64,000 nucleotides of DNA from the IMG/VR virus record IMGVR_UViG_3300021255_002737; one strand, given 5' to 3'. The translations under genes and the position numbers were made by a program. Within the stretch, counting starts at the first letter, position 1, and each line of letters opens with the position of its first letter. Shown piece after piece: positions 1 through 64,000 of the stretch. The DNA comes from a virus. The notes under the pieces were generated by a model. It was not told where the DNA came from. It did not search any database and worked only from the letters and a program-made list of their open reading frames with translations.

Positions 1-10
1 ACCTCCATAA

Positions 11-58
11 AAACCAGAAAACCCCTATAGCTACAAATCTAGTAACCATAGGGGTTTT
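11..58 (-). terminator. Probable rho-independent terminator downstream of the excisionase-like gene
   Basis: 9-bp stem AACCCCTAT (20-28) / ATAGGGGTT (48-56). It is flanked by an A-run and a T-run, so a U-rich tract follows on the minus transcript. Confidence 0.5.
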
Positions 59-174
59 GCGTTATTCTGATACAGTCATAAATGTTGCTAATTATCTAAA
101 AGCAACAACATAACAAACACCTCAATCCATTGTATTGCAAGGGTTGTAGATGATTCACGATTGCTTAAAAGTGC

Positions 175-336
175 TTACTTCATCAACCTCTCAATACACT
201 CGTCAAGGTCATCTTTACGAACCCGTACATGTTTCCCTATCTTGAACGACGGAATAACATGGTTACGAATGTACTCATACACGGTTGACTCAGGAATCTG
301 TAGTATCCTTGCAACATCTTTGACTGTATATACCAT
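175..336 (-). CDS. Excisionase/MerR-type HTH DNA-binding protein (53 aa, below the ORF-track cutoff)
   Basis: Own translation: MVYTVKDVARILQIPESTVYEYIRNHVIPSFKIGKHVRVRKDDLDECIERLMK. This is the typical excisionase-family HTH pattern. ATG at 336, TAA at 175-177. Confidence 0.6.
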   Translation of the reverse strand: MVYTVKDVARILQIPESTVYEYIRNHVIPSFKIGKHVRVRKDDLDECIERLMK

Positions 337-339
337 AGT

Positions 340-3300
340 CTAGCACACTTCCTTTACATCAACAATATCCATGTATTGTTTATTTTTCTTCATCATGAAC
401 TCATATGTCTTTCCCTGCTCAACAAAGAGCTTGTTACGTCCATACCGTGTTTTCCCATGCCCCCACAGGAATGGAGCAATAGAACCCTTGTAAGTGCCGT
501 AATCCTCTGTCTTGAACGTAACCAGTGCCATTTTGTTGCCGTTCTTCGTCGTGATCTCATGGACAGACGATGCTACACCACAGAGGACACCTGGAACCTT
601 AGAGAATGAGAACCCTAGTGTTGCAATCTCTCCTGCTGCTTTGTCGTAGTGTCCTTCCTTACATTCGACAAACTCTGCGTTGTTCCTTTTCTCTGTCCAT
701 TGGTTCGCCATCCGCAATGCCCGTGCCCTTTCCTTGTCGTTCACGGCTTTCTCATACCCATCTCGATAGAAGCCAATGCGCTCCCTGCATTGCTGTAACC
801 GTTTTACGTACTTCTTTGTATTCGACAGATTGCTCATCATCCATCCACGGGATTTATTGAGGAAGTCTAATGCTCCTGCCTGAATGAGTCCCTTAACGAC
901 ATCGCTGTTGTTGTGCTCGACAATGCTGTTCCAATCGGTTAAAGAGCAATAGTCGCAGTTCGTTTCCTCTTGAACAGATAAGGTTAATTCCTTGCCAACA
1001 CCCTTGATGTACGTAAGACCGACACGAATGGCTTCGCCCTCAATCTGCCATTCCTTGTTCCCCTTAGAGAAATCAGGAGGAAGAATCCTGATACCCATTT
1101 CCTTGCAATTCGCAAGATACGGAATGACCTTTTCCTGATTATCATTCTTCGTGTTCAGCAATGCACACATGAACTGAGCAGGGTAATGCGCCTTGAGATA
1201 CGCTGTCTTATACGAGAGCCGCCCATAGGCTACAGAGTGAGAATTACATACAATAATTCCATTGCCAGTTACGAAGTTATGGTATGGATTGTCCATTTCA
1301 ACGTCGTAGCACATCTCATCGCACTCATGGGTAATGGATGCTACGCTCTCGATATGTGTATCCAATACGTCAGACACATATACGCTGTCTCCTACGGATA
1401 ACTCTACCAATAGCCTTGTTCCATGTGGTGTCGGAATCTTATGGTTCAACGTACACCTCACTCGTTTGCCCAATTCAGTCTCAAGGATAAACACAGGCAT
1501 GACACCAGACTCTCTAACGTCAACGATATAATTCTCTACTATCTTGCCATCGTTATCCATTGAGCAAGCCTTAATGCCATGAACACCCCACGGGTCAAGT
1601 TGGTGCTTGTTGTACTCGTCATCGTGGAAGAATCTGTACAGCTCACAGATAGACCGCTTTGTTTTTGCCCCTGTATGTGTGACAATATATTCACGGCCAC
1701 TCAAACATTTGTTGAACAAATACCTTCCTGCTGCCTTGATTTGCATACCGACCTTCTCTGCAATCTCCTTGGAATAGCCATTTTCCATACAGCGTGTGAT
1801 GAACTCCTTGACCGCAGCATCAATCTTTGTCATCTCCTTGCGTCCAATGACCTTCCGTAGCATATCCGCTTCGCCCAATGAGTACCCTGCCATCTTCATA
1901 GCAAGTTTCATGCACTGCTCCTGATAGACAATGACACCGAAGGTATTCTTCGTGACCTCTTTATATACATTACAGAGATAGTCTATAGTAGCACCATTCT
2001 TTCCGTCGATATATTGCTGCATCATCCCTGAATCAAGAGGGCCTGGTCGGTACAAAGCGACCAATGCCGCAACGTCATCAAAGCATGATACGTGCAATTC
2101 CTTGGCCACCTTACGCATACCAGGAGACTCCATCTGGAACACGCCATCGAGGTTGCCGTTGGAATACATTGCATATGCCTTTTCATTATCCATTGGGATG
2201 TCATCGAGATTCATGTCATTGCCGATGTACTTCATGCATTTGTCAATGAGGTCTAACGTATTGAGTCCAAGCAAATCCAGTTTAAGATTGCCACGCTGCT
2301 CCAGTTCATGGAAGTCGTAGCAGGCAATACGGATATATTCACGCTCTCCCGTAGCCTTGTTCTTGGTATTACACCCCTCTACAGGTGTATAGTTTACGAT
2401 GTCATCTGGGGTAACAAGGACAGCCGATGCGTGTATACCAACTTTGTCAATACGTCCACAGAAATGCTTTGCTACATCAATGAGTTCTGCTTTCTGCTCG
2501 TCGTTGAGTGAAATATGAGCAGCCTGTAAATCATCAATAGAAGACTCGACAAACTTCGATGCTGCAATCTTGAACTTCGGATTGTATTCCCATGACGGGT
2601 CAATCATAAGGCCACCCTGCTCTTCACAAGGAACCATAGGGGCATTGTCTTTGTACTTGTTGAAGAGTGCCTGCCATGCCTTTAGTACAGCTTCCTTGCC
2701 TGCGCTTGGCTTATCAGGGTCTTTTGTGTACCCCAGTGTTTGTACCTTGCAGACGTTGCCATACATCTCTTTGACGTGTTCAATGACACGTCCACGGTTT
2801 AATGTAGAGAGATCACTATCAACGTCCGCAGGGGACCTTCTTTCTCTATTGCAGAACCGAAAGAACTCCGTGTGATACTTTATCGGGTCAATCTTGTGGA
2901 TGCCCATGAGATAGCCAACGAGACATCCGGCGCTCGATCCTCTACCTTCCCCGATCGGGATATGCTGTTCCTTGCACCAACTCAACACAGACCAGATAAT
3001 CAGTAGATACTCAAGGTAATTCGTTGCTTCGAGGTCTTTCATCTCCATCTCAAAGCGTTCAGCGTATTCCTTGTACTTCCCTTTCGGCACAAGTTTCTTC
3101 CAGTGACTCCTACAGATTTCCCTTACCTTTCCCTTTGGATTAGAACAAGGATACTTTGGATAGTGACTACCAGAGTCGGGGATTGTGACGTTACATCTCT
3201 CTGCAATGCGAGATGTATTCTCGATACATTCCTCAATGACATCCTGTGGAATCCACCTTGTGTTCCGTATCTCGTCCTCTGACCAGATATAGTTCTCGTC

Positions 3301-3954
3301 ATCGTGATACTGGTTGCCGTTGATGCGAATCCAATGACTATGATATGGTTTGTCTTCTGGGATAGAGTAGTGAGCATCTGTTGTTACAACAAGGGGAGCA
3401 TCGTATTTCCTTGCCAACTCAATGACTTTGTCGTTGTACTCCCATTGTTTTTCGATGTTGAGCGGCTGAATCTCTGCATAGAAGCGATCTCCAAATAGCT
3501 CTTTGTATTTCTTGAACCACTCTTCACCATTCTCTGTGTTGACAATAGATGCCATACATGCAGACAAACAAATGAGTCCATCGTTATGTTCCCGTAGGGC
3601 TTCCCAGTCAATTCTAGGCTTGTAGTAGTACGAATCCTCATTATACGCGAATGTATCGAGCTTCTTGAGGTTCATATATCCTTCATCGTTCATCGCAAGG
3701 ATGACTAAGTGATGCGTCAGTGACTTATCCCTAATGTTCACATCGGGACAGAAGTAGAACTCGCAGCCAACAATAGGCTTGATGTCGTTTTTCTGACACT
3801 CCTCGTAGAAGCGGATGGTATTCCGCATAGTACCATGGTCAGTTAGGGAGATTGCAGACATACCCAATGATTTTGCACGTGCTACCATTTCTTGTACAGT
3901 TTGATAACCATCAAGTAGACTACCATCGCTATGGTTATGTAGTGAGATATACAT
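340..3954 (-). CDS. dnaE: DNA polymerase III alpha subunit (DnaE-type replicase) carrying a mini-intein
   Basis: 1204-aa ORF. N-terminal PHP motifs (SLHNHSDGSLLDG, TDHGTM, GCEFY). Conserved FNK/SHSVAYG motif (E. coli GFNKSHSAAYA) interrupted by 155 aa. AAGGAG ribosome-binding site upstream of the ATG. Confidence 0.9.
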   Translation of the reverse strand: MYISLHNHSDGSLLDGYQTVQEMVARAKSLGMSAISLTDHGTMRNTIRFYEECQKNDIKPIVGCEFYFCPDVNIRDKSLTHHLVILAMNDEGYMNLKKLDTFAYNEDSYYYKPRIDWEALREHNDGLICLSACMASIVNTENGEEWFKKYKELFGDRFYAEIQPLNIEKQWEYNDKVIELARKYDAPLVVTTDAHYSIPEDKPYHSHWIRINGNQYHDDENYIWSEDEIRNTRWIPQDVIEECIENTSRIAERCNVTIPDSGSHYPKYPCSNPKGKVREICRSHWKKLVPKGKYKEYAERFEMEMKDLEATNYLEYLLIIWSVLSWCKEQHIPIGEGRGSSAGCLVGYLMGIHKIDPIKYHTEFFRFCNRERRSPADVDSDLSTLNRGRVIEHVKEMYGNVCKVQTLGYTKDPDKPSAGKEAVLKAWQALFNKYKDNAPMVPCEEQGGLMIDPSWEYNPKFKIAASKFVESSIDDLQAAHISLNDEQKAELIDVAKHFCGRIDKVGIHASAVLVTPDDIVNYTPVEGCNTKNKATGEREYIRIACYDFHELEQRGNLKLDLLGLNTLDLIDKCMKYIGNDMNLDDIPMDNEKAYAMYSNGNLDGVFQMESPGMRKVAKELHVSCFDDVAALVALYRPGPLDSGMMQQYIDGKNGATIDYLCNVYKEVTKNTFGVIVYQEQCMKLAMKMAGYSLGEADMLRKVIGRKEMTKIDAAVKEFITRCMENGYSKEIAEKVGMQIKAAGRYLFNKCLSGREYIVTHTGAKTKRSICELYRFFHDDEYNKHQLDPWGVHGIKACSMDNDGKIVENYIVDVRESGVMPVFILETELGKRVRCTLNHKIPTPHGTRLLVELSVGDSVYVSDVLDTHIESVASITHECDEMCYDVEMDNPYHNFVTGNGIIVCNSHSVAYGRLSYKTAYLKAHYPAQFMCALLNTKNDNQEKVIPYLANCKEMGIRILPPDFSKGNKEWQIEGEAIRVGLTYIKGVGKELTLSVQEETNCDYCSLTDWNSIVEHNNSDVVKGLIQAGALDFLNKSRGWMMSNLSNTKKYVKRLQQCRERIGFYRDGYEKAVNDKERARALRMANQWTEKRNNAEFVECKEGHYDKAAGEIATLGFSFSKVPGVLCGVASSVHEITTKNGNKMALVTFKTEDYGTYKGSIAPFLWGHGKTRYGRNKLFVEQGKTYEFMMKKNKQYMDIVDVKEVC
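1243..1707 (-). other. Mini-intein (155 aa, no homing-endonuclease domain) inside DnaE
   Basis: Begins CLSGREYIV (block A Cys1). Contains TLNH (block B TxxH). Ends YHNFVTGNGIIVCN followed by +1 Ser. Removing it restores FNK-SHSVAYG. Confidence 0.8.
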
Positions 3955-3958
3955 TGTT

Positions 3959-4078
3959 TTACTCCTTGTGAATCTTATGGACTACAACATGATATAGCGC
4001 ACCGCCAAGCTCAAAGCCAAAGCCAATAACGATTGCAAGCACAAACCAATCAATGTACGACTCAATGAGATGCATCAT
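3959..4078 (-). CDS. Small membrane protein (39 aa)
   Basis: Own translation: MMHLIESYIDWFVLAIVIGFGFELGGALYHVVVHKIHKE. ATGA start/stop overlap with the upstream gene. One hydrophobic helix. Confidence 0.45.
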   Translation of the reverse strand: MMHLIESYIDWFVLAIVIGFGFELGGALYHVVVHKIHKE

Positions 4079-4311
4079 TTGCCCCACTTCCTTCCATACA
4101 AATCATATCTACAACCAACGCAATACATATACAATGACTGTCCCATATGGTGTTCTTTTGCCCACTGTATCTTCTTGTCGATGACTCGTTGGATAGCCAT
4201 TGCCTTTCTCCTGTCATCCACACTGTCCCGCCACTTGATTAACTGAACAACTGCCCATGAAAATTCACCGGGAACCTTCATAATAGGCCGTTGATAACCA
4301 CCGTTACTCAT
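4075..4311 (-). CDS. Hypothetical protein (78 aa)
   Basis: ORF in the co-directional, tightly packed early gene array. Confidence 0.6.
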   Translation of the reverse strand: MSNGGYQRPIMKVPGEFSWAVVQLIKWRDSVDDRRKAMAIQRVIDKKIQWAKEHHMGQSLYMYCVGCRYDLYGRKWGK

Positions 4312-4618
4312 TGGTAATCAACCTCTCCCCTTTGAACTTGCAGAGGATAGCGCTCTCTGGAAGGCGAACATGTTTCTCGGCGTCCACATAATAGATGTTA
4401 TAAACAGGACCATCAATCAAATGGGGAACACTGCTTTCCCAGAATACACCATCAATCCTAGCCAACAATGGTCCTCCTATTGTCTTCACGTAGACATATT
4501 CATTGATCTCATACTTATTCTTCTTGACTCGACATGATGAAATGGTATCCCAAACGTTGAGAATAATGAGAATCGCGGCTACCACTGTTATTAAATTAAT
4601 CATTCCGTGTACCTCCAT
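4304..4618 (-). CDS. Hypothetical membrane-anchored protein; paralog of 6624..6932
   Basis: N-terminal TM helix. C-terminus ...ILCKFKGE matches ...ILCKFNGK of the paralog. Confidence 0.65.
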   Translation of the reverse strand: MEVHGMINLITVVAAILIILNVWDTISSCRVKKNKYEINEYVYVKTIGGPLLARIDGVFWESSVPHLIDGPVYNIYYVDAEKHVRLPESAILCKFKGERLITNE

Positions 4619-4684
4619 AGAATAACAATAGTATCAACAGAATCGTGATAGATGACCCTAGCCATCCAAAGATAAACCCTGTAA

Positions 4685-4891
4685 TCAAAACAGAACCAAC
4701 CTCCGCTTATCCTTCATAACACGGCATACATGTACCATGTCGCCATTTTCTGTGTACATATATACCATTTCATCCGATGGATATTTCTGTAGTTCCCATA
4801 CAAGATCGTGTACGGTCATCCCGCTGGGTTTCGTGTGGGTGAATTTACCACCGTGGATTCCTTGAATCTTATTGACATTCACAGCGTTCAT
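4685..4891 (-). CDS. Hypothetical protein (68 aa)
   Basis: Start refined to MNAVNVNK, which has an ATGA overlap with the upstream stop. Confidence 0.55.
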   Translation of the reverse strand: MNAVNVNKIQGIHGGKFTHTKPSGMTVHDLVWELQKYPSDEMVYMYTENGDMVHVCRVMKDKRRLVLF

Positions 4892-5394
4892 TTCTTCATT
4901 CCCTTTACAGCACACGCGTCCTGCAATGCCTTCAACGAAGCAAGTGCGGAACCGAGTCTACACTCTTTACCGTTGTAGAATGGACATTTCTGGCAATCAG
5001 TTAGCGTCGCGTATATATTACAGATGCTTCCGCCCTTCTTAGAGATGGTATCACGAGCCTCTGCGATGACACGGCCTAACTCTTTGAACTTATCGGCATT
5101 GTGAGTGGTTTCCTGAGTGCTGACAATTTCATCCCACATCTTCTGTACATTGCCAAAGCCCTCGGATGATGTATTGGTATTCTCGACATAATTAAGGAAC
5201 TCTGTAATGAGGTTAATGTCTACATCAGGGACGAGCTTATGAAGTTGGCCTTCAAGTGGAGCAAGCCTAGACACCTCTCCGTCGGTGCATGTTTCGGTCT
5301 CTGCGTATTCCTTGCCATCAATCATAAGTGTAAGGTCAAACCGATAATAATCATGGGCAATATATGAAATTTCTTTTCTGATATGTTCAAGCAT
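4888..5394 (-). CDS. Hypothetical protein; paralog of 7550..7846
   Basis: Start refined to MLEHIRKE. The upstream 'GGIEM' of the longer ORF is simply the translated GGAGGT ribosome-binding site. It shares MLExIxxEIxYI...IDGKEY...QLxKLVP with the paralog. Confidence 0.7.
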   Translation of the reverse strand: MLEHIRKEISYIAHDYYRFDLTLMIDGKEYAETETCTDGEVSRLAPLEGQLHKLVPDVDINLITEFLNYVENTNTSSEGFGNVQKMWDEIVSTQETTHNADKFKELGRVIAEARDTISKKGGSICNIYATLTDCQKCPFYNGKECRLGSALASLKALQDACAVKGMKK

Positions 5395-5502
5395 CTCAAT
5401 ACCTCCAAAACAATGTGTAGTACCCATAGTATATTGCGCCACTATATGGTGAACATGGGATAACCCATGCAACACCATAAGGGACACTGTAGTCACAGTT
5501 TG

Positions 5503-5772
5503 TCATTCTACTTCTACTACCTCAATAATATCCATGTTATCTTCGTCTTTCCACCTATCATATACAGCTTGTTTAGACAAGTCATGCTCATACATAATGA
5601 ATGTAATGTATTCTCCCATACACTTCTCTTTGTATGTCACCTTGTACAATCTACGTGTTTTCATGGCGCGATTCACAAGTCTCCAACGGTCATTCTTGTG
5701 TTTCACGCACCCAAATGCACCATAAGGAATGGAATGGTCTATAATATTAGCCTTGCGTTTTAGATTGTTCAT
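5503..5772 (-). CDS. Hypothetical protein; paralog of 7955..8200
   Basis: Start refined to MNNLKRK. Shares MNNLKRK...NDRWRL...TRRLY with the paralog. Confidence 0.65.
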   Translation of the reverse strand: MNNLKRKANIIDHSIPYGAFGCVKHKNDRWRLVNRAMKTRRLYKVTYKEKCMGEYITFIMYEHDLSKQAVYDRWKDEDNMDIIEVVEVE

Positions 5773-6034
5773 GTTTATACATATCCTCCATTGCTTCTTC
5801 CTTGGAATTGTATACCCTCCCATTAGCGGCAATATAAACTAGTCTTTTTGGGGTACTTAATCGGTAAATGACACTGGTTATCTTAGCCATCGCGTTATCT
5901 AAGAAACACCCCTGTGTGCCTCTCATTGGGCAGTCATGGCATTCATAGACATTACACAGCTTACTCTGGACTTCATCTACCTTGCTGCGAGCAGCCTTTA
6001 ATTCGTCCTGTCGATTCTCATAGAATTTATTCAT
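5747..6034 (-). CDS. Hypothetical Cys-containing small protein
   Basis: 95-aa ORF with an N-terminal coiled-coil-like segment and a CHDCP motif. Confidence 0.6.
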   Translation of the reverse strand: MNKFYENRQDELKAARSKVDEVQSKLCNVYECHDCPMRGTQGCFLDNAMAKITSVIYRLSTPKRLVYIAANGRVYNSKEEAMEDMYKHEQSKTQG

Positions 6035-6320
6035 TGAAATTCAACCTCTCAACATATTCCAGTATCTCCTGTACGTCATTCACTCCGAAATCATTGTTAC
6101 ATCTACGGACTGCATTGACAAGGGCGGTGATATGTGATGACTTGACACTAGGAAACAATCGGCTAAACACATCGTTAAAAGTGCACCCATCCACGAAATA
6201 CTCCGTTACCCTTCCATTGATTCTACGAATGCAATGCTCTGAGCATTCACGGCCATCAATAGAAATCTTAGTCTCGTAGTCATATGGCGTCATTCTCTTT
6301 TCAATATAATCAACAGTCAT
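6027..6320 (-). CDS. Hypothetical protein
   Basis: 97-aa ORF that overlaps its neighbours in operon fashion. Confidence 0.6.
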   Translation of the reverse strand: MTVDYIEKRMTPYDYETKISIDGRECSEHCIRRINGRVTEYFVDGCTFNDVFSRLFPSVKSSHITALVNAVRRCNNDFGVNDVQEILEYVERLNFNE

Positions 6321-6357
6321 TTTCGTTCTCCATTCTCTGTATTTTTTCTTCGATATG

Positions 6358-6627
6358 TTACTCGTCGTAATCTAATATATCAAGCTCTATATCTTCCTTG
6401 AAACAATCAATGCCCTTATCAAAGTCATGCTGAACATAATCCCAAGTGAAGTTCTTAGAGAATAACCACAACTTTTGCCAGAACACGCATCGCACAGCAG
6501 GATTTTTATTACAGTTTATCCGACGCGCCACATCTTCAAACATCTCCTTATAGGTATCTGCGTCTGTTTTGAATTGAGACTTATGTTCATCTAAATTATC
6601 ATTAATTTCCTTACCGGATAATTTCAT
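6358..6627 (-). CDS. Hypothetical protein
   Basis: 89-aa ORF. Confidence 0.6.
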   Translation of the reverse strand: MKLSGKEINDNLDEHKSQFKTDADTYKEMFEDVARRINCNKNPAVRCVFWQKLWLFSKNFTWDYVQHDFDKGIDCFKEDIELDILDYDE

Positions 6628-6932
6628 TGTTTCTTCTCGTCCTTTCCATTAAACTTGCACAGGATTTCAGACTGCTCAAAGTCCCAATACTGACCAACCT
6701 CATTGAGTAGTTTGACGTGATACTCAGGTTTAGCACCGTATTCATTGCGGTAGTGACACCGCCATGTAATGCTGATTACCTCTGCAATCTCCAAAACATC
6801 GTTTACTCTAATCCAAACAATATCACCCACCCTATACTTGTTTCTACCGACCATACGATAGAAAGTCCTATAGCAAATATCTCCTACGAATTCAATCGCT
6901 AGTAATGTTCCAAACAAAGCTGTGATGGTCAT
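6624..6932 (-). CDS. Hypothetical membrane-anchored protein; paralog of 4304..4618
   Basis: N-terminal TM helix, G-rich ribosome-binding site, shared C-terminal ILCKF motif. Confidence 0.65.
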   Translation of the reverse strand: MTITALFGTLLAIEFVGDICYRTFYRMVGRNKYRVGDIVWIRVNDVLEIAEVISITWRCHYRNEYGAKPEYHVKLLNEVGQYWDFEQSEILCKFNGKDEKKQ

Positions 6933-7215
6933 ATTTATACCCCCCCCTGAGTTCCTTGTACGCTTCCGTTAGCATTACTGCACCTTGTTTCCTGAGTTTT
7001 TCTTCTTCTGTCTTGGCGATACGTGTAGTGTACCAGTTGTATTTTTCGTACCAGTCAATGCGATTGGTAGAGATACGGCCACACCGCTGGCAAATACTCA
7101 CCTCATAGATTTCAACTTCGACAGACATAGGATACACGCTGATACTGTATGCTGTCACGGCATAAGGCTTTTTGTGGCCAAAGATACTACAGAGGATTTT
7201 CTTGATTAATCTCAT
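6892..7215 (-). CDS. Hypothetical Zn-ribbon-like protein (FGHK motif)
   Basis: Start refined to MRLIKKILCSIFGHKKP, which has a TAATG overlap with the upstream stop. CQRCG motif present. Confidence 0.55.
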   Translation of the reverse strand: MRLIKKILCSIFGHKKPYAVTAYSISVYPMSVEVEIYEVSICQRCGRISTNRIDWYEKYNWYTTRIAKTEEEKLRKQGAVMLTEAYKELRGGYKYDHHSFVWNITSD

Positions 7216-7553
7216 TAAGACAACCCCGCTTTCTCTTTCCATGACTCTAAGAATACGTCGCCACAATCAAAAAGGGTCATGTCATGCTTGTGTGCTTCAC
7301 AATAGGCTCGCTCTGGACAAACATCACACTCCTCAACGCATTCTTCGCTGTATTTCAGTATGTCAGCACTCGCTAACTCAAGTGCCATCTGGTACTTCTT
7401 AATTTGACTTTTCAGCTCATCAATGCTTTCGTTCGACGATTCGTCTTTTGCAGTTCTGCGGCGTTCAATATCTGCAAGCTGCTCTTGTGCATATGTTGGT
7501 GCATCATTATAAATCTCATTTCCGTTTAAGTCATAGCATATCCTTCTACTCAT
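7215..7553 (-). CDS. Hypothetical protein
   Basis: 112-aa ORF, acidic coiled-coil plus a Cys cluster (CVEECDVCPERAYC). Confidence 0.6.
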   Translation of the reverse strand: MSRRICYDLNGNEIYNDAPTYAQEQLADIERRRTAKDESSNESIDELKSQIKKYQMALELASADILKYSEECVEECDVCPERAYCEAHKHDMTLFDCGDVFLESWKEKAGLS

Positions 7554-7846
7554 TTTTTATCCTCCTGAATCCTTACAAACGCATCCCATGCATCCTGTAC
7601 GTTCTTAGTATCATCCGGTGTTACGGCATTCTTTGCGTTCTCAACAAGCTCCTCGATTAACTCAATATCTATGCAAGGGACAAGTTTTTGGAGCTGGTCT
7701 TCGAGTGACTCAGGATACACCGTGTACTCGCCATCGGCATATATTTCATTTTCAAGGTACTCTTTGCCATCAATGGTAATTGCCGTTTTGAATCCATATT
7801 GCCTTGCCCTGATATACGCTATCTCTCTTTTAATCTTTTCGAGCAT
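7550..7846 (-). CDS. Hypothetical protein; paralog of 4888..5394
   Basis: Start refined to MLEKIKRE, preceded by the same GGAGGT ribosome-binding site as the paralog. Confidence 0.7.
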   Translation of the reverse strand: MLEKIKREIAYIRARQYGFKTAITIDGKEYLENEIYADGEYTVYPESLEDQLQKLVPCIDIELIEELVENAKNAVTPDDTKNVQDAWDAFVRIQEDKK

Positions 7847-7954
7847 CTCAATACCTCCTGAACAGACTATAGCAGCCAATGTAAACACTACCACTACTGG
7901 GACTACATGGGATTGTCCACGTAATTTTATAGGGAACACTGAAATCACAATTAC

Positions 7955-8200
7955 TCATTTCTTGATCTCCTCTACTTTTGCAGTAGACAAGTGATCGTAC
8001 TCACGGTAGATAGCTTCTTTACTAAATGCATATTCATAGAAATGACATGGAACACCCCCTATGACAACCGACACGCGATATAATCTACGTGTTCTCTGTA
8101 GTCGCAGCAGTAGCCTCCATCGGTCATTCCTATGTGTTGCCAAGTCCATTCTAGGACAAGCACTACTATAGATATTGTATTTACGTTTCAGGTTATTCAT
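7955..8200 (-). CDS. Hypothetical protein; paralog of 5503..5772
   Basis: MNNLKRK...NDRWRLLLRLQRTRRLY. Confidence 0.65.
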   Translation of the reverse strand: MNNLKRKYNIYSSACPRMDLATHRNDRWRLLLRLQRTRRLYRVSVVIGGVPCHFYEYAFSKEAIYREYDHLSTAKVEEIKK

Positions 8201-8876
8201 TGTGATTCTCCATGTTTCTTATTTCCCTATCAAGATACCAACGAGCTTTCTTGAGGTCTTCGACTGGGTTATCCTTATGCTTCAAATGACACCTACTGAT
8301 ATACTTGATACAATTCCCAAGGTTGAATCCAAGGTGCTTGTCCTCGATGAAATCAATGACCTCAATCTTACCCTGATAGTAAGACGGATGGTTCACGGCA
8401 GAATCGTTCTCTTTCTTTGCAGACTCAGCAATGCCCTTCTTGATAGGCGTAGCTTGTGTGTCTATCTTTTGGCATGGTATAGAGAAATATAGTCTATGAA
8501 TCTCATCGTGAATAATATAGTTACCATCTACTATATCGTCTATCCTGTATACTTCGTTTTCAAAACGGATTTCATCGCCTATGTTGTACTTCATATTACT
8601 ACTCCCCTTATGCTTATCATATTTTCTTATAACAATGCCATTGCATTTCCATGCTAGCTCATTGATATCGGATTCGTTCTTGTTATACAGGTTACCATCA
8701 TTGGCATAGAGTACATAACACCTATCCAGCATCGTAGACTTCCAAACAAAGCCTAAGGTTGGTCTCTTTATGTATCTATCAACCACCTTGCATGTGAAGA
8801 CTCTACCTGTTGGCTTCCCATCAATCGTACTATTGATTCGTATCTCGTCACCAATATTGTATTTCCAGAAATCCAT
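8193..8876 (-). CDS. DUF3310-like protein (T7 gp1.7-related C-terminal domain) with two N-terminal SH3-like repeats
   Basis: C-terminus: VNHPSYYQGKIEVIDFIED...GNCIKYISRCHLKHK...DLKKARWYL. The YNIGDEIR motif occurs twice. Confidence 0.7.
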   Translation of the reverse strand: MDFWKYNIGDEIRINSTIDGKPTGRVFTCKVVDRYIKRPTLGFVWKSTMLDRCYVLYANDGNLYNKNESDINELAWKCNGIVIRKYDKHKGSSNMKYNIGDEIRFENEVYRIDDIVDGNYIIHDEIHRLYFSIPCQKIDTQATPIKKGIAESAKKENDSAVNHPSYYQGKIEVIDFIEDKHLGFNLGNCIKYISRCHLKHKDNPVEDLKKARWYLDREIRNMENHNE

Positions 8877-8980
8877 TAGTCATTACCCCTTTCAATTCGA
8901 TAGATGAAATACATGGAAAGTGCCGACAATACCGTAACACATCCAAAAACAAACATGAATGTAATTGATTCTTCTGTCAT
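8876..8980 (-). CDS. Small membrane protein (34 aa)
   Basis: Own translation: MTEESITFMFVFGCVTVLSALSMYFIYRIERGND. GAGGTG ribosome-binding site and TAATG overlap with the next gene. Confidence 0.45.
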   Translation of the reverse strand: MTEESITFMFVFGCVTVLSALSMYFIYRIERGND

Positions 8981-8990
8981 GAAATCACCT

Positions 8991-9194
8991 CTATATATGA
9001 TTGACTTTAACAAGAATATTCTCTAGCTTATTCATAGCGCGTTCATAAGAACATTCATTGTCTTTGTACGCCAAGCACTTATGGCACTCACGGTACTCAT
9101 AGCAACAGTTGAATTTCATCCCCGACAAGTAGCCATCTAGCTCTACTAACCCATTGTGTATATCTCTGAATTTATCTCGTAGGTCATTCATCAT
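8991..9194 (-). CDS. Hypothetical Cys-rich small protein
   Basis: 67-aa ORF. Confidence 0.55.
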   Translation of the reverse strand: MMNDLRDKFRDIHNGLVELDGYLSGMKFNCCYEYRECHKCLAYKDNECSYERAMNKLENILVKVNHI

Positions 9195-9400
9195 TTCACC
9201 TCCTGCAAGAACCGTGATATAACGTCGGTGTACTTGTTCTTTCCTCTACGCCAGATACAATACTTTTCTTTGTACGAACATTCAGATATTTTAATCTTAT
9301 GCTCACCGTATTGGAATACACCGACCTCTGGGGATGAGTCACTGTTCTTAAATGACTTCACATTCTCGATGCCATTAATAACGAACTTCAAGTAACGCAT
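9191..9400 (-). CDS. Hypothetical protein
   Basis: 69-aa ORF; first gene after the late-operon terminator. Confidence 0.55.
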   Translation of the reverse strand: MRYLKFVINGIENVKSFKNSDSSPEVGVFQYGEHKIKISECSYKEKYCIWRRGKNKYTDVISRFLQEVK

Positions 9401-9475
9401 CTCAAGATCACCTCCTTATGACAATACTCAGTATACATCGTATAACCATGATTGTCAATGGAAATTTTGTGTAGA

Positions 9476-9522
9476 CAACAAAAAAGCAGGGAGCCACCAG
9501 TATTTCTACTGATGAACTCCCT
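9476..9522 (-). terminator. Rho-independent terminator ending the structural/lysis operon
   Basis: Stem CAGGGAG (9486-9492) / CTCCCTG (9516-9522), followed on the minus strand by TTTTTTG. Confidence 0.7.
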
Positions 9523-9529
9523 GTATATA

Positions 9530-10093
9530 TTAGAAGAGAAGGACACCCAATGCGCCAACCCCTGCACCTGTAATGAATGCACCGATCTCGTGCTTGTGTC
9601 TCTTTTTCTTCTCGTCGGACTTAACCTTGGCAACCTCATTATCTTTTGCCTTGGTCAGTTCCTTGGTATTCTGGTCAACTGCCGTTTGTACTTCCTTTTG
9701 TACAATCGGTGTAACATCAAGAGTTACCTTAGATGTCTGGTCAACCTGTAGTTTCCCCTTGTCAAACTTCTGCGTCTCATTGTCTAATGTATCAAATTTT
9801 GTCTGCTGTCCATTGTAGTCCACGACAACCTGTGGCGGTTCCTTCGTGATCTGCACATCGGCATCCTGTGGCGTTTCCTTTTCGACATACTGAATCTGTG
9901 TCTTTGCTTCTGTCTCCACCGGAACCTTCACTTCTCGTACTTCGACCTTTGTCACAGGAACCTCTACGACATTCTTATTGAAATGAACACAAGCCTTCCA
10001 TCCACAGACAAAGGATACGACGATGACAAAAACAAACGTCACAATGAGCTTCCAGTGGTCAACAAGGAATCCCTTGACATTCTCCATAGTCAT
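9530..10093 (-). CDS. Membrane protein with N- and C-terminal TM helices (lysis-associated by position)
   Basis: 187-aa ORF whose start overlaps the amidase stop. Repetitive V/E/K-rich central region. Confidence 0.6.
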   Translation of the reverse strand: MTMENVKGFLVDHWKLIVTFVFVIVVSFVCGWKACVHFNKNVVEVPVTKVEVREVKVPVETEAKTQIQYVEKETPQDADVQITKEPPQVVVDYNGQQTKFDTLDNETQKFDKGKLQVDQTSKVTLDVTPIVQKEVQTAVDQNTKELTKAKDNEVAKVKSDEKKKRHKHEIGAFITGAGVGALGVLLF

Positions 10094-10680
10094 ACCTCCT
10101 GATTGCGATACCAGTTTGCTTTCCCCCTCAGTACATCTCCGCCACGGCTACCGTCAGTTGCATACGGATTGAACGAAGGGGATTCATTGGTTCCCAGGTA
10201 TTCCAAATCCCATCTTTGGCAATCTGCTTTCGGGCCATACGGATCATGCGGATAAATCCCATCTTCATTATCCGCGGCCTCACCGTGTGTTAACACGTGA
10301 TTCTTATCAATAGTCAACCAGAGTCCGTCTGCTACAGCGACAATGACCTGTGCCATCGCTTCAATCTGTGCATTCGTTGGTGGTTCACTGCCAAGATCGT
10401 CAGATGTAGCACCGACACAACATGCAAGTGTAATGCCAACCGCACCGCTATTCCGATGATATGTATGTGCAAGAACCTCGTCAAGGTCATGGTCTACATA
10501 GATAGAACCGTCAGCGTCAATGGCAATATGGTAGTCATTCAGGTAATACTGACCGTAATGCCCTGCTGTCCAGTGCAAGTAAATCTTCGGTTCTCTACCG
10601 TATGTCTGTGCCTGTCCCCAGATGGATTCACGGCAATTCTCTGCCATCTCTCTGATTTCCTCTACGGTAACTTGTCTCAT
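10090..10680 (-). CDS. N-acetylmuramoyl-L-alanine amidase (Amidase_2/PGRP-type endolysin)
   Basis: Motifs IYLHWTAGHYG, AHTYHRNSGAVGI and THGEAA. Sits immediately downstream of the holin genes. Confidence 0.75.
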   Translation of the reverse strand: MRQVTVEEIREMAENCRESIWGQAQTYGREPKIYLHWTAGHYGQYYLNDYHIAIDADGSIYVDHDLDEVLAHTYHRNSGAVGITLACCVGATSDDLGSEPPTNAQIEAMAQVIVAVADGLWLTIDKNHVLTHGEAADNEDGIYPHDPYGPKADCQRWDLEYLGTNESPSFNPYATDGSRGGDVLRGKANWYRNQEV

Positions 10681-10940
10681 TTACTATTACCTCCCCTGTA
10701 TGGCATGATACTCATTGGCGTATTCACGGTACTGTCGGTATTATACTTTGCCTGTGCAGCTCTAGCAATGCCATATACCGTAGCACCTGCCGTAGCAATC
10801 GTTGCAATGCCACTGATACCAACATTCAACTCAAAGTGATAGCCAAAGAGTCCATTAAGCCAAAAACACAATAAAATAGACAGACTCCACAATGACAATA
10901 GCGCCAATACCCATGCCCCTGCAAGGTATATCAACGTCAT
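10677..10940 (-). CDS. Holin (XhlB-like size, two TM helices); start uncertain
   Basis: From MTLIYLAGAWVLALLSLWSL it is 87 aa. The longer ORF reaching 11030 overlaps the upstream gene. Confidence 0.6.
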   Translation of the reverse strand: MTLIYLAGAWVLALLSLWSLSILLCFWLNGLFGYHFELNVGISGIATIATAGATVYGIARAAQAKYNTDSTVNTPMSIMPYRGGNSK

Positions 10941-10984
10941 GTGATTGGATTCTGCCCATCGCCCAAATTGCAAAACCTTGTCCT

Positions 10985-11230
10985 TCAACGGAATACCCCC
11001 CACAATGCAATGAGAGTAGCAATACCCCACACAAAGAGGTTCTTCGTGGTGAACATCTCGGTATCTGATTGTTCCAGATTACGGATACGCTCTTCGTGCT
11101 GCTCTAGTGTCTCCACGATCTCACTTGTTGCGCGTGACCGTTCACTGAGCATTACTTCGACTTTCGCTAGACGCTCAGAAATGTCACTGAGCTTCTCTAG
11201 CATCTTCACAACATCATTTGGTTCCATCAT
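10985..11230 (-). CDS. XhlA-like lysis protein (coiled coil plus C-terminal TM)
   Basis: 81 aa: N-terminal coiled coil then LFVWGIATLIALWGVF. Position matches PBSX xhlA-xhlB-xlyA. Confidence 0.65.
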   Translation of the reverse strand: MMEPNDVVKMLEKLSDISERLAKVEVMLSERSRATSEIVETLEQHEERIRNLEQSDTEMFTTKNLFVWGIATLIALWGVFR

Positions 11231-11382
11231 TTACTTTCCGTGTTTGGCGTTTCTTCTGTCTCCTCTTTTGTTTCCGGTACATATCCAATAACACACTCTG
11301 GATTCTGGCACGTACCATCCGCACGGAGCTTATGAGCGCAGTACGGACATCTCGGCGGTAATGTAAATTTCTTTCTAGCCAA
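11227..11382 (-). CDS. Possible zinc-ribbon protein, TTG start (51 aa)
   Basis: Own translation: (M)ARKKFTLPPRCPYCAHKLRADGTCQNPECVIGYVPETKEETEETPNTESK. GGAG lies 8 nt upstream of the TTG. The stop overlaps the next ATG. Confidence 0.4.
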   Translation of the reverse strand: MARKKFTLPPRCPYCAHKLRADGTCQNPECVIGYVPETKEETEETPNTESK

Positions 11383-11396
11383 TCAAATCACTCCAT

Positions 11397-11771
11397 TCAA
11401 TTCTCTCCATAGTATTCCTGCAAATCGGCATAGTCCTTCCGTACACTCGCAACGGCTTTATCGTCGTTTCTCAGCATAGCCACATTGAGGTTATCAATGC
11501 ATTCCTTCTGCATGGACTCATATTCCTCTTTCTCGATTTGCTCATCGGTCTTGAGCGGCTTTGGCGTGTACACACGGTATTGCCATGCACCATTCTTCCA
11601 TACCAGCTCATAGCCTTTCTTAGAGAGAGGAGGGACAACTGGTGTTGTGCGTGTCGGATAAATCCAATCACCGTTCTCTGCACGGTCTGTCGCATCGAGT
11701 ACAATGGCTTTCAGCAATACACCATCTGCATCGTACTGATAGACTACCTTGTTTTCTTTGATATTGAACAA
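11397..11771 (-). CDS. Hypothetical tail-fibre-associated protein (possible assembly chaperone, by position)
   Basis: 124-aa ORF with a TTG start after GGAGTG, directly downstream of the fibre genes. Confidence 0.55.
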   Translation of the reverse strand: MFNIKENKVVYQYDADGVLLKAIVLDATDRAENGDWIYPTRTTPVVPPLSKKGYELVWKNGAWQYRVYTPKPLKTDEQIEKEEYESMQKECIDNLNVAMLRNDDKAVASVRKDYADLQEYYGEN

Positions 11772-11900
11772 AATACATCACTCCTATTCAATTACTTCTC
11801 TCATTCGCATACGACATAGAAGTAGCCACGGTCATCTATTCATCAAAAGTAAAAAAATAACAGCTCGTCGATTGGGATAAACTGTAAAATATAGATTATG

Positions 11901-12686
11901 TTAAGGCACTACTTTGATAGCTAAATTACATTCTGTTTTGTTCGTTGAACATTCTATCAAGCATTTGCCAAGAGAAGAACTTTCGCTTAGTTCACCGGCC
12001 ACCACGTCAGCGCCCATGCCAATATCTCTGACATAAGAAAGCTGTACTGTTTCTGAAATCGTTTTAGTTCCTACCGTAACTGTAATAGAAACGTTGCAAT
12101 TGGAATAATGGTTTTTTACTCCAAGAAAGAGTTCTTTTCCATTAACTGTAACATAAGTTATTTCTGGCGTATCTGGAGACTGTGTTTTCACCTGGAAGCC
12201 ATAAAGGACAAACATAGGCATTTGACCGCTACCCCTCAAAGCCAGACTAACATCGGTAAAAGTAAGAGCAGGAATCAATGTAGCATCAGTGGCACTGATA
12301 ATCATCCTATTAGTTATTGTAACGTTATTTTTTATAAAACCTCCATTTGTAGTTTCTGAACCTTCTATTTCAGTTCCATTGATTGTAATTTTTCCTGTAT
12401 TATAGCCACTATCAGGGTTAAGTGAAATGTCTATGCTGTCTTGATATTCTGTTCTATAAACTGTATTGCCCGACGTATCTGCCGAAGAAGATAAACCTCT
12501 GCCGGATGACGTTATGGTCAATGTTTGATGTTCTTTCTGGATAACCGTGATGCTCTTCCGTGTATCAATATTTGTAATAGTATCAGCCATATCTGTTATT
12601 TTTATTTTGTCGGTAGAGCTGTTCTTAGCGCGTATAGCGTTAGCTATATCTGTCAGGTATTGTTCCGTTACTAATACTTTACTCAT
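11901..12686 (-). CDS. Tail fibre / receptor-binding protein candidate
   Basis: N-terminus VTEQYLTDIANAIRAKN is typical of Bacillota prophage fibre proteins. Distal position in the tail module. Confidence 0.6.
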   Translation of the reverse strand: MSKVLVTEQYLTDIANAIRAKNSSTDKIKITDMADTITNIDTRKSITVIQKEHQTLTITSSGRGLSSSADTSGNTVYRTEYQDSIDISLNPDSGYNTGKITINGTEIEGSETTNGGFIKNNVTITNRMIISATDATLIPALTFTDVSLALRGSGQMPMFVLYGFQVKTQSPDTPEITYVTVNGKELFLGVKNHYSNCNVSITVTVGTKTISETVQLSYVRDIGMGADVVAGELSESSSLGKCLIECSTNKTECNLAIKVVP

Positions 12687-12697
12687 ATCTTACCTCC

Positions 12698-14392
12698 TCA
12701 ATAACTCTTATCATCTGCATCGATGAGAGCGGCTAAGGCAGAATCTACATATTTCTTAACGCCATCGCTTGTCACTGGATTACTGGAATTAGCCGTAGGA
12801 GCTATATCAAAGGTTAGAGTATTTTGTTTCGCTGACAATTCTGCTTTAGTGGCATATGTGTTTACGATATTCGCACCATTACCGTCCTGCGTCGCTTTTG
12901 TTGCTGTGCCCTTCAAATCACCGGTAAGGGTAGTTGCAGTCACGCTGTTGAACCTGACGTCCTTACCAAGCTCTGCAAACAGACTCATATCTACGGAACC
13001 ACCAAGGTTATCCCAGCTCTCGCCGTTCCAGACAAGGTTATCTCCTGCATTTACACCATGTGCCTTATCAGCGTTCTTCACGTTATATGAATAACCTACT
13101 TGTGGATTTGTCGGCAAATCGGAGTAATTATCTACAGAACCTTGATAAGTAATTATCTTAGACAATGATTCTTTCGCTGCTTCTACATCGGCCAGAGATT
13201 TCTCTGCATTAGCCTTCGCTGTATCGACAATGGATTGAATTGCCTGTGCTGCTGCAAGTGCTTCTTGGGCTTTCTGCATGTATTCCTTTGCTGTATCCAT
13301 GTATGACTTAGCGTTAGATTCAGATACAGCTGCATTAGATTTCGATGCGCTTGCATTGGTCTCCGATGTCAACGCGCTAGATGCAGACTTAGCCGCATTG
13401 GTTTCAGAGGTTTTCGCCTTGTCCTCGGAAGCCTTTGCTGCAGTTGCTCTATCTTTAGAATATAATGCCCATGTTCTACTTGATTGAGTTTTACCAGTAG
13501 AGCTATTAGAGTCAGCTACATTATCAGGGGAAGTTATTGAAGCAGCCCATGCTTTTGATAAATTCATCGAATCGGAAGAAGATTTAGCTGATGTTGCCGA
13601 AGAAGTTGCAGAAGATGATGCATTCGTCTCAGATACTTTTGCATTGGCTTCACTTGTAGCGGCGTCCGATGCGCTCTTTGCACCTTTCGATGCGTTATCT
13701 GATGCTTCGTTCGCCTTATTTGTTGCTACGGTTAAATAGTCAGAAATAGACTGTTCCAGTTCCTTATTGGAGGCATTGAGTTTTTCTACTTTCTCGATAT
13801 AAGTCTTAATCTCTGCAATGGTATTATTGATTTCTGTACTCTTATTTGTAATATCATCATAATACGCTTTTGCATTTGTCTCAGAGCTTTTAGCGTTGGT
13901 CTCGCTTGTCTTGGCATTAGAAGCACTAGTAGATGCGCTATTGGCCCTATTAGTTGCCATAGTAACATTGTCAGCTGTTTGCTTTTGCAGTGCATCGATT
14001 TGTTTGAGATATTCCTGTATCTCACTAATAGTTGTACTAACGGCAATGGCCTTGTCGCTATATGTTTTTGCCTGTGATGCACTATCGGCAGCGGCCTGTG
14101 CTTGCTTCTTTGCTTCTTCTGCTTGAGCTTTGGCTGTTGCCTCACCAAAAGAAGAATCGTTCTTCATGGTGTTATACATATCAGTCACAGACTGTTTGAT
14201 GGCAATCAAATCGGAAGTATCTTTTACATCATCGATATTCTCTTTTAACCATCGTAAATCCTCAGCGATAATGTCATAGATACCGCTGTTATCTGATGTA
14301 GCAAAAGGGCTATTCTTGCCCACTACACCGTCTTTCGTTATTGTATCATTGGCATCACGCTGTTCTAAATATTGGAATCCCGCATTTAGCAT
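12698..14392 (-). CDS. Tail fibre protein with a long Ala/Ser-rich repetitive coiled coil
   Basis: 564 aa with many SETNAK/ASxSA repeats and a globular C-terminus. Confidence 0.7.
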   Translation of the reverse strand: MLNAGFQYLEQRDANDTITKDGVVGKNSPFATSDNSGIYDIIAEDLRWLKENIDDVKDTSDLIAIKQSVTDMYNTMKNDSSFGEATAKAQAEEAKKQAQAAADSASQAKTYSDKAIAVSTTISEIQEYLKQIDALQKQTADNVTMATNRANSASTSASNAKTSETNAKSSETNAKAYYDDITNKSTEINNTIAEIKTYIEKVEKLNASNKELEQSISDYLTVATNKANEASDNASKGAKSASDAATSEANAKVSETNASSSATSSATSAKSSSDSMNLSKAWAASITSPDNVADSNSSTGKTQSSRTWALYSKDRATAAKASEDKAKTSETNAAKSASSALTSETNASASKSNAAVSESNAKSYMDTAKEYMQKAQEALAAAQAIQSIVDTAKANAEKSLADVEAAKESLSKIITYQGSVDNYSDLPTNPQVGYSYNVKNADKAHGVNAGDNLVWNGESWDNLGGSVDMSLFAELGKDVRFNSVTATTLTGDLKGTATKATQDGNGANIVNTYATKAELSAKQNTLTFDIAPTANSSNPVTSDGVKKYVDSALAALIDADDKSY

Positions 14393-14413
14393 TTATATCA
14401 CATCCTTATTTTA

Positions 14414-17400
14414 TTAACTATTACTGATTGTGTATGGGCTGTTATGCTGGTCTGTACACAGGAAAAATGCATTACCAGAAGCAAGAGGTACGTCTGCTGT
14501 GGTATTGAAAGAATAAGAAGATAGGGATATTCTCGAACGAATAGAAGCACTGCTGGCAACATGATGGCCGTAACTATCTTTAGGATTAAGATGTGTCTCT
14601 ACTTGTAATTTAATCGTGCCACTTTGGTTAATCTTGACTGTTGTCGTGTACGAAGTGGACTGGTCACCACCCATGCTTGAAAGGTTAGCTAATGTTTGTT
14701 GTTTAATAACATTATTATCCTTGAATACAGATAATGACACTGTTAAATTACTGCCCCTTCTAAGGACATTATTCTCATTGTCGGTTGTTGTGCTTCCATA
14801 AGCTACAACATCTACTTTTATTACTATAGACGTTTCTGTCGCATCTTCTGGTACTTCTATTGTTTTACTCGATGTCTTTGTTCCATAATAATTCTCGCTA
14901 TCGCGAGAAGAACTCCAACCGGTAGTCAGATTGCCTTCCCGTAGCTCTACATTGCCATCTACGTTTTCTATATATGCATTTACAGGAACACTACTGCCAG
15001 ACCCTGCCTTAAGGACCGTGCGGCAAACCGCTTGGAACCCATTGTTTGTCACATTCTGCGCTCTGCAATCTAAATACAAATTTGTGCTATTATACCCCGG
15101 GATAGCTGTCTGTAGGCTAATTGGTGTAATAATGACATTCGGCGCATTTTTCCACGGTTTTGTAAATTTAATCCATTGTCCATCTTTTACCGTTCCCATG
15201 ACCATTGCGCCGACCATTGCAAAAGTATTGCCATTACCGTCGTGAAATTCCATACCATTTGAGCCGTGTACAACATACGAACCATCATTGCCACGTACAG
15301 TAAGGCCATTGGTATCAAGTGTTGCGCCGCCGCCTTTAATCCCCTGATTAGCAGTGAGTTCCATTGTACTAGCACTCAATTTATCAGCAGTAATAGCTCC
15401 TGCGGCTATCATGCCACGTACAACGACATTATTGTCAAAATGAGTATCGCCAGTGATATGTATCTTTTTGCCGTCGATGAGAATAGATTCTTTGCTAATA
15501 TTGATTTGATTGATAACATCATTTTTAGACACTCTTAGTGCAATATTGTTATCCAATTGAGCGATAGCACTGTAATTTTTCTTTGCTTTGGTCGAATCGG
15601 AGAGGTTTGTGACAACCGATGTAATACTATTGGCATTCTGCGTGATGCGCGACGACAGCCCAGAAATCTGATTGTTAGCATCGGTGTGATAGTTTTGCAC
15701 AGTAGAACTCAATGAATTTGCATTTTGTTTGATTTGGGAAATCTGAGTATCTGTAGCACTTTTATTGCTCTGTACTGTAGATGTCAATCCATTGATATCA
15801 ACCTTGAGCTGTGAAATAGACTTATACGCGCTCTTAGACGGGTCAGTGTTGTTAAGATTATTCTCGATAGTTACCTTTACGTTGTCAGCCTTTTGCGATA
15901 CTTGGGAAATGGCACTGTCTGAGTTTGTCTTGTTAGTCTGAACAGTAGACTTTATTTCGTTAGCGGTTTGAGATAACTGTGATATAGACTTGTATGCACT
16001 CTTAGATGGGTCGGTGTTGTTAAGGTTCAGTACAACGGATTTAATAGCACTGTCATTTTGCGAAATTAATGATGCGTGCTCTTGATTAACACCATCCTGT
16101 GTAGACTTATTGGTGGCAATTATTGATTCTAACTTTCCGTCTTTTTTGTTTAGCTCTTGAATTGACTTATATCCATTCGCGTCCGATGGAGACAGGTTTA
16201 ACTTGTTGTTGATATTTGCTATATCATTGTTTAAGTCAGATTTAGCCACGGATATATCATTGTTGATATCGGATATATCATTGTTGATATCGGCTATGTC
16301 ATTGTCTACTCCATCGAGCCTCGGAATAGCCTGTTGTGCATCTGATACGGCATCTTGGATTTCCTTATCGACTTTCTTGAGCGATATTGCTTCATCTTTA
16401 AGCCACTCAGGATTCATCTCTGGTTTTATCGTATAAGCATATTTTACCGATGTGTATCCTTCGCCCATCATGTCAACGTAAGAAGCCCAGAAATTGTAAA
16501 TATCAGGTTCGCCGTTGAATGTATACGATGCATTATTCAAATCGAACGACTTAGAAATGTTATGTCCTTCTACATAGAGACGCATGGATTTGACACGAGC
16601 AGGGAACGGAGCAACCAGAACATTAACACCGCGTAGTGCTTCGGTGAAGTGAATGTAGCTCGGTGCATCTGGCTTTGGATAATTGTATGTTACTTTCGCA
16701 GGATAGCTATATTTCTTTAGCGTATTCACACTATATACATAGACTGTTCCTTTGCGTTCCATCAGATTCACATCGATAGAAGTGGACTGTGTTTTACCAA
16801 GCAATCCTACAGGAGAGCCAACGTTTGTATCCGTGCGAACTTCATAGTACATTACATCAGAATCAGGGACATCCGACCACTTAAACGTAAAAGCGCTCGT
16901 GAAATCGTAGGTGAGATTGTATGGCTGCGAAGGTACAGTCTCTTTTGCCGTCACCTTAATAGTCACTGTTGGTGCAGATGCTTCCGATGAAATCAGACCG
17001 TCAGTTGTACGGCTTTGCACACGGAACTCATAGACATCGCCAACCTTTGCATTAGGGATAACGATTTTTGTAGGACTATCTCCTGCATATATCCATTCTC
17101 TCGATAAGCCAACAGAGTCAACAACTTCGCCTTGTTTGAATGTCCCAATTTGAGCAGCAGTCATATGATTGGTCTTATAGTAAACCAACCCTGTCTCTAC
17201 ATCGTATCTCTGGGGAAGCTCATAAGAACAGATAACGTCATAGCCCGTTGTACCATCTTCGTACCGTCTATACTGCGTATATGCTTTGAGGTTCACTGGA
17301 TTCGACGGAGTACGCTTCTCGACGGTCTGTGTCGTATCTGTGTAGTTATACCAATGTATGCCACCGCCTAACGCATCGCCATAGATAGTATCGTTGTACT

Positions 17401-19261
17401 GACGGCCAGTGATGTCGAATTTACCATCGTCATCCTGTTTGATCTCCGTGATTCTCACAGGAAGTTCCGTAAATACACCATGATAACTAATGGTTACAAC
17501 ATCGCCCGGTTCAAGGTGCATACCGTTGATACCTGTTTTCCACGAAAGAGTCAATGGACAAGCAAGGTTTTGGTCACGGTAAAAACGTGCTAATCGTAAT
17601 GCTTGATATTGAGATGTCGTGCCATTCAGGTTGACTTCCTTGGTGATTATCTTCTGGCGTTCCTTTTGGTCAGCATAATCTTCAACATTACAAGCAACCG
17701 TTGTCCAGTTGTTACGCGGGTCAATGATTTTCACAACGTATTTATTCGGGGTATCATTCAGACTCAATGGCGTAACACTCAGGTCAGAGCAGTTATCGTC
17801 ATTGAATTTGTACGAGATGTCCGTTTGGCTTTCAATGTGAAGTTTGAATTTGCCATTGGTAAGCGTAAGATAACCCTGAAAGTTTGCAAGGATTTCCTGT
17901 AACCAACCCAATGCGTTACTTTTTTGGTCAATGACCATGTTGAGTTCAAAACGCTTTGCCTTGACGATAGCACCGGATGCATCAAGGAAACTGATTTCTT
18001 CATCACAGTAATCTGCTGCTTTATTCCATGAATCCTCATCAAGATCGTCAGAGGAAATCCAACGGCCTAATCCGTAGCGTTTCGACAGCATAAAGTCACG
18101 CAGACACATGGCTGGGTTAGTGCTATATGCTGTTTTCTTTGTACGAGTATCGTATACCTTCTTGCCCATGACTACAGCAGACACGCTAGGATTACCGTTG
18201 AGTTCATTGGAAACAATGAAATTCATGTCGAGCCACGCCATCGCAGGATAACCGCCAACGGTATCATAGTTCTCTGGAGTGTCACCGTCGTGGAATGTGT
18301 AACTTGTACCGCCACGGACAGTACTTGCACAGAAATTGACGAAACCATGTGTTGCATCTAGTGCTACATAGTTCTTCTGTTGCCAACGATGGTTGTTCCC
18401 AAAGATTTTACTGAATGGCGTGTCCGTATAAACAACACCCTCAACGTCCCATAAGTCACCTGGGTAATTATTCGTGGCAGCACATGGAAACGCTTGCCAT
18501 CCTTCTGCATACAGCTGATTGATATACGAGATTAACGAGGAGACTGACACCTGGTATTCCCAGTACGTGTCATGGCTGTTCTCTACTTCACTCTTTGTAC
18601 ACAGATGGATATGATGATGGCTGTCTCCTGCCCACAAGTCAAAGTCAGAGCCATGTTTCCGTACACGAGCATCTGGATGCTTATTGTTCATCAAGGTGAA
18701 CACCGTGTTGCCAGTCTGAGAGCCTGTAGGGATAATCATATCGTTTGCAGTGACAGACACAACACCTTCAATACCACCCTCACAGAGCACTACATGTTTG
18801 TGCAATGTATTTGCGTCGGCATTCGTTTGGTGAAACGTCTGATTGCCACTGATCTGGCGTGTGCCATATACGATAGGAATCTGCCCATCTGAACTCATGG
18901 ACTCTTGTGCTCTATCAAAGCGGGAAACATCGGCAGAGCCATTGGAATCCACATTCTGTTGATGCGTTGCACTCCATACAGAGCCAAACAAAGATGCACC
19001 CATGACACCTGCTGCAAATGCCTTGGCACCAAACAGCCACGGAGTTGTAAAACCAACAATGAAACCTGCAATGCTTGCGAATATCTTGCCGCCGGACTTG
19101 CCATGATGGTGTCCAAAACGCTGTAGGTCGAACGTTGCGGTATGGTTCATGGCATGTTCATATAAGTACCTAAGATGACCATCGGACATGGCATTACGAG
19201 CCTTGTGGACGTTCGCCTTTTGTTCTTCTGTCATCAACCCTGTTAAATCAAATCTATCCAA
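14414..19261 (-). CDS. Host-specificity / central tail fibre protein (lambda gpJ-like)
   Basis: 1615 aa. FN3-like segment (PSQPYNLTYDF...WSDVPDSDVMYYEVRT). Internal duplicated NLNNTDPSKSAYKSISQL. Position follows the gpL/gpK-like genes. Confidence 0.75.
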   Translation of the reverse strand: MDRFDLTGLMTEEQKANVHKARNAMSDGHLRYLYEHAMNHTATFDLQRFGHHHGKSGGKIFASIAGFIVGFTTPWLFGAKAFAAGVMGASLFGSVWSATHQQNVDSNGSADVSRFDRAQESMSSDGQIPIVYGTRQISGNQTFHQTNADANTLHKHVVLCEGGIEGVVSVTANDMIIPTGSQTGNTVFTLMNNKHPDARVRKHGSDFDLWAGDSHHHIHLCTKSEVENSHDTYWEYQVSVSSLISYINQLYAEGWQAFPCAATNNYPGDLWDVEGVVYTDTPFSKIFGNNHRWQQKNYVALDATHGFVNFCASTVRGGTSYTFHDGDTPENYDTVGGYPAMAWLDMNFIVSNELNGNPSVSAVVMGKKVYDTRTKKTAYSTNPAMCLRDFMLSKRYGLGRWISSDDLDEDSWNKAADYCDEEISFLDASGAIVKAKRFELNMVIDQKSNALGWLQEILANFQGYLTLTNGKFKLHIESQTDISYKFNDDNCSDLSVTPLSLNDTPNKYVVKIIDPRNNWTTVACNVEDYADQKERQKIITKEVNLNGTTSQYQALRLARFYRDQNLACPLTLSWKTGINGMHLEPGDVVTISYHGVFTELPVRITEIKQDDDGKFDITGRQYNDTIYGDALGGGIHWYNYTDTTQTVEKRTPSNPVNLKAYTQYRRYEDGTTGYDVICSYELPQRYDVETGLVYYKTNHMTAAQIGTFKQGEVVDSVGLSREWIYAGDSPTKIVIPNAKVGDVYEFRVQSRTTDGLISSEASAPTVTIKVTAKETVPSQPYNLTYDFTSAFTFKWSDVPDSDVMYYEVRTDTNVGSPVGLLGKTQSTSIDVNLMERKGTVYVYSVNTLKKYSYPAKVTYNYPKPDAPSYIHFTEALRGVNVLVAPFPARVKSMRLYVEGHNISKSFDLNNASYTFNGEPDIYNFWASYVDMMGEGYTSVKYAYTIKPEMNPEWLKDEAISLKKVDKEIQDAVSDAQQAIPRLDGVDNDIADINNDISDINNDISVAKSDLNNDIANINNKLNLSPSDANGYKSIQELNKKDGKLESIIATNKSTQDGVNQEHASLISQNDSAIKSVVLNLNNTDPSKSAYKSISQLSQTANEIKSTVQTNKTNSDSAISQVSQKADNVKVTIENNLNNTDPSKSAYKSISQLKVDINGLTSTVQSNKSATDTQISQIKQNANSLSSTVQNYHTDANNQISGLSSRITQNANSITSVVTNLSDSTKAKKNYSAIAQLDNNIALRVSKNDVINQINISKESILIDGKKIHITGDTHFDNNVVVRGMIAAGAITADKLSASTMELTANQGIKGGGATLDTNGLTVRGNDGSYVVHGSNGMEFHDGNGNTFAMVGAMVMGTVKDGQWIKFTKPWKNAPNVIITPISLQTAIPGYNSTNLYLDCRAQNVTNNGFQAVCRTVLKAGSGSSVPVNAYIENVDGNVELREGNLTTGWSSSRDSENYYGTKTSSKTIEVPEDATETSIVIKVDVVAYGSTTTDNENNVLRRGSNLTVSLSVFKDNNVIKQQTLANLSSMGGDQSTSYTTTVKINQSGTIKLQVETHLNPKDSYGHHVASSASIRSRISLSSYSFNTTADVPLASGNAFFLCTDQHNSPYTISNS

Positions 19262-19273
19262 TTTCTCACCACC

Positions 19274-20065
19274 TTAATGATAATTGCTTTCAAACGGAAT
19301 TGCAGGGAAACCGCTGTAGTGCTTCATGTTGCCAAACGCACGGCACGCTTCAACGGTCTTATTGCAACCTCTACGGAGTGTCGCAGAATGTCCCGTGATG
19401 TCCTGCACAAAGTTGACATTGAGTGTCACGGTATTCCCTGAACTTTGCGTGATGATCCTAGATTCACCACCAACGGAAATCACACCGTCTTTCCAGTAGT
19501 TTTTGTCATGGCTCTTTTCCAGTGTCACATCATTGGACGCTGTAGATTGTACAAGCATCGTTTCCTCTGCAAGGCTCATGCCACATTCAGCATCGCCAAA
19601 CTCACTATTGCACGCCATACGGAAGTTACGGTTAGGACATTCAATCTCAGGGAGTCTGCTCTTGACCTTACACGTGAACTCACCATTGGTATACGATGGT
19701 TCATCAATGTATCCCGCAAAGACAGGCTGTGCAATCGTTGGGTCTTTGAGTGAATCTGGATATTGGATACGGAAAATCATGGCATTGCATCCACGGAAAT
19801 CAAAGCCCTCGATGACATACTTGAGTGCTTCATAGGTGCAATCACCGAGACTTACCTCGCAGGAGTCCGTGAGATTATCCATGCTTGTCGTGATTTCTCC
19901 ACGCTGAAATGGAACAGCGGTGTATTCTTCGTTGTTATACAAGATATTCTCATCGGTTGCCGCAATACGCATGACACCATCACGAAGTTGTAAGATATAC
20001 AACTCAATGAAAAATGGATTGCCAGATTCTTTTGCCTTTGCCATAGAAACTGGTAATGTAATCAA
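19274..20065 (-). CDS. Tail tip protein, DUF2163/BR0599-like
   Basis: C-terminus CNKTVEACRAFGNMKHYSGFPAIP. Start is either TTG at 20065 (GGAGGG 6 nt upstream, TTGA overlap) or ATG at 20044. Confidence 0.6.
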   Translation of the reverse strand: MITLPVSMAKAKESGNPFFIELYILQLRDGVMRIAATDENILYNNEEYTAVPFQRGEITTSMDNLTDSCEVSLGDCTYEALKYVIEGFDFRGCNAMIFRIQYPDSLKDPTIAQPVFAGYIDEPSYTNGEFTCKVKSRLPEIECPNRNFRMACNSEFGDAECGMSLAEETMLVQSTASNDVTLEKSHDKNYWKDGVISVGGESRIITQSSGNTVTLNVNFVQDITGHSATLRRGCNKTVEACRAFGNMKHYSGFPAIPFESNYH

Positions 20066-20478
20066 AACAATCCCTCCTTGCGAAATGCATATTTGAAAAA
20101 TGGTGTCCACCAGGCACGATGATAGATAGTAGAAATGGACTCACCGTATACCGTTGGAACCTGCATGGCTAACAAATCGCCATAGCCAAGGTAGATACCC
20201 GTGTGCAAATCACCGTCTATCTTGAAGATCACGAAGTCACCAAAGGACAGTTCATCGTAATACACCTGTGTCATATTGAGTAGACAATACTTGTACAATC
20301 TACGCCAAACAGAAGGTTCGGAAAAATGGTCTTTGTCTACGGGTTTTCCATCATCAATCGGATGACTCCACCCATGATTGCGATAGAATAGACGGCACAG
20401 TCCAATGCAATCACATTTTGAAAAAGAGGATTCGCCAAAATAATGTGGAATCCCAATGTATTTATTCACGTTTTCCAT
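20062..20478 (-). CDS. NlpC/P60-family tail-associated peptidase (gpK-like)
   Basis: CDCIGLCRLFY (catalytic Cys context) and a downstream GDLHTGIYLG His. Confidence 0.65.
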   Translation of the reverse strand: MENVNKYIGIPHYFGESSFSKCDCIGLCRLFYRNHGWSHPIDDGKPVDKDHFSEPSVWRRLYKYCLLNMTQVYYDELSFGDFVIFKIDGDLHTGIYLGYGDLLAMQVPTVYGESISTIYHRAWWTPFFKYAFRKEGLF

Positions 20479-21170
20479 TAAACAATTTCCACCTCCATTT
20501 GACAGCTATAGCCAACAATGTTTTTCCCTTCGCGATAGTCTGTAATCTCCATAGAATCCGGTAGAATAACAGAGATGAGTTTATGGTCGTACATGACCTT
20601 GAGCGGGACACGACAATGAGAATTAAAGAGTTGAATCATGGTATCTCGTTCGTCTTTCAGGCCACTCCATGTTGCACTCAGCTTCTCGTGTGGTTTATTG
20701 GACTTTGCGCGTCTCTGTGTAGCTCCCATTTCAAGCACCTGTACATTCCAATCGATGGATCGTGTGAACTCATTGTATGGCGATGGTAAAATATCATCGG
20801 TTGATGCGTCGGGATACGACACGCGCTGGGCATCTACTTCCAGTCCAATATCACAGGTGTACATTTGAATTTCCCCTGCTGCCACCTTCTGCTTCACGGA
20901 CAATGTATTGGTAAAATAGCATAAGTCCTTGATTCCATCGTATTCAAAGAAGAATGGATTGAGCTGACCATGATGTTTATTGTAAAAGGCAATGAGCTTA
21001 TCCATGTCTTCACGGATGCCTTGCACGGTAAAGCTATAGGTTTTCTTTGCATGGACACGTTTACGACAATAGAGTTTCGTGCCATTCTCTGATTCGTATT
21101 CATTGGATGACCATGCGAAACCCAATTTCACTTTTCCATAGGGAACGAATGAAAATGTATCAATAGCCAT
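20478..21170 (-). CDS. Distal tail / minor tail protein
   Basis: 230-aa ORF; the first tail-tip gene after the tape measure by synteny. Confidence 0.6.
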   Translation of the reverse strand: MAIDTFSFVPYGKVKLGFAWSSNEYESENGTKLYCRKRVHAKKTYSFTVQGIREDMDKLIAFYNKHHGQLNPFFFEYDGIKDLCYFTNTLSVKQKVAAGEIQMYTCDIGLEVDAQRVSYPDASTDDILPSPYNEFTRSIDWNVQVLEMGATQRRAKSNKPHEKLSATWSGLKDERDTMIQLFNSHCRVPLKVMYDHKLISVILPDSMEITDYREGKNIVGYSCQMEVEIV

Positions 21171-21215
21171 TGTCTACTTCCTTTCATTGTATATTCCATG
21201 AGATACATCGGAATC

Positions 21216-21257
21216 CAATGGAGGAACTATAGTTTTAAACATAAGGTTTTTCCATTG
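21216..21257. repeat. Hairpin family M3, copy 1
   Basis: Stem CAATGGA/TCCATTG around the conserved loop GGAGGAACTATAGTTTTAAACATAAGGTTT. Confidence 0.6.
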
Positions 21258-21319
21258 TCGTTCGATGGATTCATGGTTATCTGAATAGAGGGTTCAATAC
21301 TTCTGCTTGTTTAAATGAT

Positions 21320-21352
21320 TACTTACGTCAGTAAGTATTTGCGATAGCAAAT
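21320..21352. repeat. Tandem double hairpin, copy A1
   Basis: TACTTAC-GTCA-GTAAGTA followed by TTTGC-GATA-GCAAA. Inverted counterpart of 45720..45751. Confidence 0.6.
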
Positions 21353-21490
21353 CAAACACTGTATGAACTATTTGTCTTATTAAAACAAAATAAGCTATTG
21401 ATTTCATGTTGTGATTCCTATGATTTGTTTCTCATAGTTTATTCAACAATTCTTCAATAGCTTATTTTCAATTCAATAGTTTTTATAAAC

Positions 21491-21536
21491 AGACCTTTAG
21501 AAGATTTACTAACGTAAATCATTTGCTAAAGCAAAT
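21491..21536. repeat. Tandem double hairpin, copy A2, with conserved flank
   Basis: CAGACCTTTAGAA + GATTTAC-TAAC-GTAAATC + ATTTGC-TAAA-GCAAAT. Inverted counterpart of 45953..45997. Confidence 0.6.
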
Positions 21537-21601
21537 AATATTTAATCAAGGAGGAAACCACCCAAAGGTTATTCATTATTCTCATATTAGCTCGTGAATC
21601 T

Positions 21602-21644
21602 CAATGAAGGAACCAAAGTTTTAACTCTAAGGATTCATCCATTG
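21602..21644. repeat. Hairpin family M3, copy 2
   Basis: Stem CAATG/CATTG around the GAAGGAACCAAAGTTTTAACTCTAAGGATT loop. Confidence 0.55.
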
Positions 21645-21699
21645 TCATCCACGAAGTCTGTATGGAGATTCAATGTATACTCTATAGTACCCTCTTTAT

Positions 21700-21759
21700 T
21701 TACCCCTCTATATATAATGTCTTTTTTGGGGCATATTGTTCGGTCAAAATCAAAAGTTT
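21700..21759 (-). repeat. Conserved ~50-nt element, copy 1 of 3
   Basis: TTACCCCTCTATATATAATGTC-N6-GGGGCATATTGTTCGGTCAAAA. Confidence 0.6.
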
Positions 21760-21940
21760 AATCAAAGTTTTACTTAGCGTTCTAAAACATGTTCTATTTT
21801 TGCCATATTTAATGCGCCTATATGCCTTTTCTATGTGTTTTCTCAGCATATTTTGTGCAATACCAATGGACATTTATTTCAAGATACCATAGAAATATGC
21901 ACAGAAGGTTATGTCTCCTATGCATATTTGCTATAGTATC

Positions 21941-24900
21941 TTAACGGAAACCGTGTCGTTTTTGGTTATGGAGAATCGATTGGAACGCTCTTGGGTTCCT
22001 CTGGATCGCATTCATAACATCATCACTGGATGCGTGTGTATTCAGTACAACGACATTACCAGAGCCATCGGAATTACCCATGTTCTTAATGGTATCCGTC
22101 TGCTCCTGCATGAGCTGTTCCATGCGTGCATTCGGATTCGTCACACGGACTCCTTCGGCTCTCTTTGCTACACGTGGGGAAATCTGTGGAACATATGGTG
22201 TTGGATTCAACGCACCACCATCGGCAAATGCACCGTAATTCATGGCATCCAGATTGTCCTTACCAATGCGGCTCGTTGCTTCCGCTGTCATGACATATTC
22301 GCCATTAGAAAGAAAAACGAACCTGTCCTTGTCCGCTAGATATGCGAGGATACTATCAGATTTACCAGTGCCAGCACCACGAATCATACCGCCGTTAGCA
22401 TACGCTCTGCTCAGTAATCCGCCCATAGCATGACCACCCAGACTAATGGATGGCGTAGAACCTGCCATGAGCATTGCTTCGGTGAGTGCTTGCATCTGCA
22501 ATGTCTGTGCCTGAGTTGTCACTGTATTCGTCTGGACAGCCGTTGTATTCATTGTGTCTTTCAGGTTAGAGGTCTGTGTCAACGTATTGGAAACATTGGT
22601 GAGTGCCGTTGCTTTCTGTGTGACATTACTGAGTTGACTAGTTGCTTGTACAGACTTGTTCACGGAGGATGCGAGTTCTCCACCACTGGATTTCATGGGG
22701 AAGTAATTGCCATTCAGTACACCGTTGCTCATATCAAGATAACGATTACCCGTTGCAACCTGTGTCCATCTCCTTGGTGTAGCCGTGAATCTCGACGCAT
22801 TATTTGCAAGAAGTCCAACACCTGCATTGACAGCCGCGTTCTTCCCTGCATTACGATTACTGATTGCATCGTCAATCGTTGTTCTTGCATTGAACAGCCA
22901 ACGGTTGACCGTCATTCTCATGATCTGTTGCAATGCAATCTTAGCAACGTCATCCCAGAGCTTTTTCCATGACTCTTTGAAGGAACTACCTTGCTTGATA
23001 ATATCGAAGAACATATCATCAATATCACTCTCAATGGTGCTCCAGAGATTCTTTGTGACTTCATCGTCCTTCTCAGCAATCTCACGGATTTTCGCTTCTG
23101 TTTCTTCGACCTCTTTTTGTATTTTCTGGAAGTTCTCACTGCCATGCTTTGAAAGCTGGTCAATGTTTTCCTTGAGGTCTTTGGCCTTTGCCTTGAGTTC
23201 CGCAATCTTATCCTTGGCCTCATCCGTGTTGTCGCCCTTGTATTGAGCAAGTCCCTTCTCTACGAGTTCACCCTTCTCGTTGTGCTTACCATTCTGGATA
23301 TCATCAAGCTGTTCGTAGTATTCCTCAAGCTGTTCTTGGTCACGCCTACGAATATCCATGAGACTTTCCCTTTGTCTCTTTAGTCTCTCGTTGTAAATAT
23401 CAATTTGAGACTGATAGAGTTCATGGGTATCCATATACTTTTCCTCGTCAGTTTTATTGGAAGTTGTACGGTTATACCATTCCTCAAGGCGTTTCAGACG
23501 GAAGTCCTCATCCTGTTCAGGAGTCATATAGCCATTGCGAATCTTTTCATTTACACGTAACTCAGCGAGTTTGCTATCGGCGTTGCTTAACTGCTCACGA
23601 ACCTTAAAGAGGTTATCAACGAGTTTCTTGAACTCATTATCCTTCTTACTGGTTAAATCAGCGAGCTTTCTTAATTCGTCCTGTGGCATGTCATAAATGC
23701 TTTTGCCGTCGAGTTTATTTTTGATTTCTACGTGCTGATTAAGGTATTCGTCAATATCGTCCGTAAGATTATCATAGGTCTCAACCCATCCCTTACGGTT
23801 TTTCTCTACGGCTTCATAGTATGACTTTTCGCTTGCATCGTTTGCACGAAGTAATTCATAGGTATCGCCATGAATCTTCATCTGATACTCGATGTTTTTC
23901 TTCTTCGCTTCGTAGAGTTTTTGCTGACGGTCTTGGTCATAGATAGTTTCTGCAATTTGATCTCTTGTGAAATCTGCAAGGGTACTCTTGCGACCATCCC
24001 AGAAAGACGGTTTACGAATACTATTAGCATTGCCCTGCATCGGGCCATTGTGATAGCGATTCCATGCTTCGGTGCCTGTACCATCACCAACAAGAGGGCC
24101 TGATGCAGAGTCAACAGTTCTTCCGTCGTTACCCTGACCAAAGGACACATCGTAGTGAGTGCCACTTTCAACCGCGGCAGAAACACCATAATCTCCAAGA
24201 ATATCTTTAAGTACTGCCCCATTATTGTCTATGGACAAGTCTGCTTTATACCCCGCATAGTGTCCCCACGGAGAATTTGAGTGTCCCGAGCCACCAGTCA
24301 ACGATGTAATGGCTAATTTTTGACCAGTTGCGGCATAATAACGGTTTGCAATGATATTGATAAGCCTACGGACGTATGGCTGTAGATTCTCAATGTTATC
24401 CCAGCTGCCACTCATTGTGATATATCGAGAGTCAAGGCCATACATAGACTTATCATCAACATCGTAGCCGCCACTCTGGATACCATTGACATCACCAGAA
24501 GCTCCTTGTCCTTGACCAATGAGTCCTTCTGACATGATACCTCTCATGCTTGCGGCATAGTCATTAGGATTAGCCGTGAAATATCCATTGGCATACATGC
24601 CATTAGCAAGTTCCTCTGGACTAGACGGCTCAGAATCAAAGTCGTTGTCAATTGTATTGGCAAGTTTTGTTGTAAAGTTATCGTCACTACCTTCGTCTAC
24701 ATCTTCGCCACCATCCATACCAGCAAAGTTGTGATTCCGTTTTGCAGCATCGCGCTTGCCACGAGCTGACTCATGCATCATGATGAGCCAATACCAGAGA
24801 GGATTCTTGACCTTCCGTGCTTTACCAGCGGCATCTACGGCGAGTTCCCAAAGATGTGCTTCGTCTGAATCATTGCCAATGTATGCTTGACCATCGGCAG

Positions 24901-26848
24901 AAACAGAGCCACTATAGCCACCAAGGTCATAGAGTCCACCTGCTTGCTCATTTGGATCACTGAATCTTTGGTCATTCTTATTGTAATCATAGTGATTACG
25001 GAGGAACAATGCTTTATCGTTTAACCATGTTTTCCAGTCTTGATCCGTAATGCCAGGCGTAAGGTGTCCCAGTGCTTCTGGCACAGAGAGTCCCTGGGCA
25101 AGATATGGTGCCATCTTCTCATAAAACAAACGTCCAGATTCCCATGTATTGCGTCCACCAGTGCCAAATGGGTCAGACACACCATCGAACTCAAGAGTAT
25201 TAATACCAGTCAATTTCGTGACAATAGCAGACAATGTAGCGATGTCAAGGCCATTCCTTGTATCAAAGTTGGCCTCAAACTTTTTAGACAACTCTGCAAA
25301 CATCTGTGATGTCGTGTCGCCATACTGCCAATCCTCTTTTGGGTCTTTCTTTGTGCGTTCACCGCCACTACTACCGCGCTTTTGTCTTTCACTAGGTGTA
25401 CGATTATACACGTCGCCACCAGCACCTTCACCGGAACCCCATTTTTGCAAGAAGTCATTAGGGTCATTAACAACAGGGGCACTTGTATTAAGTCCACTGG
25501 CAAGATTCGATGCTTCCTGTGTGGCTTTATCAGCCGCCGCTATGATTTTATCGTATCCTGCATGGTATGCTTCCATATACCTGTCGCCCTTAACATCCTC
25601 TTGTGCATTTTCTGCATTTTTGCGCATTTCTGCAACTCTTTGTGTTAAATTACGATACTGTACAACCTCTGCGTTTGACATATGGTAGTCTGGGTCATTG
25701 TATCTGTCATTCATCTCGTCAATTTTGCTTTGCAGTTCATCTGCTTGCTTCGTATAGCTATTAGCCTGTGCTTGGTCGAACTGTTCTTTCATTTGATAAA
25801 AGGCAGTATATGCATTTGCCCAATCGCCGAGTGCCTTAATTCTATCACTAATACCATTGCAGAACTCATATGTCTCTTGTTTCCAGGTATTGAGGTTATC
25901 CTGTGCGTTCTGCCAGTTATTCAGAGCCTCTTGCTGTTTTGCCGAAATAAATTCAGCCAATGCCCTTTTCTTGTCATCCGTTGCTTTCTTATAGTTGTCC
26001 CGCACCTTCTTTGTAGAATCATCTGTCCAGTTATCCGCTTGCATCTGTTGTACAGCAGACCATCCGACAACCTGTGCCATTTGGTTCTCTGTTTCGATAC
26101 GATCCTCAAGGAGTTTCTTCTTCTTCTCGTCGCTGACCGTGGAACTCTCAATCTCTGCCGTGAGCTTCTGGTGAGCAGTAAAGAGTGCATCAAGAAACTC
26201 CTCCTGCTGTGTGTACATTTCAATCTCTTGGCGCTTCACTGCCACGCTATCCTGGATTGCTTCGGTCTGTTTCTGTACGGCATTTGTACTCTCATTGATG
26301 TTGCTTGTGAGTGCTTCAAGACCAAGGTCAAGTGCAAGAGAGACACCGAATGTTGCGGTGGCTTTCAGTAAACTAATACTGTTCTTTAGTGAAATGATAG
26401 CGGCTTTCAGTCCCCCTGCTGCTGTTGTTGCAGCAGCAAAGGCTGTTGACATGTTACTGATTGTCGCTGTTGCACCACTTGCTGTAATCATGTTTAACGA
26501 TGTACGAACCATTCTCATAGCTCTGTTTACAGCGTACATGATAGCAGCTAATTTCACCATGCTACCAAGGAAACTGTATGTGGATGTACTGACCGTAGAC
26601 AGGTAATGTGCCAGATTATCTAATTCCGTAACGCATTCCTTGAGCCATTCGGTAAGGCCACTGTTGCCACCTTGTGCAACCATACCAGTCAAGTCGGCCT
26701 TGAGTTTATTAATGCGACGAGACAGGGAATCCATCTGGTTTTTCACCTGGTTATCCGTGAATCCCATGGAATTGACAGCAAGGCCCCAGTTCTTGATGAT
26801 TTCCTGATAGTTACTGAACATTGCTGCTGCTTTTGCCCATTGAAACTT
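21941..26848 (-). CDS. Tail tape measure protein, exon 2 (contains two muralytic domains)
   Basis: Continues the TP901-type core (KFQWAKAAAMFSNYQ...NSMGFTDNQVKNQMDSL). Hydrophobic segment and long coiled coils. Glucosaminidase-like HESARG...NHNFAGM and LAS/M15-like SGHSNSPWGHYAGYKADL...THYD. Confidence 0.8.
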   Translation of the reverse strand, partial: KFQWAKAAAMFSNYQEIIKNWGLAVNSMGFTDNQVKNQMDSLSRRINKLKADLTGMVAQGGNSGLTEWLKECVTELDNLAHYLSTVSTSTYSFLGSMVKLAAIMYAVNRAMRMVRTSLNMITASGATATISNMSTAFAAATTAAGGLKAAIISLKNSISLLKATATFGVSLALDLGLEALTSNINESTNAVQKQTEAIQDSVAVKRQEIEMYTQQEEFLDALFTAHQKLTAEIESSTVSDEKKKKLLEDRIETENQMAQVVGWSAVQQMQADNWTDDSTKKVRDNYKKATDDKKRALAEFISAKQQEALNNWQNAQDNLNTWKQETYEFCNGISDRIKALGDWANAYTAFYQMKEQFDQAQANSYTKQADELQSKIDEMNDRYNDPDYHMSNAEVVQYRNLTQRVAEMRKNAENAQEDVKGDRYMEAYHAGYDKIIAAADKATQEASNLASGLNTSAPVVNDPNDFLQKWGSGEGAGGDVYNRTPSERQKRGSSGGERTKKDPKEDWQYGDTTSQMFAELSKKFEANFDTRNGLDIATLSAIVTKLTGINTLEFDGVSDPFGTGGRNTWESGRLFYEKMAPYLAQGLSVPEALGHLTPGITDQDWKTWLNDKALFLRNHYDYNKNDQRFSDPNEQAGGLYDLGGYSGSVSADGQAYIGNDSDEAHLWELAVDAAGKARKVKNPLWYWLIMMHESARGKRDAAKRNHNFAGMDGGEDVDEGSDDNFTTKLANTIDNDFDSEPSSPEELANGMYANGYFTANPNDYAASMRGIMSEGLIGQGQGASGDVNGIQSGGYDVDDKSMYGLDSRYITMSGSWDNIENLQPYVRRLINIIANRYYAATGQKLAITSLTGGSGHSNSPWGHYAGYKADLSIDNNGAVLKDILGDYGVSAAVESGTHYDVSFGQGNDGRTVDSASGPLVGDGTGTEAWNRYHNGPMQGNANSIRKPSFWDGRKSTLADFTRDQIAETIYDQDRQQKLYEAKKKNIEYQMKIHGDTYELLRANDASEKSYYEAVEKNRKGWVETYDNLTDDIDEYLNQHVEIKNKLDGKSIYDMPQDELRKLADLTSKKDNEFKKLVDNLFKVREQLSNADSKLAELRVNEKIRNGYMTPEQDEDFRLKRLEEWYNRTTSNKTDEEKYMDTHELYQSQIDIYNERLKRQRESLMDIRRRDQEQLEEYYEQLDDIQNGKHNEKGELVEKGLAQYKGDNTDEAKDKIAELKAKAKDLKENIDQLSKHGSENFQKIQKEVEETEAKIREIAEKDDEVTKNLWSTIESDIDDMFFDIIKQGSSFKESWKKLWDDVAKIALQQIMRMTVNRWLFNARTTIDDAISNRNAGKNAAVNAGVGLLANNASRFTATPRRWTQVATGNRYLDMSNGVLNGNYFPMKSSGGELASSVNKSVQATSQLSNVTQKATALTNVSNTLTQTSNLKDTMNTTAVQTNTVTTQAQTLQMQALTEAMLMAGSTPSISLGGHAMGGLLSRAYANGGMIRGAGTGKSDSILAYLADKDRFVFLSNGEYVMTAEATSRIGKDNLDAMNYGAFADGGALNPTPYVPQISPRVAKRAEGVRVTNPNARMEQLMQEQTDTIKNMGNSDGSGNVVVLNTHASSDDVMNAIQRNPRAFQSILHNQKRHGFR

Positions 26849-27110
26849 CAATTTGTTACTCATAAAAAATAAGCCATAGCTTATCATTACGGGTACGGTC
26901 ATTTCTGCCGTACTCTCACGTTTTATTTCATGACTATATCGTGAGTTCGGACTATACATTCATCCCTCGACTTTACGTTAGGGAGGCTATTTGTAGTCTC
27001 TACGGTTCCCTATATAGGTTTTACCACGGTCTTGTCCTGTCATTAGGAGTTTAACCGTTATTAAAGCATACTAATAATATATTTCTATATTATGCGGCAA
27101 GTTTAGGTCT
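26849..27110 (-). ncRNA. Candidate group I self-splicing intron (262 nt, no ORF) in the tape measure gene
   Basis: R-like GUAGAGACUACAAAU (26990-27003) and S-like AUGUAUAGUCCGAAC (26945-26959) form P7 GACUA/UAGUC. P1 is GCGGU|AG with UUGCCGC, with a U.G pair at the splice site. P10 is AAACUU with the exon-2 start AAGUUU. Terminal G. P2, P3, P8, P9 and two further 3' hairpins can be drawn. The junction is in frame. Confidence 0.7.
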
Positions 27111-29222
27111 ACCGCCACTCATTTGAATCCAGAGGTCTTTCAGGTTTTTGTTTGTCCCTTGGGCAGCAACAGCAACATCCATTAAGACAGCCTGTGCAGA
27201 GCGAACTTTGGTGACACCATTGACAACCTCTGTGGTTGCAATGCCGAGCTTATTGAGTTCCTTTACAGCCTTATCGCTATTGAACGATGCAAGCATTGTC
27301 TTGAGCATATTACCAATTTCCGAACCACTCAATGCCGTTGCACGAGTACCTTGAGCAATGAGTGCATTAAGGAACTCGAAGGAGATTCCTGCCTGTTTAG
27401 CGACCGAACCAGAGCGTTCTACGCCAGCTGCAAGGTCTTGAGCAGAGACACCTGCATTGTGAGATAACTTGGTATATACATCGACAATCTTATTGGAATA
27501 TGCCAATGCTTCTGCACTGTTCTTTGCAACAAGTCCGTACTGGAACATAGCTGCTTCTACGGCCTTTGTGGACTCTGCCATAGAGAAGTTATCGGCAACA
27601 GCCAGTTTTGCTGATTGAGAAACCAATGTATTGACCGTTGCTTGGTCTTTGTACATACGTCCCCAAAGTCTTGCAGATTCCATAACATCCTTTACAGACT
27701 CACCGTATGCGCTTGCCGTGTTAATGAGTGCTCGTTGCTCCTCTTGGTATTTCTCAATGGCTTCAGACGATTTACCTTCAAGCTGCGGCATGACCGTTGC
27801 CAAGTTATGCATTTCCTCATCGAGTTTAACAAGAGAATTGAATGTTTCCGTTGGAACTGCAAAAGCCGCACCAAGCAATGAACCTGCGGTAATCCAATAC
27901 AGATGACTACGCAATTTCTGTTCAAACGACGCAAACTTTTTTGAAGGTTCAGTGTTGTTCACGTCTTTCTGGAAAGCCTCATACTCTTTCCGTACAGCTG
28001 CAAGGCTCGCTTTAACGTTATCCAGTGCGGCCTTATTTGCAGCAGTAGGATCGCTTTTCCAGAGGGCATAGACTCTCTGTTGAACATCTTCAAGTCTACG
28101 AAGTTCCCTTGTATACGATTGGATACCCTCTGCCCATTTACCAGTTGGATCAACTGGCTGTACAGAAGGTGTAGTTGGTGCAGGATTCTTTGTTGTGTTC
28201 ATACTTCTCTGATAGGCTTCTTGTTCTGCCCTTACCTTTGCAATGGTAGTAGCAAGTTTATCAAGGTTTTGCCTTGCTTCCTGTGAGCCATCGTGTCTCC
28301 AGACGATATACATCTGCTCCTGCAATGCCATCAACCGTGATAATTCCTGGGAATACGTCCTGAGTCCAGTTGACCATGCTTCAAGGTTCTTCTGCATAAC
28401 AGCCTTGTTTTGTGCTTCGGAATTGTTGAATGAGCTGAATGGAGACGTGAATGTCTTTGCTCCGCCGATTTTCTGATATTCAGCAAGGAGTTGATTGAAC
28501 TGTTTCATTGATAACTCAAAGTCTGCTCTCTTGACCTGCTGTCCACGTTCCATAGCAAGAGTCTGTCTATCAATGATCCTTTCGATTTGTGTCTCAAGTT
28601 CTGCACGACGTTTTAACTCATCAATAGCAGCCTGAGTACTCCACTTATATGTCGAGTAGTTCTCACTATTGTAAACATTGTCACGAGCAATACCATATTC
28701 TCTGAGCTTTGTAATGACCTCATCCAACGCATTTCTGCGGTTATACCATGTAGATTCAGGAATGAGCTTATTGTTACTCTGGGCAATCGAAAGAGTGCGT
28801 GTTAACTGCTCGTACTTCTTGAGTAATTTATCAATAGCTTCATTGTCTTTAATAGCAGCTTCCTGCATCTTCGTCATGTCCTGAACAAGGTTATTGAAAG
28901 AGCTTGCCTTGATATTTTTCAGGGTATCTTCCAGAGTCTTTTCAAGGGAACGTAAAGACTGCTCTGTCTGCTCTACACCATTAACTTTAATGGATGCGCC
29001 CTTGTTCAGCAACTCAATGCCACGCTTAACCTCACGCAAATCCTCACTGATCGTGTGAAGGTTTGATTTGAAGTTATCATTAACACCAATATTTACATTG
29101 GAATTATTCAGTTTATCAACGAAATTCTTTGCACTTTCGAGGGATTTCTTGACACCCTCAATTTTATCCGTGCCATTGGCAATGATATTGATTTCATATA
29201 CCAACTGTTGTTTGTCTGCCAT
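27111..29222 (-). CDS. Tail tape measure protein, exon 1
   Basis: Start refined to MADKQQLVYE (GGAGGG ribosome-binding site). Coiled coils followed by the TP901-family core (SAYGESVKDVMESARLW...AQDLAAGVERSGSVAKQAGISFEF...). As a stand-alone ORF it would end RPKLAA* inside the proposed intron. Confidence 0.8.
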
Positions 29223-29294
29223 TTTATCCCTCCAATTTGACATAAAAAAATAAGGGATACCATGTTTTACCACGATACCCCTTTGTTATATCAG

Positions 29295-29651
29295 TTATTC
29301 ATCTTGGTGATTGATTCTCCAGACACGATTTAGTTTTTTAAGGTCAACGTCTGGGTCGCACGGGTCATATGCGTCGGTTTCTATGACATCCTGTAAACGC
29401 TTATCTCTGTAAAACATCATTTGCATGGATGTTCCACCGAGTTGGTTACGAAAAGATACAACGATAACATAGAGGTTTTCACCGAATGGCCCATTCACAG
29501 AACGGAAACGCACGCTATCTGGTTCATTAAAAATGACTTGATCCACGCAATCATATGCGTATTGTTCTTTTGCGTTTAGGGTGTTGTCCTCTGCAAAACA
29601 AACAGATGACATGAGCAACATTGACAATAAGACAATGAGAATCCTTTTCAT
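29295..29651 (-). CDS. Secreted protein with a signal peptide (moron candidate)
   Basis: Start refined to MKRILIVLLSMLLMSSVCFA|EDN after AAAGGAG. Sits between the tail chaperone and tape measure genes. Confidence 0.65.
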   Translation of the reverse strand: MKRILIVLLSMLLMSSVCFAEDNTLNAKEQYAYDCVDQVIFNEPDSVRFRSVNGPFGENLYVIVVSFRNQLGGTSMQMMFYRDKRLQDVIETDAYDPCDPDVDLKKLNRVWRINHQDE

Positions 29652-29693
29652 ATAAACCACTCCTTTCATAATAATAGTATATCATAATTATCA

Positions 29694-30298
29694 TTATTTT
29701 CCAAGGAGTGCGCGGATTGCATCATCACCCTCTAGCTGCTCTGTTGTGCCACCACCTTCGTATTGCTTACGAAGGGACTCACTGTTCTCGTTAATACCTT
29801 CCAGTAAATCTTCCATTTCATTTATCCGAAGATTTTCAATGTCACTGATGGTAAGACTCGTGTTCTGTACAAGACTTGCGATTAGATTTCTCCAGTGAGT
29901 TTCTTCGCCAGATTTAACGGACTGTTTTTTTTAAATTGAGAGACACGAAGATATACCATGATGATATTCCTTGCGACCTCAATATCGAGCCATTCTTCAA
30001 TCTGTTCGCGAGTTTCACGATGGTCTAATGCCATCTCAATCATTTCCATGAGATCATCATAGAATCCATTGTCATAATTGATGTTACCTTCTGCATCCAT
30101 GTCTACTTCGCCATCCTTGTCGATGACAGGGGCAAGCATGTATAAACCAAAGGAATCAGGGCTATAGTGCTGCGTGAAGTTCATAATCGTATGTAAATCC
30201 TTGAATCGAGCACTGTATACCTTATGTTTCTTTCCGTATCTATCACGAACAATCTCATAGAGTCCAATTACATTATCGTCATTTTTATTGTTGTCCAT
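29694..30298 (-). CDS. Tail assembly chaperone frameshift product (gpGT-like, -1 programmed frameshift)
   Basis: The -1 frame stays open for about 73 codons after UUUAAAAAAAAC (KQSVKSGEETHWRNLIASLVQNTS...ALLGK*). The +1 frame closes within a few codons. Confidence 0.65.
29882..30298 (-). CDS. Tail assembly chaperone (gpG-like)
   Basis: 138-aa acidic protein between the major tail and tape measure genes. Contains the slippery run near its 3' end. Confidence 0.75.
   Translation of the reverse strand: MDNNKNDDNVIGLYEIVRDRYGKKHKVYSARFKDLHTIMNFTQHYSPDSFGLYMLAPVIDKDGEVDMDAEGNINYDNGFYDDLMEMIEMALDHRETREQIEEWLDIEVARNIIMVYLRVSQFKKNSPLNLAKKLTGEI
29925..29932 (-). promoter_or_regulatory. Slippery A8 run for -1 programmed ribosomal frameshifting
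   Basis: T8 on the plus strand equals A8 in the mRNA, in the context CAA UUU AAA AAA AAC. Confidence 0.6.
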
Positions 30299-30376
30299 AA
30301 ATATACCTCCTTGGTATTTGATAGCTTAAACAAAGAGCTAACCGAAGCTAGCTCCAAGGTTAAACCGTCAAATCAA

Positions 30377-31117
30377 TCAGGCTGCAAGCGGTGTTACCGT
30401 TACAACAGCGAAATCGTCATGACCATCGCCCGGGTCAAGAATCTTAATCTTGAGCGACGGTGCCGTTGCCTTGTCACGCTCCGTCTCAATCTTGAGTTCG
30501 CCATCAGCACGGACACGGCGAGCATAAATATCAATCTGATACTTGTTGCCCTCGGAATCCTCCGTGGTAAACATCCAGTTGAACGTTGCGACTTCCGGCA
30601 TTGCATTCTTGAGCATCTCAGCACGAACACTGTTGGCATCCGTTGCCTTGAACCATACAGCATACTCGCCCTCTGCGGCACCTTCACCAAACGTTACACC
30701 ACCAGTCTCCGTGACAGTGACATTCTTAGATGCATCGTTGCCATCAGGGTCGATAACTGCAATGGTCTCAACGCCAGTCAGCGATGCACCATCAATGAGG
30801 TTCTTAGAAGCCTTTGTGAGGAGAACACGGTAGTTACGCTTGCCACCCGTCGTAATCTTCGTACCCTGTGCGATCTGTACCTGGGAGAGCTTGAACTCCG
30901 CATTCGTAATCTCTACGTTACCTTCCTTCTTGGAAATGTACGTATAGAGCGGGAACAGACCGTCACCACCATAGACATCCTCTGTCGTAGCCGTAATGTC
31001 CATCTTCATGCTCTGCGAAGTAGTCATCTCAGCAATCTTATTCGTGACACTTTTCAGTACACCTGCACCAATACCATGCAGGAGCAGTCCCTTATTCAAA
31101 AGGTCTTTAGCTGCCAT
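30377..31117 (-). CDS. Major tail protein
   Basis: 246-aa ORF immediately upstream of the G/GT chaperone pair. The antisense 354-aa ORF is spurious. Confidence 0.75.
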   Translation of the reverse strand: MAAKDLLNKGLLLHGIGAGVLKSVTNKIAEMTTSQSMKMDITATTEDVYGGDGLFPLYTYISKKEGNVEITNAEFKLSQVQIAQGTKITTGGKRNYRVLLTKASKNLIDGASLTGVETIAVIDPDGNDASKNVTVTETGGVTFGEGAAEGEYAVWFKATDANSVRAEMLKNAMPEVATFNWMFTTEDSEGNKYQIDIYARRVRADGELKIETERDKATAPSLKIKILDPGDGHDDFAVVTVTPLAA

Positions 31118-31134
31118 TTACACATCATCCTTTC

Positions 31135-31536
31135 TCATGTGAAAATCAATGGAGTAAACTCCAGTCTATATTTATATACATTCGTAATCCCTGAACTTCT
31201 TTGTCCTTCTGCGCGGATACGTTCATCAAAATTCTCATGGACGATTTCTACGATTCGTTTACGGATTGGCTCTACGTCATCTCTATAAGATGTGTAGATG
31301 TCAATACGAAGAAGTCCAAGGTTCAAATAATCGTTCACTGTAGAAGTTGCGTCTGCAAAATAAAACGCAATAAACGGTAGATTTTCTACAGAAAATAACT
31401 CTGGTGCAACATCGTCTTGTCGATAGTGTTTAGAATAAGAAGATTCATCATTCACATCGACATTCAGTGCTTGAACCAGAGTTTCATCGTTCGTAAATAG
31501 ATTCCAAAGCTCATTACCGTATTCAAAGGCGTTCAT
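31135..31536 (-). CDS. Tail completion / tail terminator protein (by position)
   Basis: 133-aa ORF between the head-tail joining genes and the major tail gene. Confidence 0.6.
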   Translation of the reverse strand: MNAFEYGNELWNLFTNDETLVQALNVDVNDESSYSKHYRQDDVAPELFSVENLPFIAFYFADATSTVNDYLNLGLLRIDIYTSYRDDVEPIRKRIVEIVHENFDERIRAEGQRSSGITNVYKYRLEFTPLIFT

Positions 31537-32093
31537 TTCTCATGCACCACCTTTGCAATGGATTCTTTTACAGTCGCTCCAAAGGAACTCAGTAAATCCT
31601 GTCTGAATTGTTCGTTGTATGCGGTGTTTCCCGTAAGAGTTTCCTGTATTGTATGCTTTGGCTCGTGAGCATCCACAGCAAGATTCCCGAAGGTGCTCTT
31701 ACTTTCCAGTCTGAGTCCATGCGGCATACCAATGCCAGAACCACGGTGGTTATTTCCATCTAAGTCCTGGTAAAAGTGACCACTTGGCCTTGTACGGATC
31801 GCATATTTGAAATCACCAGTTTCATTCAGTCGTTCTTTATTGAATACCGAAGAACTTGTGTATTGTGATAAAAATGGATTGCTTCGGTCAAGTTTCGAGC
31901 CAGAACCGTACTCATTCATCCACATTTTCTGTCCACTGGCAGTGAATCGTCCAGTAATTTCATTGGGGCTGTCATCTACAATTTCAAATTTAATCTCTGC
32001 TTCGCCATCAATGGTCGATTTTCCCCATTCCCGTTCAATATCTGCCATGTTCTTCTTTGCCCATGTCTCCACGGACTTTGCCATGTTACTCAT
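31533..32093 (-). CDS. Head-tail joining protein (by position)
   Basis: 186-aa ORF, translationally coupled to its neighbours. Confidence 0.6.
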   Translation of the reverse strand: MSNMAKSVETWAKKNMADIEREWGKSTIDGEAEIKFEIVDDSPNEITGRFTASGQKMWMNEYGSGSKLDRSNPFLSQYTSSSVFNKERLNETGDFKYAIRTRPSGHFYQDLDGNNHRGSGIGMPHGLRLESKSTFGNLAVDAHEPKHTIQETLTGNTAYNEQFRQDLLSSFGATVKESIAKVVHEK

Positions 32094-32650
32094 TGTCTCG
32101 TATCCTCTGATAACTGTAGTTCATACAGTCCGACATACTTTGCCGTATCAATATTGTCAATTTGATAATCCCGTTCACCAAAAGAAACACGGTCAAGCAA
32201 TTTCACAGGCACGGAATTGTGAATGATAATTTTCTTTACAGTCTTTGGGAGGAGTCCTGCGTCATACGTGTGCATTGCTGCCGACACATCTTGGTAATAC
32301 GTTGGGCAATTCTCTGCAATAGTCTTTTCTTCTGTCCCAACTTTTTTATGGTTTACATATTTGTCCGCCAATGTACGAATCGTAATATACGCATTGACTC
32401 GTTTTCCTTGCATCTGTACACAGTCTGAACTTTGCTGTTTCGAGATAATAAAGTATTGCTCACCATTCTGACGTTTCAGAATGTCACCGCCAACGAATTG
32501 AGTTCCAAGGTCTACAAGCATTACTCTACCATCTGCAATTGTCCGTGGACTCATTGTCTTACCTCTACGCAATACCAGTGCTTGTTCCGTTATCCCTTTT
32601 TCCGATGTCAATGGTTCCATTCGGTCAGTATAGTAAGCTAATACATTCAT
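32090..32650 (-). CDS. Head closure / head-tail adaptor protein (by position)
   Basis: 186-aa ORF. Confidence 0.6.
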   Translation of the reverse strand: MNVLAYYTDRMEPLTSEKGITEQALVLRRGKTMSPRTIADGRVMLVDLGTQFVGGDILKRQNGEQYFIISKQQSSDCVQMQGKRVNAYITIRTLADKYVNHKKVGTEEKTIAENCPTYYQDVSAAMHTYDAGLLPKTVKKIIIHNSVPVKLLDRVSFGERDYQIDNIDTAKYVGLYELQLSEDTRQ

Positions 32651-33216
32651 TGAATCTCTACACCTCGCAATATATCCTCAATCTCAGGAGAAAAGACACC
32701 GCTGTCACTGAGTGTTACTTTAACATCATAGTCATCACGGCTTTTCCATCGTAATGTGCCACCCATCTGCTTGATATTACAAGCAAGGATTCCACACGCT
32801 CTCTTGACAGACTCAGGAATTTCACTATATCCGCTTGTATATGTCACCTTGATAGTCTTTGGAGGTTTACGGAACATAAACGACTGAGGAAATTCAAAGG
32901 TGAAATACAAGGATTCATCATCGTCAAAGTCAAGTGTGCTTGCATCGAGTGTTAATACGTCATTACCAAAGTAACTATGTGTCTTTGCCGTGATTTTTTC
33001 AATGGAAACACGCGGGAAATGCTTGAGCTTTCCCCGAAACTCATGGTCTACACGATTATGCTTCAATTCAACACGTTCGGTATGCTCCATTGGGAAAAAC
33101 GAACGTCCCTTGTACGCATCAATGAGTGTTGTAGCCGCTTCAATGTGTTCCATTTTGACGCCACTGATAAGCCCACAATAAGCAGGAATCTCGTCCTCAG
33201 TCAAGTATGTTCTCAT
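32647..33216 (-). CDS. Head-tail connector protein (gp6-like)
   Basis: 189-aa ORF. The N-terminus LTEDEIPAYCGL...IEAATTLIDAYKG is typical of connector proteins. Confidence 0.6.
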   Translation of the reverse strand: MRTYLTEDEIPAYCGLISGVKMEHIEAATTLIDAYKGRSFFPMEHTERVELKHNRVDHEFRGKLKHFPRVSIEKITAKTHSYFGNDVLTLDASTLDFDDDESLYFTFEFPQSFMFRKPPKTIKVTYTSGYSEIPESVKRACGILACNIKQMGGTLRWKSRDDYDVKVTLSDSGVFSPEIEDILRGVEIQ

Positions 33217-33413
33217 TTCAGGAACCCGCTCTTCTCGAAGATTTCCTTCGTCTTGGCACTGATTTTAACCTTGCCATCAACAATCGGGATAAAGTGCGTA
33301 CCAAGCATGATAGAACCATGAGATTTCATGGCGTCACATACTTCGTACTCCACTGGTTTCTCTACTGCTTCCGCTGGTTTCGCCGTTGTTACTGTTTTTG
33401 CTGTTCTTGCCAT
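33213..33413 (-). CDS. Small head-associated protein
   Basis: 66-aa ORF directly after the capsid gene. Confidence 0.55.
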   Translation of the reverse strand: MARTAKTVTTAKPAEAVEKPVEYEVCDAMKSHGSIMLGTHFIPIVDGKVKISAKTKEIFEKSGFLK

Positions 33414-33490
33414 TTAACTACCTCCTCGATAAAAGCCGCTTATTTGTTTATTTGTTGGGTAATACCAAGCGACTATTTTACTTAGTTATC

Positions 33491-34567
33491 TCAGTTCTTC
33501 ACCGTTTTCGTGAGGATGAAGTGCATACCCGTGTCAACACCATGAACAATGTAGTTGGCGAAGTCAAGTACGAACTTATCTGTGAGGAGACGGTCATTTG
33601 CAAGCGGCGTGTCAGGGTTTGCAATCTCATAGACCTTCGGGCCATCATTGAAGAGCCATACGCGGTCAATCATTGCAGTGTTAAGAGCAACAATCTGATG
33701 TACAGTCGTGCCCGCTTCGGAGTTGACCGTCGGCTTGATGAACGGCGTAAGGACAATCGGGAGCTTGCCCATCGGCGTGAAGAAGGCAGGAACCTTGACG
33801 CCCGGAACAATTTCCGTCGTGATGTCACGCTGGTACAGGGAACGCTCTGCTTCCTCCTTGATGAGGATGTCATACGTTGCAGGGTTCATTGCAATGACAT
33901 TCGGGTAACCTGCATAATCAAGGCGTGCCATGAGATTTGCAATCTTCGTGTTGAGTGCATCGGCAATCTTCGTGCCATCAGCAATGGCCGTTACATTGTC
34001 CTTGTTTGCAGAAACCTGAGCGATAACACCGTAGTACGTGAACGCATCCGTTGCATCAAACTTCGTTGCGCCATTCCAGAAGTCGTTGCACGTAGTCTTC
34101 GTAAAGTCAACGAACATGTCGTCGTAGTCCTTCTCGGTCAGATTCTCGAACGTACCGTAGTTGTTCTCCATGTTGCGCGTGAAGAAATCATAGCGGATAC
34201 CCGTAGCATAGCAACGAGCAAATGCCGTCTTCCAGTTATCGCGCTTGTACTCCGCGGAGAGCGTCTTCGGACGATAAGACGGAGCATCTGTCGTGCCAAA
34301 GCCAACTTTCGGGTCAACAGCCTTGGTATTTGCAGGGAGACCCTTCTGCTCATTCCATACATGCGGATAGCCAGATGCACGGACACTGTTAACCTTGACG
34401 GCGAGAGCAAAGTCACGCTTCAGATAGTCATGGAGAACCTTGTCGTAGTCCCCAACGACCAGCATATGGTCTTCATTGTAAACACTAATCGGGTTCGATG
34501 CAGCCTTAATCGGCTGACCTTTGTCTGTAGTTGCGATAGACGCACTATAAAGTACACCATTACTCAT
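33491..34567 (-). CDS. Major capsid protein
   Basis: 358-aa ORF after the protease/scaffold gene. The antisense 401-aa ORF is spurious. Confidence 0.8.
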   Translation of the reverse strand: MSNGVLYSASIATTDKGQPIKAASNPISVYNEDHMLVVGDYDKVLHDYLKRDFALAVKVNSVRASGYPHVWNEQKGLPANTKAVDPKVGFGTTDAPSYRPKTLSAEYKRDNWKTAFARCYATGIRYDFFTRNMENNYGTFENLTEKDYDDMFVDFTKTTCNDFWNGATKFDATDAFTYYGVIAQVSANKDNVTAIADGTKIADALNTKIANLMARLDYAGYPNVIAMNPATYDILIKEEAERSLYQRDITTEIVPGVKVPAFFTPMGKLPIVLTPFIKPTVNSEAGTTVHQIVALNTAMIDRVWLFNDGPKVYEIANPDTPLANDRLLTDKFVLDFANYIVHGVDTGMHFILTKTVKN

Positions 34568-34637
34568 TATTCACATCATCCTTTCCAATAAAAAAAAGAC
34601 CATTGCAAATGCAACAGTCTTATCTGTTAGTCAAAAA

Positions 34638-35561
34638 TCACTTACCGTAACGAACCTTGGTAATCTCACGAAGCTTCTCAGCGAGAGACATGTCAGAAGC
34701 ATTGATCTTCTCAATCTTTTCTTCCTTTGTCTCCTCTTTGTTTGCTTCAAACGGATTCGGTGCAATCTTCTGCGTCTCAGGAGCAGGAACTTCCTTAGAA
34801 GCCTCAACCGTATCCTTTGCCTTTTCTACATCTGCCTTAATCTCCTCAATGGATGCCTTGATAGACTCCTCAACTTCACCCTTAACATTGTCAACAGATG
34901 CCTTGATTTCTTCAATCTTCTTCTCATAGTCTTTCAGTTTCTCGTCAAGACCTGCCATAATGCTATCGATGATTTCTTTCTTTTCCTGTTCATTCATCTT
35001 CTTATCACTCCTATTCTTTTTCTCCATGCTTGCTGCAAGGGTTTCAATAAATGTATCACTAAATGCTGCACAGTTCTTCCAAAGGATTGCACATCCTGCG
35101 CCCTGGAACTCATCCATGAAAATCGTAGTGTCATCTTCATGTGTATTCGTCGGATACCACTCAGCACTAAAACCAAGCGAATCTGCACCATTTACAATCA
35201 TGAATGCTTCTTCTGGGAACTTGTCCTTCCAAATGACCATTTCTGCCATCAGGTTGTCATCTTTTGCTTCAACACTACGGATATAACCAATGTTTGTCTC
35301 GCCATGTCCCGTAAATAAATCAGTGCCATCTGCAAAGAAACCTTCTGGATACGTACAATTCAACGGCATACCAACAAACGAATCCGCGCATTTCTTAATA
35401 GATTCCGACGTAAACACTACGAGCTTCCCATCTGAACCGCACGGCGCACCCGTCGATGCCTTATCAATTTTTGCAATGCATCCTTTAATAACCATCTTAC
35501 CGAGTTCCGAGGACATTGTGATGTTTGTCATGGAACTCCTCATCAATTCTTTCTTGTTCAA
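34638..35561 (-). CDS. Prohead protease / scaffolding fusion protein
   Basis: 307 aa: a globular N-terminal domain then a long acidic coiled coil (EKKIEEIKASVDNVKGEVEESIKASIEEIKADVEKAKD). Located between the portal and capsid genes. Confidence 0.65.
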   Translation of the reverse strand: MNKKELMRSSMTNITMSSELGKMVIKGCIAKIDKASTGAPCGSDGKLVVFTSESIKKCADSFVGMPLNCTYPEGFFADGTDLFTGHGETNIGYIRSVEAKDDNLMAEMVIWKDKFPEEAFMIVNGADSLGFSAEWYPTNTHEDDTTIFMDEFQGAGCAILWKNCAAFSDTFIETLAASMEKKNRSDKKMNEQEKKEIIDSIMAGLDEKLKDYEKKIEEIKASVDNVKGEVEESIKASIEEIKADVEKAKDTVEASKEVPAPETQKIAPNPFEANKEETKEEKIEKINASDMSLAEKLREITKVRYGK

Positions 35562-36880
35562 CCACTATCACCGTCCTTATCTGAACCAGTATCATCCTTT
35601 GTATTATCCTTCAAATCGCCAACGCCATTGAAGCCGCCGCCATTTGCCAAGCCAAGGTCAACATTGATATTCGCTGTCTTTTCAACGTGCGTCATATTGG
35701 CGTACTTAGAAGTGCTTTCCTCATATCCAGAGAGAGCGCGGAACTCATTCTCTGTAATAAGATCAGCCTTGTATTCATTGACAAGACGTGTACTCTTTGC
35801 TGTCTTTTGGTTCTCGCTATCCTCATGGATAAAACGGAAACGCAATATGCCACCAAGTCCCATCTTTGCAATGACATAGTTATTATACAAATCTTCAAGA
35901 AGATAAGCGTATGGTTTAATCGCACCTTCGGTCATGGAATTATCACGATCATCTTCTGTGCTTCTATCGTTCTGAATCGTGATACCAAGTTCTTCTGGTG
36001 GAATACTGAATGACATAGCAATAATCTTCGTGAGTCTGTCAATCCAGTCAATACCAAGGTTATCCTTGTTGATACTACGAATCTGACGAGAGTCAATCTC
36101 TGTGCTGCCAACAATCGGGATATGTCCAGTTCCTTCAATCTCATTGTTCATGTAGTCACGGAACTTATCGATTTCCTCTGGCTTTGCATTGCGAAGTCCA
36201 ATGAGGAACGATGAAGTTGTATTTGTTGCAATGTCATTGGCTCTTGCACACGCTTCAATATAGTCACTGATATATTTGTATGCATATCGCACAGGAGAAC
36301 AGCCATAGTGCGTGTCTGTGAAGTTCTGTCGTGTTCCGTAGAAGATATTGTCTGCCGTGAACTTCTTTACGCCATCTCCCTGACTCTGTACATAGCGGAA
36401 TCCATGCGGATTTGTGTAATCCCAAGGCTCAAGCAGCTTGATCGTTCCTGCGTCAACAGGATACAGATATACTGGATGATTCCCATCAGATGACTTGACA
36501 GATTCAACGACCATCGCATCTAATACCAGTGCATCATCCATGATTCTCTTTGTAAAACTGCGCCGACTATCAATGATATTCGGATGTTCAATCACATTCT
36601 GAATCACGGCAATCTCTTTGGTGTATTTCCTACGTCCAGGAGCAATGACATCAATCGTGTACGGCATAGATGACACGGCATCGCTGATGATATTCATGGC
36701 TTTCCGTACAACAGGTTCACGAGAAAGATTACGAAGTCTACGCTTATCAGGAGGTGGAAGCACCATTTTCCTTGTCTGCTTCCCGTTCGGGATATTCATG
36801 CCATAACGGTCAGTCCAAAGAAGTTTCATGGCAGGAATCTTGGATGCTAAGAATTTCTGTAGTTTATTCGTTAGTTTCAC
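35558..36880 (-). CDS. Portal protein
   Basis: 440-aa ORF directly downstream of and overlapping the large terminase gene. Confidence 0.8.
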   Translation of the reverse strand: MKLTNKLQKFLASKIPAMKLLWTDRYGMNIPNGKQTRKMVLPPPDKRRLRNLSREPVVRKAMNIISDAVSSMPYTIDVIAPGRRKYTKEIAVIQNVIEHPNIIDSRRSFTKRIMDDALVLDAMVVESVKSSDGNHPVYLYPVDAGTIKLLEPWDYTNPHGFRYVQSQGDGVKKFTADNIFYGTRQNFTDTHYGCSPVRYAYKYISDYIEACARANDIATNTTSSFLIGLRNAKPEEIDKFRDYMNNEIEGTGHIPIVGSTEIDSRQIRSINKDNLGIDWIDRLTKIIAMSFSIPPEELGITIQNDRSTEDDRDNSMTEGAIKPYAYLLEDLYNNYVIAKMGLGGILRFRFIHEDSENQKTAKSTRLVNEYKADLITENEFRALSGYEESTSKYANMTHVEKTANINVDLGLANGGGFNGVGDLKDNTKDDTGSDKDGDSG

Positions 36881-38519
36881 CCCCTAACTTCTGTAAAGTT
36901 TCACCTAGTTGTTTCATAGTAAATCTTGAACCATTATTATGCGTTACATTGCCTCCAAAGCTGCCAAACGAGAATTTAGCAACAGATGACTCAAGCATAG
37001 GCTGTAGTGCCATATGTAATGCGTCAGGGCAATCATCGTGTGTTCTAGGATACATACGAAGCTGATATAGTAATAACGTTTGGTCTTTCTTGAATTTGAT
37101 ATGACCTTGACGAATATGCGGTGAAAGACTTTCGATTCTCGTTGCTTTCCTGTCTTTACCCATGTGCATAACATCAATCCATTCAAGGTAAATACCAGAG
37201 TCTATCAGGTCTTTCTGCAATGTCGTTGAGAAGAACGCCTGGAACTGGTTGGTTTCACATACGATCTTCGGACGATACTTATAGTATTCAGCAATGATGT
37301 TCTTTGCATCCTCTATGAGTTTATCGCCGCTTCTCTTTTTCGCGTCACATTCAAGGACATAGAAGTAATTGTCCATGCCACGAGCAAGTACAAGGATAAC
37401 AGAGTAATCCGCACTGCGTTTCGTACTGATAGCAGGGTCTAATGCAATGTTGATTTCCTTGATGTCAGGCGGTTTTTCATAGAAGTTATTCTCTAGCCAT
37501 TCTGTTTTGAAAATACGAAGGTTTTCGGTCATTGGGTCGTTCTGATATTCGCTTGCAAACGACTCCTCGGATTCCAGACGTTTTTCCATGAGATACAAGT
37601 ATTGGTCTTTTCGTTGGTCAGGCCATAGTACCTTTGTGTCTTTCAGCATTTCTTCCTTATGGTCATAGTAGAATTGCTTTGCGTCTCGATAAGAGTTATC
37701 TCCACGAGACAGGTCTGTCATAATGCTTTCCCATGTTGCCCAAAGCTCACTTGGCGAAAACTCAATGACTGCCTGGAATCTCTTGCGCTCCCACGATGCA
37801 AACCGTGCTTCTGTCAATAAACGCCACAGAACAGAATTATAACTGAGCACTGTTCCGATGAAAATCGCATCACCATCAACGGAAAGCATTGGAATAACAT
37901 CTGCTGTCAACCAGTGCTCTAATGCATCAACCTGAGTTGGACTATCAACTTCCTCTTGAGATTCCATATCATCAAGCAGTGCTAAATCAGGCCTTGTTCC
38001 GCCGAATTGAAGTCCGCGTAACTGTGCATTGGCACCTTTACAGATGATATAGACACCAGTACGAAGAAGTAACTCTTGTGAGTTCCACAGAGAGTCATTC
38101 TTAATCATACCGAAGTCACGTTTAATCAATGGGTTAAATTCAATCGCATCACGGATATTCAAGATGAACTGTTTGGCAACAATGGCTGTCGCAGAGATGA
38201 TGACAATGAATTTCTTGTAGCCATACAATGCACACCAAAGGACAAACGCAAAGGAAGTCAAGGTTGACTTTGCATGTCCACGAGGAGATGAAACGCAGAC
38301 CTTGTTCTGTTCATCTCGATGGTTGAAGATAATGTCTTCGTATTTATGGATGAGCCATTTATGAAAGGCTTCACTCCACGGGGAGCTAAAGTAATCACTC
38401 AGGTAATATTCACAGAAGAACTGGAAGTCATGTGCTGCTCTATCCTTGGGCGACTCTTTTTCCCCTTTGCGTCTAAGGGATTCGCCAAAGATTTCCTTCA
38501 TGATGTCATTCTTAGGCAA
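36864..38519 (-). CDS. terL: Terminase large subunit
   Basis: 551 aa. Walker A-like SSPRGHAKST. A C-terminal nuclease-type region with acidic motifs. Confidence 0.85.
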   Translation of the reverse strand: MPKNDIMKEIFGESLRRKGEKESPKDRAAHDFQFFCEYYLSDYFSSPWSEAFHKWLIHKYEDIIFNHRDEQNKVCVSSPRGHAKSTLTSFAFVLWCALYGYKKFIVIISATAIVAKQFILNIRDAIEFNPLIKRDFGMIKNDSLWNSQELLLRTGVYIICKGANAQLRGLQFGGTRPDLALLDDMESQEEVDSPTQVDALEHWLTADVIPMLSVDGDAIFIGTVLSYNSVLWRLLTEARFASWERKRFQAVIEFSPSELWATWESIMTDLSRGDNSYRDAKQFYYDHKEEMLKDTKVLWPDQRKDQYLYLMEKRLESEESFASEYQNDPMTENLRIFKTEWLENNFYEKPPDIKEINIALDPAISTKRSADYSVILVLARGMDNYFYVLECDAKKRSGDKLIEDAKNIIAEYYKYRPKIVCETNQFQAFFSTTLQKDLIDSGIYLEWIDVMHMGKDRKATRIESLSPHIRQGHIKFKKDQTLLLYQLRMYPRTHDDCPDALHMALQPMLESSVAKFSFGSFGGNVTHNNGSRFTMKQLGETLQKLGGETNE

Positions 38520-38535
38520 TCTCTAGCACCTCCCT

Positions 38536-39447
38536 TTATAACTTATACTTATTAATATGTCTTTTGATTGCAGAGTATCTTGTATCTGTATAGAAATCCT
38601 GTGCCCTGTACCATTCTTCCCAGTCATGCCGTAGTTTGCTATGATTACAATCAGAGCAGCTAGGGACGATATTTTGAATCCTATCGACAAGCTCTGGGTG
38701 TTCTTTACTAAGAATCGTTTGAGGAATGAGATGTTCTGGAAGCAACGGCTTTTCCTTGCCACAATATGCACATTTTCCATGAAATTCCTTGACGATCTTA
38801 TTCCACTCTACGGTGTTGCTGTCGAATCCACCCAAGTGAACCCAGGAACCTCTTTCGCTCCTAACAATGGTATGTGACTGAACACCAAGGATAAACTCCT
38901 TGATTTTCTTCATTGGGATGTTCTGTAAAATCCAATCACGGACTGTAATGTTGATTCGACTGCTGTATGGAATGGCGACGCCAATCCAATTGCCAATGGA
39001 ATCATAGAATCCTCTCGGTGTATCGTCACCAGTCACGTCCTTGTAGATTGACTTGAGATTATCAAGCTGATACCTTGGATTTACCCAAGGACGAATCACA
39101 CCGGCTTCATTGAGATCATGACGAAGTGCCGTGAACTCCTTATCGATACAGGTAATGGATTTTGCTATGTCGTAGCGGTGAAGAACACGTAGGCATTCAT
39201 TGGACTTATTGCGTATACTTGTCATCATCAGGACAAATCCATCACGAGAGACAAGATATGAGGTTCGTTTTTTACCTTGTGTATCCTTATAGCAAGACTC
39301 AATCGAGTCCATTGTGTATTTACGTACTTTTTCAAGGATGTCTTTATGACGAAGATGTAAATCCCATGCTAATACACGGCTATCCATGTAGATGTTGCCA
39401 TGAACGATTACCGTGTCTTGTACTGCATAATTTCCTTCTTCGCCCAT
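38536..39447 (-). CDS. Rha-like N-terminal domain fused to an HNH endonuclease
   Basis: N-terminus YMDSRVLAWDLHLRHKDILEKVRKY (Rha-like). C-terminus CAYCGKE...HLIP...CSDCNHSK (HNH). Adjacent to the terminase genes. Confidence 0.7.
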   Translation of the reverse strand: MGEEGNYAVQDTVIVHGNIYMDSRVLAWDLHLRHKDILEKVRKYTMDSIESCYKDTQGKKRTSYLVSRDGFVLMMTSIRNKSNECLRVLHRYDIAKSITCIDKEFTALRHDLNEAGVIRPWVNPRYQLDNLKSIYKDVTGDDTPRGFYDSIGNWIGVAIPYSSRINITVRDWILQNIPMKKIKEFILGVQSHTIVRSERGSWVHLGGFDSNTVEWNKIVKEFHGKCAYCGKEKPLLPEHLIPQTILSKEHPELVDRIQNIVPSCSDCNHSKLRHDWEEWYRAQDFYTDTRYSAIKRHINKYKL

Positions 39448-39548
39448 TTCTTATCCTCTCTGTTTTTTACTGTACGTCTAACGTCTTTCCCTTTTTTTAC
39501 ATGGTTCAGACGCCTATTTTTCTCCTCCATCGACATAACGTTCACTCC

Positions 39549-40196
39549 TTAAATGTTTGATGGTGCAACTTCACGTAATGCTTCGCAGAGAATCGGGTCT
39601 TGTCGAAGCATATCTTTGAGTTCTTCATACTGATCTGGTGTAATCCATACAGATACCTTTGCCATTACCGTGCCAATAATACGAGATACCGTCTCATACT
39701 TATATACCTTCTCTTGTATCTCACCAATGGATGCCGTGAGGGTTTGACGGCGAAGCGTGAGTTTATCCAATGAGTTAATCATGGTACTCAAGTCTTTTAC
39801 ATTGACAGAACCTTTGCCAACCTGTTTGTTCATCTCGTCAAGCTGTACAGAGATAATATCAAGAGCCGTATTGATGTCATGGAGAGATTTACAATTCTCT
39901 CTATAGACATTCACAGCTTCATCCGTGGACTCCTCGGAGACATCGCCGCCAAGACCGTGGTCTCTACAGTAACGCGCAATAGAATTGTGTGAAATCTTAT
40001 AGTTATTCGGGATGAGTCCAGGCGTGTTATTGATATAGTCCGTCAATTCACGGTAACTCATGCCCTGCATACGCTTTTCACGGACAATATTTGTCAGATT
40101 GTACTGTTCAACCAATGTCATGCCCGCAGCTTCAAAATGAGGATGATCTGCCCGATTGATTCTTGGTGGCGGTGGCGTTGGATGCTTATTTGACAT
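39549..40196 (-). CDS. terS: Terminase small subunit
   Basis: 215 aa. HTH segment MSYRELTDYINN...ISHNSIARYCRDHGL. Upstream of the HNH and terL genes. Confidence 0.65.
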   Translation of the reverse strand: MSNKHPTPPPPRINRADHPHFEAAGMTLVEQYNLTNIVREKRMQGMSYRELTDYINNTPGLIPNNYKISHNSIARYCRDHGLGGDVSEESTDEAVNVYRENCKSLHDINTALDIISVQLDEMNKQVGKGSVNVKDLSTMINSLDKLTLRRQTLTASIGEIQEKVYKYETVSRIIGTVMAKVSVWITPDQYEELKDMLRQDPILCEALREVAPSNI

Positions 40197-40292
40197 AAAA
40201 TTTCCCCCTTGTTTTTCCTGTAGGATAAACTATATGCGTCAACGGAGAAACAATGAGTGTATCGTCTAGCTAGACGACACAGATGGAAATAA

Positions 40293-40589
40293 TCAAGTCT
40301 TTTTGATTTTCCTATTGTAGTTTTTCATTCTGTCAGATGCTTTTTTTCGTTCATCCTCGGTATACTTCCTACTTACTCGTTTAGTTCGGAACGACAATAG
40401 CTTCTTATCAAACTCATAGTACGCCGCAATAGGTTTTCCGTTGACGTAGTCCTGCTTAACTCTCTTGTGAATCTTGTCCAATTTTGTCATCACCGTAGAG
40501 TCTGTTGTGTAGACATGGCATACCGTGCCATTACGGTCAAACTGAATTACCGTCTCTTGTTCGTCCGTTGGTACAAAATAGTCATCCAT
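40293..40589 (-). CDS. Hypothetical protein
   Basis: 98-aa ORF with a basic C-terminus. Confidence 0.6.
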   Translation of the reverse strand: MDDYFVPTDEQETVIQFDRNGTVCHVYTTDSTVMTKLDKIHKRVKQDYVNGKPIAAYYEFDKKLLSFRTKRVSRKYTEDERKKASDRMKNYNRKIKKT

Positions 40590-40724
40590 ATATTGATACC
40601 TTTCAATGTGTTATTCTAAAAAATGGAAAAGCCTGAGTGTCGTGAATCGCGGCTATTCAGCCAAGTCCAGTGTACTCTATTATAGGGCATCTGGAGTTCA
40701 CGGTGACTCAAGCAAAAAATCAAA

Positions 40725-40799
40725 TGGAGCTACCAGCAGGAATTGCACCCGCGTCCATGGTGTACAAGGCCATTGTTCTGCTTATTGAACTATGGTAGC
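40725..40799 (-). tRNA. tRNA-Thr (anticodon UGU), slightly non-canonical
   Basis: Manual cloverleaf: acceptor GCTACCA/TGGTAGC, D arm GTTC-AATAAGCA-GAAC, anticodon loop CTTGTAC, T arm GCGGG-TGCAATT-CCTGC, encoded CCA. Deviations: a 31-39 C/A mismatch and G at position 55. Confidence 0.6.
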
Positions 40800-40806
40800 A
40801 TGATGA

Positions 40807-40943
40807 AACCGTAGGATGGATTTGAACCACCATAAAGGAACAAGATGCGCTAGAAACACCTCGGTATGTACTTTCCTTGCTCTAGCCGTTGTGAAGGTCT
40901 TTACGTCATGGCATAATACCTTAACACATTGAGCTACTACGGT
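40807..40943 (-). ncRNA. Aberrant 137-nt tRNA-like gene with two helix insertions; distal 7-nt loop UUCUAGC (CUA)
   Basis: Acceptor ACCGTAG/CTACGGT. D stem GCTC/GAGC with a ~40-nt hairpin inserted in an otherwise AATGGCTA D loop. Stem AGGAA/TTCCT enclosing 32 nt that form CGAGGTGT-TTCTAGC-GCATCTTG. T arm GGTGG-TTCAAAT-CCATC. No encoded CCA. Confidence 0.5.
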
Positions 40944-41016
40944 ATGAAAACAGGAGCCGCCAACAAACGACTCCAGAGACTCGATTCCGCATTGTCGCGG
41001 ACGAGCTAAAAAGACA

Positions 41017-41046
41017 TGAAAAAGGAGTCGGCATTTTACCGACCCC
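41017..41046 (-). terminator. Rho-independent terminator after the Bro-N gene
   Basis: Minus strand: GGGTCGG-taaaatg-CCGACTC followed by CTTTTTC. Confidence 0.6.
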
Positions 41047-41057
41047 ATGTGTGTCAA

Positions 41058-41747
41058 TCAAAGTTCCAGTTCAGGATAAGCGACTTCCCATGCCTTAACA
41101 TGGTATGTATTGACTTCTCCATAGTTTGCATCGAAGATTTTCTTTACACCAATCCCAATGTCAGCCGATGCCTGTTTGAGTTTGCGCCACGAAATGCTTT
41201 TCCATGAAATATCATTGAGTTTTGCAACGCGCTTAATGGAATACCATTCTTTGCTGTAGTCCAGCTCTGCCTGTAAGCGTTCTTTCTCCTGCTTTTCTTT
41301 CTTGTACTCCGTGAGTAATTTGATGCAGGAATCAGGATCATTAAGCATCATGTCAATGACACTCTGCTTTGCATACAGGCCATGTTTACGAATGTCAGGA
41401 AGAACTTCATGTGTAACCCAATGTTTGAACTTCTTGGCTGTAGGGAGTTTACTGCCAAAAATCAGGGCATATACACCGGACTCACTGATAAACCAATTAT
41501 CCTGACGCCCAAGTTTATTCTGCATTTCCTTTACCGAACTAAAGAGTTTTAGCATTTCGCTACCACGCTCCGACCTAAGGAATTTATCCTCGCAATCAAC
41601 ATGGTCATGAACAGCTTCATTTGGGTTCTTGTATCCGAGAATATCCGCTACATCTTTCCCAACGAACCAAGGCTCATTGTTGATAATAACAGTGCGAACC
41701 TTGCCGAACTCTGGATTGTTAAAAACCTGTAATACATTGTTTTCCAT
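41058..41747 (-). CDS. Bro-N domain antirepressor
   Basis: FGKVRTVIINNEPWFVGKDVADILGY...GVYALIFGSKLPTAKKFKHWVTHEVLPDIRKHG. Confidence 0.8.
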   Translation of the reverse strand: MENNVLQVFNNPEFGKVRTVIINNEPWFVGKDVADILGYKNPNEAVHDHVDCEDKFLRSERGSEMLKLFSSVKEMQNKLGRQDNWFISESGVYALIFGSKLPTAKKFKHWVTHEVLPDIRKHGLYAKQSVIDMMLNDPDSCIKLLTEYKKEKQEKERLQAELDYSKEWYSIKRVAKLNDISWKSISWRKLKQASADIGIGVKKIFDANYGEVNTYHVKAWEVAYPELEL

Positions 41748-42523
41748 ATAACACCATACCTTTCAAAGAAACATTCCTTATTCTCGACAACAATCACAAG
41801 ACGTTAACCTTGCTTTTGCTATAAAATAACGGCGAGCGACAGGGAAGGAATGGTAAAACCTGTCAATGGGGAGCTACCCCGACTCGCCGGTATAAACAAA
41901 TAAACATAAAACTACACTGGAAAATAAGGTTTCCCTTTATGTCCTCATGTTCTGTGTTATTGTGTTACGAGCAATACAAGTCTGAGCAACGACTAGCAAC
42001 TTTCGCGCTTCTTGCACTAGGAGCTAACTCCCCTATGACTCGACAGGACTATGACCTGCATCTTTCATTCATCATTCAGAAATGATATGCTTTTTCTAAC
42101 CAATATTATGCAGATTGAACTACTCTACCTATCTACTTCCGTTATAGCTGCGGTTAAACAGCGTCACTGCAATACCTGTTTGATTGGGTTTATACCTATG
42201 GTTAGACCATGTGAACCCAGACACATGATTTCATAGGCGACCGTATTGGTGCTTGCACAGGCCGGAAGGGACGGACACTACACTCGACATGATTCACACA
42301 TATCCCAACAAGATAAGCTCTTTGAACTCTCATCGGCATAATCGCTTACGTCAACTAATGAATGGTACAGGCTATCGTCTATATCATCCATTTCTCTTAA
42401 CAGGGATATTCTCAGCGGACTGACAATCCTCTGCACTGAGTTATCTTCCAGTACAGTTTTATGTCTATTTATAATGGTGGGGATGGTTTAATTGGACACA
42501 TCCCCATAAAAATAAAATATTAC
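41748..42523. ncRNA. Candidate large structured non-coding RNA region (776 nt, no ORF) next to the tRNA genes
   Basis: Dense local hairpins, including a three-way junction at 41830-41889 (CGGCGAG/CTCGCCG enclosing ACAGG/CCTGT and GGGG/CCCC). Confidence 0.35.
41790..41818 (-). promoter_or_regulatory. Shared operator/promoter box upstream of an antirepressor gene, copy 1
   Basis: CAATCACAAGACGTTAACCTTGCTTTTGC; 28 of 29 positions identical to 43139..43167. Confidence 0.5.
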
Positions 42524-43108
42524 TCAATGACGTTCCAGAAGATTTACAATATATTCTTTGCCTTTGTACGTGACTTCCGTATAGCTCCTGTCGTTATTCT
42601 TTGGATGAACAAGGAACCATCCTTTGTCAATGTACCGTTGATATGGCATGTACTTATTCTCAGGCGTGCGATAGATATACCCATGATTAACTAACCATCG
42701 TGACAGCTTGTTCTGTCCCATGCTGAAACGATTCCATACAATGTCTGCAAGGTCATTCATGGAATACGTTACATCCTTATCCTCGACATCATTGTTTTCA
42801 ATCATGTCACGATCTTGGATACGCCCAATGTGTTTCAGGATGGCGTCCATGAATCGTCTACCGTTTCCTCTAGGGAAGTATGGTGCAACAAGTTTAAACG
42901 CATCTACAATTGTAATGTAAGGTTCGTTTTCAATGCGCAACGGAATGATTCCCGTCTTTTCAAGCATGACTTCACTACGACCAAGACGATGGTCAATCCA
43001 GTCTGCAACATCCCTTGCATTCACATAGATATAACCAATCGTTCCATAGAGTGTTACCGTGACACCGTAGGATTCTACATGGGCAACCACGCCAAAATTC
43101 TCATTCAT
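42524..43108 (-). CDS. KilAC-domain antirepressor
   Basis: Start refined to MNENFGVV. C-terminus YSMNDLADIVWNRFSMGQNKLSRWLVNHGYIYR...YQRYIDKGWF...TYKGKEYI is KilAC-like. Confidence 0.65.
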   Translation of the reverse strand: MNENFGVVAHVESYGVTVTLYGTIGYIYVNARDVADWIDHRLGRSEVMLEKTGIIPLRIENEPYITIVDAFKLVAPYFPRGNGRRFMDAILKHIGRIQDRDMIENNDVEDKDVTYSMNDLADIVWNRFSMGQNKLSRWLVNHGYIYRTPENKYMPYQRYIDKGWFLVHPKNNDRSYTEVTYKGKEYIVNLLERH

Positions 43109-43138
43109 TTCAATTTCCTTTCTGTGTGTCCAATGTTG

Positions 43139-43167
43139 CAATCACAAGACGTTAACCTTGCTCTTGC
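43139..43167 (-). promoter_or_regulatory. Shared operator/promoter box upstream of an antirepressor gene, copy 2
   Basis: CAATCACAAGACGTTAACCTTGCTCTTGC. Confidence 0.5.
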
Positions 43168-43213
43168 CGTTAGGTGGTGGGAGAAAGTAACGCCCACCTA
43201 TGCCCCTCTTTGG

Positions 43214-43252
43214 ACATAATAAAAGGACACGGCAAGGGGGCAAACCGTGTCC
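43214..43252 (-). terminator. Rho-independent terminator
   Basis: Minus strand: GGACACGG-tttgcccccttg-CCGTGTCC followed by TTTTATTAT. Confidence 0.7.
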
Positions 43253-43266
43253 AGAGTGTAATTAAA

Positions 43267-43316
43267 TTACCCCTCTATATATAATGTCGAAAAATGGGGG
43301 TAATTGTTCGGTAAAA
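43267..43316 (-). repeat. Conserved ~50-nt element, copy 2 of 3
   Basis: TTACCCCTCTATATATAATGTCGAAAAATGGGGGTAATTGTTCGGTAAAA. Confidence 0.6.
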
Positions 43317-43329
43317 CGCAAAATTTTTT

Positions 43330-43569
43330 TTATTTTTTCTTGATTTTTTTATCAAGAGCGGATTTTAATAGCTTTGAACGCCTAGATGCTATCATTGCAC
43401 GTTGAATAAGCTCGTCTTTAGAGTCAGAATCGGGCATATTTTCTATCATTGTAGCTGCTATGTCATACGGTACGCGCATCACAAGGCACTCGCTGCCACA
43501 ATCTGCAAAACAACTAATGTTGTCATACATAGAGCTTTTCACATCCTGTATGTTCTTGAATCGTATCAA
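43330..43569 (-). CDS. Hypothetical protein
   Basis: 79-aa ORF. Confidence 0.6.
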   Translation of the reverse strand: MIRFKNIQDVKSSMYDNISCFADCGSECLVMRVPYDIAATMIENMPDSDSKDELIQRAMIASRRSKLLKSALDKKIKKK

Positions 43570-44476
43570 GCAATTCCTTCATTCCCAGCTTGTCCATGCA
43601 ATACTTGTACAACATAGGATGTGTTTTAGACAATCGGACAAACCTACGTCTATCACCCTTTTCTAAGTGGCAACCAATCGGGCAAAACACACATCCCGTC
43701 CTGTCCTCTCCTGTTGTGGCATATTTCCCGTTCTTATCCTTTACAATGTCGCCATAAACACTAGGAATCTTCACATGACGAGTAACAATGTATTCCAATA
43801 CATCTTGTTCTGTCCAAAAGCTCATGGGCTTAGACGATGGGTCTTTAGCGTCAAACGCATTGCAGCCATGTCGAATCCATGCGTTATGCCTAAGTCTAGA
43901 TTCACACGCCATAGTTGCTAACATTGGCTTTGTCCCTGTTTGTTTCATGTATTTATGACCGGGCTTCTTTTTCATAACAGTGCAACAATATGGACTGATT
44001 TTAATTGGCGAATCTACCAGCCATGCCCATTTCATCTTATTCTTACACCAAGGGTTGCTGTGTCCCTCTTTATCGAGCCCATGAAATACATTGATTGCCC
44101 ATTGGGAACCCTTGCGCCCATAGTAAATAGTCATTGCAACCTCTTTTGAAGGATATACCCATCCTTCGTCTTGAATTACCTGAAGAAAAGATTTCTCTGG
44201 ACGAATGATAACAATATTGTCAAATGACTTCACATGATCTTTAACCTCGGGGAACTCCAAACCAGTGTCTACGAATACCCCTTTGATGTCAGGAAACATC
44301 TCGCGCGCAATATCCATCAGTACAGAGGAGTCCTTGCCACCGCTGAATGACACGTAGACATTGCCATTGTAATGATTGTACCATTCAGTGATTCTCAGCT
44401 TTGTCAGTGTAATTTTGTCATCAAGGGGAAGTGCCTGTAATTCCCTTAGCTCATCACTTGAGTGTTTCATCGTCAT
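43523..44476 (-). CDS. PAPS-reductase-family / PP-loop ATP pyrophosphatase protein
   Basis: VSFSGGKDSSVLMDIA PP-loop motif and a C-terminal Cys cluster CVFCPIGC. Confidence 0.75.
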   Translation of the reverse strand: MTMKHSSDELRELQALPLDDKITLTKLRITEWYNHYNGNVYVSFSGGKDSSVLMDIAREMFPDIKGVFVDTGLEFPEVKDHVKSFDNIVIIRPEKSFLQVIQDEGWVYPSKEVAMTIYYGRKGSQWAINVFHGLDKEGHSNPWCKNKMKWAWLVDSPIKISPYCCTVMKKKPGHKYMKQTGTKPMLATMACESRLRHNAWIRHGCNAFDAKDPSSKPMSFWTEQDVLEYIVTRHVKIPSVYGDIVKDKNGKYATTGEDRTGCVFCPIGCHLEKGDRRRFVRLSKTHPMLYKYCMDKLGMKELLDTIQEHTGCEKLYV

Positions 44477-44648
44477 CGTCTACCTCAATTCCGATTTTTA
44501 CAATGGCAGAAACGAAGAAAATCAGGAGCATGTTAATGAGAATCAGGGAAACACATACGGTTGCACGGAACATCTCTACACTATTCGCGCAAACCATAGC
44601 AACGACCATCATGATCGCACCAATTAACAATACCATTACGTTATTCAT
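44454..44648 (-). CDS. Small membrane protein
   Basis: 64 aa, two hydrophobic helices and an acidic tail. Confidence 0.5.
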   Translation of the reverse strand: MNNVMVLLIGAIMMVVAMVCANSVEMFRATVCVSLILINMLLIFFVSAIVKIGIEVDDDDETLK

Positions 44649-44814
44649 CCGGCATTACCTCCATACGTTTTATATTCCAACTTGTGAATAGCTCATTCGC
44701 TTTCTCTTGTACGCGATGAGAAACAGCTGCGGCATCTCCGTCCTCCTCTACGCACACCGTCATGTCTTTCAGCGTACCTTCAATACTATCATCATGTATC
44801 GTAATATAAATCAA
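44641..44814 (-). CDS. Possible small protein, TTG start (57 aa)
   Basis: Own translation: (M)IYITIHDDSIEGTLKDMTVCVEEDGDAAAVSHRVQEKANELFTSWNIKRMEVMPDE. AAGGTG upstream. The stop overlaps the next start. Confidence 0.35.
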   Translation of the reverse strand: MIYITIHDDSIEGTLKDMTVCVEEDGDAAAVSHRVQEKANELFTSWNIKRMEVMPDE

Positions 44815-44826
44815 ATAAACACCTTC

Positions 44827-45483
44827 TTATGGTTCATATTCTTCTGCAATCCTCGACAACCTTCCACGGAAGTTCCGTGTCAGCTCAACCTTACGTCCAA
44901 TGTGTTCAACCATGTAATTGCCATAGTCGACAAAGCAATGTTCCTTGTCGCCTGGATTGTCACTCTGACGGGAATCACCTAATAACACACATTTAGAATC
45001 ATCATGAATGCGCGTCAGGACAAGACGCAGGTCACTCACGCCCATATTCTGTCCTTCGTCGATGATAACAAGGCAATCCATGAGGTTTACGCCGCGAAGG
45101 TTATTGTCTGTAATAAGCATGACCTGTTCTGTATTGACGAGTGCCTGAATATCTCTCTGTGAAAAGCCAAGGACTTCCAGTGCATCGTATGCAGCATAAT
45201 ATAACTGCGCTGTTTTCTGCTCAAGGTCTCCCGGTAAATATCCGTTGGCATAGCTGCGTTTTGATGGTTTGATGATATAGATGATTTTACTGATAACTCC
45301 ATTGGCGAGCATATCAACCCCCGCAGCAAATGCAACGGTTGTTTTACCAGAACCAGCCTTGGCTTCCACAAACGTAAATGGAACCTCAAGGATGCTATCG
45401 AACATCACATGTTGTTCATTGGACATCCTTTTGTAAAACCTGTCACGATCCTTGTTGAACAGCGGAATTTCTTTGTCATTCAT
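44827..45483 (-). CDS. phoH: PhoH-like ATPase
   Basis: Walker A AKAGSGKTT, Walker B VIIDEGQN, and LLGDSRQSD. Confidence 0.8.
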   Translation of the reverse strand: MNDKEIPLFNKDRDRFYKRMSNEQHVMFDSILEVPFTFVEAKAGSGKTTVAFAAGVDMLANGVISKIIYIIKPSKRSYANGYLPGDLEQKTAQLYYAAYDALEVLGFSQRDIQALVNTEQVMLITDNNLRGVNLMDCLVIIDEGQNMGVSDLRLVLTRIHDDSKCVLLGDSRQSDNPGDKEHCFVDYGNYMVEHIGRKVELTRNFRGRLSRIAEEYEP

Positions 45484-45719
45484 GTCTTGTCCTCCTGCAA
45501 ATAAAAAAGACCATAGTATCCCATTTCAGAGACATCCTATGGTCTTACCTTGGTACATCTATAGTATATACATTGTATATACTATGTGTATCAATGGATA
45601 TTATTGTATTCTATTGTTAAAACCTATGAAATACATCCATAGTTCTTCTAACGTCATTCAATGATTTGATTGAAAGAGTATAGTCTTATCAATGGACACA
45701 TGGTTTATACAGTGTTCTG

Positions 45720-45751
45720 ATTTGCTATCGCAAATACTTGCTAAAGCAAGT
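45720..45751. repeat. Tandem double hairpin, copy B1
   Basis: ATTTGC-TATC-GCAAAT followed by ACTTGC-TAAA-GCAAGT. Confidence 0.6.
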
Positions 45752-45834
45752 GAATCTATTTAATCAAGGGAAGGTTTGGAACCATCATTGCACTCACATT
45801 GCTTACTCATTAACCCTATGTCTATCATTGTTAT

Positions 45835-45875
45835 CAACGGAGGAACTATGGTTACTATCTAAGGTTCTATCGTTG
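45835..45875. repeat. Hairpin family M3, copy 3
   Basis: Stem CAACG/CGTTG around the GAGGAACTATGGTTACTATCTAAGGTTC loop. Confidence 0.55.
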
Positions 45876-45952
45876 GTATCAATGTATTCTATAGACACTC
45901 AATGGATACTCAATGTATTACTATGTACTCTCATTGTCTGTCTGTTTATATT

Positions 45953-45997
45953 ATTTGCGAAGCAAATGATTCACGAAGTGAATCTTCTAAAGGTCTG
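45953..45997. repeat. Tandem double hairpin, copy B2, with conserved flank
   Basis: ATTTGC-GAA-GCAAAT + GATTCAC-GAA-GTGAATC + TTCTAAAGGTCTG. Confidence 0.6.
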
Positions 45998-46076
45998 TTT
46001 ACAGAGATTCAATGTATTCTATAGTATCTCTATGGTCTCCCCTATAACCCCAAAAGGGTATATTTTCCCCCACGAC

Positions 46077-46095
46077 TTCCCTTTCTTTTCTCTTT
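46077..46095 (+). repeat. 19-nt polypyrimidine tract, partner of 46221..46239
   Basis: TTCCCTTTCTTTTCTCTTT. Confidence 0.7.
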
Positions 46096-46220
46096 ACCCT
46101 GTCACTGCCGCCGTGAAGGTTCCAATGCATGACTCTGATTTGCACCATGCAGGTAAAGAGGAAATAGCCCGACTTCCTACAGTCAGGCAAGGAATATTCT
46201 GGGAGATGTCAACATCTTCC

Positions 46221-46239
46221 AAGGGAAAGAAAAGAGAAA
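46221..46239 (+). repeat. 19-nt polypurine tract; same-direction complement of 46077..46095
   Basis: AAGGGAAAGAAAAGAGAAA. Confidence 0.7.
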
Positions 46240-46346
46240 AGACAAGGCTCATTCCTGTGTACCTGATACCAGTGTACGGCGGTTCCACCCTGTCCAGATT
46301 GAGAGAACAGTCACGCTGTCAACGAGTGACAATGAGGTCAATAAAA

Positions 46347-46395
46347 TTACCCCTCTATATATAATGTCGAAAAATGGGGGTATTTGTTCGGTAAA
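46347..46395 (-). repeat. Conserved ~50-nt element, copy 3 of 3
   Basis: TTACCCCTCTATATATAATGTCGAAAAATGGGGGTATTTGTTCGGTAAA. Confidence 0.6.
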
Positions 46396-47062
46396 TCTCA
46401 AAAAAAATACAAAAAATTTTTTCAAACCTCTACAATGCCGTGTATGCTCATTTAGGTATCACCTGTATCACCATGCTCAAACCGTTGATTTACAAGGCTT
46501 TACGGCGATTCTACGGTGTTATGGCAATGGATTCCCTTGTTTCACCCTCGATAAACCCTTGTGGCGTAAGGGTTTGCGGTGTATTTCACTGAAATCATGG
46601 GATTTCCGCAGAGATGCGTAAAATTTCCACTGAGGTGCGCGGTTTGTGCTGTGACTATGCGGGCGATTTTACTGAGAACGTTTCCCATATTGGTACACGC
46701 AAAAGCACCCACCATGTCCGCGTCTAGTGTACAATTCAATGTGATTCTCGCGAATCCCTTATATATAGCCATTCTTAACATCATATTACTATATGTTATC
46801 ACATGTATATTCTGATGACAACATAATATGATAACGTATCTCATTGAATGACATTGATATACATTGTAATTCCGATGACTACAACAATGCGCTGCTGTTC
46901 GAGTTAATGGCTGTCCGTTGATAACATATGAATAACCATTCATATATCAGTGGTATAGAACGCGCGTCAATCAGAATGCATTCTTATACATTCAATGTAT
47001 ATCTATACAATCTCATTGCAATCTCATTGCCCTACACTAGATATTCATTGTAATCCAGTGCC

Positions 47063-47133
47063 TTACATTGGAATTTCATTGCCCTGCACTAGAGTCTTAT
47101 TGTAAACTAATTACTTACATTGGAATTTCATTG
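47063..47133. repeat. Iteron-like direct repeats
   Basis: TTACATTGGAATTTCATTG occurs at 47063-47081 and 47115-47133, with many additional CATTG motifs across 46980-47200. Confidence 0.6.
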
Positions 47134-47196
47134 GCTGCCATTGATCCATTCCGCTGCATAAATCCATTTAATCAAATTGAATTTAGAAAAACAAAT

Positions 47197-47427
47197 TCAT
47201 TGATCCACATCGCGCTTGCGTCGGAAAACAATCTCATATCCTAGAATATCCAGGATATTGTCAATCTCATTAGCTCTTATACTACCTTCATTAATTTTTC
47301 GATTAAATGACTGCTGATTGTACCTAGTGTTATATTGTCTGTTATATTCTTCTCCAAAAGATTTTAATGAATAACCATTATCTGTTATTAAGTGTTTTAT
47401 TCTTGTACTTAACATTGTATTATACAT
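47197..47427 (-). CDS. XRE/Cro-CI-type HTH transcriptional regulator
   Basis: LSTRIKHLITDNGYSLKSFGEEYN...QQSFNRKINEGSIRANEIDNILDILGYEI. Divergent from the plus-strand arm. Confidence 0.7.
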   Translation of the reverse strand: MYNTMLSTRIKHLITDNGYSLKSFGEEYNRQYNTRYNQQSFNRKINEGSIRANEIDNILDILGYEIVFRRKRDVDQ

Positions 47428-47561
47428 CCCCTATTACATACTATACATGTATGTATTGTATACTTATTGATATGTTATGTGTCTATTCATACTGTACATC
47501 TGTTTTGAAGCCTTTTTGAAATACTGCGATATAAAGAGCATTTGCGAGATATTTGAAGTAT

Positions 47562-47623
47562 AACAACGATTTTCGTAGTAAATACAACATTTTACGATGT
47601 GCAGTACAACGTTTTTTGTAGTA
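47562..47623. promoter_or_regulatory. Three operator-like repeats in the divergent control region
   Basis: ACAACGATTTTCGTAGT, ACAACATTTTACGATGT and ACAACGTTTTTTGTAGT, spaced about 21-22 bp apart. Confidence 0.5.
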
Positions 47624-47716
47624 TACTTTAGTTAAAGATAAAGAGAGAGACAAAGAAGTAAGACAAACAAATAATATAATACTAACTCTATTATATCAAA
47701 TTAGGAGTGATTTGTC

Positions 47717-48097
47717 ATGAAGAAAGAGCTGGATCTTTACACAGAATTAAACAACAACCGTCTCTGGCTGACAGAAGGCAAGATCACGAGCCGTGAAGCT
47801 CGTGAAGTCGTTGAAAAAGCCATGTTCTTCATCAGTACTATGCCAGATGACGAGAAAAAAGACGTTCTCGTCGATATGGCTGAAAGCGTCAAGGCGATGC
47901 TTGATGTTACGTATGTGTTTTGGTGCAAGAATGGTAGTTACTTTGAAGAAGACAGAAAAGCCCTTGTCGCTGAGTGCCGTGCTAGTGATGTTACCTATGA
48001 GGTTGGTATGGATCCATTGGCAGCCGTGCAGGCCGCTTGGAAGAAAAAGGGACTCAAGGATGACCCATTCTTTCCCGTCGATTACTTTGTTGCTTAA
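47717..48097 (+). CDS. Hypothetical protein
   Basis: 126-aa ORF with an AGGAGTG ribosome-binding site. Confidence 0.7.
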   Translation: MKKELDLYTELNNNRLWLTEGKITSREAREVVEKAMFFISTMPDDEKKDVLVDMAESVKAMLDVTYVFWCKNGSYFEEDRKALVAECRASDVTYEVGMDPLAAVQAAWKKKGLKDDPFFPVDYFVA

Positions 48098-48144
48098 TTG
48101 ACAGCTAGAATCTACAAGCGCAAAACCTTGTAGATTCCATGGTG
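48096..48144 (+). promoter_or_regulatory. Conserved stop-codon-linked RNA hairpin, copy 1
   Basis: TAATTGACAGCTA + stem GAATCTACAAG/CTTGTAGATTC + CATGGTG. Confidence 0.5.
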
Positions 48145-48175
48145 CTAATTAAGTTATCTGAAAGGGGTTTTCAAA

Positions 48176-48634
48176 ATGAAGGGATTTACAGAAGTTACCA
48201 TTCAAAACCGTCCGTGTACCATTGTTTACAAGGGCGAGCACTATGCCGTCCGTTGGTTGTCTGGTCGTACCGTTCGCATGTCGAAGGAACGTATTATCAA
48301 GAAATTCCATCTGCATCACGACGCATTGGACAGGTACGTTGCAGGCGGGTTCAAGAAGCCCCATTGCAATGCCAATGAGGATATCATGCGCGTCAACCGT
48401 TCCCTCTGGTACGTTGAGAACGTTGCATTCTTTATTACAACGCTTGTCACAATGCTTCCTCAGGTTGCTATTGTCCTTGCCATTGTTATCGGATACATTG
48501 ACGGCGCGGTTTTCCGTCCGTATGTCGCGCCAATGGTGTTCGGATCAATGTCGTTGATTCTTGCAAGTGTTATGCTTCCAGAGGTTTTGGCAAAGAAGTT
48601 TGATTTTGTGTTAGGTGTAGAACGTGAAGCGTGA
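48176..48634 (+). CDS. Membrane protein
   Basis: 152 aa with C-terminal TM helices. Confidence 0.65.
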   Translation: MKGFTEVTIQNRPCTIVYKGEHYAVRWLSGRTVRMSKERIIKKFHLHHDALDRYVAGGFKKPHCNANEDIMRVNRSLWYVENVAFFITTLVTMLPQVAIVLAIVIGYIDGAVFRPYVAPMVFGSMSLILASVMLPEVLAKKFDFVLGVEREA

Positions 48635-48654
48635 ATAGAGAGGAAGCAATTGCG

Positions 48655-48963
48655 ATGAAAAAGTTTACCATCACGAAAACAAAATCCATGATTTGCCTTG
48701 ATATAGAAGTCCGCTGTAAGCGAATGTCGACGGCATATCGCCACTTCTACCAGGCAATCGAACAGGCACAGAAAGATGGCGCGTTTGGTTCCTATGACTT
48801 AACTAGTGACGTTCTGGTTAAGCCAGAGGAATGTGACTGGCGATACAATACGCCAATTCACGACGACATAGAAAACACTGGCTATTGTGTTGGTTTGTAT
48901 CCAATAAATAACGGCTGGTATTTGTGGGCGAACGTAACCTACAAAAGAATGACAATGGATTGA
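48655..48963 (+). CDS. Hypothetical protein
   Basis: Start refined to MKKFTITK after GAGAGGAAG. Confidence 0.6.
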   Translation: MKKFTITKTKSMICLDIEVRCKRMSTAYRHFYQAIEQAQKDGAFGSYDLTSDVLVKPEECDWRYNTPIHDDIENTGYCVGLYPINNGWYLWANVTYKRMTMD

Positions 48964-48976
48964 AAGGAGTTTCACC

Positions 48977-49243
48977 ATGAAAAAGAACGTAAATGTCCCC
49001 ATGAACAAGGTTTTGCCTGTCACTGATGATTTTATTGTGTCCCTTCTCAAGGCAGACACGGTAAACAACCGTATTTTCTACTACATGTCAGAGGAAGGCG
49101 GTGAAGGTTACAGTACTGACATGTGGCTGGACTACTACAAGCGCTATGCGGACGTAGTGAAGCCAGCAGCCGACGTGTATGGCGGTATCATGTTGCGCCC
49201 ACTAGGGGACAATGGCGTTGAAGCGGTTTTGTATGAGAAGTAA
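48977..49243 (+). CDS. Hypothetical protein
   Basis: 88-aa ORF with an AAGGAG ribosome-binding site. Confidence 0.65.
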   Translation: MKKNVNVPMNKVLPVTDDFIVSLLKADTVNNRIFYYMSEEGGEGYSTDMWLDYYKRYADVVKPAADVYGGIMLRPLGDNGVEAVLYEK

Positions 49244-49258
49244 GGAGCGTGATCCAGT

Positions 49259-49513
49259 ATGAAACGGTTTGTCTATGAGTCGTGCACGGAATGGCACGGC
49301 AGCGGCTATACAACAACGACGAAAATCTATGCCGTTATCCCTAAAGTGGCACGGGACGCCATTGCAAAGGCAGAGAATTGGCATGGCTGCCATTGGGACG
49401 CGCCCGACGTGATTTTCAGCGAATCCGTAGAGGGCACATTTATGAGTAGAGAAGCGTTTACTATTATCAACGCATTGGGTGCCGTTGAGTATAACGACGA
49501 TGAAGAAGAATAA
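49259..49513 (+). CDS. Hypothetical protein
   Basis: 84-aa ORF with an acidic C-terminus. Confidence 0.65.
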   Translation: MKRFVYESCTEWHGSGYTTTTKIYAVIPKVARDAIAKAENWHGCHWDAPDVIFSESVEGTFMSREAFTIINALGAVEYNDDEEE

Positions 49514-49530
49514 GGAAGGAAGTATTCACC

Positions 49531-50202
49531 ATGACAAAGATTTTGTATATCCCCCGCTCTAGTAATAAAAAGACGGGAGATATCAGTCAGACGTATAGCG
49601 CGTGCAATACGTGTCCCGTATCCTGTCCGTTTAAAGGCCATGGATGTTACGGCGAAAACTTCACGACAAAAATCCATTGGAAAAAGGCGAATTGCACGGA
49701 AAAAACATTGGCAGATTCTATGGCTGAAAAAGGGCATTCGAAGGTTGTTCGCCATAATGTCGCCGGCGACATGTGCAAGCCTGGAACAAGTGAATTGGAT
49801 ACCGCATTGATCCATGACTTGATTAAAGCATGGAAAACGATGAAGGTTACGGCGTATACCTATACCCATGCTGACAAAACGTCTCGTAATTTCGCCGTAG
49901 TCAAGCACGCGATTAAAAACGGGTTTATCGTGAATGTTTCTTGCGAATCCCTTGAGCAGGTTGAAGCATGTCATGAGAACAACATTCCGTCTGTTCTCGC
50001 CGTCTACGAGTGGGCAGAAAAAGACAAGGTAACGTGCCGGATCAACGGTATTACCTATCGCCTTTGCCCTGCATGTCATGACAAAAACGTAACTTGCCGT
50101 GATTGTGGCAAGTGTTGGAAAAAAGACAGAAAGGAAGTCATTGTTTTTCCTGCCCATGGTTACGGCAAGAAAAAGACGCGCAGCTTTCTGATGGATTTAT
50201 AA
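49531..50202 (+). CDS. Cys-rich protein (possible metal/Fe-S binding), function unknown
   Basis: CNTCPVSCPFKGHGCY and CPACHDKNVTCRDCGKC clusters. The antisense 276-aa ORF is spurious. Confidence 0.65.
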   Translation: MTKILYIPRSSNKKTGDISQTYSACNTCPVSCPFKGHGCYGENFTTKIHWKKANCTEKTLADSMAEKGHSKVVRHNVAGDMCKPGTSELDTALIHDLIKAWKTMKVTAYTYTHADKTSRNFAVVKHAIKNGFIVNVSCESLEQVEACHENNIPSVLAVYEWAEKDKVTCRINGITYRLCPACHDKNVTCRDCGKCWKKDRKEVIVFPAHGYGKKKTRSFLMDL

Positions 50203-50214
50203 GGGGGGGTTACC

Positions 50215-50679
50215 ATGAAAACGATTGTCAAAAAATACAGTGTAGCACTCGTGAAAGAGTCCGCCCATAAATATGCCGATATTCCTACTCGCCTTGATGA
50301 TCCTTGGAAAATCATTTCGTATGCCGATTCAATTTTGAATTTCGATGGAATGACAAAGGAAAACTTTGTACTCGTTCCCGTCGATACAAAGTTGAAGCCG
50401 TTGGGCGTGTTTGTTCTCACAACGGGAACAATCAACGCTAGTCTCGTTTCGACTAGGGACGTATTCCAGGCGGCGTTGTTATACAATGCGGCAAGCATTT
50501 TTGTCCTGCACAACCATCCTAGCGGGGATCCATCGCCCTCTAGGCAGGACAAGGGAATTACCAAAAAGCTGATTGATGCAGGAAAGCTGATGGAAATTCC
50601 GTTGGTGGATCACGTTATTGTCGGTGAGAACAAATACTACTCATTCAAAGTAGACGGAAAGGATGAAATTGAATGGTAA
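50215..50679 (+). CDS. radC: RadC-like JAB/MPN domain protein
   Basis: VLHNHPSGDPSPSRQD...LIDAGKLMEIPLVDHVIVG. Confidence 0.85.
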   Translation: MKTIVKKYSVALVKESAHKYADIPTRLDDPWKIISYADSILNFDGMTKENFVLVPVDTKLKPLGVFVLTTGTINASLVSTRDVFQAALLYNAASIFVLHNHPSGDPSPSRQDKGITKKLIDAGKLMEIPLVDHVIVGENKYYSFKVDGKDEIEW

Positions 50680-50687
50680 GGGAAATA

Positions 50688-50846
50688 ATGCTTCTCGTGA
50701 TCCTGCTGTTTCTCTCTATGGTGGCGGGATGGTTCTCCCCTCTCGCTCCCTGGTTTGATCTAGGCGGGTTCGTACACTCACATACAGTTTTAGGACTGTA
50801 CGCGATTACACTAGGTGTATACATGTATCATAGAAAGGCGGAATGA
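50688..50846 (+). CDS. Possible small membrane protein (52 aa)
   Basis: Own translation: MLLVILLFLSMVAGWFSPLAPWFDLGGFVHSHTVLGLYAITLGVYMYHRKAE. Confidence 0.4.
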   Translation: MLLVILLFLSMVAGWFSPLAPWFDLGGFVHSHTVLGLYAITLGVYMYHRKAE

Positions 50847-50849
50847 CTT

Positions 50850-51338
50850 ATGTACAAACGTGTTTCTATTCGTGCTGCTGAGATTCGCAAGAAGTTGAAG
50901 GGAATTGGCTATAATAGCCGCATGGTTAGTGTCCGTTCATCACAATTCTCTGGCGGGGATGACATCGTTATCCGTATGAAGTCCGTAGACGTAGACGAAC
51001 ACAAAGTCAGAGAGATTGCAAAGGAATATGAAGACATTGCCCGTGATAAATGCAATGGTGAAATTCTAATGGGTTCTAACTCGTTCGTATTCGTTGAATG
51101 GGACTGGCAATTTATTGAGAAAGCAAAAGAGAAATGGTATAGCCTAGCGAAAACCATCTATAAAAAGCCGTGCATTTCCCTTGATAATTTCCATTGGATC
51201 AAGGATAGCTGTGTTCTGAGTGTATATGACAAGTATGGTATCCGTCATCAGTTTAGGGCAGGAATTGACGGAATTGCAGACGCCCTATTGTATGCCATTG
51301 AGATTTACAAAACAGTCAAGGAGAGTGATTTAAAATGA
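50850..51338 (+). CDS. Hypothetical protein (resembles plasmid/ICE polyvalent-protein-associated domains)
   Basis: 162-aa ORF. The family assignment is from memory only. Confidence 0.6.
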   Translation: MYKRVSIRAAEIRKKLKGIGYNSRMVSVRSSQFSGGDDIVIRMKSVDVDEHKVREIAKEYEDIARDKCNGEILMGSNSFVFVEWDWQFIEKAKEKWYSLAKTIYKKPCISLDNFHWIKDSCVLSVYDKYGIRHQFRAGIDGIADALLYAIEIYKTVKESDLK

Positions 51339-51775
51339 AAACAATCAAACTGTATTCTTACAACGAGCTGAACAGGTCTGCCAAGGCGTCCGCATATAAG
51401 ACAATGGCAGCGGATCACAATTTCATGATTAAACAGGAGCTTGCAGGATGTGCAAAAGTCATCTGCAAGGCTTTTAGCGGTATCGAATGGGATGGCACGG
51501 CGTTTTATGGGTTCCAGGATGATAACTTTAGTATGACTAGTGCAATCATCGCCCTTGACGATATGCACAACGTAGAGTTGAAGAACATTATCATGTCTGA
51601 GTTACTCATCGACATGTCATGGAATACCTATGGTTATTCCCCTGCAGAATGGTTTAACAGCGCGTACAAGAAATTCTTCTACAAGTACAAGGCCACTCCT
51701 GAGTGCATTGCAAAGTACTGTAAGGATTGTCATAAATGGTTTTATGTGAATGGTGCTATCTATTATGACGAATAA
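51335..51775 (+). CDS. Hypothetical protein
   Basis: 146-aa ORF. Confidence 0.65.
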   Translation: MKTIKLYSYNELNRSAKASAYKTMAADHNFMIKQELAGCAKVICKAFSGIEWDGTAFYGFQDDNFSMTSAIIALDDMHNVELKNIIMSELLIDMSWNTYGYSPAEWFNSAYKKFFYKYKATPECIAKYCKDCHKWFYVNGAIYYDE

Positions 51776-51821
51776 TTGGCAGCTAGAGTTTACAAGGATA
51801 ATCCTTGTAGGCTCTATGGTG
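51774..51821 (+). promoter_or_regulatory. Conserved stop-codon-linked RNA hairpin, copy 2
   Basis: TAATTGGCAGCT + stem AGAGTTTACAAGG/CCTTGTAGGCTCT (two G.U pairs, valid only in plus-sense RNA) + ATGGTG. Confidence 0.5.
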
Positions 51822-51857
51822 TTAACTATCAGTCAACTTATAGGAAGGATGATTAAA

Positions 51858-52160
51858 ATGAAGAGAATGTACTATGCTGAACATTGCAGATGGGGCGTAA
51901 ATGTGTCCTACGAGTCCATGAACGGGAATGCCTTTAGCTTCTATGCATTTGACAGCAAGGCTGCTCGCGATGAATGGGTTGAATCCCATGAGTGGGATGG
52001 CTATCCAAACAGGACGGCAGGAGAATCCACTAGAAAAGCCGTAGAGCATTGTTGCGGGAAAGACTTTAGTCTCGTGAAAGCCGATGAAGGTGTATGGGTT
52101 TGTTGCCGTAAAGGTTTAGAGTATATCGTAGAAATGGAATTAATTTCTCAGGATAGATAA
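51858..52160 (+). CDS. Hypothetical protein
   Basis: Start refined to MKRMYYAEH after AGGAAGGA. Confidence 0.6.
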   Translation: MKRMYYAEHCRWGVNVSYESMNGNAFSFYAFDSKAARDEWVESHEWDGYPNRTAGESTRKAVEHCCGKDFSLVKADEGVWVCCRKGLEYIVEMELISQDR

Positions 52161-52173
52161 GGAGTGAAACAGC

Positions 52174-52596
52174 ATGTTGTATACAGGCGGAAGTTTTTCT
52201 GATAAATCAAAAGAGGACAATGTTATGAGCGGAACAGTCAAAAATGGCGTAATGGTTATTTGGCGCAAGGGTAACAAGAACGACTCGCCCATTATCACTG
52301 TTTCTATTAATGAAGTGGATCAGGCATTAGAAAAAGGCAGTGCTAATAGTGAGTATACACTTCGCCAACTAGCAAAACAAAAGGACTATGCCGCCGTAGA
52401 GATATGGATTGATGGGACTAAAAAACCGGTGTTGCGCCAGTGGCGCCGCTATTTTTGGGAAAGAGACAAGTCTTTGCCATATGAAGAACATGCTATTGAT
52501 TCGGCGGTACGTGTTATCAAGAATCTTTATAAAATAGCAACGGGCGAATTACCTAGAAGCCCATGGGAAAAGCATTGGGAAGAAAAGGAGATATAA
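52174..52596 (+). CDS. Hypothetical protein
   Basis: 140-aa ORF with an AAGGAGTG ribosome-binding site. Confidence 0.65.
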   Translation: MLYTGGSFSDKSKEDNVMSGTVKNGVMVIWRKGNKNDSPIITVSINEVDQALEKGSANSEYTLRQLAKQKDYAAVEIWIDGTKKPVLRQWRRYFWERDKSLPYEEHAIDSAVRVIKNLYKIATGELPRSPWEKHWEEKEI

Positions 52597-52598
52597 CA

Positions 52599-52874
52599 AT
52601 GGAAGAACGTATTAAGGAGCAGAAAATGAAAGAATTAGGAGAAGAATTGATCGCTAAAAATAGAATTATGTGTCGTACACATGACAATAACTTGCGTATG
52701 GTGGCGGCGCAACATGCTTATGCGAGATTAGGTATGTTGTTGGGATTAGCTGATTTAGACTATAATAATCCAATCGTTGCAGAAATTAGAAGAAAACAGG
52801 TAGCCATGTTTGGTAAACAGGCGGTTGTAAACATTCATACATTTTTCGCCCCAGGGGATCAACACAATAACTAA
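52599..52874 (+). CDS. Hypothetical protein
   Basis: Start refined to MEERIKEQ after AAGGAG. Confidence 0.6.
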   Translation: MEERIKEQKMKELGEELIAKNRIMCRTHDNNLRMVAAQHAYARLGMLLGLADLDYNNPIVAEIRRKQVAMFGKQAVVNIHTFFAPGDQHNN

Positions 52875-52952
52875 TGGACAGCAATACAAGGGACAAGGTT
52901 AATCTCCTTGTCCTCTGCATGGTATTCATTAGGTTAGAAAGGTAGGTATATC

Positions 52953-53600
52953 ATGGACATTAAGGCAAAGATTGAGAAATTACTGGCGAAAACGGTTGAG
53001 AATGGTTGCACGATGGAAGAAGCTGCGGCAGCTGCAAAGATGGTACAGAAACTCATTGGAAAGCACCATATTGAATTAGCAGAGGTAGGCAATGAGACAG
53101 AAACGGCAGACGGAGAGATTCTTGATGCAAAGAGTGTAAGGAAATGGGAAATTCGTTTAATTTCTACGATTGCTAGGAATATGCGTTGTGAAGCCATTGT
53201 TTCACATCGTTATACCGCTGGAAATATCAATAGGAAGTCATTCGTCTATATCATTGGTATGGATGCAGACCGTAAAGCTGTCATCTTACTCTATGAGAAA
53301 TTACGGAAAATCTGTAAAATTGGAATGAGAAAAGAACAGAATTACCATAAATCCATGTATGGAAATGCAAAAGGGATAGCCGATAGTTACGGCTTTGGCT
53401 TTACGATGGCAATTAAAGAGGAAATGACAAAACAGGCAAAAGCACTAGTTCTTGTCAAACCAAAAGAGGTAGACGATAAAGTCCAGGAGCTTTTCCCGAA
53501 CGTTAAAACGAGACGTGTCAATGTATCTTGTAATGCCCATGCCTATGACAGCGGTATGAGTGACGGGCATAGTGCTATGAGTGTTTCAGCGATTGAATAA
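52953..53600 (+). CDS. DUF2786-like protein
   Basis: N-terminus KIEKLLAKTVENGCTMEEAAAAAKMVQKLIGKHHIE. Confidence 0.7.
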   Translation: MDIKAKIEKLLAKTVENGCTMEEAAAAAKMVQKLIGKHHIELAEVGNETETADGEILDAKSVRKWEIRLISTIARNMRCEAIVSHRYTAGNINRKSFVYIIGMDADRKAVILLYEKLRKICKIGMRKEQNYHKSMYGNAKGIADSYGFGFTMAIKEEMTKQAKALVLVKPKEVDDKVQELFPNVKTRRVNVSCNAHAYDSGMSDGHSAMSVSAIE

Positions 53601-53612
53601 GGAGGTATAACC

Positions 53613-53783
53613 ATGAAAGAGTTTAACACTTTCATCCATGAGTTTACAGAAGACGTAAAGAAGGAATACAGGGAATTAGCAAGGGGAACGCCATGCGATG
53701 ACTTGTATGCACTAGGGAAAATCCAGAGAATTGCCCTGGAACACGTTGCAAATCGGTACAGGACACGTAGAAAGGCAGGGTAA
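53613..53783 (+). CDS. Hypothetical small protein (56 aa)
   Basis: Strong AAGGAGG ribosome-binding site. Own translation: MKEFNTFIHEFTEDVKKEYRELARGTPCDDLYALGKIQRIALEHVANRYRTRRKAG. Confidence 0.55.
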   Translation: MKEFNTFIHEFTEDVKKEYRELARGTPCDDLYALGKIQRIALEHVANRYRTRRKAG

Positions 53784-53787
53784 TGAC

Positions 53788-53967
53788 ATGGAGAGAATCA
53801 TTTTGGAAGCACATTCCAGAAGGGAAATGTTAGAGGGAATTAAACGATTCTATATTGATGGTATCTGGGAAATTAGAGAGGATGGCACGGTATATAACGA
53901 GATTGGCGGCACTGTTTCGCATTTTCATGTAGAGGTATGCAATGACGTTTGGAGGTTTGGCAAATGA
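53788..53967 (+). CDS. Hypothetical small protein
   Basis: Start refined to MERIILEAH. Confidence 0.5.
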   Translation: MERIILEAHSRREMLEGIKRFYIDGIWEIREDGTVYNEIGGTVSHFHVEVCNDVWRFGK

Positions 53968-54188
53968 AACATATATTGACATATAGAATTATTGGAGAAC
54001 CTGAGTATGATTCTAAAAGGCAAAGAAAATGGCGTTCAGAGGGTTATTGCCTTGAAACAGATCACAGGGTATGGGTGCTGTATAACCTTGGGGAACGTCC
54101 ATTGATACGAACAATGAAGGACAAGGTTATTAGGTCTGCAGCGGAAAGGAGATGGGAACACTATGGGAAGCACGAGTTTATGGCATGA
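53964..54188 (+). CDS. Hypothetical small protein
   Basis: Start refined to MKHILTYR after GGAGG. Confidence 0.55.
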   Translation: MKHILTYRIIGEPEYDSKRQRKWRSEGYCLETDHRVWVLYNLGERPLIRTMKDKVIRSAAERRWEHYGKHEFMA

Positions 54189-54957
54189 CTTCCTGGACGA
54201 TGTCCATGCAACAAAGTCAGAGAACACATACAAAAGCTATCAGAATGCCCTGCGGTATTTCAAGGATGGTTCACTAGAGGAAATTAGGGCGTTTCTAGGC
54301 AATGACCTTGCGGATAGTACTAAAAAACAAACGCTTAGAATCCTTTGTATTGCCCTTGAATACAATGACATGTATGATAATGCTCGTAGAAAACTCATCA
54401 AATCATATAGGCCGAACATTGTTATACAGGAGTGTCCTACGGATAAGGACATAGAGCTTGTATGGGACAATCTATTGACACACAGGGACCGGGCCATGTT
54501 CGCCCTGATGGCTTACAATGGGTTGCGCGTTGGTGAAGTCGCTGGATTCAACGTGGATGATTTACTGAGTGGGGATAGATTGATGCTGCGGAATACCAAA
54601 GGAAAACACGATGCTATCATCCCATTGGTTCATCCGCGTGTCCTGTCTAGTCTCAGGGCATATATTAAGGAAAGAAAAAGTACATCCCCTGCCCTGTTCT
54701 TGAATCACAGAGGGGCACGCATAAGCTCTAATGGGCTTACTCAGCTGATTCGTAACGAGTTTCATGACAATGGTTTGCCATTCCATGCACATAGCCTGAG
54801 AAGGTACTTTGCTAACACATTGTCAAGGAATGGGATTCCAGTGCAGGATATACAGGTAGCCATGCGTCACGCCAACATTGTAACGACAATGGGATACTTG
54901 AATATTGATGAAGATAGGACGAAAAGTGTATTACAGGAGGTTTATCATGCAATATAA
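54163..54957 (+). CDS. Tyrosine recombinase (small XerC/D-like integrase/resolvase)
   Basis: GLRVGEVAG (Arg I), HAHSLRRYFA (HxxR), MRHANIVTTMGYL (His/Tyr). Confidence 0.85.
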   Translation: MGSTSLWHDFLDDVHATKSENTYKSYQNALRYFKDGSLEEIRAFLGNDLADSTKKQTLRILCIALEYNDMYDNARRKLIKSYRPNIVIQECPTDKDIELVWDNLLTHRDRAMFALMAYNGLRVGEVAGFNVDDLLSGDRLMLRNTKGKHDAIIPLVHPRVLSSLRAYIKERKSTSPALFLNHRGARISSNGLTQLIRNEFHDNGLPFHAHSLRRYFANTLSRNGIPVQDIQVAMRHANIVTTMGYLNIDEDRTKSVLQEVYHAI

Positions 54958-55837
54958 GGGCAATCGTGTATTCACAACAGATGACTTCATGAAAATCATT
55001 GGAGTTAAATCATGGTGCGGTATGAAAGGTTTTTGCAAAAGGAACGGCATTACGCCTATGAAATTATCACGGGATGAAAGTCTCTCTTTCTGTGATGAGA
55101 ATGGATTCTATAAAAACTATCCAAACGGTTTATTGTTGTTCACTATTTCTGATATGGATAAGGCATTGCATGTCCAGGGAATCAGCAAGAGTCTGACACA
55201 GGCAAATCCAGATGGAAATGTTATAGCATTTTCCTGTCCGGAATTTCAGCAGCTACGGGTGATTGAGGATACCAATGGGAATCCATGGTTCATTGGTAAG
55301 GATGTTGCTGAAAATCTGGGGTACGAATACACGGCAAATGCCATGCAGGATCATGTGTATTCCGATGACAAGGCAACGTTAAAGCGTAAGAATGGACAAG
55401 GGGTTGTTATCCTAAATGAGAATGGTTCTAAAGTGGACAAATCGCCCACTTTGGAAAACCGTAGTATAAATGAGAATGGTTCTAAAGGTTCCATTTCACA
55501 CCCTTTAGAGAATCCATTCCCCTCTCCTATCAATATCACGGGACTCAATGTGCCGCCGCGGGGACTCACGATAATCAATGAGTCGGGCATGTACAGCCTT
55601 ATCTTTGGCAGCAAACTGGAGTCGGCAAAACGGTTCAAACATTGGGTGACTAGTGAGGTGCTACCGTCTATCCGTAAAACTGGCAGGTATTCTATGAAGG
55701 AATCTAATGATGGTACGACGAATACTATTGATGAGAAACTGGATGAGATCATGCAGCAGATTCAGAGTATCAAAGCATACCTTGTAACAAGGGACACGGC
55801 GCAGGTATTGGTGAGCAGGGAGATGATGAAGATATGA
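54947..55837 (+). CDS. Bro-N domain antirepressor
   Basis: Start refined to MQYKGNR after AGGAGG. GNPWFIGKDVAENLGY...GMYSLIFGSKLESAKRFKHWVTSEVLPSIRKTG. Confidence 0.8.
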   Translation: MQYKGNRVFTTDDFMKIIGVKSWCGMKGFCKRNGITPMKLSRDESLSFCDENGFYKNYPNGLLLFTISDMDKALHVQGISKSLTQANPDGNVIAFSCPEFQQLRVIEDTNGNPWFIGKDVAENLGYEYTANAMQDHVYSDDKATLKRKNGQGVVILNENGSKVDKSPTLENRSINENGSKGSISHPLENPFPSPINITGLNVPPRGLTIINESGMYSLIFGSKLESAKRFKHWVTSEVLPSIRKTGRYSMKESNDGTTNTIDEKLDEIMQQIQSIKAYLVTRDTAQVLVSREMMKI

Positions 55838-55907
55838 TTACGGCAGGGATTTTCTTCTTTGTATTACTATCGCTTGCAACAAAGGATTAATGGGGAGGCA
55901 CATTAAA

Positions 55908-56108
55908 ATGAAACTGGTTGATACATACACGGGAAAAGAAATAGCGACTATTATAACGAATCATGGACTGACAATGGACGAAGCAATTAACTTATCTGGT
56001 ATGGAGGAGATTGTGATTGATCCTAGTACAGAAGAAATTGGATACCGTGATGCCGATGGGGACGAGCATTGGTATGACAGTTTGGGATTACTGGATGATG
56101 AGGAGTGA
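55908..56108 (+). CDS. Hypothetical small acidic protein
   Basis: Start refined to MKLVDTY after GGGGAGG. Confidence 0.55.
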   Translation: MKLVDTYTGKEIATIITNHGLTMDEAINLSGMEEIVIDPSTEEIGYRDADGDEHWYDSLGLLDDEE

Positions 56109-56113
56109 TTGCA

Positions 56114-56329
56114 ATGAGGGCGACGATTGAAATTAACATTAATACAAAAAGGAAATATGGATACGTAAACTTGACAATGGGATACGGTAAATCTGTATGT
56201 GCTAGTATTGAAAAAGATGAATTTGATAGTGTTGCTACTATTGATAATGCATTAAGGGAAATTGTATTGGACTACATCAAGAAAGACATTAGTGATAAAC
56301 TGGAAGATGAAATTTGGGACAATGAATAA
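56114..56329 (+). CDS. Hypothetical small protein
   Basis: Start refined to MRATIEI after GGAGTG. Confidence 0.55.
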   Translation: MRATIEININTKRKYGYVNLTMGYGKSVCASIEKDEFDSVATIDNALREIVLDYIKKDISDKLEDEIWDNE

Positions 56330-56344
56330 GGAGCGTGAATAACA

Positions 56345-56608
56345 ATGCTTTGGACAGACGGCAATGGGCATTGGACGAACAGCGTTAGAACAGCAAGGGA
56401 TGGTAATTATTACAACCCATCTGCAAGGGAATTGTATGACTATATCGATGAGGAAACAGACAAGACTCAGTCCTGGGATGCAGTTGATGACGATGCATAT
56501 GACCAGTTGGTTTATTATTGTGGTCTTGATATTGGCGACTATGATAACAGGGATGACCTTATGGATGATTGCCTTGTAGAAATTGAGAAGGAGGAAAAGG
56601 AGCGATAA
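56345..56608 (+). CDS. Hypothetical acidic protein
   Basis: 87-aa ORF; the last gene of the plus-strand arm. Confidence 0.6.
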   Translation: MLWTDGNGHWTNSVRTARDGNYYNPSARELYDYIDEETDKTQSWDAVDDDAYDQLVYYCGLDIGDYDNRDDLMDDCLVEIEKEEKER

Positions 56609-56644
56609 GATGAATCTAAAGACGGGCAAAAGGATACGATAATA

Positions 56645-56688
56645 CAAAAAACAAGGACTACCATTAAGATAGCCCTTGTTTTTTTTAT
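56645..56688. terminator. Bidirectional rho-independent terminator at the convergence of the plus and minus arms
   Basis: AAAAAACAAGG-...-CCTTGTTTTTTTT. Confidence 0.7.
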
Positions 56689-57236
56689 TGCTTGCGTTTG
56701 CAGTTTTGACAATAGGTACAAAAGGATTCACAATTCTGGGACTTGAGATATTCAGGAAGGTGGCAACGGACTTTCCCATCTGGATCAGTGACATTTCTTG
56801 CAACGTCCATTGGATACCGTAGCTTATCCTTTGGCGTCGTAGCGAATAACATAGGTGAGTCCTTTTTCAGCAAGGTGCGTAACTCAGGTTTTACCTTGGA
56901 AATACGCTGCATATGCCGTATAACAGAGCTGCGTGTGTAATGAAGTTCTCTTGCAATCTGCTCTTGGGTAAATCCCCTAGCTGTCATTAAAAACATCTGC
57001 CAGTCATCGTCTGAGAGGTTTGCTTTTAGGTCACAGAGGGTTTTCATGAGTTCCGCTTTCTTCTCTTGGTTCACCAATACGCTACATGGTTCCTCTCCAG
57101 ACTCAACGTAATCCATTGGCATAACATTGGACTTATTCTGGCTCCAATCCATGTAATTGATTCGACGTTGGAGATCATTGACATCAATGCGCCCCGCATT
57201 GTAGTCGTCAAGGAATTGCTCGATTGCATCCTTCAT
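56685..57236 (-). CDS. Sigma-70 region-4-like HTH regulator with a C-terminal Cys cluster (possible phage sigma or late activator)
   Basis: FLMTARGFTQEQIARELHYTRSSVIRHMQRI and C-terminal CHLPEYLKSQNCESFCTYCQNC. Confidence 0.6.
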   Translation of the reverse strand: MKDAIEQFLDDYNAGRIDVNDLQRRINYMDWSQNKSNVMPMDYVESGEEPCSVLVNQEKKAELMKTLCDLKANLSDDDWQMFLMTARGFTQEQIARELHYTRSSVIRHMQRISKVKPELRTLLKKDSPMLFATTPKDKLRYPMDVARNVTDPDGKVRCHLPEYLKSQNCESFCTYCQNCKRKQ

Positions 57237-57550
57237 ACAATCACCGCCTTACGAATGAGGTTCATGCGGTTCTCTGACTTGTTAAAGGCTGTATTGGCTG
57301 ATACTTTATCCCCAAAAGCAGTTGCACCGATGATAATGGAACCATCTGGGAGCACTCTATTCCCCTTGTCATTCTTCCCTGCTTTCTTCTTGACATCCAG
57401 ATAACGAACGTCATGGGAATAGCCCTTCATGCAATTCAGCAGTGAGTCTACATCCTTTGTGGCAATGGTCATGCAGTACAGAAACCCTGTGTCTCCATAG
57501 TCAATCAGGATTCTGATAATAGTCATCCCGTTAAGGTTCTTTTGTCTCAT
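57233..57550 (-). CDS. Hypothetical protein
   Basis: 105-aa ORF. Confidence 0.6.
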   Translation of the reverse strand: MRQKNLNGMTIIRILIDYGDTGFLYCMTIATKDVDSLLNCMKGYSHDVRYLDVKKKAGKNDKGNRVLPDGSIIIGATAFGDKVSANTAFNKSENRMNLIRKAVIV

Positions 57551-57963
57551 TTTCCTGTACTCCCAAAACCGCCACGATTTTCATCATCAAGATGGTCAAC
57601 GGACTCAATAGAGACTTCTGGCATCTTCTTGACGATACGGAACTGAGCAATGCGATCTCCAACGGAAATCTTGCCAGCCCTCAAGGAATAAGCAGGGAAT
57701 CCCCAAATATCGTTTTGGCCAGAGTACGCGCCGTCGATTACGCCGAGGGAATTGGTCATGATAATGCCATAGTGTTTGAATGTGGACGAACGCGGTAAAA
57801 GATGTGCTTCATAGTCATCTGGGAGCTTGCACGAGAATCCCAATGGAATGAGAAAAGAGATACCTGCGGGATACGTGATATTTACAGAGGATTTAACGTC
57901 AATCCAGTCGCCGTGTTTTTCAAATTCACATTTTGGGTTATGGTATTTTACTTTAATATTCAA
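57547..57963 (-). CDS. dut: dUTP diphosphatase
   Basis: Motifs LLPRSS, GVIDGAYSG, VGDRIAQ and RGGFGSTG. Confidence 0.9.
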   Translation of the reverse strand: MNIKVKYHNPKCEFEKHGDWIDVKSSVNITYPAGISFLIPLGFSCKLPDDYEAHLLPRSSTFKHYGIIMTNSLGVIDGAYSGQNDIWGFPAYSLRAGKISVGDRIAQFRIVKKMPEVSIESVDHLDDENRGGFGSTGK

Positions 57964-58154
57964 TGGAAAGCCTCCTGTTCTACAATTTGAGTCTTGGTTA
58001 CTTCATGGATTTTATATCGGACTAAAGGGTGTTTGCCGTGTAATTCCGACGCCTTTTCCATTGCAGCGGCAACGGTAGAGCGCATTGCCCACACGTTGCC
58101 ATGACTGTCTGCAATGAGATATGCCTTAATCGACAACACCGAAGTCCTTTGCAT
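57960..58154 (-). CDS. Hypothetical small protein
   Basis: 64-aa ORF. Confidence 0.5.
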   Translation of the reverse strand: MQRTSVLSIKAYLIADSHGNVWAMRSTVAAAMEKASELHGKHPLVRYKIHEVTKTQIVEQEAFH

Positions 58155-58746
58155 ATGGCAGGGTTTTCACCATGTCACAGAATACATGCCAATGAGGGAG
58201 TCTATGGTTCTTGCGCTGTCTGTAAATGGTTTTCAGCTGCAAGTAATTTGTGGAAACCCTTGCGGTCAGATTGAGTCCAACAGGACAAGACAAAAGAAGT
58301 TTAAGATATGCTTTCTTGGCTGCTTTTGTTGTCTTTTCGTTCCCTGTCTGTTTTGCAATCTCTTGTTTGACAAGGTAATCATTCTGTAATTCCATCATGA
58401 TGTCAACCATTCGATTGTCTACGGATTCATCCATACATGTTCTAATGTCCATTTTGGAGAGTCTATGCATAGTGGACTGGGAAGATACAATGTCGAACCA
58501 ATGGTATCGTTCTGCTTCCGTCCAGACTTTAACAGGAGCTTTCAGATCAAACTGCACAATGATTCCTTTTAATGCACAGTCATGCCCTGAACCAGCAGGT
58601 GAAGAACCGAGTCTTGTCATGCGGAGAATATCCTTGTCTGTACATTCATTGGACCTTGGCTCATTGGACTTCATAGGAAATCCCGATGCAGCACAGGATT
58701 CATTCAGACCATATACGTGTATATTCTTGACTTCTAACAATGTCAT
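58126..58746 (-). CDS. Hypothetical protein with weak ThyX-like features
   Basis: 206 aa. ERYHWFDIVSSQSTMHRL aligns loosely with the ThyX RHRxxSxxxxSxRY box, but the Arg/His residues are not conserved. Confidence 0.3.
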   Translation of the reverse strand: MTLLEVKNIHVYGLNESCAASGFPMKSNEPRSNECTDKDILRMTRLGSSPAGSGHDCALKGIIVQFDLKAPVKVWTEAERYHWFDIVSSQSTMHRLSKMDIRTCMDESVDNRMVDIMMELQNDYLVKQEIAKQTGNEKTTKAAKKAYLKLLLSCPVGLNLTARVSTNYLQLKTIYRQRKNHRLPHWHVFCDMVKTLPYAKDFGVVD

Positions 58747-59705
58747 TCCCCTTTCTTCATCTGATACTCTGGGTTGATAACCTTGAAGGAAAAGCGATTG
58801 CCTGGGAAACCTTGCAGCCCTTCAATGGGTTCAATCGGACGGATTACAATGCCCTCTCTAGGGAAATTGCCAAAGGTACTATTGCCGATTGCCATCTTCA
58901 CTAATTCGTCAATATTGTCAGTCAGGGCAAACTCATTGACAATCGGAACCGTGTCAACGTTGTGGAAACCAAGGAATACATCCATAGTATCCTGGTCGAA
59001 ATATCCATGCTTGGCGATGTCATACACTGAGAAAACATAGATATGATGCTCAGGTAAATGCAGGTGGTTGCCCTGTTGTTTTGGCCCGACAAATTCACCC
59101 TGAATAGCAATGTCTTTATCCAGATTGGAAATGAAATCAAGGAGCCCCTGTTTCTCTGCTGTTCTGAACATGGGAGACGTATTGTCTACTTCACGTTTCC
59201 TTGTACAGACACCAATATGGCCTTTGCTGCGGAAAATCGTACAGGATGAACCGTCGAGCTTTTCAGTAGCATAACAGGGAACGCCTTTGTACTTCGTGAG
59301 CAGTTCTGGAATATTCTGTGCTCGTACTTCGTCTGTCTTAGGAATGTACCAAGGGAAAGCACCGACGGTATCCATTGGCTGTTCTGGGGGTTCATATTTT
59401 ACAATGCCAAGTTCCTTTGTCATATCCGTGCCAACAGGTGCACCTCCGTGATATTCCAGTGCAATGCCCTGAGAATATACACCGCGAATCTTCTGGAGTT
59501 TGATATGGGATTTACCTTTGAGAAAAGCAAAGGTCTCATTCTTCGGACAAATACTGTCTGTCTCAATGTAGATAACCTTGTCCCCAACATGGTATCCTTT
59601 GGGAACAACACATTGAAAACCTTCGATATGTGCCAATTCAATACGGTCTGCATTTTCAATCGGTGTAAGGTTACGGATTACCTGTACAGATGCCAATTTT
59701 CTCAA
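58743..59705 (-). CDS. RNA ligase (nucleotidyltransferase with N-terminal OB-like domain)
   Basis: Motif I ATEKLDGSS. N-terminus KLASVQVIRNLTPIENADRIELAHIEGF is typical of the DRB0094-type family. Confidence 0.7.
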   Translation of the reverse strand: MRKLASVQVIRNLTPIENADRIELAHIEGFQCVVPKGYHVGDKVIYIETDSICPKNETFAFLKGKSHIKLQKIRGVYSQGIALEYHGGAPVGTDMTKELGIVKYEPPEQPMDTVGAFPWYIPKTDEVRAQNIPELLTKYKGVPCYATEKLDGSSCTIFRSKGHIGVCTRKREVDNTSPMFRTAEKQGLLDFISNLDKDIAIQGEFVGPKQQGNHLHLPEHHIYVFSVYDIAKHGYFDQDTMDVFLGFHNVDTVPIVNEFALTDNIDELVKMAIGNSTFGNFPREGIVIRPIEPIEGLQGFPGNRFSFKVINPEYQMKKGE

Positions 59706-59953
59706 TGGAAATCACTCTCTTTCTTTACAAGACTCTTTGCGTTGAACCATGACTTACGTACATCACAATATCCATTCTTGTCAGTCCCAATAGTTTCAAC
59801 TTGGGCTTTCTGTGTGATTTTACCCGTGTCAGGATCAAGAAGCTCCTTGAGTCCAATGACAATCCCTTCTGATTCTAACGGCTTATACATGCGACCAATG
59901 ATGATAACCTTGTCTCCAAGGGTCAACATGTGATTTGCAATGTCTTTAATCAT
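59702..59953 (-). CDS. Small SH3-like protein
   Basis: Start refined to MIKDIANH. LGDKVIIIG motif. Confidence 0.55.
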   Translation of the reverse strand: MIKDIANHMLTLGDKVIIIGRMYKPLESEGIVIGLKELLDPDTGKITQKAQVETIGTDKNGYCDVRKSWFNAKSLVKKESDFH

Positions 59954-60182
59954 TAGATTCACCACTTTCTAAGACAATGACATTCTTTGGTTTTACCCAT
60001 GAATACTGAAACCGTCCATTGTAATGCTCTATACATAATCGTCCTTCTGGGTTAAAGTTACGGAATTTCAGGCCAAGTTTGTTGTAGTATTCCTTGATGG
60101 AAACAACCATACCCGCTACACCAACATTAATGGCGTAAACCTCGTCGCCAAGGTGTATCGTTGAACCAAGTTTATCAATCAT
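59946..60182 (-). CDS. Small SH3-like protein
   Basis: HLGDEVYAINVG motif. Confidence 0.55.
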   Translation of the reverse strand: MIDKLGSTIHLGDEVYAINVGVAGMVVSIKEYYNKLGLKFRNFNPEGRLCIEHYNGRFQYSWVKPKNVIVLESGESND

Positions 60183-60261
60183 ACTGTCCCTCCTTTGAAA
60201 TCATTAAGATAATGGGATTCCCCACAGCGGGGGAGCATTAGCATTCTGTAACGTCACCATG

Positions 60262-60723
60262 TCATTCCTCCATATACCAATGGTTGTCCTTGTCTTTCTT
60301 CCAGATATGCTGATTGGATGAACCACGGAAAGGAATATCTGTCCCATGATATTTCTCAACGTATTTGCCATCAATCAGACAATCAATATCTTGAAGATCG
60401 TCTTTATCAAAGGATAGGAAGGAAAATCCAGTGTACATTGTCGTATGCAATCCATTTTGTTTTGCCCATCTTGCAATTTCTTTTACTTGCCACATTTGAT
60501 ATGCAGGGTCGCCGCCAGAAAATGTAACGCCATCAATAAATCCGATATAGGATTTGATTTGTTTCATAATCACATCTACTGGAATTTCATCGCCGTCGTT
60601 GAAATCCCATGTGGATGGATTTTGACAGCCTTTACAGTGATGTTGACAGCCCTGAGTAAAAATGACATAGTTAATACCTTTTCCATCAAAAAGACTCGTA
60701 GGTCTTAATCCTGCAATTCTCAA
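60262..60723 (-). CDS. nrdG: Anaerobic ribonucleotide reductase activating protein (radical SAM)
   Basis: GCQHHCKGCQNP (CxxxCxxC) and TFSGGDP. Confidence 0.9.
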   Translation of the reverse strand: MRIAGLRPTSLFDGKGINYVIFTQGCQHHCKGCQNPSTWDFNDGDEIPVDVIMKQIKSYIGFIDGVTFSGGDPAYQMWQVKEIARWAKQNGLHTTMYTGFSFLSFDKDDLQDIDCLIDGKYVEKYHGTDIPFRGSSNQHIWKKDKDNHWYMEE

Positions 60724-62849
60724 AGAGCATCACCACCTGCATGAGAAATACGGTCACGGGACTCTGCAACTTTACCTGCATTGAAGTGATCCTCTGTAGA
60801 AAGGTATCCCGTAATGATTTTGGTCTCCTTGTAATTCGTACTGCCACACTTTGGGCATTTACCATCGGAAAAAGTACCCTGATAATGGCAGCCATTGCAG
60901 AAATCCATTACCCAGTTCACGCCACCATATACGATGCCACTGTCGGCGATGTAATTCAGGAGCTTCAACAATCCCTCTTTGTTGTATTTCGGTGAACGTC
61001 CTACTTCAATGTAGAAAATATCACCTGCATTGCAAAGGAGATGATATGGAGCTTCAATGTCAACTTTCTGCTTCATATCGACATGACACGAAACAGGAAC
61101 ATGATTGCCATTAGTAAAGTACTCCTTGTCTGTCACTCCATTTACAATGCCAAATTCATTACGACATTTCTTGAGCAGCGTATAGCAAGCACTCTCGGCA
61201 GGACTAGCGAACGTTGCGAAGTTCAAATGGTATTTTTCCGTGGCTGCATCTGTCTCGTGACGGATATAGCCAATAATTTTCAGGCCAAGTTCCTGAGCTT
61301 CCTTGCTTTCACCATGGTGTTTTCCCGTAAGAGCAGTAAGGCACTCTGCAAGACCAAGGAATCCAACGGAAAGACTACCGTTCTTTACCATCTGCTCAAC
61401 GGTATCATCGGGTTTGAGTCCTTCATGTCCCTGCCACCACTGTCCAACAAATGGAATGTCCTTAACCTTGAGATTCTTCACGACATCATAGCGTTCCAGA
61501 AGTTCGTTGATTGCATCGGAAACGACTTCATGGAAATAGGACGTGAACTCATCCATGACATCCGTGCCGTTTTCCTTTGCTCTATGCTTTGCTTCCAGTG
61601 CGACATACGGTAAGGAAATCGTATTGAAGAACAGATTACCTCTTGCGTTTGTATCGGCACTGCCATTGACATTGCCACGGACAGCCGTGCGGCATCCCAT
61701 CGTTCCAATGTTATCCAGTGACATTCCCTTGTATGCAGGAGAATCAGCAAAGACAAAACGCGGCTGGATACGCTTACCAATGCAATCCAGTGCTAAATCT
61801 GTGATGCCAAAATTGGGTTCGCCTGGCTTAGAATTGATACCCTTTTTGAATCTATAGCAAAGGTTCGGGAAAATCGGGTTCTCGCCATTGCCAAGACCTG
61901 CGATATATGCTTTGAAAAGGTTCTTAGAAATCATTCTTGCCCACTCGGATTCATCCGTACCGAAGTTTACAGAGCTAAATGTGACCTGTGCGCCACTACG
62001 GGAACGCATGGTATTCATGTTATACACAAAGGCTTCCATTGCCTGATAAACGGCTTTTTCCGTGTGCTGCAATGCAAGTTTCTCTGCTCTCTCGTGATTG
62101 ACATAGCCGCCACTGACAACCCTCATGTCATCTTCAATGCGTTTCTTCTGCCATTCGTATTCCTTTTCGACATACGTCGCAAGGTCAGTGTCAAAACGAA
62201 GGAATCCCTGACCGCCGAACATATCGTTCTGGGAACTCTGGAGGATGATACAAGACAAGGCAACTGCACTAGAAATGCGTTTCGGGGAACGGATACTGCC
62301 GACACCATTGTCAAATCCATGAGAAAGCATGTCGCCCAACGGATTAAAGAAGCAATTCCATGTCAGGCCATAGTATCCAAGATCGTGGATATACACAATG
62401 CCTTTCTTGTGATTCTCTGCGAACTTCGGTGTCATGCGAGAGAGGAAATACGGTTTAGATACAGACTCAGCAATGCCATACATCTTGGAAGCAGCAGAGT
62501 TCTGTGTATTGGCGTTGTCGTGGTTCATTTCTGCAACAAGAGTACCAACGTTTTTCATGAGGTTGCTCTTTGCCATGCGAACCTCATTGCGTTTCTGTCT
62601 GTAAAGGATATATTCTTTAGCACATTTTTTATCGTGCTTCATCAAGGACTTCTCTACGCTGTCATGAATGGTATCAACAGACACATCCTTGTTAGCCGTA
62701 CTGAATTTCTTGTCCATTTCCTCTGCGACTTTTGTAGCGAGCTGTTCATTGAACTTCCCGTAAACACTCATTGTTGTTTTCAGTACAGCATCGTGTACTT
62801 TCTTCGCCTTGAACTCCTCTACCCTTCCGTCGTGCTTGATTACTACCAT
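60720..62849 (-). CDS. nrdD: Anaerobic ribonucleoside-triphosphate reductase
   Basis: N-terminal ATP-cone (VIKHDGRVEEF). C-terminal Zn site CNGC...CPKCG. Glycyl-radical tail ITGYLS...FNAGK. Confidence 0.9.
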   Translation of the reverse strand: MVVIKHDGRVEEFKAKKVHDAVLKTTMSVYGKFNEQLATKVAEEMDKKFSTANKDVSVDTIHDSVEKSLMKHDKKCAKEYILYRQKRNEVRMAKSNLMKNVGTLVAEMNHDNANTQNSAASKMYGIAESVSKPYFLSRMTPKFAENHKKGIVYIHDLGYYGLTWNCFFNPLGDMLSHGFDNGVGSIRSPKRISSAVALSCIILQSSQNDMFGGQGFLRFDTDLATYVEKEYEWQKKRIEDDMRVVSGGYVNHERAEKLALQHTEKAVYQAMEAFVYNMNTMRSRSGAQVTFSSVNFGTDESEWARMISKNLFKAYIAGLGNGENPIFPNLCYRFKKGINSKPGEPNFGITDLALDCIGKRIQPRFVFADSPAYKGMSLDNIGTMGCRTAVRGNVNGSADTNARGNLFFNTISLPYVALEAKHRAKENGTDVMDEFTSYFHEVVSDAINELLERYDVVKNLKVKDIPFVGQWWQGHEGLKPDDTVEQMVKNGSLSVGFLGLAECLTALTGKHHGESKEAQELGLKIIGYIRHETDAATEKYHLNFATFASPAESACYTLLKKCRNEFGIVNGVTDKEYFTNGNHVPVSCHVDMKQKVDIEAPYHLLCNAGDIFYIEVGRSPKYNKEGLLKLLNYIADSGIVYGGVNWVMDFCNGCHYQGTFSDGKCPKCGSTNYKETKIITGYLSTEDHFNAGKVAESRDRISHAGGDAL

Positions 62850-62860
62850 CTACACATCAC

Positions 62861-63259
62861 TCACTTTCTGTTGTTTAACATTGCCTTGATTTTATTTCTA
62901 TATTTCTTGGCTTCATTCCGGTCGCGGAATACGTTGCCAAAAATACCAATGTGTTTGCAGCTGTATGCCCAATCCTTCTGCTTGATTTCCCCATCAATAT
63001 CGATGTAACAAAATGTCTCCCCGATATGCATCGGTTCCCATTTATCAGGACATGGCGTAATATCCGTTGTCCCTGAAAACATTGCACCGAGCTGATTCAG
63101 TTGGGCAACATTGCCACCTCTATCGTAAATACCATGGTCAGTGATTCTGTATGGACATCCATAGATGTACCCTGTAGCTACCCTGACGTAGAATGGCTGG
63201 TTCATTTCTACACCGAGATACTCAGCCATCTTCTTATATTTCTCACACCGATCCATCAT
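62861..63259 (-). CDS. Hypothetical protein
   Basis: 132-aa ORF. Confidence 0.6.
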   Translation of the reverse strand: MMDRCEKYKKMAEYLGVEMNQPFYVRVATGYIYGCPYRITDHGIYDRGGNVAQLNQLGAMFSGTTDITPCPDKWEPMHIGETFCYIDIDGEIKQKDWAYSCKHIGIFGNVFRDRNEAKKYRNKIKAMLNNRK

Positions 63260-63626
63260 TGAACCTCCTGATTCTCATTTCTAACCGAGGATTTTCACGG
63301 TCAACACTGAAATCCTGTTGTCGACACAATAGCCATCGGTCGTTATTGACAATCCCTGCATTCTGAATGGAATCACAAAGAAGTTTCAACGAGTTGGAAC
63401 AGTCACGTATCCGTCTATCAGGCCAATAGTGCCATAGGTCAACAATGACTTTCTCGTTCCCAACCGTTTGCCATCCCTGTTCTTCCATTGCAGATCGCAT
63501 GGAATCCTCTGCGTTTTTCATCCACTCTTTCCCGCGCTTATTCAGGATTTTCATGCCCTTACGATAGAAGAACGCATGATTTTCCGTGATAGGCACGGGA
63601 ATGGTGATGAGCAGCTCCCTAGTCAA
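63243..63626 (-). CDS. rusA: RusA-family Holliday junction resolvase
   Basis: RRIRDCSNSLKLLCDSIQNAGIVNNDRW. Confidence 0.75.
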   Translation of the reverse strand: MTRELLITIPVPITENHAFFYRKGMKILNKRGKEWMKNAEDSMRSAMEEQGWQTVGNEKVIVDLWHYWPDRRIRDCSNSLKLLCDSIQNAGIVNNDRWLLCRQQDFSVDRENPRLEMRIRRFNDGSV

Positions 63627-63853
63627 TACTGAATGCTTCCTTTAGATATTTCGTTCATTTCACTACCTCTAATTACTACATCCAATTGCTCGCCATCAAG
63701 TACATATTCATCGCCGCTATTCAACGCTACACGGTAAACGTTATTACCGAAGTCATAGGTAATCACGCCAATGGGATATGTGTATTCGATACATCCCTTC
63801 ATGTAGAGTGGTGGGTTATACTTGATAGCCACCTTGTCACCAACGTGAAACAT
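63623..63853 (-). CDS. Small SH3-like protein
   Basis: MFHVGDKVAIKYN motif. Confidence 0.55.
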   Translation of the reverse strand: MFHVGDKVAIKYNPPLYMKGCIEYTYPIGVITYDFGNNVYRVALNSGDEYVLDGEQLDVVIRGSEMNEISKGSIQY

Positions 63854-64000
63854 ATTGAAACCTCCTTATTGTCAATGACAACTATAATTGTCAATCGAGA
63901 CATAGTTAGTCGATTTCCCAACAATCCGGTGTGTCATGCAATGCACAACCATAGTGGGTGATATTGTTATCATACGGATACTCAATGGATAATGGACAAT

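What the first reader, a model, noticed from the sequence alone, without database searches (positions are those of the whole stretch)
21171..21940. 770-nt non-coding, hairpin-rich insert inside the tail operon
Tail morphogenesis genes are normally packed head to tail. Here the tape measure stop (21941) and the distal tail gene start (21170) are separated by 770 nt with no credible ORF. The only roughly 58-codon frame lacks a ribosome-binding site and is not conserved in the element's other copies.

The region is assembled from modules that recur at 45.5-46.4 kb:
- Two tandem double hairpins.
- Two M3 hairpins with SD-like loops (GGAGGAAC).
- A TCAATGTATnCTATAG box.
- One copy of the ~50-nt conserved element.

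This suggests an expressed structured RNA or a cis-acting DNA element embedded in late transcripts.
Basis: seen in the sequence. Interest (0 to 1): 0.65.

Follow-up and report, generated by a model that had tools for sequence, protein, structure and literature searches.

The report
Promoter plus palindromic leader in tail operon
The 770-base gap between the tape-measure and distal-tail genes of this Mitsuokella prophage is an operon boundary: a terminator-like RNA hairpin, a phage-specific promoter also found at the start of the phage's abundant ROOL RNA, and a 470-base mirror-image block of palindromic repeats in the leader, not a new large structured RNA.

Summary
Window 21171-21940 is a 770-nt, AT-rich gap with no conserved ORF. 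It folds far better than chance (z -6.2 and -5.5; flanking coding controls z about 0), and its modules recur at 45.5-46.4 kb.

On the gene (-) strand it has four parts:
1. A 30-bp hairpin starting at the tape-measure stop. It is stable only on the sense strand and looks like a terminator.
2. A spacer with two haplotypes.
3. A conserved promoter-like element with core GACATTATATATAGAGGGGTAA.
4. A roughly 470-nt imperfect foldback (M3a, double hairpin, central palindrome, double hairpin, M3b), followed by the ribosome-binding site.

The short motif CATTATAWATAGA occurs four times in the window, always intergenic and co-oriented with the genes. One copy ends exactly at the 5' end of the abundant ROOL RNA.

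A distant phage (tail proteins 35-40% identical) has the same core between its tape-measure and tail genes, in a gap of only 113 nt with no hairpin modules. It has another copy about 95 nt upstream of its ROOL.

The modules show no sense-strand bias, occur in both orientations, match no Rfam family and give no abundant RNA.

Verdict: an internal promoter region enlarged by lineage-specific REP/BIME-like palindromic repeats. It is moderately interesting.

The parts
21941..26959 (-). C-terminal tape-measure ORF (1672 aa). Its stop codon lies inside the foot of hairpin T1.
   Evidence: PHROG tape-measure hits; ORF list.
21879..21944 (-). T1: a 30-bp near-perfect hairpin at the 3' end of the tape-measure message. 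It looks like a terminator or an RNase III substrate.
   Evidence: The MFE structure is. In all six orthologues the sense strand folds at -33 to -37 kcal/mol against -20 to -24 for the antisense strand, and UUUU follows the stem in four of them. In L001 and L019 an IS605-type tnpB element has replaced 46 nt of it.
21776..21878 (.). Variable A-rich spacer with two unrelated haplotypes among close relatives.
   Evidence: Identity to the window is 0.49-0.50 in L002, L004, L020 and L021 but 0.94 in L003.
21722..21775 (-). Conserved region upstream of the core. It contains two TAGAAC repeats and the ACCGAACAAT box shared with the other two copies.
   Evidence: The region and the core together are 0.90-0.975 identical in all relatives; repeat family D1.
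21700..21721 (-). 22-nt promoter core GACATTATATATAGAGGGGTAA. The -10-like CATTAT lies at 21719-21714 and the predicted start is A21707.
   Evidence: Three exact copies against 0 expected. CATTATAWATAGA occurs four times, all on the - strand and intergenic, and one copy ends at the ROOL 5' end at 42464. The same core occupies the same syntenic position in a distant phage and lies upstream of its ROOL.
21670..21690 (-). Box CTATAGAGTATACATTGA with a 5-bp hairpin at the predicted 5' end of the transcript.
   Evidence: Two compensatory pair changes in L003. Homologous to 46046-46004.
21193..21662 (.). About 470-nt imperfect foldback. The left half is the reverse complement of the right half.
   Evidence: Left half against the reverse complement of the right half scores 31, versus -13.6 +/- 6.3 for shuffles, with 152 of 235 matches. 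The direct alignment is at noise level. Self-inverted BLAST hit 21553-21303.
21591..21655 (-). M3a long hairpin (left arm).
   Evidence: The sense strand folds better in six of seven orthologues.
21504..21536 (.). DH-A: two adjacent 6-bp hairpins, ATTTGC-TTTA-GCAAAT and ATTTAC-GTTA-GTAAAT.
   Evidence: The stems are invariant and the loops vary among orthologues. With its flank it matches 45948-46001 in inverted orientation at 87.5%.
21387..21468 (.). Central palindrome at the apex of the foldback. It has 15-nt perfect arms, AAAATAAGCTATTGA and TCAATAGCTTATTTT, and an inner hairpin.
   Evidence: Two pairs show compensatory changes.
21321..21352 (.). DH-B: ATTTGC-TATC-GCAAAT and ACTTAC-TGAC-GTAAGT, the mirror of DH-A.
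   Evidence: With its flank (21376-21288) it matches 45695-45786 in inverted orientation at 80%.
21196..21276 (.). M3b long hairpin (right arm, the mirror of M3a). It carries GTTCCTCC 45 nt upstream of the ribosome-binding site.
   Evidence: It folds 6.6-13.1 kcal/mol better on the + strand in all seven orthologues.
21168..21193 (-). Right copy of the direct repeat TATACAATGAA (the left copy is TATACATTGAA at 21679-21669), the AAAGGAAG ribosome-binding site and the ATG of the distal-tail gene.
   Evidence: Sequence read. This may be a target-site duplication, which is an inference only.
20478..21170 (-). Distal-tail-like gene (230 aa), the first gene downstream.
   Evidence: phrog_38152 at E 1.8e-86. 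It is followed by NlpC/P60, hub and Phage-tail_3 proteins.
42464..42476 (-). Variant motif CATTATAAATAGA that ends at the ROOL 5' end.
43267..43288 (-). Second exact core copy, upstream of the KilAC/ANT gene and ROOL. A terminator-like hairpin follows it.
46347..46368 (-). Third exact core copy, at the head of the 1058-nt gap upstream of phoH.
45695..46035 (.). Related modules in the second gap: box 46009-46035, DH 45953-45983, box 45879-45905, M3c 45826-45884, DH 45720-45751.

Best explanation
The gap is an operon boundary inside the tail module, enlarged by a block of palindromic repeats. Steps 1 and 3 rest on anatomy shown here. Step 2 is inferred from several independent contexts. Step 4 is inference only.

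1. Tape-measure transcripts end in, or are processed at, hairpin T1. T1 is a 30-bp RNA hairpin that starts at the stop codon and is stable only on the sense strand.

2. About 170 nt downstream lies a phage-specific promoter: the core GACATTATATATAGAGGGGTAA with a -10-like CATTAT and no -35 hexamer. It probably depends on an activator or an alternative sigma factor. Transcription is predicted to restart at A21707 for the distal-tail, NlpC/P60, hub and tail-tip genes.

3. The resulting 5' leader of about 535 nt is mostly one ~470-nt foldback, laid out as M3a, double hairpin, central palindrome, double hairpin, M3b. The foldback is specific to this lineage and probably arose by inverted duplication or insertion of REP/BIME-like palindromic units. 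The same units, in alternating orientation, fill the other long leader behind the same promoter type at 45.5-46.4 kb.

4. In the mRNA the foldback would form a long irregular hairpin of about -140 kcal/mol. I infer that it acts at the RNA level, as a processing or stability determinant of the tail-tip message that may also modulate access to the ribosome-binding site next to M3b. It is not a free-standing ncRNA.
For: Promoter:
- Three exact 22-mers against 0 expected, all on the gene strand and all intergenic.
- The shorter motif CATTATAWATAGA occurs four times against 0.38 expected. The fourth copy ends exactly at nucleotide 42464. That is the first ROOL nucleotide by Rfam and also the end of the depth-189 RNA contig. 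This places +1 seven nt after CATTAT.
- In IMGVR_UViG_2834101283_000005, whose tail proteins are 35-40% identical, the same core sits in a 113-nt gap between the tape-measure-like ORF and the P60-like tail gene. It also sits about 95 nt upstream of that phage's ROOL and tRNAs, and its flanks are unrelated.
- In the 46-kb gap, the nucleotides from the predicted +1 onward form the closing helix of a conserved downstream RNA.
- The core is 0.90-0.975 identical among relatives, against 0.57-0.81 at third codon positions.
- A 1.7-kb IS605-type tnpB insertion between the tape-measure gene and the core is tolerated in L001 and L019. This suggests the downstream genes do not need read-through.

T1:
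- The sense strand is 10-15 kcal/mol more stable than the antisense strand in six orthologues, and UUUU follows in four.

Foldback and modules:
- z -6.2 against about 0 for coding controls.
- Mirror symmetry.
- Eight perfect DH stems against 0.09 expected, with symmetric G:C to A:T changes between paralogues and orthologues.
- 91% of cells are paired, and 5 pairs show compensatory change against 2.0 in shuffles (8 of 500 shuffles reach this).
- The leader is more conserved than third codon positions: 0.70-0.87 against 0.57-0.81.
Against: - No transcription start has been mapped. The only RNA contig in the gap (21461-21697, depth 2.2) is at the level of possible DNA carry-over.
- The sigma-70 scan does not pick up the core, and there is no -35 hexamer.
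- No sigma factor, activator or RNA polymerase gene was recognised in the window.
- The ROOL 5' end could be a processing site rather than a start.
- For an RNA-level role of the foldback there is no sense-strand bias: 36 G.U against 25 A.C cells.
- M3b and M3c fold much better on the antisense strand.
- The modules occur in both orientations.
- The covariation is modest, and intrastrand template switching could produce it without selection.
Confidence: 0.5

Rival explanations
1. The boundary and promoter are as in the best explanation. The foldback and its relatives, however, are selfish or neutral DNA palindromes: MITE-, REP- or BIME-like units, or products of inverted duplication kept perfect by template-switch correction. 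They have piled up in two permissive leaders and do nothing for the phage.
For: - Mirror-image architecture.
- Modules with their flanks occur in both orientations.
- No strand bias in wobble pairs, and M3b and M3c keep A.C mismatches on the sense strand in all orthologues.
- An 11-nt direct repeat (10 of 11 identical) flanks the foldback, and a 27-nt direct repeat flanks a DH module in the 46-kb gap.
- The modules are absent from the distant phage that shares the core and the gene order.
- They are confined to this lineage in IMG/VR.
- The same spot accepted an IS605-type insertion.
Against: - All eight relatives carry the full foldback in the same place; no empty site and no presence/absence polymorphism was found.
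- DNA assemblies at 193-306x show one form only.
- The leader evolves more slowly than third codon positions.
- The window holds only four DH copies, and no RAYT or matching transposase is in view.
Confidence: 0.27
2. One reading: the gap encodes a discrete, functional structured ncRNA that is expressed within or from the late transcripts.
For: - Strong folding z-scores.
- Some compensatory pairs.
- Conservation above the synonymous level.
- The same promoter type does drive structured RNAs elsewhere: ROOL, and a ~280-nt conserved RNA candidate at 46355-46040.
Against: - No Rfam hit even at E up to 10.
- The antisense strand folds equally well.
- No G.U excess, the modules are mirrored, and the loops are not conserved.
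- No abundant RNA in the sample where ROOL is at depth 189.
- No terminator closes the unit before the distal-tail gene.
- The region is missing from the distant syntenic phage.
Confidence: 0.1
3. The region works at the DNA level. It could be a transcription-activated replication origin or priming site (a promoter followed by an AT-rich, palindrome-rich unwinding region, as at T4 ori(uvsY), the T7 primary origin or ColE1 RNA II). Alternatively it could be an array of protein-binding palindromes.
For: - AT-rich (GC 0.34).
- A large palindrome lies directly downstream of a strong conserved promoter.
- Orientation-independent modules and invariant stems with free 4-nt centres resemble spaced half-sites.
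- The phage encodes its own PolIII alpha.
- One match to the IHF consensus, AATCAATAGCTTA, lies in the central palindrome. This was read from the sequence and compared with a consensus recalled from memory.
Against: - There are two such regions, not one, and neither is near the replication genes.
- No iterons are present.
- The half-sites of each DH always change together, which points to base pairing rather than recognition by a dimer.
- The 6-bp arms are too short for cruciform extrusion.
- GC skew only follows gene direction.
- Nothing tested here addresses replication.
Confidence: 0.07
4. The conserved core is an RNA processing site rather than a promoter. A nuclease would cut polycistronic transcripts after AUAG, giving the ROOL 5' end and separating the tape-measure and tail-tip messages.
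For: - The ROOL 5' end coincides with the motif.
- The core is conserved well into the would-be transcribed part, through GAGGGGTAAT.
- No -35 hexamer is present.
Against: - The conserved upstream A/T tracts and the ACCGAACAA box make sense as DNA signals.
- Terminator-like hairpins lie upstream of the core (T1) and, in some copies, just downstream of it.
- CATTAT lies at exactly -12 to -7.
- The IS insertion upstream is tolerated.
Confidence: 0.06

Closest known systems
Operon boundaries inside phage late regions, such as the phage T7 intergenic RNase III hairpins next to internal promoters
   Same: A long imperfect RNA hairpin at the end of one cistron (T1: 30 bp, sense-biased) is followed by a strongly conserved phage-specific promoter of about 22 nt that restarts transcription inside a morphogenesis cluster. 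The core even resembles the T7-type TATAG start region.
   Different: The window shows no single-subunit RNA polymerase gene. The -10-like CATTAT suggests the host polymerase with a phage factor. Cleavage by RNase III has not been tested. The leader, at about 535 nt, is far longer than in T7.
REP/BIME and REPIN elements of bacterial chromosomes
   Same: Short palindromic units (the double hairpins) occur in alternating orientation, separated by two alternating linker motifs (M3 and the central palindrome). They lie in transcribed intergenic DNA and form larger foldbacks. Their stems are kept while their loops drift.
   Different: The window holds only four units, in two gaps of a phage, rather than hundreds across a chromosome. 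No GTAG head and no RAYT gene were seen. Each unit is a pair of 6-bp hairpins. Whether the units are spread through the host genome could not be checked.
MITEs and foldback elements
   Same: A non-coding element of about 470 nt with long inverted arms, a possible short flanking direct repeat, and related pieces elsewhere in the genome.
   Different: The arms are only about 65% alike. No empty site and no polymorphism were found in eight relatives. There are no full-length second copies and no cognate transposase.
The lambda PR'-qut-tR' late promoter arrangement
   Same: A promoter is conserved well into the initially transcribed region. Some copies are followed within 15-60 nt by an intrinsic-terminator-like hairpin (43.2 kb copy; L015). 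The same unit stands at the head of several long transcription units.
   Different: No Q-like gene was recognised. The copy in this gap has no nearby terminator. Pausing and antitermination have not been tested.
   Same: It is present in the same phage at 41907-42464 and is driven by the same motif type.
   Different: The gap has no similarity to ROOL, GOLLD or any other Rfam model.

Membership tests
Rfam structured RNA families (ROOL, GOLLD and all 4227 models) | A covariance-model match at or near the family's gathering score | tested here: not met
   At gathering thresholds the whole window yields only ROOL at 41907-42464 and tRNA-Thr. In E-value mode on 21100-22000 the best hit is a miRNA-hairpin artefact of 26.7 bits against a threshold of 95.
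Structured ncRNA in general | Structure specific to one strand, with an excess of G.U over A.C and the sense strand folding better than the antisense | tested here: not met
   MFE is -139.9 (sense) against -138.8 (antisense). There are 36 G.U against 25 A.C cells in a structure derived from the sense strand. M3b is 6.6-13.1 kcal/mol better on the antisense strand in all seven orthologues. T1 is the exception and is sense-biased.
Structured ncRNA in general | Covariation that supports the helices | tested here: inconclusive
   Five pairs show compensatory change against 2.0 +/- 1.1 in shuffles (8 of 500 shuffles reach this), from only seven close sequences. Covariation among DH paralogues is clear but does not distinguish the strands.
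Sigma-70-type promoter | -35 and -10 hexamers 16-18 nt apart | tested here: not met
   The scan does not report the core. A -10-like CATTAT is present, but no -35 hexamer lies at 16-18 nt in this lineage (read from the sequence).
Promoter in general | A primary transcript 5' end at a fixed distance from the motif | tested here: inconclusive
   The ROOL RNA end at 42464 lies 7 nt after CATTAT. Whether that end is primary or processed is unknown. The gap contig begins at 21697, 10 nt after the predicted +1, but its depth is only 2.2.
Promoter in general | Intergenic, co-oriented with downstream genes, and conserved across diverged genomes with unrelated flanks | tested here: met
   All four window copies and all of L007, L015, L017 and L010 fit.
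Intrinsic terminator (T1) | A G+C-rich stem followed by a U run | tested here: inconclusive
   The scan finds no terminator in 20900-22200. The T1 stem is long and A+U-rich. UUUU follows it in four of six orthologues but not in the window.
MITE or foldback element | Terminal inverted repeats | tested here: met
   The left half against the reverse complement of the right half scores 31, about 7 SD above shuffles.
MITE or foldback element | Target-site duplication and empty sites in relatives | tested here: inconclusive
   TATACATTGAA and TATACAATGAA flank the element. All eight relatives are filled, so no empty site was found.
REP/BIME | Many copies dispersed in the intergenic regions of the host chromosome, with an associated RAYT | not testable with these tools
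In IMG/VR the DH pattern occurs only in this lineage.
T7-like single-subunit RNA polymerase promoter | A cognate phage RNA polymerase gene | tested here: not met
   No RNA polymerase domain appears among the window proteins scanned. About 13 kb of the phage lies outside the window.
Protein-coding gene | An ORF conserved among relatives, with a ribosome-binding site | tested here: not met
   Indels that are not multiples of three occur throughout the alignment.

The most novel reading that the evidence does not exclude
The double-hairpin, M3 and central-palindrome units would be a previously undescribed family of phage-borne, orientation-alternating palindromic elements, a phage counterpart of REP/BIME mosaics. 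They would specifically occupy the leaders behind one phage promoter type and be read there as a cis-acting signal. That signal could be an RNA processing or antitermination platform, or a transcription-primed replication start, so that the promoter and foldback work as one functional unit.
Probability: 0.15. Interest if true: 0.6.

Novelty: new variant of a known kind. Interest (0 to 1): 0.38.

Why it matters
- It gives a concrete, testable promoter motif, CATTATAWATAG followed by A at +1, for an uncharacterised group of Negativicutes (Mitsuokella) prophages.
- It links that motif to expression of ROOL, a large RNA whose function is still unknown. A culturable lysogen, M. multacida DSM 20544, carries a close relative of this phage, so both the promoter and ROOL can be studied by experiment.
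- It shows that a long non-coding gap in a tail operon need not hide a new ribozyme-sized RNA. Here a short ancestral promoter gap, 113 nt in the distant relative, has grown through palindromic repeats.
- The mirror-image, BIME-like layout of these repeats in a phage is unusual and is a tractable case for asking how such mosaics arise and whether they are co-opted.

Tried and rejected
- Searches of GenBank phages by megablast, blastn and tblastn found nothing.
- Rfam at gathering thresholds and in permissive mode found nothing in either gap.
- Small-ORF hypotheses on both strands were rejected. The antisense 60-108-aa hydrophobic frame merely follows the conserved promoter DNA, has no SD sequence, and differs in its C-terminus between haplotypes.
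- An intron or split-gene reading was rejected because the tape-measure ORF has its own stop and the distal-tail gene has its own ribosome-binding site and ATG.
- The degenerate M3 pattern scan of IMG/VR was too loose. It returned more than 117 mostly chance hits and was discarded.
- Exact scans for the DH pattern and a flank 18-mer found only this lineage.
- The ORF upstream of the 46-kb core was tested as a candidate late regulator. Its homologues are unnamed 76-80-aa proteins with no Pfam or PHROG match.
- Wastewater 'RNA' runs cover the relatives evenly and give no information on transcript ends.
- An invertible-segment (inverton) idea was rejected because DNA assemblies at 193-306x show a single form with no joints.
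- A T-shaped, AAV-ITR-like fold of DH with its flanks was rejected because the flanks are not complementary (read from the sequence).
- The similarity between the IS605 left-end hairpin (GCTATTCAATAGC) and the central palindrome arms was judged a chance 6-mer match.
Full report
**Context.** The window is most of a temperate siphovirus.
- It encodes a tyrosine integrase, Bro/KilAC proteins, PolIII alpha, NrdD/NrdG, an RNA ligase, PhoH, a ROOL RNA and a tRNA-Thr.
- Close relatives (79-89% nucleotide identity) are IMG/VR and gut-metagenome contigs. One is a prophage in the complete genome of Mitsuokella multacida DSM 20544. The host is therefore a Negativicute.
- GenBank phages hold nothing similar.
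- Genes from about 47 kb down to 1 are on the - strand, so the finding is read on that strand.

**Observation check.**
- The tape-measure ORF ends at 21941 and the distal-tail-like ORF (phrog_38152, E 1.8e-86) starts at 21170 behind an AAAGGAAG ribosome-binding site.
- The rest of the genome is tightly packed. Only three gaps exceed 700 nt.
- GC falls to 0.34 in the gap.
- No ORF on either strand is conserved in six orthologous gaps. The 57-codon frame loses its ATG in the second spacer haplotype.
- The gap folds far better than shuffled sequence: z -6.2 for 21700-21160 and z -5.5 for 21945-21700. Equal-length pieces of the two flanking genes give z +0.18 and -0.14.

**Anatomy on the - strand.**
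1. T1, 21944-21879, is a 30-bp hairpin whose foot contains the tape-measure stop codon.
   - In all six orthologues it is 10-15 kcal/mol more stable on the sense strand than on the antisense strand. UUUU follows it in four.
   - It is therefore an RNA-level 3' hairpin, either terminator-like or a possible RNase III substrate.
   - In L001 and L019 a 1.7-kb IS605-type tnpB element has replaced 46 nt of it.
2. A spacer, 21878-21776, has two unrelated haplotypes.
3. A conserved element, 21775-21697, ends in the 22-mer GACATTATATATAGAGGGGTAA (21721-21700).
4. A small 5-bp hairpin in the box CTATAGAGTATACATTGA shows two compensatory pair changes in L003.
5. The stretch 21662-21193 contains, in order:
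   - M3a (21655-21591)
   - double hairpin DH-A (21536-21504)
   - a central palindrome (21468-21387)
   - DH-B (21352-21321)
   - M3b (21276-21196)
6. The ribosome-binding site and ATG follow.

**The conserved element behaves as a promoter.**
- The 22-mer occurs three times exactly (0 expected), always intergenic and on the gene strand.
- The shorter motif CATTATAWATAGA occurs four times against 0.38 expected.
  - The fourth copy, 42476-42464, ends exactly at the first nucleotide of ROOL as placed by Rfam.
  - That nucleotide is also the end of the RNA contig that carries ROOL at depth 189, in a metatranscriptome from the very sample that holds this phage.
  - This makes CATTAT a -10-like hexamer, with +1 seven nucleotides downstream. 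It predicts a start at A21707 in the gap.
- IMGVR_UViG_2834101283_000005 shares only 35-40% identical tail proteins and no flanking DNA similarity, yet it carries the same core three times.
  - One copy is about 95 nt upstream of its ROOL and three tRNAs.
  - One copy lies in a 113-nt gap between its tape-measure-like ORF and its P60-like tail gene. That is the same syntenic position as the finding, but with no hairpin modules.
- A further phage (L010) has the core ahead of a co-oriented run of genes and tRNAs.
- In the 46-kb gap, the nucleotides from the predicted +1 form the closing helix of a conserved downstream RNA.
- Among relatives the element is 0.90-0.975 identical, against 0.57-0.81 at third codon positions.
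- Points against:
  - There is no -35 hexamer, and the sigma-70 scan misses the core.
  - No sigma factor, activator or RNA polymerase gene was recognised.
  - No start site has been mapped. The only RNA contig in the gap (21461-21697, beginning 10 nt after the predicted +1) has depth 2.2, which is indistinguishable from DNA carry-over in a sample where the phage DNA is at 193-306x.

**The hairpin modules are one mirror-image block of palindromic repeats, not a strand-specific RNA.**
- The left half (21662-21428) aligns with the reverse complement of the right half (21427-21193) at score 31. Shuffles give -13.6 +/- 6.3, and 152 of 235 positions match. The direct alignment is at noise level. 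The 'two double hairpins' and 'two M3 hairpins' are thus the arms of a single ~470-nt foldback.
- All eight hairpins of the type AYTYRC-N3-4-GYRART in the window lie in the two long gaps (0.09 expected).
  - Their stems are perfect and invariant in orthologues, while their loops drift.
  - Paralogues and orthologues differ by symmetric G:C to A:T changes.
  - So intrastrand pairing, or palindrome correction, is maintained.
- Nothing marks the sense strand.
  - Both strands fold alike.
  - G.U and A.C cells number 36 and 25.
  - M3a folds better on the sense strand, but M3b (all seven orthologues) and M3c fold 7-14 kcal/mol better on the antisense strand.
- DH units with their flanks match the 46-kb gap in inverted orientation: 87.5% over 56 nt and 80% over 92 nt.
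- The 46-kb gap reads box-DH-box-M3c-DH and this gap reads box-M3a-DH-C-DH-M3b. DH units alternate in orientation between two kinds of linker hairpin, which is the logic of REP/BIME mosaics.
- An 11-nt direct repeat, TATACATTGAA and TATACAATGAA, flanks the foldback. Removing the foldback would leave a leader of about 55 nt.
- The modules are confined to this lineage in IMG/VR. They are present in all eight relatives and show no alternative DNA form.
- The leader is 0.70-0.87 identical to relatives, somewhat above third codon positions. Compensatory changes are modest: 5 pairs against 2.0 in shuffles.

**Interpretation.**
- What is shown:
  - the gap and its architecture
  - the recurrence and conservation of the core
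  - its association with the ROOL 5' end and with the tape-measure/tail junction in a distant phage
  - the sense bias of T1
  - the mirror symmetry and lack of strand bias of the modules
- What is inferred:
  - The core is a promoter, which I put at about 0.7.
  - T1 ends or processes the upstream message.
  - The foldback is transcribed as a 5' leader and affects the stability, processing or translation of the tail-tip message. This is about as likely as its being a passenger.
- The reading as a discrete ncRNA is weak. There is no Rfam match, no abundant RNA where ROOL is abundant, and the distant syntenic phage lacks the region.

**Comparison with known systems.**
- The region works like an internal operon boundary with a phage-specific promoter. 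Its repeat block looks like REP/BIME, REPIN or foldback MITEs.
- It cannot be filed as a member of any of these. No RAYT, no dispersed copies, no empty site and no cognate RNA polymerase or Q gene were found. The host-wide distribution of the units could not be tested.
- It is a new variant of known kinds and of moderate interest.

Noticed in passing
window 41907-42464 (-): ROOL RNA (RF03087, 214.8 bits). In the metatranscriptome of the sample that holds this phage, its depth is 189 against 2-9 for neighbouring genes. The 586-nt contig equals 556 + 30 nt, which makes it a circular unitig joining 42464 to 41909, exactly the Rfam ends. This could mean circular or concatenated ROOL molecules (the phage encodes an RNA ligase at 58743..59705), or RT template switching across the terminal helix. 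The one paper in the library that holds both 'ROOL RNA' and 'circular' does not describe ROOL as circular.
   Followed up: partly
window 41059-41726 (within the Bro-N ORF 41058..41747, -): A second circular unitig (698 = 668 + 30 nt) joins 41726 back to 41059. It appears in two RNA runs, at depth 8.8 and 4.1. It remains unexplained.
   Followed up: no
window 46040-46355 (-): A conserved RNA candidate of about 280-300 nt lies directly behind the third promoter core. Across five sequences, 8 of 111 predicted pairs show compensatory changes and there are many sense-strand G.U pairs. Its 5' end, from the predicted +1, pairs with its 3' part. No Rfam match was found at E up to 10. It may be a new structured RNA.
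   Followed up: partly
window 45495-45550 (-): An intrinsic terminator (AAGACCATAG...CTATGGTCTTTTTTATTT; sense -19.3 against antisense -12.3 kcal/mol) lies immediately before the phoH ribosome-binding site, at the end of the 1058-nt leader. The phoH unit may be controlled by attenuation or antitermination.
   Followed up: partly
window 26960-27089 and ORFs 27090..29273 / 21941..26959 (-): The tape-measure protein is encoded as two ORFs, of 727 aa (PhageMin_Tail domain) and 1672 aa. A 130-nt non-coding spacer separates them, and the second ORF has its own ribosome-binding site.
   Followed up: partly
L001 1634-3275 (and L019): An IS605-type element carrying a 375-aa TnpB-like ORF is inserted right after the tape-measure stop and replaces 46 nt of hairpin T1. 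Its 3' end carries two tandem copies of a ~120-nt omega-RNA-like segment ending in TCAA.
   Followed up: partly
window 41791-41819 and 43139-43167: A 29-nt direct repeat (97% identical) brackets the 1.35-kb segment that holds the KilAC/ANT gene and ROOL. This suggests the segment was inserted or duplicated as a cassette ahead of the Bro gene.
   Followed up: no
window 47014-47117: Two tandem 52-nt repeats rich in CATTG/CAATG lie in the 773-nt divergent control region where gene direction switches. They are candidate operators or iterons.
   Followed up: no
window 340-3954 (-): The PolIII alpha (DnaE-type) gene has a weak Intein_splicing hit at residues 816-903 (E 2.3e-5, below the Pfam cut-off). 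It may contain a mini-intein.
   Followed up: no
window 43200-43265 (-); L015 3690-3730: In two contexts the promoter core is followed within 15-60 nt by a G+C-rich hairpin and a T run: GGACACGG...CCGTGTCCTTTTATTAT and GGGACTC...GAGTCCCTTTCTTTTT. The arrangement resembles lambda PR'-tR'.
   Followed up: no

Follow-up and report, generated by a model that had tools for sequence, protein, structure and literature searches.

Why does the tape measure gene of this phage appear as two genes? The window, by which we mean the whole 64,000-nucleotide stretch of viral DNA that was analyzed (IMG/VR record IMGVR_UViG_3300021255_002737), encodes a normal siphovirus structural module around the break, with terminase, portal, and tail proteins as neighbors. 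Two open reading frames (ORFs) were called on the minus strand: one of 727 amino acids (27090 to 29273) with the C-terminal end ...DLWIQMSGGRPKLAA-stop, that is, ...SGGRPKLAA-stop, and one of 1672 amino acids (21941 to 26959) that includes ...MSNKLKFQWAKAAAMF.... Both were present as an earlier sequence-only reading had listed them. That reading had also placed the break inside the conserved region, which is accurate in that conservation runs across the break (...GGKFQW...) but not in the sense of a disrupted domain, as the match to PF10145 (PhageMin_Tail) in exon 1 had by then reached profile position 190 of 201 (E = 8e-20, residues 519 to 710, profile positions 3 to 190). Finally, it had proposed that the interval between the two halves is an ORF-less group I intron and that ligation of the flanks restores one gene in frame. 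Consistent with that proposal, removal of the 262 nucleotides from 26849 to 27110 fused both ORFs in frame as ...WIQMSGG followed by KFQWAKAAAMFSNYQ..., with a predicted ligated RNA in which ...AGU GGC GGU is joined to AAG UUU CAA... and a DNA junction in which ...AGUGGCGGU is joined to AAGUUUCAAUGG.... The fused tape measure is 2356 amino acids long from the GTG at 29273 and, as the sequence-only reading had given it, 2339 amino acids long from the first ATG (29222).

The predicted junction was found uninterrupted in relatives. Sixteen homologues, namely, L007, 13 viral contigs (L276 to L288), Alicyclobacillus phage KKP_3916, and YomI of phage Goe12, were gapless at the junction, where ...GG is followed directly by KFQW... 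or the aligned equivalent. A single frame crosses the junction in L007 (SASGGKFQWAKASAMF), and the 13 viral contigs read ...GGKFQW(S/A)K... without a break, L281 (QMSGGKFQWSKMAAMFSDYKEIIKNWG) being the closest of them to the window. For KKP_3916 and the SPbeta-like Goe12 YomI, continuity over the junction was checked residue by residue. Moreover, in L277 and L282 the junction DNA, in which TCTGGCGGT is followed directly by AAATTCCA, is the same as the sequence that flanks the intron in L012 and L110.

A related insertion was found at exactly the same site in 11 other contigs, either by protein search with the spliced junction as the query (L001, L002, L003, and L006) or by pattern scans (L008 to L012, L017, and L110), and the U.G pair and the terminal G were kept in all of them. 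The homologous ORFs recovered by the protein search, close and distant ones alike, end at the break with a short tail of the same kind, as ...SGGRPKLAA-stop, ...SGGKRKLAA-stop, ...SGGERKLAA-stop, or ...AGGRHICPPLQ-stop, and a stop at or near the position of the UAA just inside the intron was present in 12 of 12 same-site copies. At least four other contigs carry near-identical copies of the intron. As exact empty and filled alleles both exist, presence or absence of the insertion is a polymorphism at one phosphodiester bond. The ligation predicted from the sequence is correct. We conclude that the boundaries of the insertion are exact to the nucleotide.

Similarity outside this set of contigs was low. 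Megablast and blastn searches detected no DNA similarity to GenBank phages for either the region or the intron, and the nearest isolates (KKP_3916, the SPbeta-like Bacillus phages with YomI, and Basilisk) were at most 30% identical, with the window tape measure and its Bacillus phage homologues sharing approximately 26 to 30% identity. None of the 17 junction-region homologues in the protein collection was a junction-spanning protein. A P1-pattern scan of genome contigs gave at least 120 matches, the pattern being too loose; the covariance model indicated no real copy in 80 of them (L154 to L233), and a looser core-motif regular expression found no copy in 120 (L154 to L273). With respect to the empty sites themselves, the DNA of L007 at 10175 to 10210 reads AGTGGAGGA followed by AAATTCCAATGG, such that an A rather than the U required by P1 precedes the would-be insertion point, and other empty sites retain GGT or GGC/GGG there. 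Synonymous differences of this kind might alter whether a site can be invaded.

Read on the minus strand, the interval contains the helices of a group I intron (Table 1). The helices occur in the order P3-P4-P5-P5'-P4'-P6-P6'-P7-P3'-P8-P8'-P7', in which P3 and P7 form the characteristic group I pseudoknot, and A-rich J4/5 and J5/4 segments lie between P4 and P5. The strands of P7 are separated by 39 nucleotides that hold P3' and one hairpin, P8. Most of the elements proposed by the sequence-only reading were recovered where it had put them: P1 with its U.G pair, the GAAA-capped P2, the P7 strands within R-like and S-like boxes (aligned to the R and S positions of the Rfam group I model), P8, P9 with two further hairpins, the terminal G, and a P10 that pairs at six of six positions in the window. 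Its P3 (GGUUA/UAGCC) was wrong, as the GGUU is part of P4 (5' strand, ACGGU); comparison across the copies indicates GCU(U)/(U)AGC instead. The P4-P6 region, which that reading had left unfolded, could be assigned in full. Minimum-free-energy folding of the 262 nucleotides alone recovered P2, P4 to P6a, P7, P8, P9, P9.1, and P9.2, and the fold was more stable than those of shuffled sequences (z = -2.8).

Table 1. Features of the interrupted tape measure gene and of the intron, in window coordinates
Feature	Position	Strand	Description
Exon 1, tape measure gene	27111..29273	-	GTG at 29273, first ATG at 29222; contains most of PF10145
Exon 2, tape measure gene	21941..26848	-	Begins AAG UUU CAA UGG (KFQW); stop codon included
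Group I intron (predicted self-splicing), 262 nt, ORF-less	26849..27110	-	Boundaries set by empty-site alleles
In-frame UAA	27090..27092	-	Directly 3' of P1; terminates read-through from exon 1; part of the 5' strand of P2
P1	27094..27115	-	Exon GCGGU 27115-27111 / guide GCCGC 27098-27094; U27111.G27098 at the 5' splice site
P10, 5' strand AAACUU	27099..27104	-	Pairs with exon 2 AAGUUU 26848-26843
P2 hairpin	27074..27093	-	AUAAUAUA-GAAA-UAUAUUAU; 8 bp
P3, 5' strand GCUU	27064..27067	-	Partner UAGC 26989-26986; U.U as the fourth pair of the window copy
P4 and P5	27026..27058	-	P4 ACGGU 27058-27054 / ACCGU 27030-27026; P5 UCCU 27048-27045 / AGGA 27038-27035 inside it
P6 (GG/CC) and P6a (CCU-AUAU-AGG)	27004..27025	-	P6 of 2 bp only; the P6a loop is the location of the ORF in relatives
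P7, 5' strand GACUA	26994..26998	-	In the R-like box GUAGAGACUACAAAU; partner UAGUC 26954-26950 in the S-like box AAUGUAUAGUCC
P8 hairpin UCCCU...AGGGA	26963..26984	-	Sole hairpin between P3' and P7'
P9 hairpin CUCACG...CGUGAG	26915..26945	-	100% paired, with two-sided changes in 4 of 6 pairs
P9.1 hairpin GUACGG-CAGAAAUGA-CCGUAC	26893..26913	-	100% paired, with two-sided changes in 5 of 6 pairs
P9.2 hairpin AUAAGC-UAUG-GCUUAU	26869..26884	-	Length differs between copies
Terminal G (omega G)	26849	-	3' splice site, after conserved (A)GUAACAA; invariant in 11 of 11 copies

Substitutions among the same-site copies maintain this structure. A MAFFT alignment (A1) of the 11 distinct same-site copies was made with 8 nucleotides of exon on either side, and the ORF inserts in the P6a loops of five copies were swapped for a placeholder GAAA loop. 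Standard pairs occupied 93.7% of the pair cells in A1, compared to 33 to 44% when the partners were slid by one to three columns, and 32 of the 65 pairs changed on both sides, compared to 11.8 ± 2.2 in shuffled alignments. None of 500 shuffles matched the observed values on any of the five measures. P2 had all eight pairs changed on both sides and 100% pairing; in L003, for example, P2 is formed by AUAACGUA and UACGUUAU, with changes that compensate each other relative to the window. All four pairs of P5 covaried. The last pair of P7 was A-U in seven copies and G-C in four, and its first pair, which in group I introns is part of the guanosine-binding site, was G-C in 11 of 11.

Pairs that join the intron to its exons covaried as well. 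P1 was paired in 100% of cells, with the U.G pair in 11 of 11 copies, and in L002 an exon C-to-G change is matched by a G-to-C change in the guide, converting C-G to G-C. P10 was paired in 90% of cells, and in L008 and L002 a G-to-A change in exon 2 is matched by C to U, converting C-G to U-A. P4 showed no variation among the same-site copies, as the pattern used to find them selected on P4; across the wider family, a single P4 pair is altered, from A-U to U-A. P3, at 76.7% paired, is an underestimate, as MAFFT aligns P3 and P2 wrongly in the rows that diverge most (L001x and L002x), and a table built from anchor positions gave P3 pairings of GCU/AGC, GUU/AAC, UAGG/CCUA, and GUGA/UCAC across copies. 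Finally, P9.1 combined a freely covarying stem with a nine-nucleotide loop that was identical in 11 of 11 same-site copies, and the invariance suggests that the loop may make a tertiary contact.

A covariance model, R1, was built from A1 and found exactly one copy of the intron in the window and no further ones. An R1-guided alignment of 24 sequences from other sites and contigs had 93.0% of cells paired, compared to 31 to 47% with slid partners, and 46 of 53 pairs compensated, counts that lean towards the structure because the alignment was fitted to R1. The general Rfam model performed differently. No group I match was reported in the entire window at the gathering threshold. With relaxed filters, RF00028 (Intron_gpI) matched a 551-nucleotide segment (26700 to 27250) at 19.0 bits (E = 0.016; gathering score, 50). 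The search that the sequence-only reading had suggested thus gave a full-length alignment (model positions 1 to 253 on 26927 to 27120, minus strand), with R, S, P1 to P6, P8, and P9 at the positions of the mapped structure, but a score below the threshold. At the relaxed threshold, RF00028 detected nothing in the sibling copies, whether near-identical or more distant, and the low score therefore reflects the reach of the model more than the element itself. The default Rfam group I model is blind to a whole family of phage introns, and gene callers break the tape measure genes that carry them into many pieces.

We conclude that the segment from 26849 to 27110 on the minus strand is, with high probability, a self-splicing group I intron that lacks an endonuclease gene and sits in a tape measure gene, its catalysis being predicted from sequence and comparison. 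The splicing steps proposed here are those of the established group I mechanism. The tape measure gene would be transcribed as one pre-mRNA, and the intron would fold into the P1-to-P9.2 architecture around the P3/P7 pseudoknot. An external guanosine bound in P7 would then attack the phosphate after U27111, which would be held in the U.G wobble of P1. With exon 2 aligned by P10, the 3'-OH of exon 1 would attack after the terminal G at 26849, releasing ligated exons that encode a single tape measure of approximately 2340 amino acids. Ribosomes that enter unspliced RNA would be halted by the UAA just inside the intron.

One alternative is that the tape measure is truly split, such that a 727-amino-acid protein ending in RPKLAA and a protein of about 1672 amino acids, begun at the ATG at 26959 or at MSNKL, are separated by an intergenic spacer. 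Both ORFs are open as called, and the ATG at 26959 is in frame with exon 2 and has a Shine-Dalgarno-like GAGGG four bases upstream, in the window only. That GAGGG, however, belongs to the 3' strand of P8 and is conserved for pairing, and the start is not conserved: the open frame that leads out of the intron to exon 2 ranges from 3 to 111 nucleotides, is only 3 to 12 nucleotides long in L011, L012, and L110, and contains no start codon in L001, L002, and L006. A second half translated on its own would require a start that is conserved, and as none is found among the same-site copies, the split gene is disfavored. Moreover, a spacer would produce neither 32 compensated pairs nor a presence/absence polymorphism at a single bond, and the uninterrupted homologues are contiguous at the junction. 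We consider a genuinely split gene highly improbable.

We give equally little credence to a dead group I relic that no longer splices, within a tape measure pseudogene of a defective prophage. The absence of an endonuclease gene, the U.U mismatch in P3, the RF00028 score below threshold, and the fact that splicing is a prediction would all fit such a relic, but the core helices, the U.G pair, the terminal G, and the P7 G-C pair are intact, each exon is long and has no other interruption, and near-identical copies exist in other contigs. Moreover, close relatives differ by compensating paired substitutions, as in P2 of L003, which indicates ongoing selection on the fold and, with the intact core, makes a relic unlikely. 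Least probable of all, at the edge of what we would consider, is an insertion of another type, whether a group II intron, an intein, a remnant of a MITE or insertion sequence, or a translational bypass element. Nothing specific speaks for any of these beyond the fact of an insertion within a gene. In-frame stops argue against an intein, the length of 262 nucleotides, the R and S boxes, and the P3/P7 pseudoknot fit group I rather than group II, and terminal inverted repeats are unnecessary as an explanation. Boundaries that follow the rules of P1 and P10, with pairs that covary with the exons, again point to a group I intron.

If the element is such an intron, its relatives suggest how it might have reached the tape measure gene. 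Five same-site copies (L001, L002, L006, L017, and L110) carry a GIY-YIG homing-endonuclease ORF in the loop of P6a, matched at E = 3.3e-11 in L110 and 2.4e-09 in L017. The L110 ORF is intact at 328 amino acids. In L017 (6273 to 7588), the frame is broken into 229 and 76 amino acids, and the ribozyme is almost identical to that of the window outside P6a; the L017 endonuclease gene looks like one in decay. No endonuclease ORF, nor any ORF of that size, was found within 26849 to 27110, as the sequence-only reading had said. Because siblings at the same site encode GIY-YIG proteins, the window copy can be regarded as the ORF-less state of a homing intron. The mobile family would home into the conserved ...GGKFQW... 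target by means of the GIY-YIG endonucleases encoded in sibling P6a loops, and the window copy, which either lost its endonuclease gene or never had one, would be inherited passively or mobilized in trans.

A well-known precedent is the td intron of phage T4, in which the GIY-YIG ORF of I-TevI resides in a peripheral loop of a phage group I intron. The family described here resembles the td type in having a GIY-YIG ORF in a loop off the core (P6a, in the siblings), in the coexistence of ORF-less and ORF-bearing versions, and in an in-frame stop soon after the 5' splice site. It differs in that the window copy is ORF-less, in that the host gene is structural rather than one of nucleotide metabolism, and in the absence of IA-type P7.1/P7.2. 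Phage group I introns with homing endonucleases of the GIY-YIG type have been reviewed (PMC3984707). The occurrence of ORF-less and GIY-YIG-bearing versions at one site makes the family useful for studying the cycle of intron and endonuclease gain and loss.

The family extends to other sites. Relatives have tape measure breaks after ...ATALSG and after ...SG.EIG, both of which are uninterrupted in the window, and R1 matches were found at the former in L004 and L005 and at the latter in L006 and L007. Two to five family matches lie within a few kilobases of each other, several of them in one tape measure gene, in six contigs (L006 at 9965 to 12333, L007 at 7802 to 9983, L012 at 2592 to 4492, L018 at 817 to 3288, L022, and L026), with three R1 matches in L012 and four in L018. 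In two related introns, in L011 (minus strand, P6a loop) and L004 (10467 to 10739), a small hydrophobic ORF takes the place of the endonuclease gene. These ORFs encode 76 amino acids, in the one that follows AAAGGAGGG, and 90 amino acids, and neither had a Pfam match. L004 also carries, at 10891 to 15234, a tape measure homologue with five in-frame stops, all TAG, and L005 has the same sequence. One TAG lies two codons before the GGKFQW site (...LLAI-stop-GGKFQWSK), and the alignment to the window protein continues through all of the stops. TAG may be reassigned in the phage represented by L004 and L005.

The core is shared more widely still. The P3-P5 core motif, AAUAACGGUUAA...CAAGACCGU, is common to more than 119 metagenomic loci, some of which, with R1 scores of 60 to 90 bits, interrupt tRNA genes within tRNA clusters. 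In L081 (875 to 1215) and L065 (700 to 1013), and also in L061, an acceptor/D-arm half lies upstream of the intron and an anticodon-stem/T-arm half lies downstream. The split tRNAs of L081 and L065 were recognized by direct reading of the halves, as the boundaries rebuilt by ARAGORN were unreliable.

Introns in the anticodon loops of bacterial tRNAs, for example, in Azoarcus tRNA-Ile and cyanobacterial tRNA-Leu, belong to subgroup IC3, and the ribozyme in the window looks closer to this type, a likeness of architecture and R1 scores rather than a formal subgroup classification. Shared features include a length of approximately 190 to 260 nucleotides, the lack of P5abc and of P7.1/P7.2, and siblings that interrupt tRNA genes with the same P3-P5 core. 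The window intron differs in residing in a protein-coding phage gene and in its extra 3' hairpins, P9.1 and P9.2. Subgroup IA, on the other hand, is defined by P7.1/P7.2. The window intron has neither, as no hairpin other than P8 lies between P3' and P7', and the IA1/IA2 hallmark P7.1/P7.2 (or P7.1a) is thus absent from the P7-P3'-P8 region; P7.1/P7.2 are among the features by which group I introns are classified (PMC3984707).

Introns in tape measure genes have been described before. Tourasse and Kolsto reported in 2008 the group I introns TMP-IVS1, TMP-IVS2, and TMP-IVS3a/b at three tape measure sites in prophages of the Bacillus cereus group (PMC2504315). Several of these lack a complete endonuclease gene, their P1 and P10 are fitted to each site, and they were classed as IA1/IA2; the same study found intron-less alleles of the gene, as well as introns in the genes for terminase and the tail tube (PMC2504315). 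The window intron and its relatives share with the TMP-IVS introns a tape measure host gene, several sites, ORF-less copies, site-fitted P1 and P10, and intron-less alleles. They differ from the reported IA1/IA2 introns in that the window element is without P7.1/P7.2, in that its core is common to introns of tRNA genes, and in that no DNA similarity to a GenBank phage was found. In Cluster J mycobacteriophages, group I introns in genes for capsid and tail proteins are likewise reported to be spliced during late expression (Pope et al. 2013; PMC3706429). There, too, the host genes are virion structural genes and only some members of the cluster carry introns; the differences are another host phylum and a minor tail gene in place of the tape measure. 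The sequence-only reading had regarded a tape measure gene as an unusual location, and this argument does not survive comparison with these reports, as splicing of introns in genes for capsid and tail is documented (PMC3706429) and tape measure introns, some of them ORF-less, were published in 2008 (PMC2504315).

Because tape measure introns have been known since 2008, the locus opens no new question. It adds a well-documented case of presence/absence polymorphism, and its value is mainly in annotation and in the detection gap that it exposes in the standard model. The two ORFs should be annotated as one tape measure gene of approximately 2340 amino acids. As tail length scales with the tape measure protein, an annotation as two genes would mislead structural and taxonomic inference. 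A broader interpretation, which we offer tentatively and judge possible rather than probable, is that these introns constitute an uncurated compact group I clade beyond the Rfam model, with a tRNA-intron core that is not IA1/IA2. Taken as one joint proposal, such a clade would have radiated in the giant tape measure genes of metagenomic SPbeta-like phages, where it would occupy three or more sites in each gene family and reach several copies at some loci, with small hydrophobic ORFs in place of endonuclease genes in the P6a of some members.

Two other RNA genes lie on the same strand as the intron, each approximately 14 kb from it. A full-length ROOL RNA (RF03087) was found at 41907 to 42464 on the minus strand, with a score of 214.8 bits compared to a gathering threshold of 99.1, and a tRNA gene was found at 40728 to 40799 on the minus strand, with a score of 57.2 bits.

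What the first reader, a model, noticed from the sequence alone, without database searches (positions are those of the whole stretch)
40807..40943. tRNA-like gene with two helix insertions and a CUA (amber-reading) loop
Directly upstream of a fairly normal tRNA-Thr lies a 137-nt sequence with several canonical tRNA parts:
- A perfect 7-bp acceptor stem.
- U8/A9.
- D stem GCUC/GAGC.
- A canonical T arm (GGUGG-UUCAAAU-CCAUC).
- A 4-nt variable loop.

Two features are not canonical:
- The D loop would read AAUGGCUA if a ~40-nt hairpin (UGUUAAGGU...ACCUUCACA) were removed.
- The anticodon stem AGGAA/UUCCU encloses 32 nt. These comprise a 9-nt bulge plus an 8-bp helix capped by the 7-nt loop UUCUAGC, which has U33, CUA at positions 34-36 and a purine at 37.

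This is neither a standard tRNA nor a known bacterial intron type, since tRNA group I introns are more than 200 nt. Possibilities are a suppressor tRNA precursor needing unknown processing, a tRNA mimic or decoy (for example against anticodon nucleases or tRNA-targeting defences), or a decayed pseudogene.

The perfect preservation of all four canonical stems argues against simple decay.
Basis: partly seen in the sequence, partly recalled or inferred. Interest (0 to 1): 0.7.

Follow-up and report, generated by a model that had tools for sequence, protein, structure and literature searches.

The report
Ornamented non-decoding tRNA mimic in phage
The 137-nt sequence is a real, evolutionarily conserved tRNA-shaped RNA gene of a gut phage. 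It keeps the tRNA "top half" but carries an extra D-loop helix and a rebuilt arm in place of an anticodon arm, so it is a tRNA mimic of unknown job, not an amber suppressor.

Summary
On the minus strand (40943..40807), 7 nt upstream of tRNA-Thr(UGU), lies a 137-nt tRNA frame:
- It scores 35.8 bits on the Rfam tRNA model (curated cut-off 29).
- It carries a 40-nt hairpin in the D loop.
- Its anticodon stem encloses 32 nt.

I found 36 distinct relatives in Mitsuokella-type gut phages and prophages. Across them:
- The acceptor, D and T stems covary (99% paired; 7 of 16 pairs compensatory).
- All tRNA tertiary-contact nucleotides are kept.
- The D-loop hairpin (absent, short or long) and the distal arm helix also covary.

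The anticodon reading fails:
- The distal loop is 4-9 nt and varies in sequence; CUA occurs in one subtype only.
- Some paralogs have no anticodon arm at all.
- The phage uses the standard code with no interrupting TAG codons.
- None of the 36 mimics encodes CCA, whereas all 9 neighbouring canonical tRNAs do.

Best reading: a selected, non-decoding tRNA mimic, co-transcribed and co-processed with tRNAs. It most likely acts through its acceptor/T-arm/elbow as a decoy or scaffold. That function is inferred, not shown.

Rfam has no specific family and I found no paper describing this architecture, so I rate it a new variant of a known kind.

The parts
40807..40943 (-). Whole tRNA-like gene (137 nt; RNA 5' end at 40943)
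   Evidence: Rfam tRNA model 35.8 bits, E 6e-6. The MFE fold gives a cloverleaf plus 2 extra helices. 36 homologs.
40937..40943 (-). Acceptor stem, 5' strand (ACCGUAG). It pairs with 40808-40814 (CUACGGU). The discriminator U is at 40807.
   Evidence: 7 of 7 pairs. In the family 99% of cells are paired and 3 of 7 pairs have changes on both sides.
40879..40934 (-). D arm: stem GCUC (40931-40934) / GAGC (40879-40882). The loop is AAU + 40-nt hairpin + GGCUA, where the GG at 40886-40887 corresponds to G18 G19.
   Evidence: D stem 100% paired in 36 sequences. A14, A15, GG and A21 are invariant or nearly so.
40888..40927 (-). Long D-loop hairpin module, inserted at tRNA positions 16/17. Base GUG..CAC, middle helix AAGGU/ACCUU, inner helix UUAUG/CGUAA, apical loop CCAUGA.
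   Evidence: Replaced by a single U in L002/L005/L212/L229. Present with covarying helices in L201, L269, L228, L205, L213 and L206: 5 compensatory pairs.
40836..40877 (-). Rebuilt 'anticodon' arm: proximal stem AGGAA (40873-40877) / UUCCU (40836-40840), bulge, distal hairpin.
   Evidence: Arm architecture compared across the family.
40864..40872 (-). 9-nt 5'-side bulge AGUACAUAC (family consensus AGUACGUAC)
   Evidence: Invariant AGUACGUAC in all other sequences of arm types 1-3 while the flanking helices vary. The window copy has one G-to-A change.
40841..40863 (-). Distal 8-bp helix CGAGGUGU/GCAUCUUG capped by the loop UUCUAGC (40849-40855), the supposed CUA anticodon loop
   Evidence: The helix covaries: 3 of 6 aligned pairs are compensatory. 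The loop is not conserved in length (4-9 nt) or sequence.
40815..40831 (-). T arm GGUGG-UUCAAAU-CCAUC
   Evidence: 3 of 5 stem pairs are compensatory across the family; the loop UUCRANU is conserved.
40725..40806 (-). 7-nt spacer (40800-40806), then canonical tRNA-Thr(UGU) with encoded CCA (40725-40799)
   Evidence: ARAGORN. Rfam 57.2 bits. The same arrangement occurs in the relatives whose downstream tRNA was typed.
40944..41020 (-). Conserved upstream leader (UUAGCUCGUCCGCRACAAUGCGGAAUCGAGUC...) ending in the hairpin GGAGUCG..CGGCUCC (40953-40974)
   Evidence: Conserved in L003, L004 and L218 with compensatory changes in the hairpin. Flagged as terminator-like in the window. Its role is unknown.
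41907..42464 (-). ROOL RNA (context only). It occupies the slot that in relatives holds tRNA-Gln plus a second tRNA-like gene.
   Evidence: Rfam RF03087, 214.8 bits. The flanking sequences are homologous to those flanking tRNA-Gln + b-type in L002/L005. No ROOL was found in 25 related loci.

Best explanation
The element is a gene for a non-decoding tRNA mimic. It belongs to a small family of 'ornamented' tRNA-like RNAs carried by siphovirus-like phages and prophages of Mitsuokella-type gut bacteria.

Shown:
- It keeps the tRNA frame: acceptor stem, D stem, T arm, and the nucleotides that build the L-shaped elbow.
- That frame is under purifying selection for structure.
- The anticodon arm has been replaced by a variable arm (proximal stem, conserved bulge, covarying distal hairpin). 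In some paralogs it is deleted.
- A structured hairpin module, which may be absent, short or long, sits in the D loop at positions 16/17.

Inferred from gene arrangement and established tRNA-processing rules:
- It is transcribed in one precursor with tRNA-Thr.
- Its 5' end is cut by RNase P.
- Because it lacks an encoded CCA, unlike its canonical neighbours, its 3' end is made by an RNase Z-type cut, possibly followed by CCA addition.

Inferred function (least certain): it cannot decode, and the conserved part is the acceptor/T-arm/elbow. It therefore most likely acts as a stable decoy or scaffold for a factor that recognises the tRNA top half. Candidates are a host tRNA-targeting defence or toxin enzyme, or a tRNA-processing enzyme. 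The peripheral helices and the conserved bulge would add specificity.
For: tRNA frame:
- Rfam tRNA model 35.8 bits, above the cut-off of 29.
- The MFE fold gives a cloverleaf plus two helices.

Family: 36 distinct sequences (alignment A4).
- The acceptor, D and T stems are 99.0% paired, against 31-51% when the partners are slid.
- 7 of 16 pairs have changes on both sides.
- The covariation score is 0.347, against 0.188 when shuffled.

Tertiary-contact positions are invariant or nearly so: U8, A14, A15 with U48, the GG of the D loop, A21, and the T loop UUCRA.

Extra helices:
- Short D hairpin: 100% paired, 3 of 5 pairs compensatory.
- Long D hairpin: 5 compensatory pairs; conserved base and a CAUG apical loop.
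- Distal arm helix: 3 of 6 pairs compensatory.

Non-decoding:
- Distal loops are 4-9 nt and vary in sequence.
- Arm-less paralogs exist, such as L218 3677-3755.
- The discriminator varies (U, G, C, A).
- The genome uses the standard code.

Processing context:
- Mimics lie 4-7 nt from canonical tRNAs.
- 0 of 36 mimics are followed by CCA, against 9 of 9 canonical tRNAs in the same loci.

tRNA-centred arms-race context: the phage encodes an RNA ligase at 59705..58743 (PF09414 2.5e-24, phrog_968 1.9e-58).

Precedents:
- Bacterial and phage YrlA tRNA mimics are RNase P and CCA-adding substrates (PMC4201824).
- Phage tRNAs can neutralise tRNA-cleaving defences (PMC11464382, title and abstract only).
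Against: - There is no expression, processing or binding data.
- The decoy or scaffold role is inference only, and no partner protein was identified. The adjacent conserved 98-aa protein has no recognisable fold.
- The family is confined to one phage group, so much of the covariation comes from a few lineages and from paralogs. The shuffle control is not a probability.
- The window copy carries a unique G-to-A change in the otherwise invariant bulge, which could mean relaxed constraint in this particular copy.
- The arm and D-hairpin modules are gained, lost and swapped freely. That also fits weak constraint on everything except the tRNA frame.
Confidence: 0.6

Rival explanations
1. Cis-acting processing or stability element. 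The tRNA-shaped fold serves only as an RNase P/RNase Z cleavage signal ('punctuation') that matures the neighbouring tRNA-Thr and/or trims and stabilises the transcript running into the packaging genes. The released RNA itself has no trans function.
For: - It always abuts a canonical tRNA by 4-7 nt.
- It lies in the leader of the 98-aa/terS/TerL operon.
- Only the acceptor/T/D frame, which is the RNase P determinant, is universally conserved, and the arm can be deleted.
- A 7-bp acceptor stem is the key RNase P determinant (PMC4201824).
Against: - Canonical tRNAs already provide such signals.
- It does not explain the invariant 9-nt bulge, the covarying D-loop hairpins with a conserved CAUG loop, or the maintenance of 2-3 paralogs per genome.
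Confidence: 0.2
2. Decaying tRNA pseudogene. It would be a former tRNA that lost its anticodon arm, accumulates insertions, and is tolerated because it is harmless.
For: - The arm and D-loop content is highly variable, with indels and module swaps.
- The window copy has a private substitution in the bulge.
- ARAGORN does not call it at default settings.
Against: - 99% of stem cells are paired across 36 distinct sequences, with compensatory changes in all three canonical stems.
- The inserted helices themselves covary.
- The tertiary-contact nucleotides are invariant.
Confidence: 0.1
3. Self-associating RNA. Palindromic single-stranded motifs would let the mimic dimerise or assemble, functionally akin to the ROOL RNA that replaces a tRNA + mimic pair in this window. 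The motifs are the bulge GUACGUAC or GCAUAUGC, the D-hairpin loop CAUG, and the distal loops CUAG or UUCGCGAA.
For: - Two different perfect 8-nt palindromes sit at the homologous bulge position, differing by symmetric double changes.
- ROOL occupies the tRNA-Gln + b-type slot between homologous flanks.
- ROOL forms homo-oligomeric cages (PMC12286853).
Against: - Arm type 5 has no palindrome.
- The window copy breaks the palindrome.
- Apical palindromes are expected at hairpin tips: type 4's loop GUGCAC becomes a hairpin in type 5.
- A 2-bp mini-hairpin or a DNA-level palindrome explains the same data.
Confidence: 0.07
4. Amber-suppressor tRNA, or a precursor that needs removal of two intervening sequences (the first reader's lead option; ARAGORN's low-threshold 'tRNA-Pyl (cta) with intron').
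For: - The loop UUCUAGC has U33, CUA and a purine at 37 in the window.
- ARAGORN at -ps80 -i reports the anticodon cta.
- The phage encodes an RNA ligase that could in principle reseal RNA.
Against: - CUA is absent from orthologs at the same locus, whose loops are 4-9 nt.
- L229 has C at position 33.
- Arm-less paralogs exist.
- A 13-bp arm with a 9-nt bulge puts the loop far beyond tRNA geometry.
- Removing any single block does not leave a 7-nt anticodon loop.
- There is no group I intron or other ribozyme hit.
- There is no TAG recoding: 95% of the window is covered by standard-code ORFs, and TAG ends 3 of 55 long ORFs.
- The inserted helices are conserved as structures rather than as excisable junk.
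Confidence: 0.03

Closest known systems
Canonical bacterial/phage tRNA (Rfam RF00005)
   Same: - 7-bp acceptor stem, U8, 4-bp D stem, GG in the D loop, T arm with UUCRA, and the A15-U48 pair.
- Sits in a phage tRNA cluster.
- Passes the Rfam cut-off.
   Different: - 137 nt long.
- 40-nt helix in the D loop.
- No 5-bp stem with a 7-nt anticodon loop at the standard distance.
- No conserved anticodon.
- No encoded CCA, although the neighbouring tRNAs have it.
- Not called by ARAGORN.
YrlA / bacterial Y RNAs (tRNA mimics; Chen et al. 2014, PMC4201824)
   Same: - Non-decoding RNA with a tRNA-like D arm, T arm and acceptor stem.
- Conserved tertiary pairs, including 15:48.
- Also found in phages.
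- Some are RNase P and CCA-adding substrates.
   Different: - In YrlA the RNA ends lie in the Ro60-binding stem that replaces the anticodon arm, and the acceptor is closed by a loop. Here the ends lie in the acceptor stem, as in a tRNA.
- No YrlA hit was found in Rfam.
- No Ro60 gene was seen among the ORFs scanned.
Phage T4 species 1 and 2 RNAs (rnaC, rnaD)
   Same: - Small stable RNAs of 139 and 119 nt, of unknown function.
- Encoded inside the T4 tRNA cluster directly after tRNA-Arg.
- rnaC has a T-arm-like hairpin CCGGG-UUCGAAU-CCCGG and terminal pairing.
   Different: - No sequence homology.
- rnaC reaches only 17.5 bits on a tRNA-type model (cut-off 47), and rnaD gives no hit.
- The present family is a full cloverleaf frame.
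Intron-containing tRNAs (bacterial group I introns; archaeal BHB introns, including D-loop positions)
   Same: Extra sequence interrupts the D loop and the anticodon region of a tRNA frame.
   Different: - The inserts are 40 and ~25-32 nt, with no group I core (no Rfam hit).
- No bulge-helix-bulge geometry is seen on inspection.
- Removal does not restore an anticodon loop.
- The inserts are conserved as helices.
- The host is bacterial.
ROOL/GOLLD RNAs of phage tRNA islands
   Same: - Same genomic niche.
- In this window ROOL fills the slot that relatives use for tRNA-Gln plus a tRNA mimic.
- Function unknown.
   Different: - ROOL is ~560 nt with no tRNA frame.
- ROOL was found in none of the 25 related loci searched.

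Membership tests
tRNA (RF00005) | Score at or above the curated Rfam cut-off with a full-length match | tested here: met
   35.8 bits against a cut-off of 29, model positions 1-71, with 44-nt and 32-nt insertions. The hit was not reported in the whole-window gathering scan.
tRNA (RF00005) | Four cloverleaf stems kept by covariation, plus conserved tertiary-contact nucleotides | tested here: met
   Three stems (acceptor, D, T) were counted: 99% paired, 7 of 16 pairs compensatory. The proximal stem of the arm is conserved in sequence and was not counted. U8, A14, A15/U48, GG, A21 and UUCRA are conserved.
tRNA (RF00005) | 5-bp anticodon stem with a 7-nt loop carrying a conserved anticodon; overall length about 70-95 nt | tested here: not met
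   The stem encloses 32 nt. Family loops are 4-9 nt and not conserved, and the arm is absent in c-type paralogs.
tRNA (RF00005) | Called by a standard tRNA finder | tested here: not met
   ARAGORN gives no call at default or -i settings. It calls the element only at -ps80, as 'tRNA-Pyl (cta) i(35,55)'. tRNAscan-SE is not available.
Amber suppressor tRNA of a recoded phage | CUA anticodon and U33 conserved among orthologs | tested here: not met
   CUA occurs only in arm type 1. L229 has UCCUAGU. Other types have UUCGCGA, UUCCU, AUCC, UUUUU or ACAUUCGC.
Amber suppressor tRNA of a recoded phage | In-frame TAG codons in phage genes (TAG reassigned) | tested here: not met
   Standard-code ORFs of 80 aa or more cover 95% of the window. 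TAG terminates 3 of 55 long ORFs, and read-through adds only 6-54 aa.
tRNA with group I intron | Group I intron core (over 200 nt) in the anticodon loop | tested here: not met
   The inserts are 40 and 32 nt. No intron or ribozyme family appears in the permissive Rfam scan.
tRNA with archaeal-type (BHB) intron | Bulge-helix-bulge motif at the exon-intron junctions; a splicing endonuclease in the host | tested here: not met
   No 3-4-3 bulge-helix-bulge appears at either junction in the folds. This was judged by inspection only. The host lineage is bacterial (Mitsuokella). The endonuclease itself was not searched for.
YrlA / Y RNA | Match to the Rfam YrlA model; RNA termini in a Ro60-binding stem; an adjacent Ro60 (rsr) gene | tested here: not met
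   No YrlA hit at E up to 10. The termini lie in the acceptor stem. No TROVE/Ro60 domain was found among the 30 ORFs scanned; not every ORF was scanned.
tmRNA | tRNA-like domain plus a tag-peptide reading frame | tested here: not met
   ARAGORN finds no tmRNA. Only spurious permuted calls appear at -ps70.
T4-type small stable RNAs of tRNA clusters (rnaC/rnaD) | Homology to rnaC or rnaD | tested here: not met
   There is no similarity beyond a T-arm-like hairpin. rnaC scores 17.5 bits on the tRNA-Sec model. Only the location and the size are shared.
Functional tRNA mimic (processed by RNase P / RNase Z / CCA-adding enzyme) | Stable RNA with tRNA-type ends in vivo | not testable with these tools
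   Needs small-RNA-seq, Northern blotting or in-vitro processing assays.

The most novel reading that the evidence does not exclude
Phage tRNA islands may carry a so far undescribed class of 'ornamented tRNA scaffolds'. These are L-shaped, non-decoding tRNA mimics whose D loop (positions 16/17) and anticodon arm are used as sockets for exchangeable structured modules.

In this family:
- The modules recombine between copies.
- They carry an invariant palindromic bulge (GUACGUAC or GCAUAUGC).
- The mimic plus tRNA cassette is interchangeable with ROOL RNA at the same locus.

The mimics would act in trans. One possibility is as decoys or sponges for host tRNA-targeting immunity or for tRNA-processing enzymes. 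The other is as self-associating RNAs.

The phenomenon appears to be wider than this family. One motif-restricted scan of IMG/VR gave 73 distinct tRNA frames of 85 nt or more, 14 of them with enlarged, hairpin-bearing D loops.
Probability: 0.25. Interest if true: 0.78.

Novelty: new variant of a known kind. Interest (0 to 1): 0.52.

Why it matters
tRNA mimics are known from tmRNA, YrlA and plant-virus tRNA-like structures, and phages are known to carry tRNAs that counter tRNA-cleaving defences. A covarying phage family of this kind is not in Rfam 15, and I found it in none of the papers searched. It keeps the tRNA top half, discards decoding, and decorates the D loop and the arm with selected helices.

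If the mimic is a decoy or scaffold, it points to a new layer of the phage-host conflict around tRNAs. It would also give a natural example of where a tRNA tolerates large structured insertions (positions 16/17 and the anticodon arm), which is useful for RNA engineering.

The swap with ROOL at one locus offers a genetic handle on what phage tRNA-island cargo is for.

Practically, standard tRNA finders miss such genes, or miscall them as 'tRNA-Pyl/suppressor with intron' at low thresholds. That could mislead code-reassignment surveys.

Tried and rejected
- GenBank phage collection: megablast of the 2-kb region and sensitive blastn of the element found nothing.
- Genome-collection pattern scan: 45 hits, of which 44 were chance matches and only Mitsuokella multacida DSM 20544 was real; that locus was cut at its end.
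- ROOL linkage: ROOL is present in the window only and was not found in 25 related loci. It is therefore not a constant partner.
- Antisense-target idea: the window holds no complement of 11 nt or more to the D hairpin or the arm, and 8-mers occur at chance level.
- Thr-codon-in-bulge idea (ACG/ACA next to tRNA-Thr): arm types 4 and 5 lack any ACN codon there, so I dropped it.
- Terminator reading of the distal hairpin (flagged): the U-run is absent in the other arm types.
- Promoter scan: not above shuffled expectation.
- Neighbouring 98-aa protein as a candidate RNA partner: no Pfam hit, an AF2 model at pLDDT 79.7, and no PDB fold match below E = 0.3.
- T4 rnaC/rnaD homology: not supported.
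- Intron-permissive ARAGORN: no call except at lowered thresholds.
- Covariance model of the family: not built. Any tRNA-shaped model would hit all tRNAs in the fetched loci and would not discriminate.
- Literature: nine full-text searches found general mentions of phage tRNA-like candidates (PMC10690425) but nothing describing this architecture.

Full report
**1. The observation**

The element is on the minus strand, with its RNA 5' end at 40943 and 3' end at 40807. It reads:

ACCGUAG-UA-GCUC-AAU[40-nt hairpin]GGCUA-GAGC-A-AGGAA-[AGUACAUAC]-CGAGGUGU-UUCUAGC-GCAUCUUG-UUCCU-UUAU-GGUGG-UUCAAAU-CCAUC-CUACGGU-U

- A 7-nt spacer follows, then tRNA-Thr(UGU) with an encoded CCA (40799..40725).
- The Rfam tRNA model matches it end to end at 35.8 bits (cut-off 29, E = 6e-6). 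It treats 44 nt in the D loop and 32 nt in the anticodon loop as insertions.
- Unconstrained folding gives the same cloverleaf plus two extra helices (z = -2.7).
- ARAGORN does not call it at default or intron-permissive settings.

The description is therefore accurate.

**2. Context**

The window is a siphovirus-like phage. Its identified genes are:
- large terminase, portal, Bro-N/Ant-type regulators, PhoH and a PAPS-reductase-like protein;
- integrase, RadC, NrdD/NrdG, DNA polymerase III alpha and an RNA ligase.

A ROOL RNA lies about 960 nt upstream on the same strand (214.8 bits).

Standard-code ORFs cover 95% of the window, and TAG ends only 3 of 55 long ORFs. There is no stop-codon reassignment that would call for an amber suppressor.

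**3. Relatives**

Three kinds of search together gave 36 distinct homologous tRNA-like sequences:
- large-terminase-based loci;
- DNA-pattern scans of viral, genome and metagenome collections;
- look-ups of the conserved downstream 98-aa protein.

They come from human and animal gut assemblies and from a prophage of Mitsuokella multacida DSM 20544.

They occupy three positions in the same phage module:
- 'a-type' lies just 5' of tRNA-Thr. The window element is one of these.
- 'b-type' lies just 3' of tRNA-Gln.
- 'c-type' lies upstream of a-type and has no anticodon arm at all (GAGC-AAUUAUUGAU-AUGGG).

**4. What is conserved**

*The tRNA frame.*
- The acceptor, D and T stems are 99.0% paired across 36 distinct sequences.
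- When the 3' partners are slid by 1-3 columns, only 31-51% are paired.
- 7 of 16 pairs show changes on both sides.
- The nucleotides that build the tRNA elbow and core are invariant or nearly so: U8, A14, A15 with U48, the D-loop GG, A21, and the T loop UUCRA.

The RNA should therefore fold into a tRNA-like L-shape.

*The D-loop module.* It sits at tRNA positions 16/17 and comes in three states:
- Absent, giving a normal D loop (AAUUGGCUA in L002/L005/L212/L229; AAAUGGCUA in L178/L203/L218).
- Short, a 5-bp hairpin: GAUGG/CCAUC, GGUGG/CCACC, GGUAG/CUACC or UCUAG/CUAGA. It is 100% paired, with 3 of 5 pairs compensatory.
- Long, about 40-46 nt, as in the window, L201, L269, L228, L205, L213 and L206. 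It has a conserved base GUG..CAC, five compensatory pairs and a conserved CAUG in the apical loop.

*The arm.* In arm types 1-3 it consists of:
- a proximal stem (AGG/CCU core);
- an invariant 5'-side bulge AGUACGUAC;
- a distal helix with 3 of 6 pairs compensatory.

The modules assort independently. L228, for example, combines the long hairpin of L205 with the arm of the window. That indicates recombination among copies.

**5. What is not conserved**

- *The supposed anticodon loop.* It is UUCUAGY or UCCUAGU in arm type 1. In the other types it is (A/G)UUCGCGA(G/A), UUCCU, AUCC, UUUUU, UUCUU or ACAUUCGC. Types 4 and 5 have entirely different arms.
- *Geometry.* A 13-bp arm with a 9-nt bulge places the loop well outside tRNA geometry. 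This rests on established tRNA structure.
- *The discriminator.* It varies (U, G, C, A).
- *CCA.* None of the 36 mimics is followed by CCA. All 9 canonical tRNAs found in the same loci are.

**6. Interpretation**

*Shown:* this is a selected, structured, non-decoding tRNA mimic that belongs to a gene family.

*Inferred from arrangement and from known tRNA-processing rules:*
- It is co-transcribed with tRNA-Thr.
- RNase P cuts its 5' end. A 7-bp acceptor stem plus a T arm is the main RNase P determinant (PMC4201824).
- Its 3' end is made by an RNase Z-type cut, as for CCA-less precursors in Firmicutes-type systems (own knowledge).

*Inferred function:* the acceptor/T-arm/elbow is the only universally kept part, and the arm can be deleted. 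The RNA therefore most likely works through factors that read the tRNA top half, as a decoy, sponge or scaffold. The phage's own RNA ligase fits a conflict centred on tRNA damage, but it is 18 kb away and no link to the mimic has been shown.

*Rivals:* a purely cis-acting processing signal; a tolerated pseudogene, disfavoured by the covariation; a self-associating RNA; and the amber suppressor, which is essentially excluded.

**7. ROOL**

In the window, ROOL lies between sequences homologous to those that flank 'tRNA-Gln + b-type mimic' in L002/L005 (coordinates). ROOL and the tRNA + mimic pair are therefore alternative cargo at one site. ROOL was not found in 25 related loci, so it is not a constant partner of the mimic.

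**8. Wider phenomenon**

One scan of IMG/VR used the pattern GTAGCTCAA...GGTTCRARTCC with enlarged spacing.
- After filtering it gave 73 distinct tRNA frames of 85-198 nt with 6-7 acceptor pairs.
- A few of these span two tRNAs.
- Constrained folding finds enlarged, hairpin-bearing D loops in 14 of them, from unrelated phages.

Expanded tRNA frames thus seem common in phage tRNA islands.

A large survey has noted 'tRNA or tRNA-like' candidate RNAs in phages in general terms (PMC10690425). Rfam 15 has no specific family for this architecture, and I found no description of it.

**9. Comparison with known systems**

- The element passes the Rfam tRNA score but fails the defining anticodon-arm feature of a tRNA.
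- It resembles YrlA in being a non-decoding tRNA mimic, but its topology is different.
- It shares location and size with T4 rnaC/rnaD, without homology.
- It is not an intron-containing tRNA.

I file it as a new variant of a known kind (tRNA mimic).

**10. Caveats**

- All inference about expression, processing and function is indirect.
- The family is phylogenetically narrow and includes paralogs, so the covariation counts are not independent events.
- The window copy has a private change in the conserved bulge.

Noticed in passing
window 41907-42464 (-): ROOL RNA (RF03087, 214.8 bits). It occupies the slot that in related phages holds tRNA-Gln plus a second tRNA mimic, between homologous flanks and before the same terminator hairpin.
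   Followed up: partly
window 58743-59705 (-), with neighbour 58126-58746 (-): Phage RNA ligase: PF09414 plus the PHA02142 OB domain, and phrog_968. Next to it is a 206-aa protein of unknown function (phrog_6721). Together they may be an RNA-repair module.
   Followed up: partly
window 340-3954 (-): DNA polymerase III alpha subunit with a weak intein-splicing-domain hit at residues 816-903 (below the Pfam cut-off).
   Followed up: no
window 40944-41020 (-): Conserved ~75-nt leader upstream of the mimic. It contains two hairpins, UCCGC..GCGGA and GGAGUCG..CGGCUCC, and the latter shows compensatory changes in L004/L218. It may be a tRNA relic, a promoter or attenuator, or a processing site.
   Followed up: partly
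window 40725-40799 (-): The neighbouring tRNA-Thr(UGU) has the T loop UGCAAUU, with G at the nearly universal U55 position. The same variant occurs in L201 and L229.
   Followed up: no
L218 3677-3755 (also L178, L203, L224): A 79-nt tRNA-like gene with a perfect acceptor stem, a D arm with the short hairpin, and a T arm, but no anticodon arm.
   Followed up: partly
L010 782-914, L024 1132-1264, L035, L053: In unrelated phages, a 133-nt tRNA frame whose anticodon region contains what looks like a circularly permuted second tRNA: a T arm followed by a D arm.
   Followed up: no
L006 2938-3072, L007 1114-1248, and L026/L063/L067/L077: A 133-135-nt tRNA frame (47.4 bits) with normal D and anticodon-like arms (loop CAUUUAA) and a ~65-nt variable arm. 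Further odd tRNA-like pieces follow it, before tRNA-Trp.
   Followed up: no
family bulge; window 40864-40872: The bulge of the rebuilt arm is a perfect 8-nt palindrome in two different versions, GUACGUAC and GCAUAUGC, which differ by symmetric changes. The window copy alone has GUACAUAC.
   Followed up: partly
L264, L265, L271, L272 (5' ends of the loci): Some relatives carry an IS605 OrfB/TnpB-type gene (Cas12f1-like TNB domain) a few kb upstream of the tRNA/mimic module.
   Followed up: no
L289 2909-3172 (phage T4 rnaC, rnaD): T4 species 1 RNA folds very stably (z = -4.6). It contains a T-arm-like hairpin and terminal pairing, yet fails tRNA models. It is a long-known and still unexplained analogue.
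   Followed up: partly
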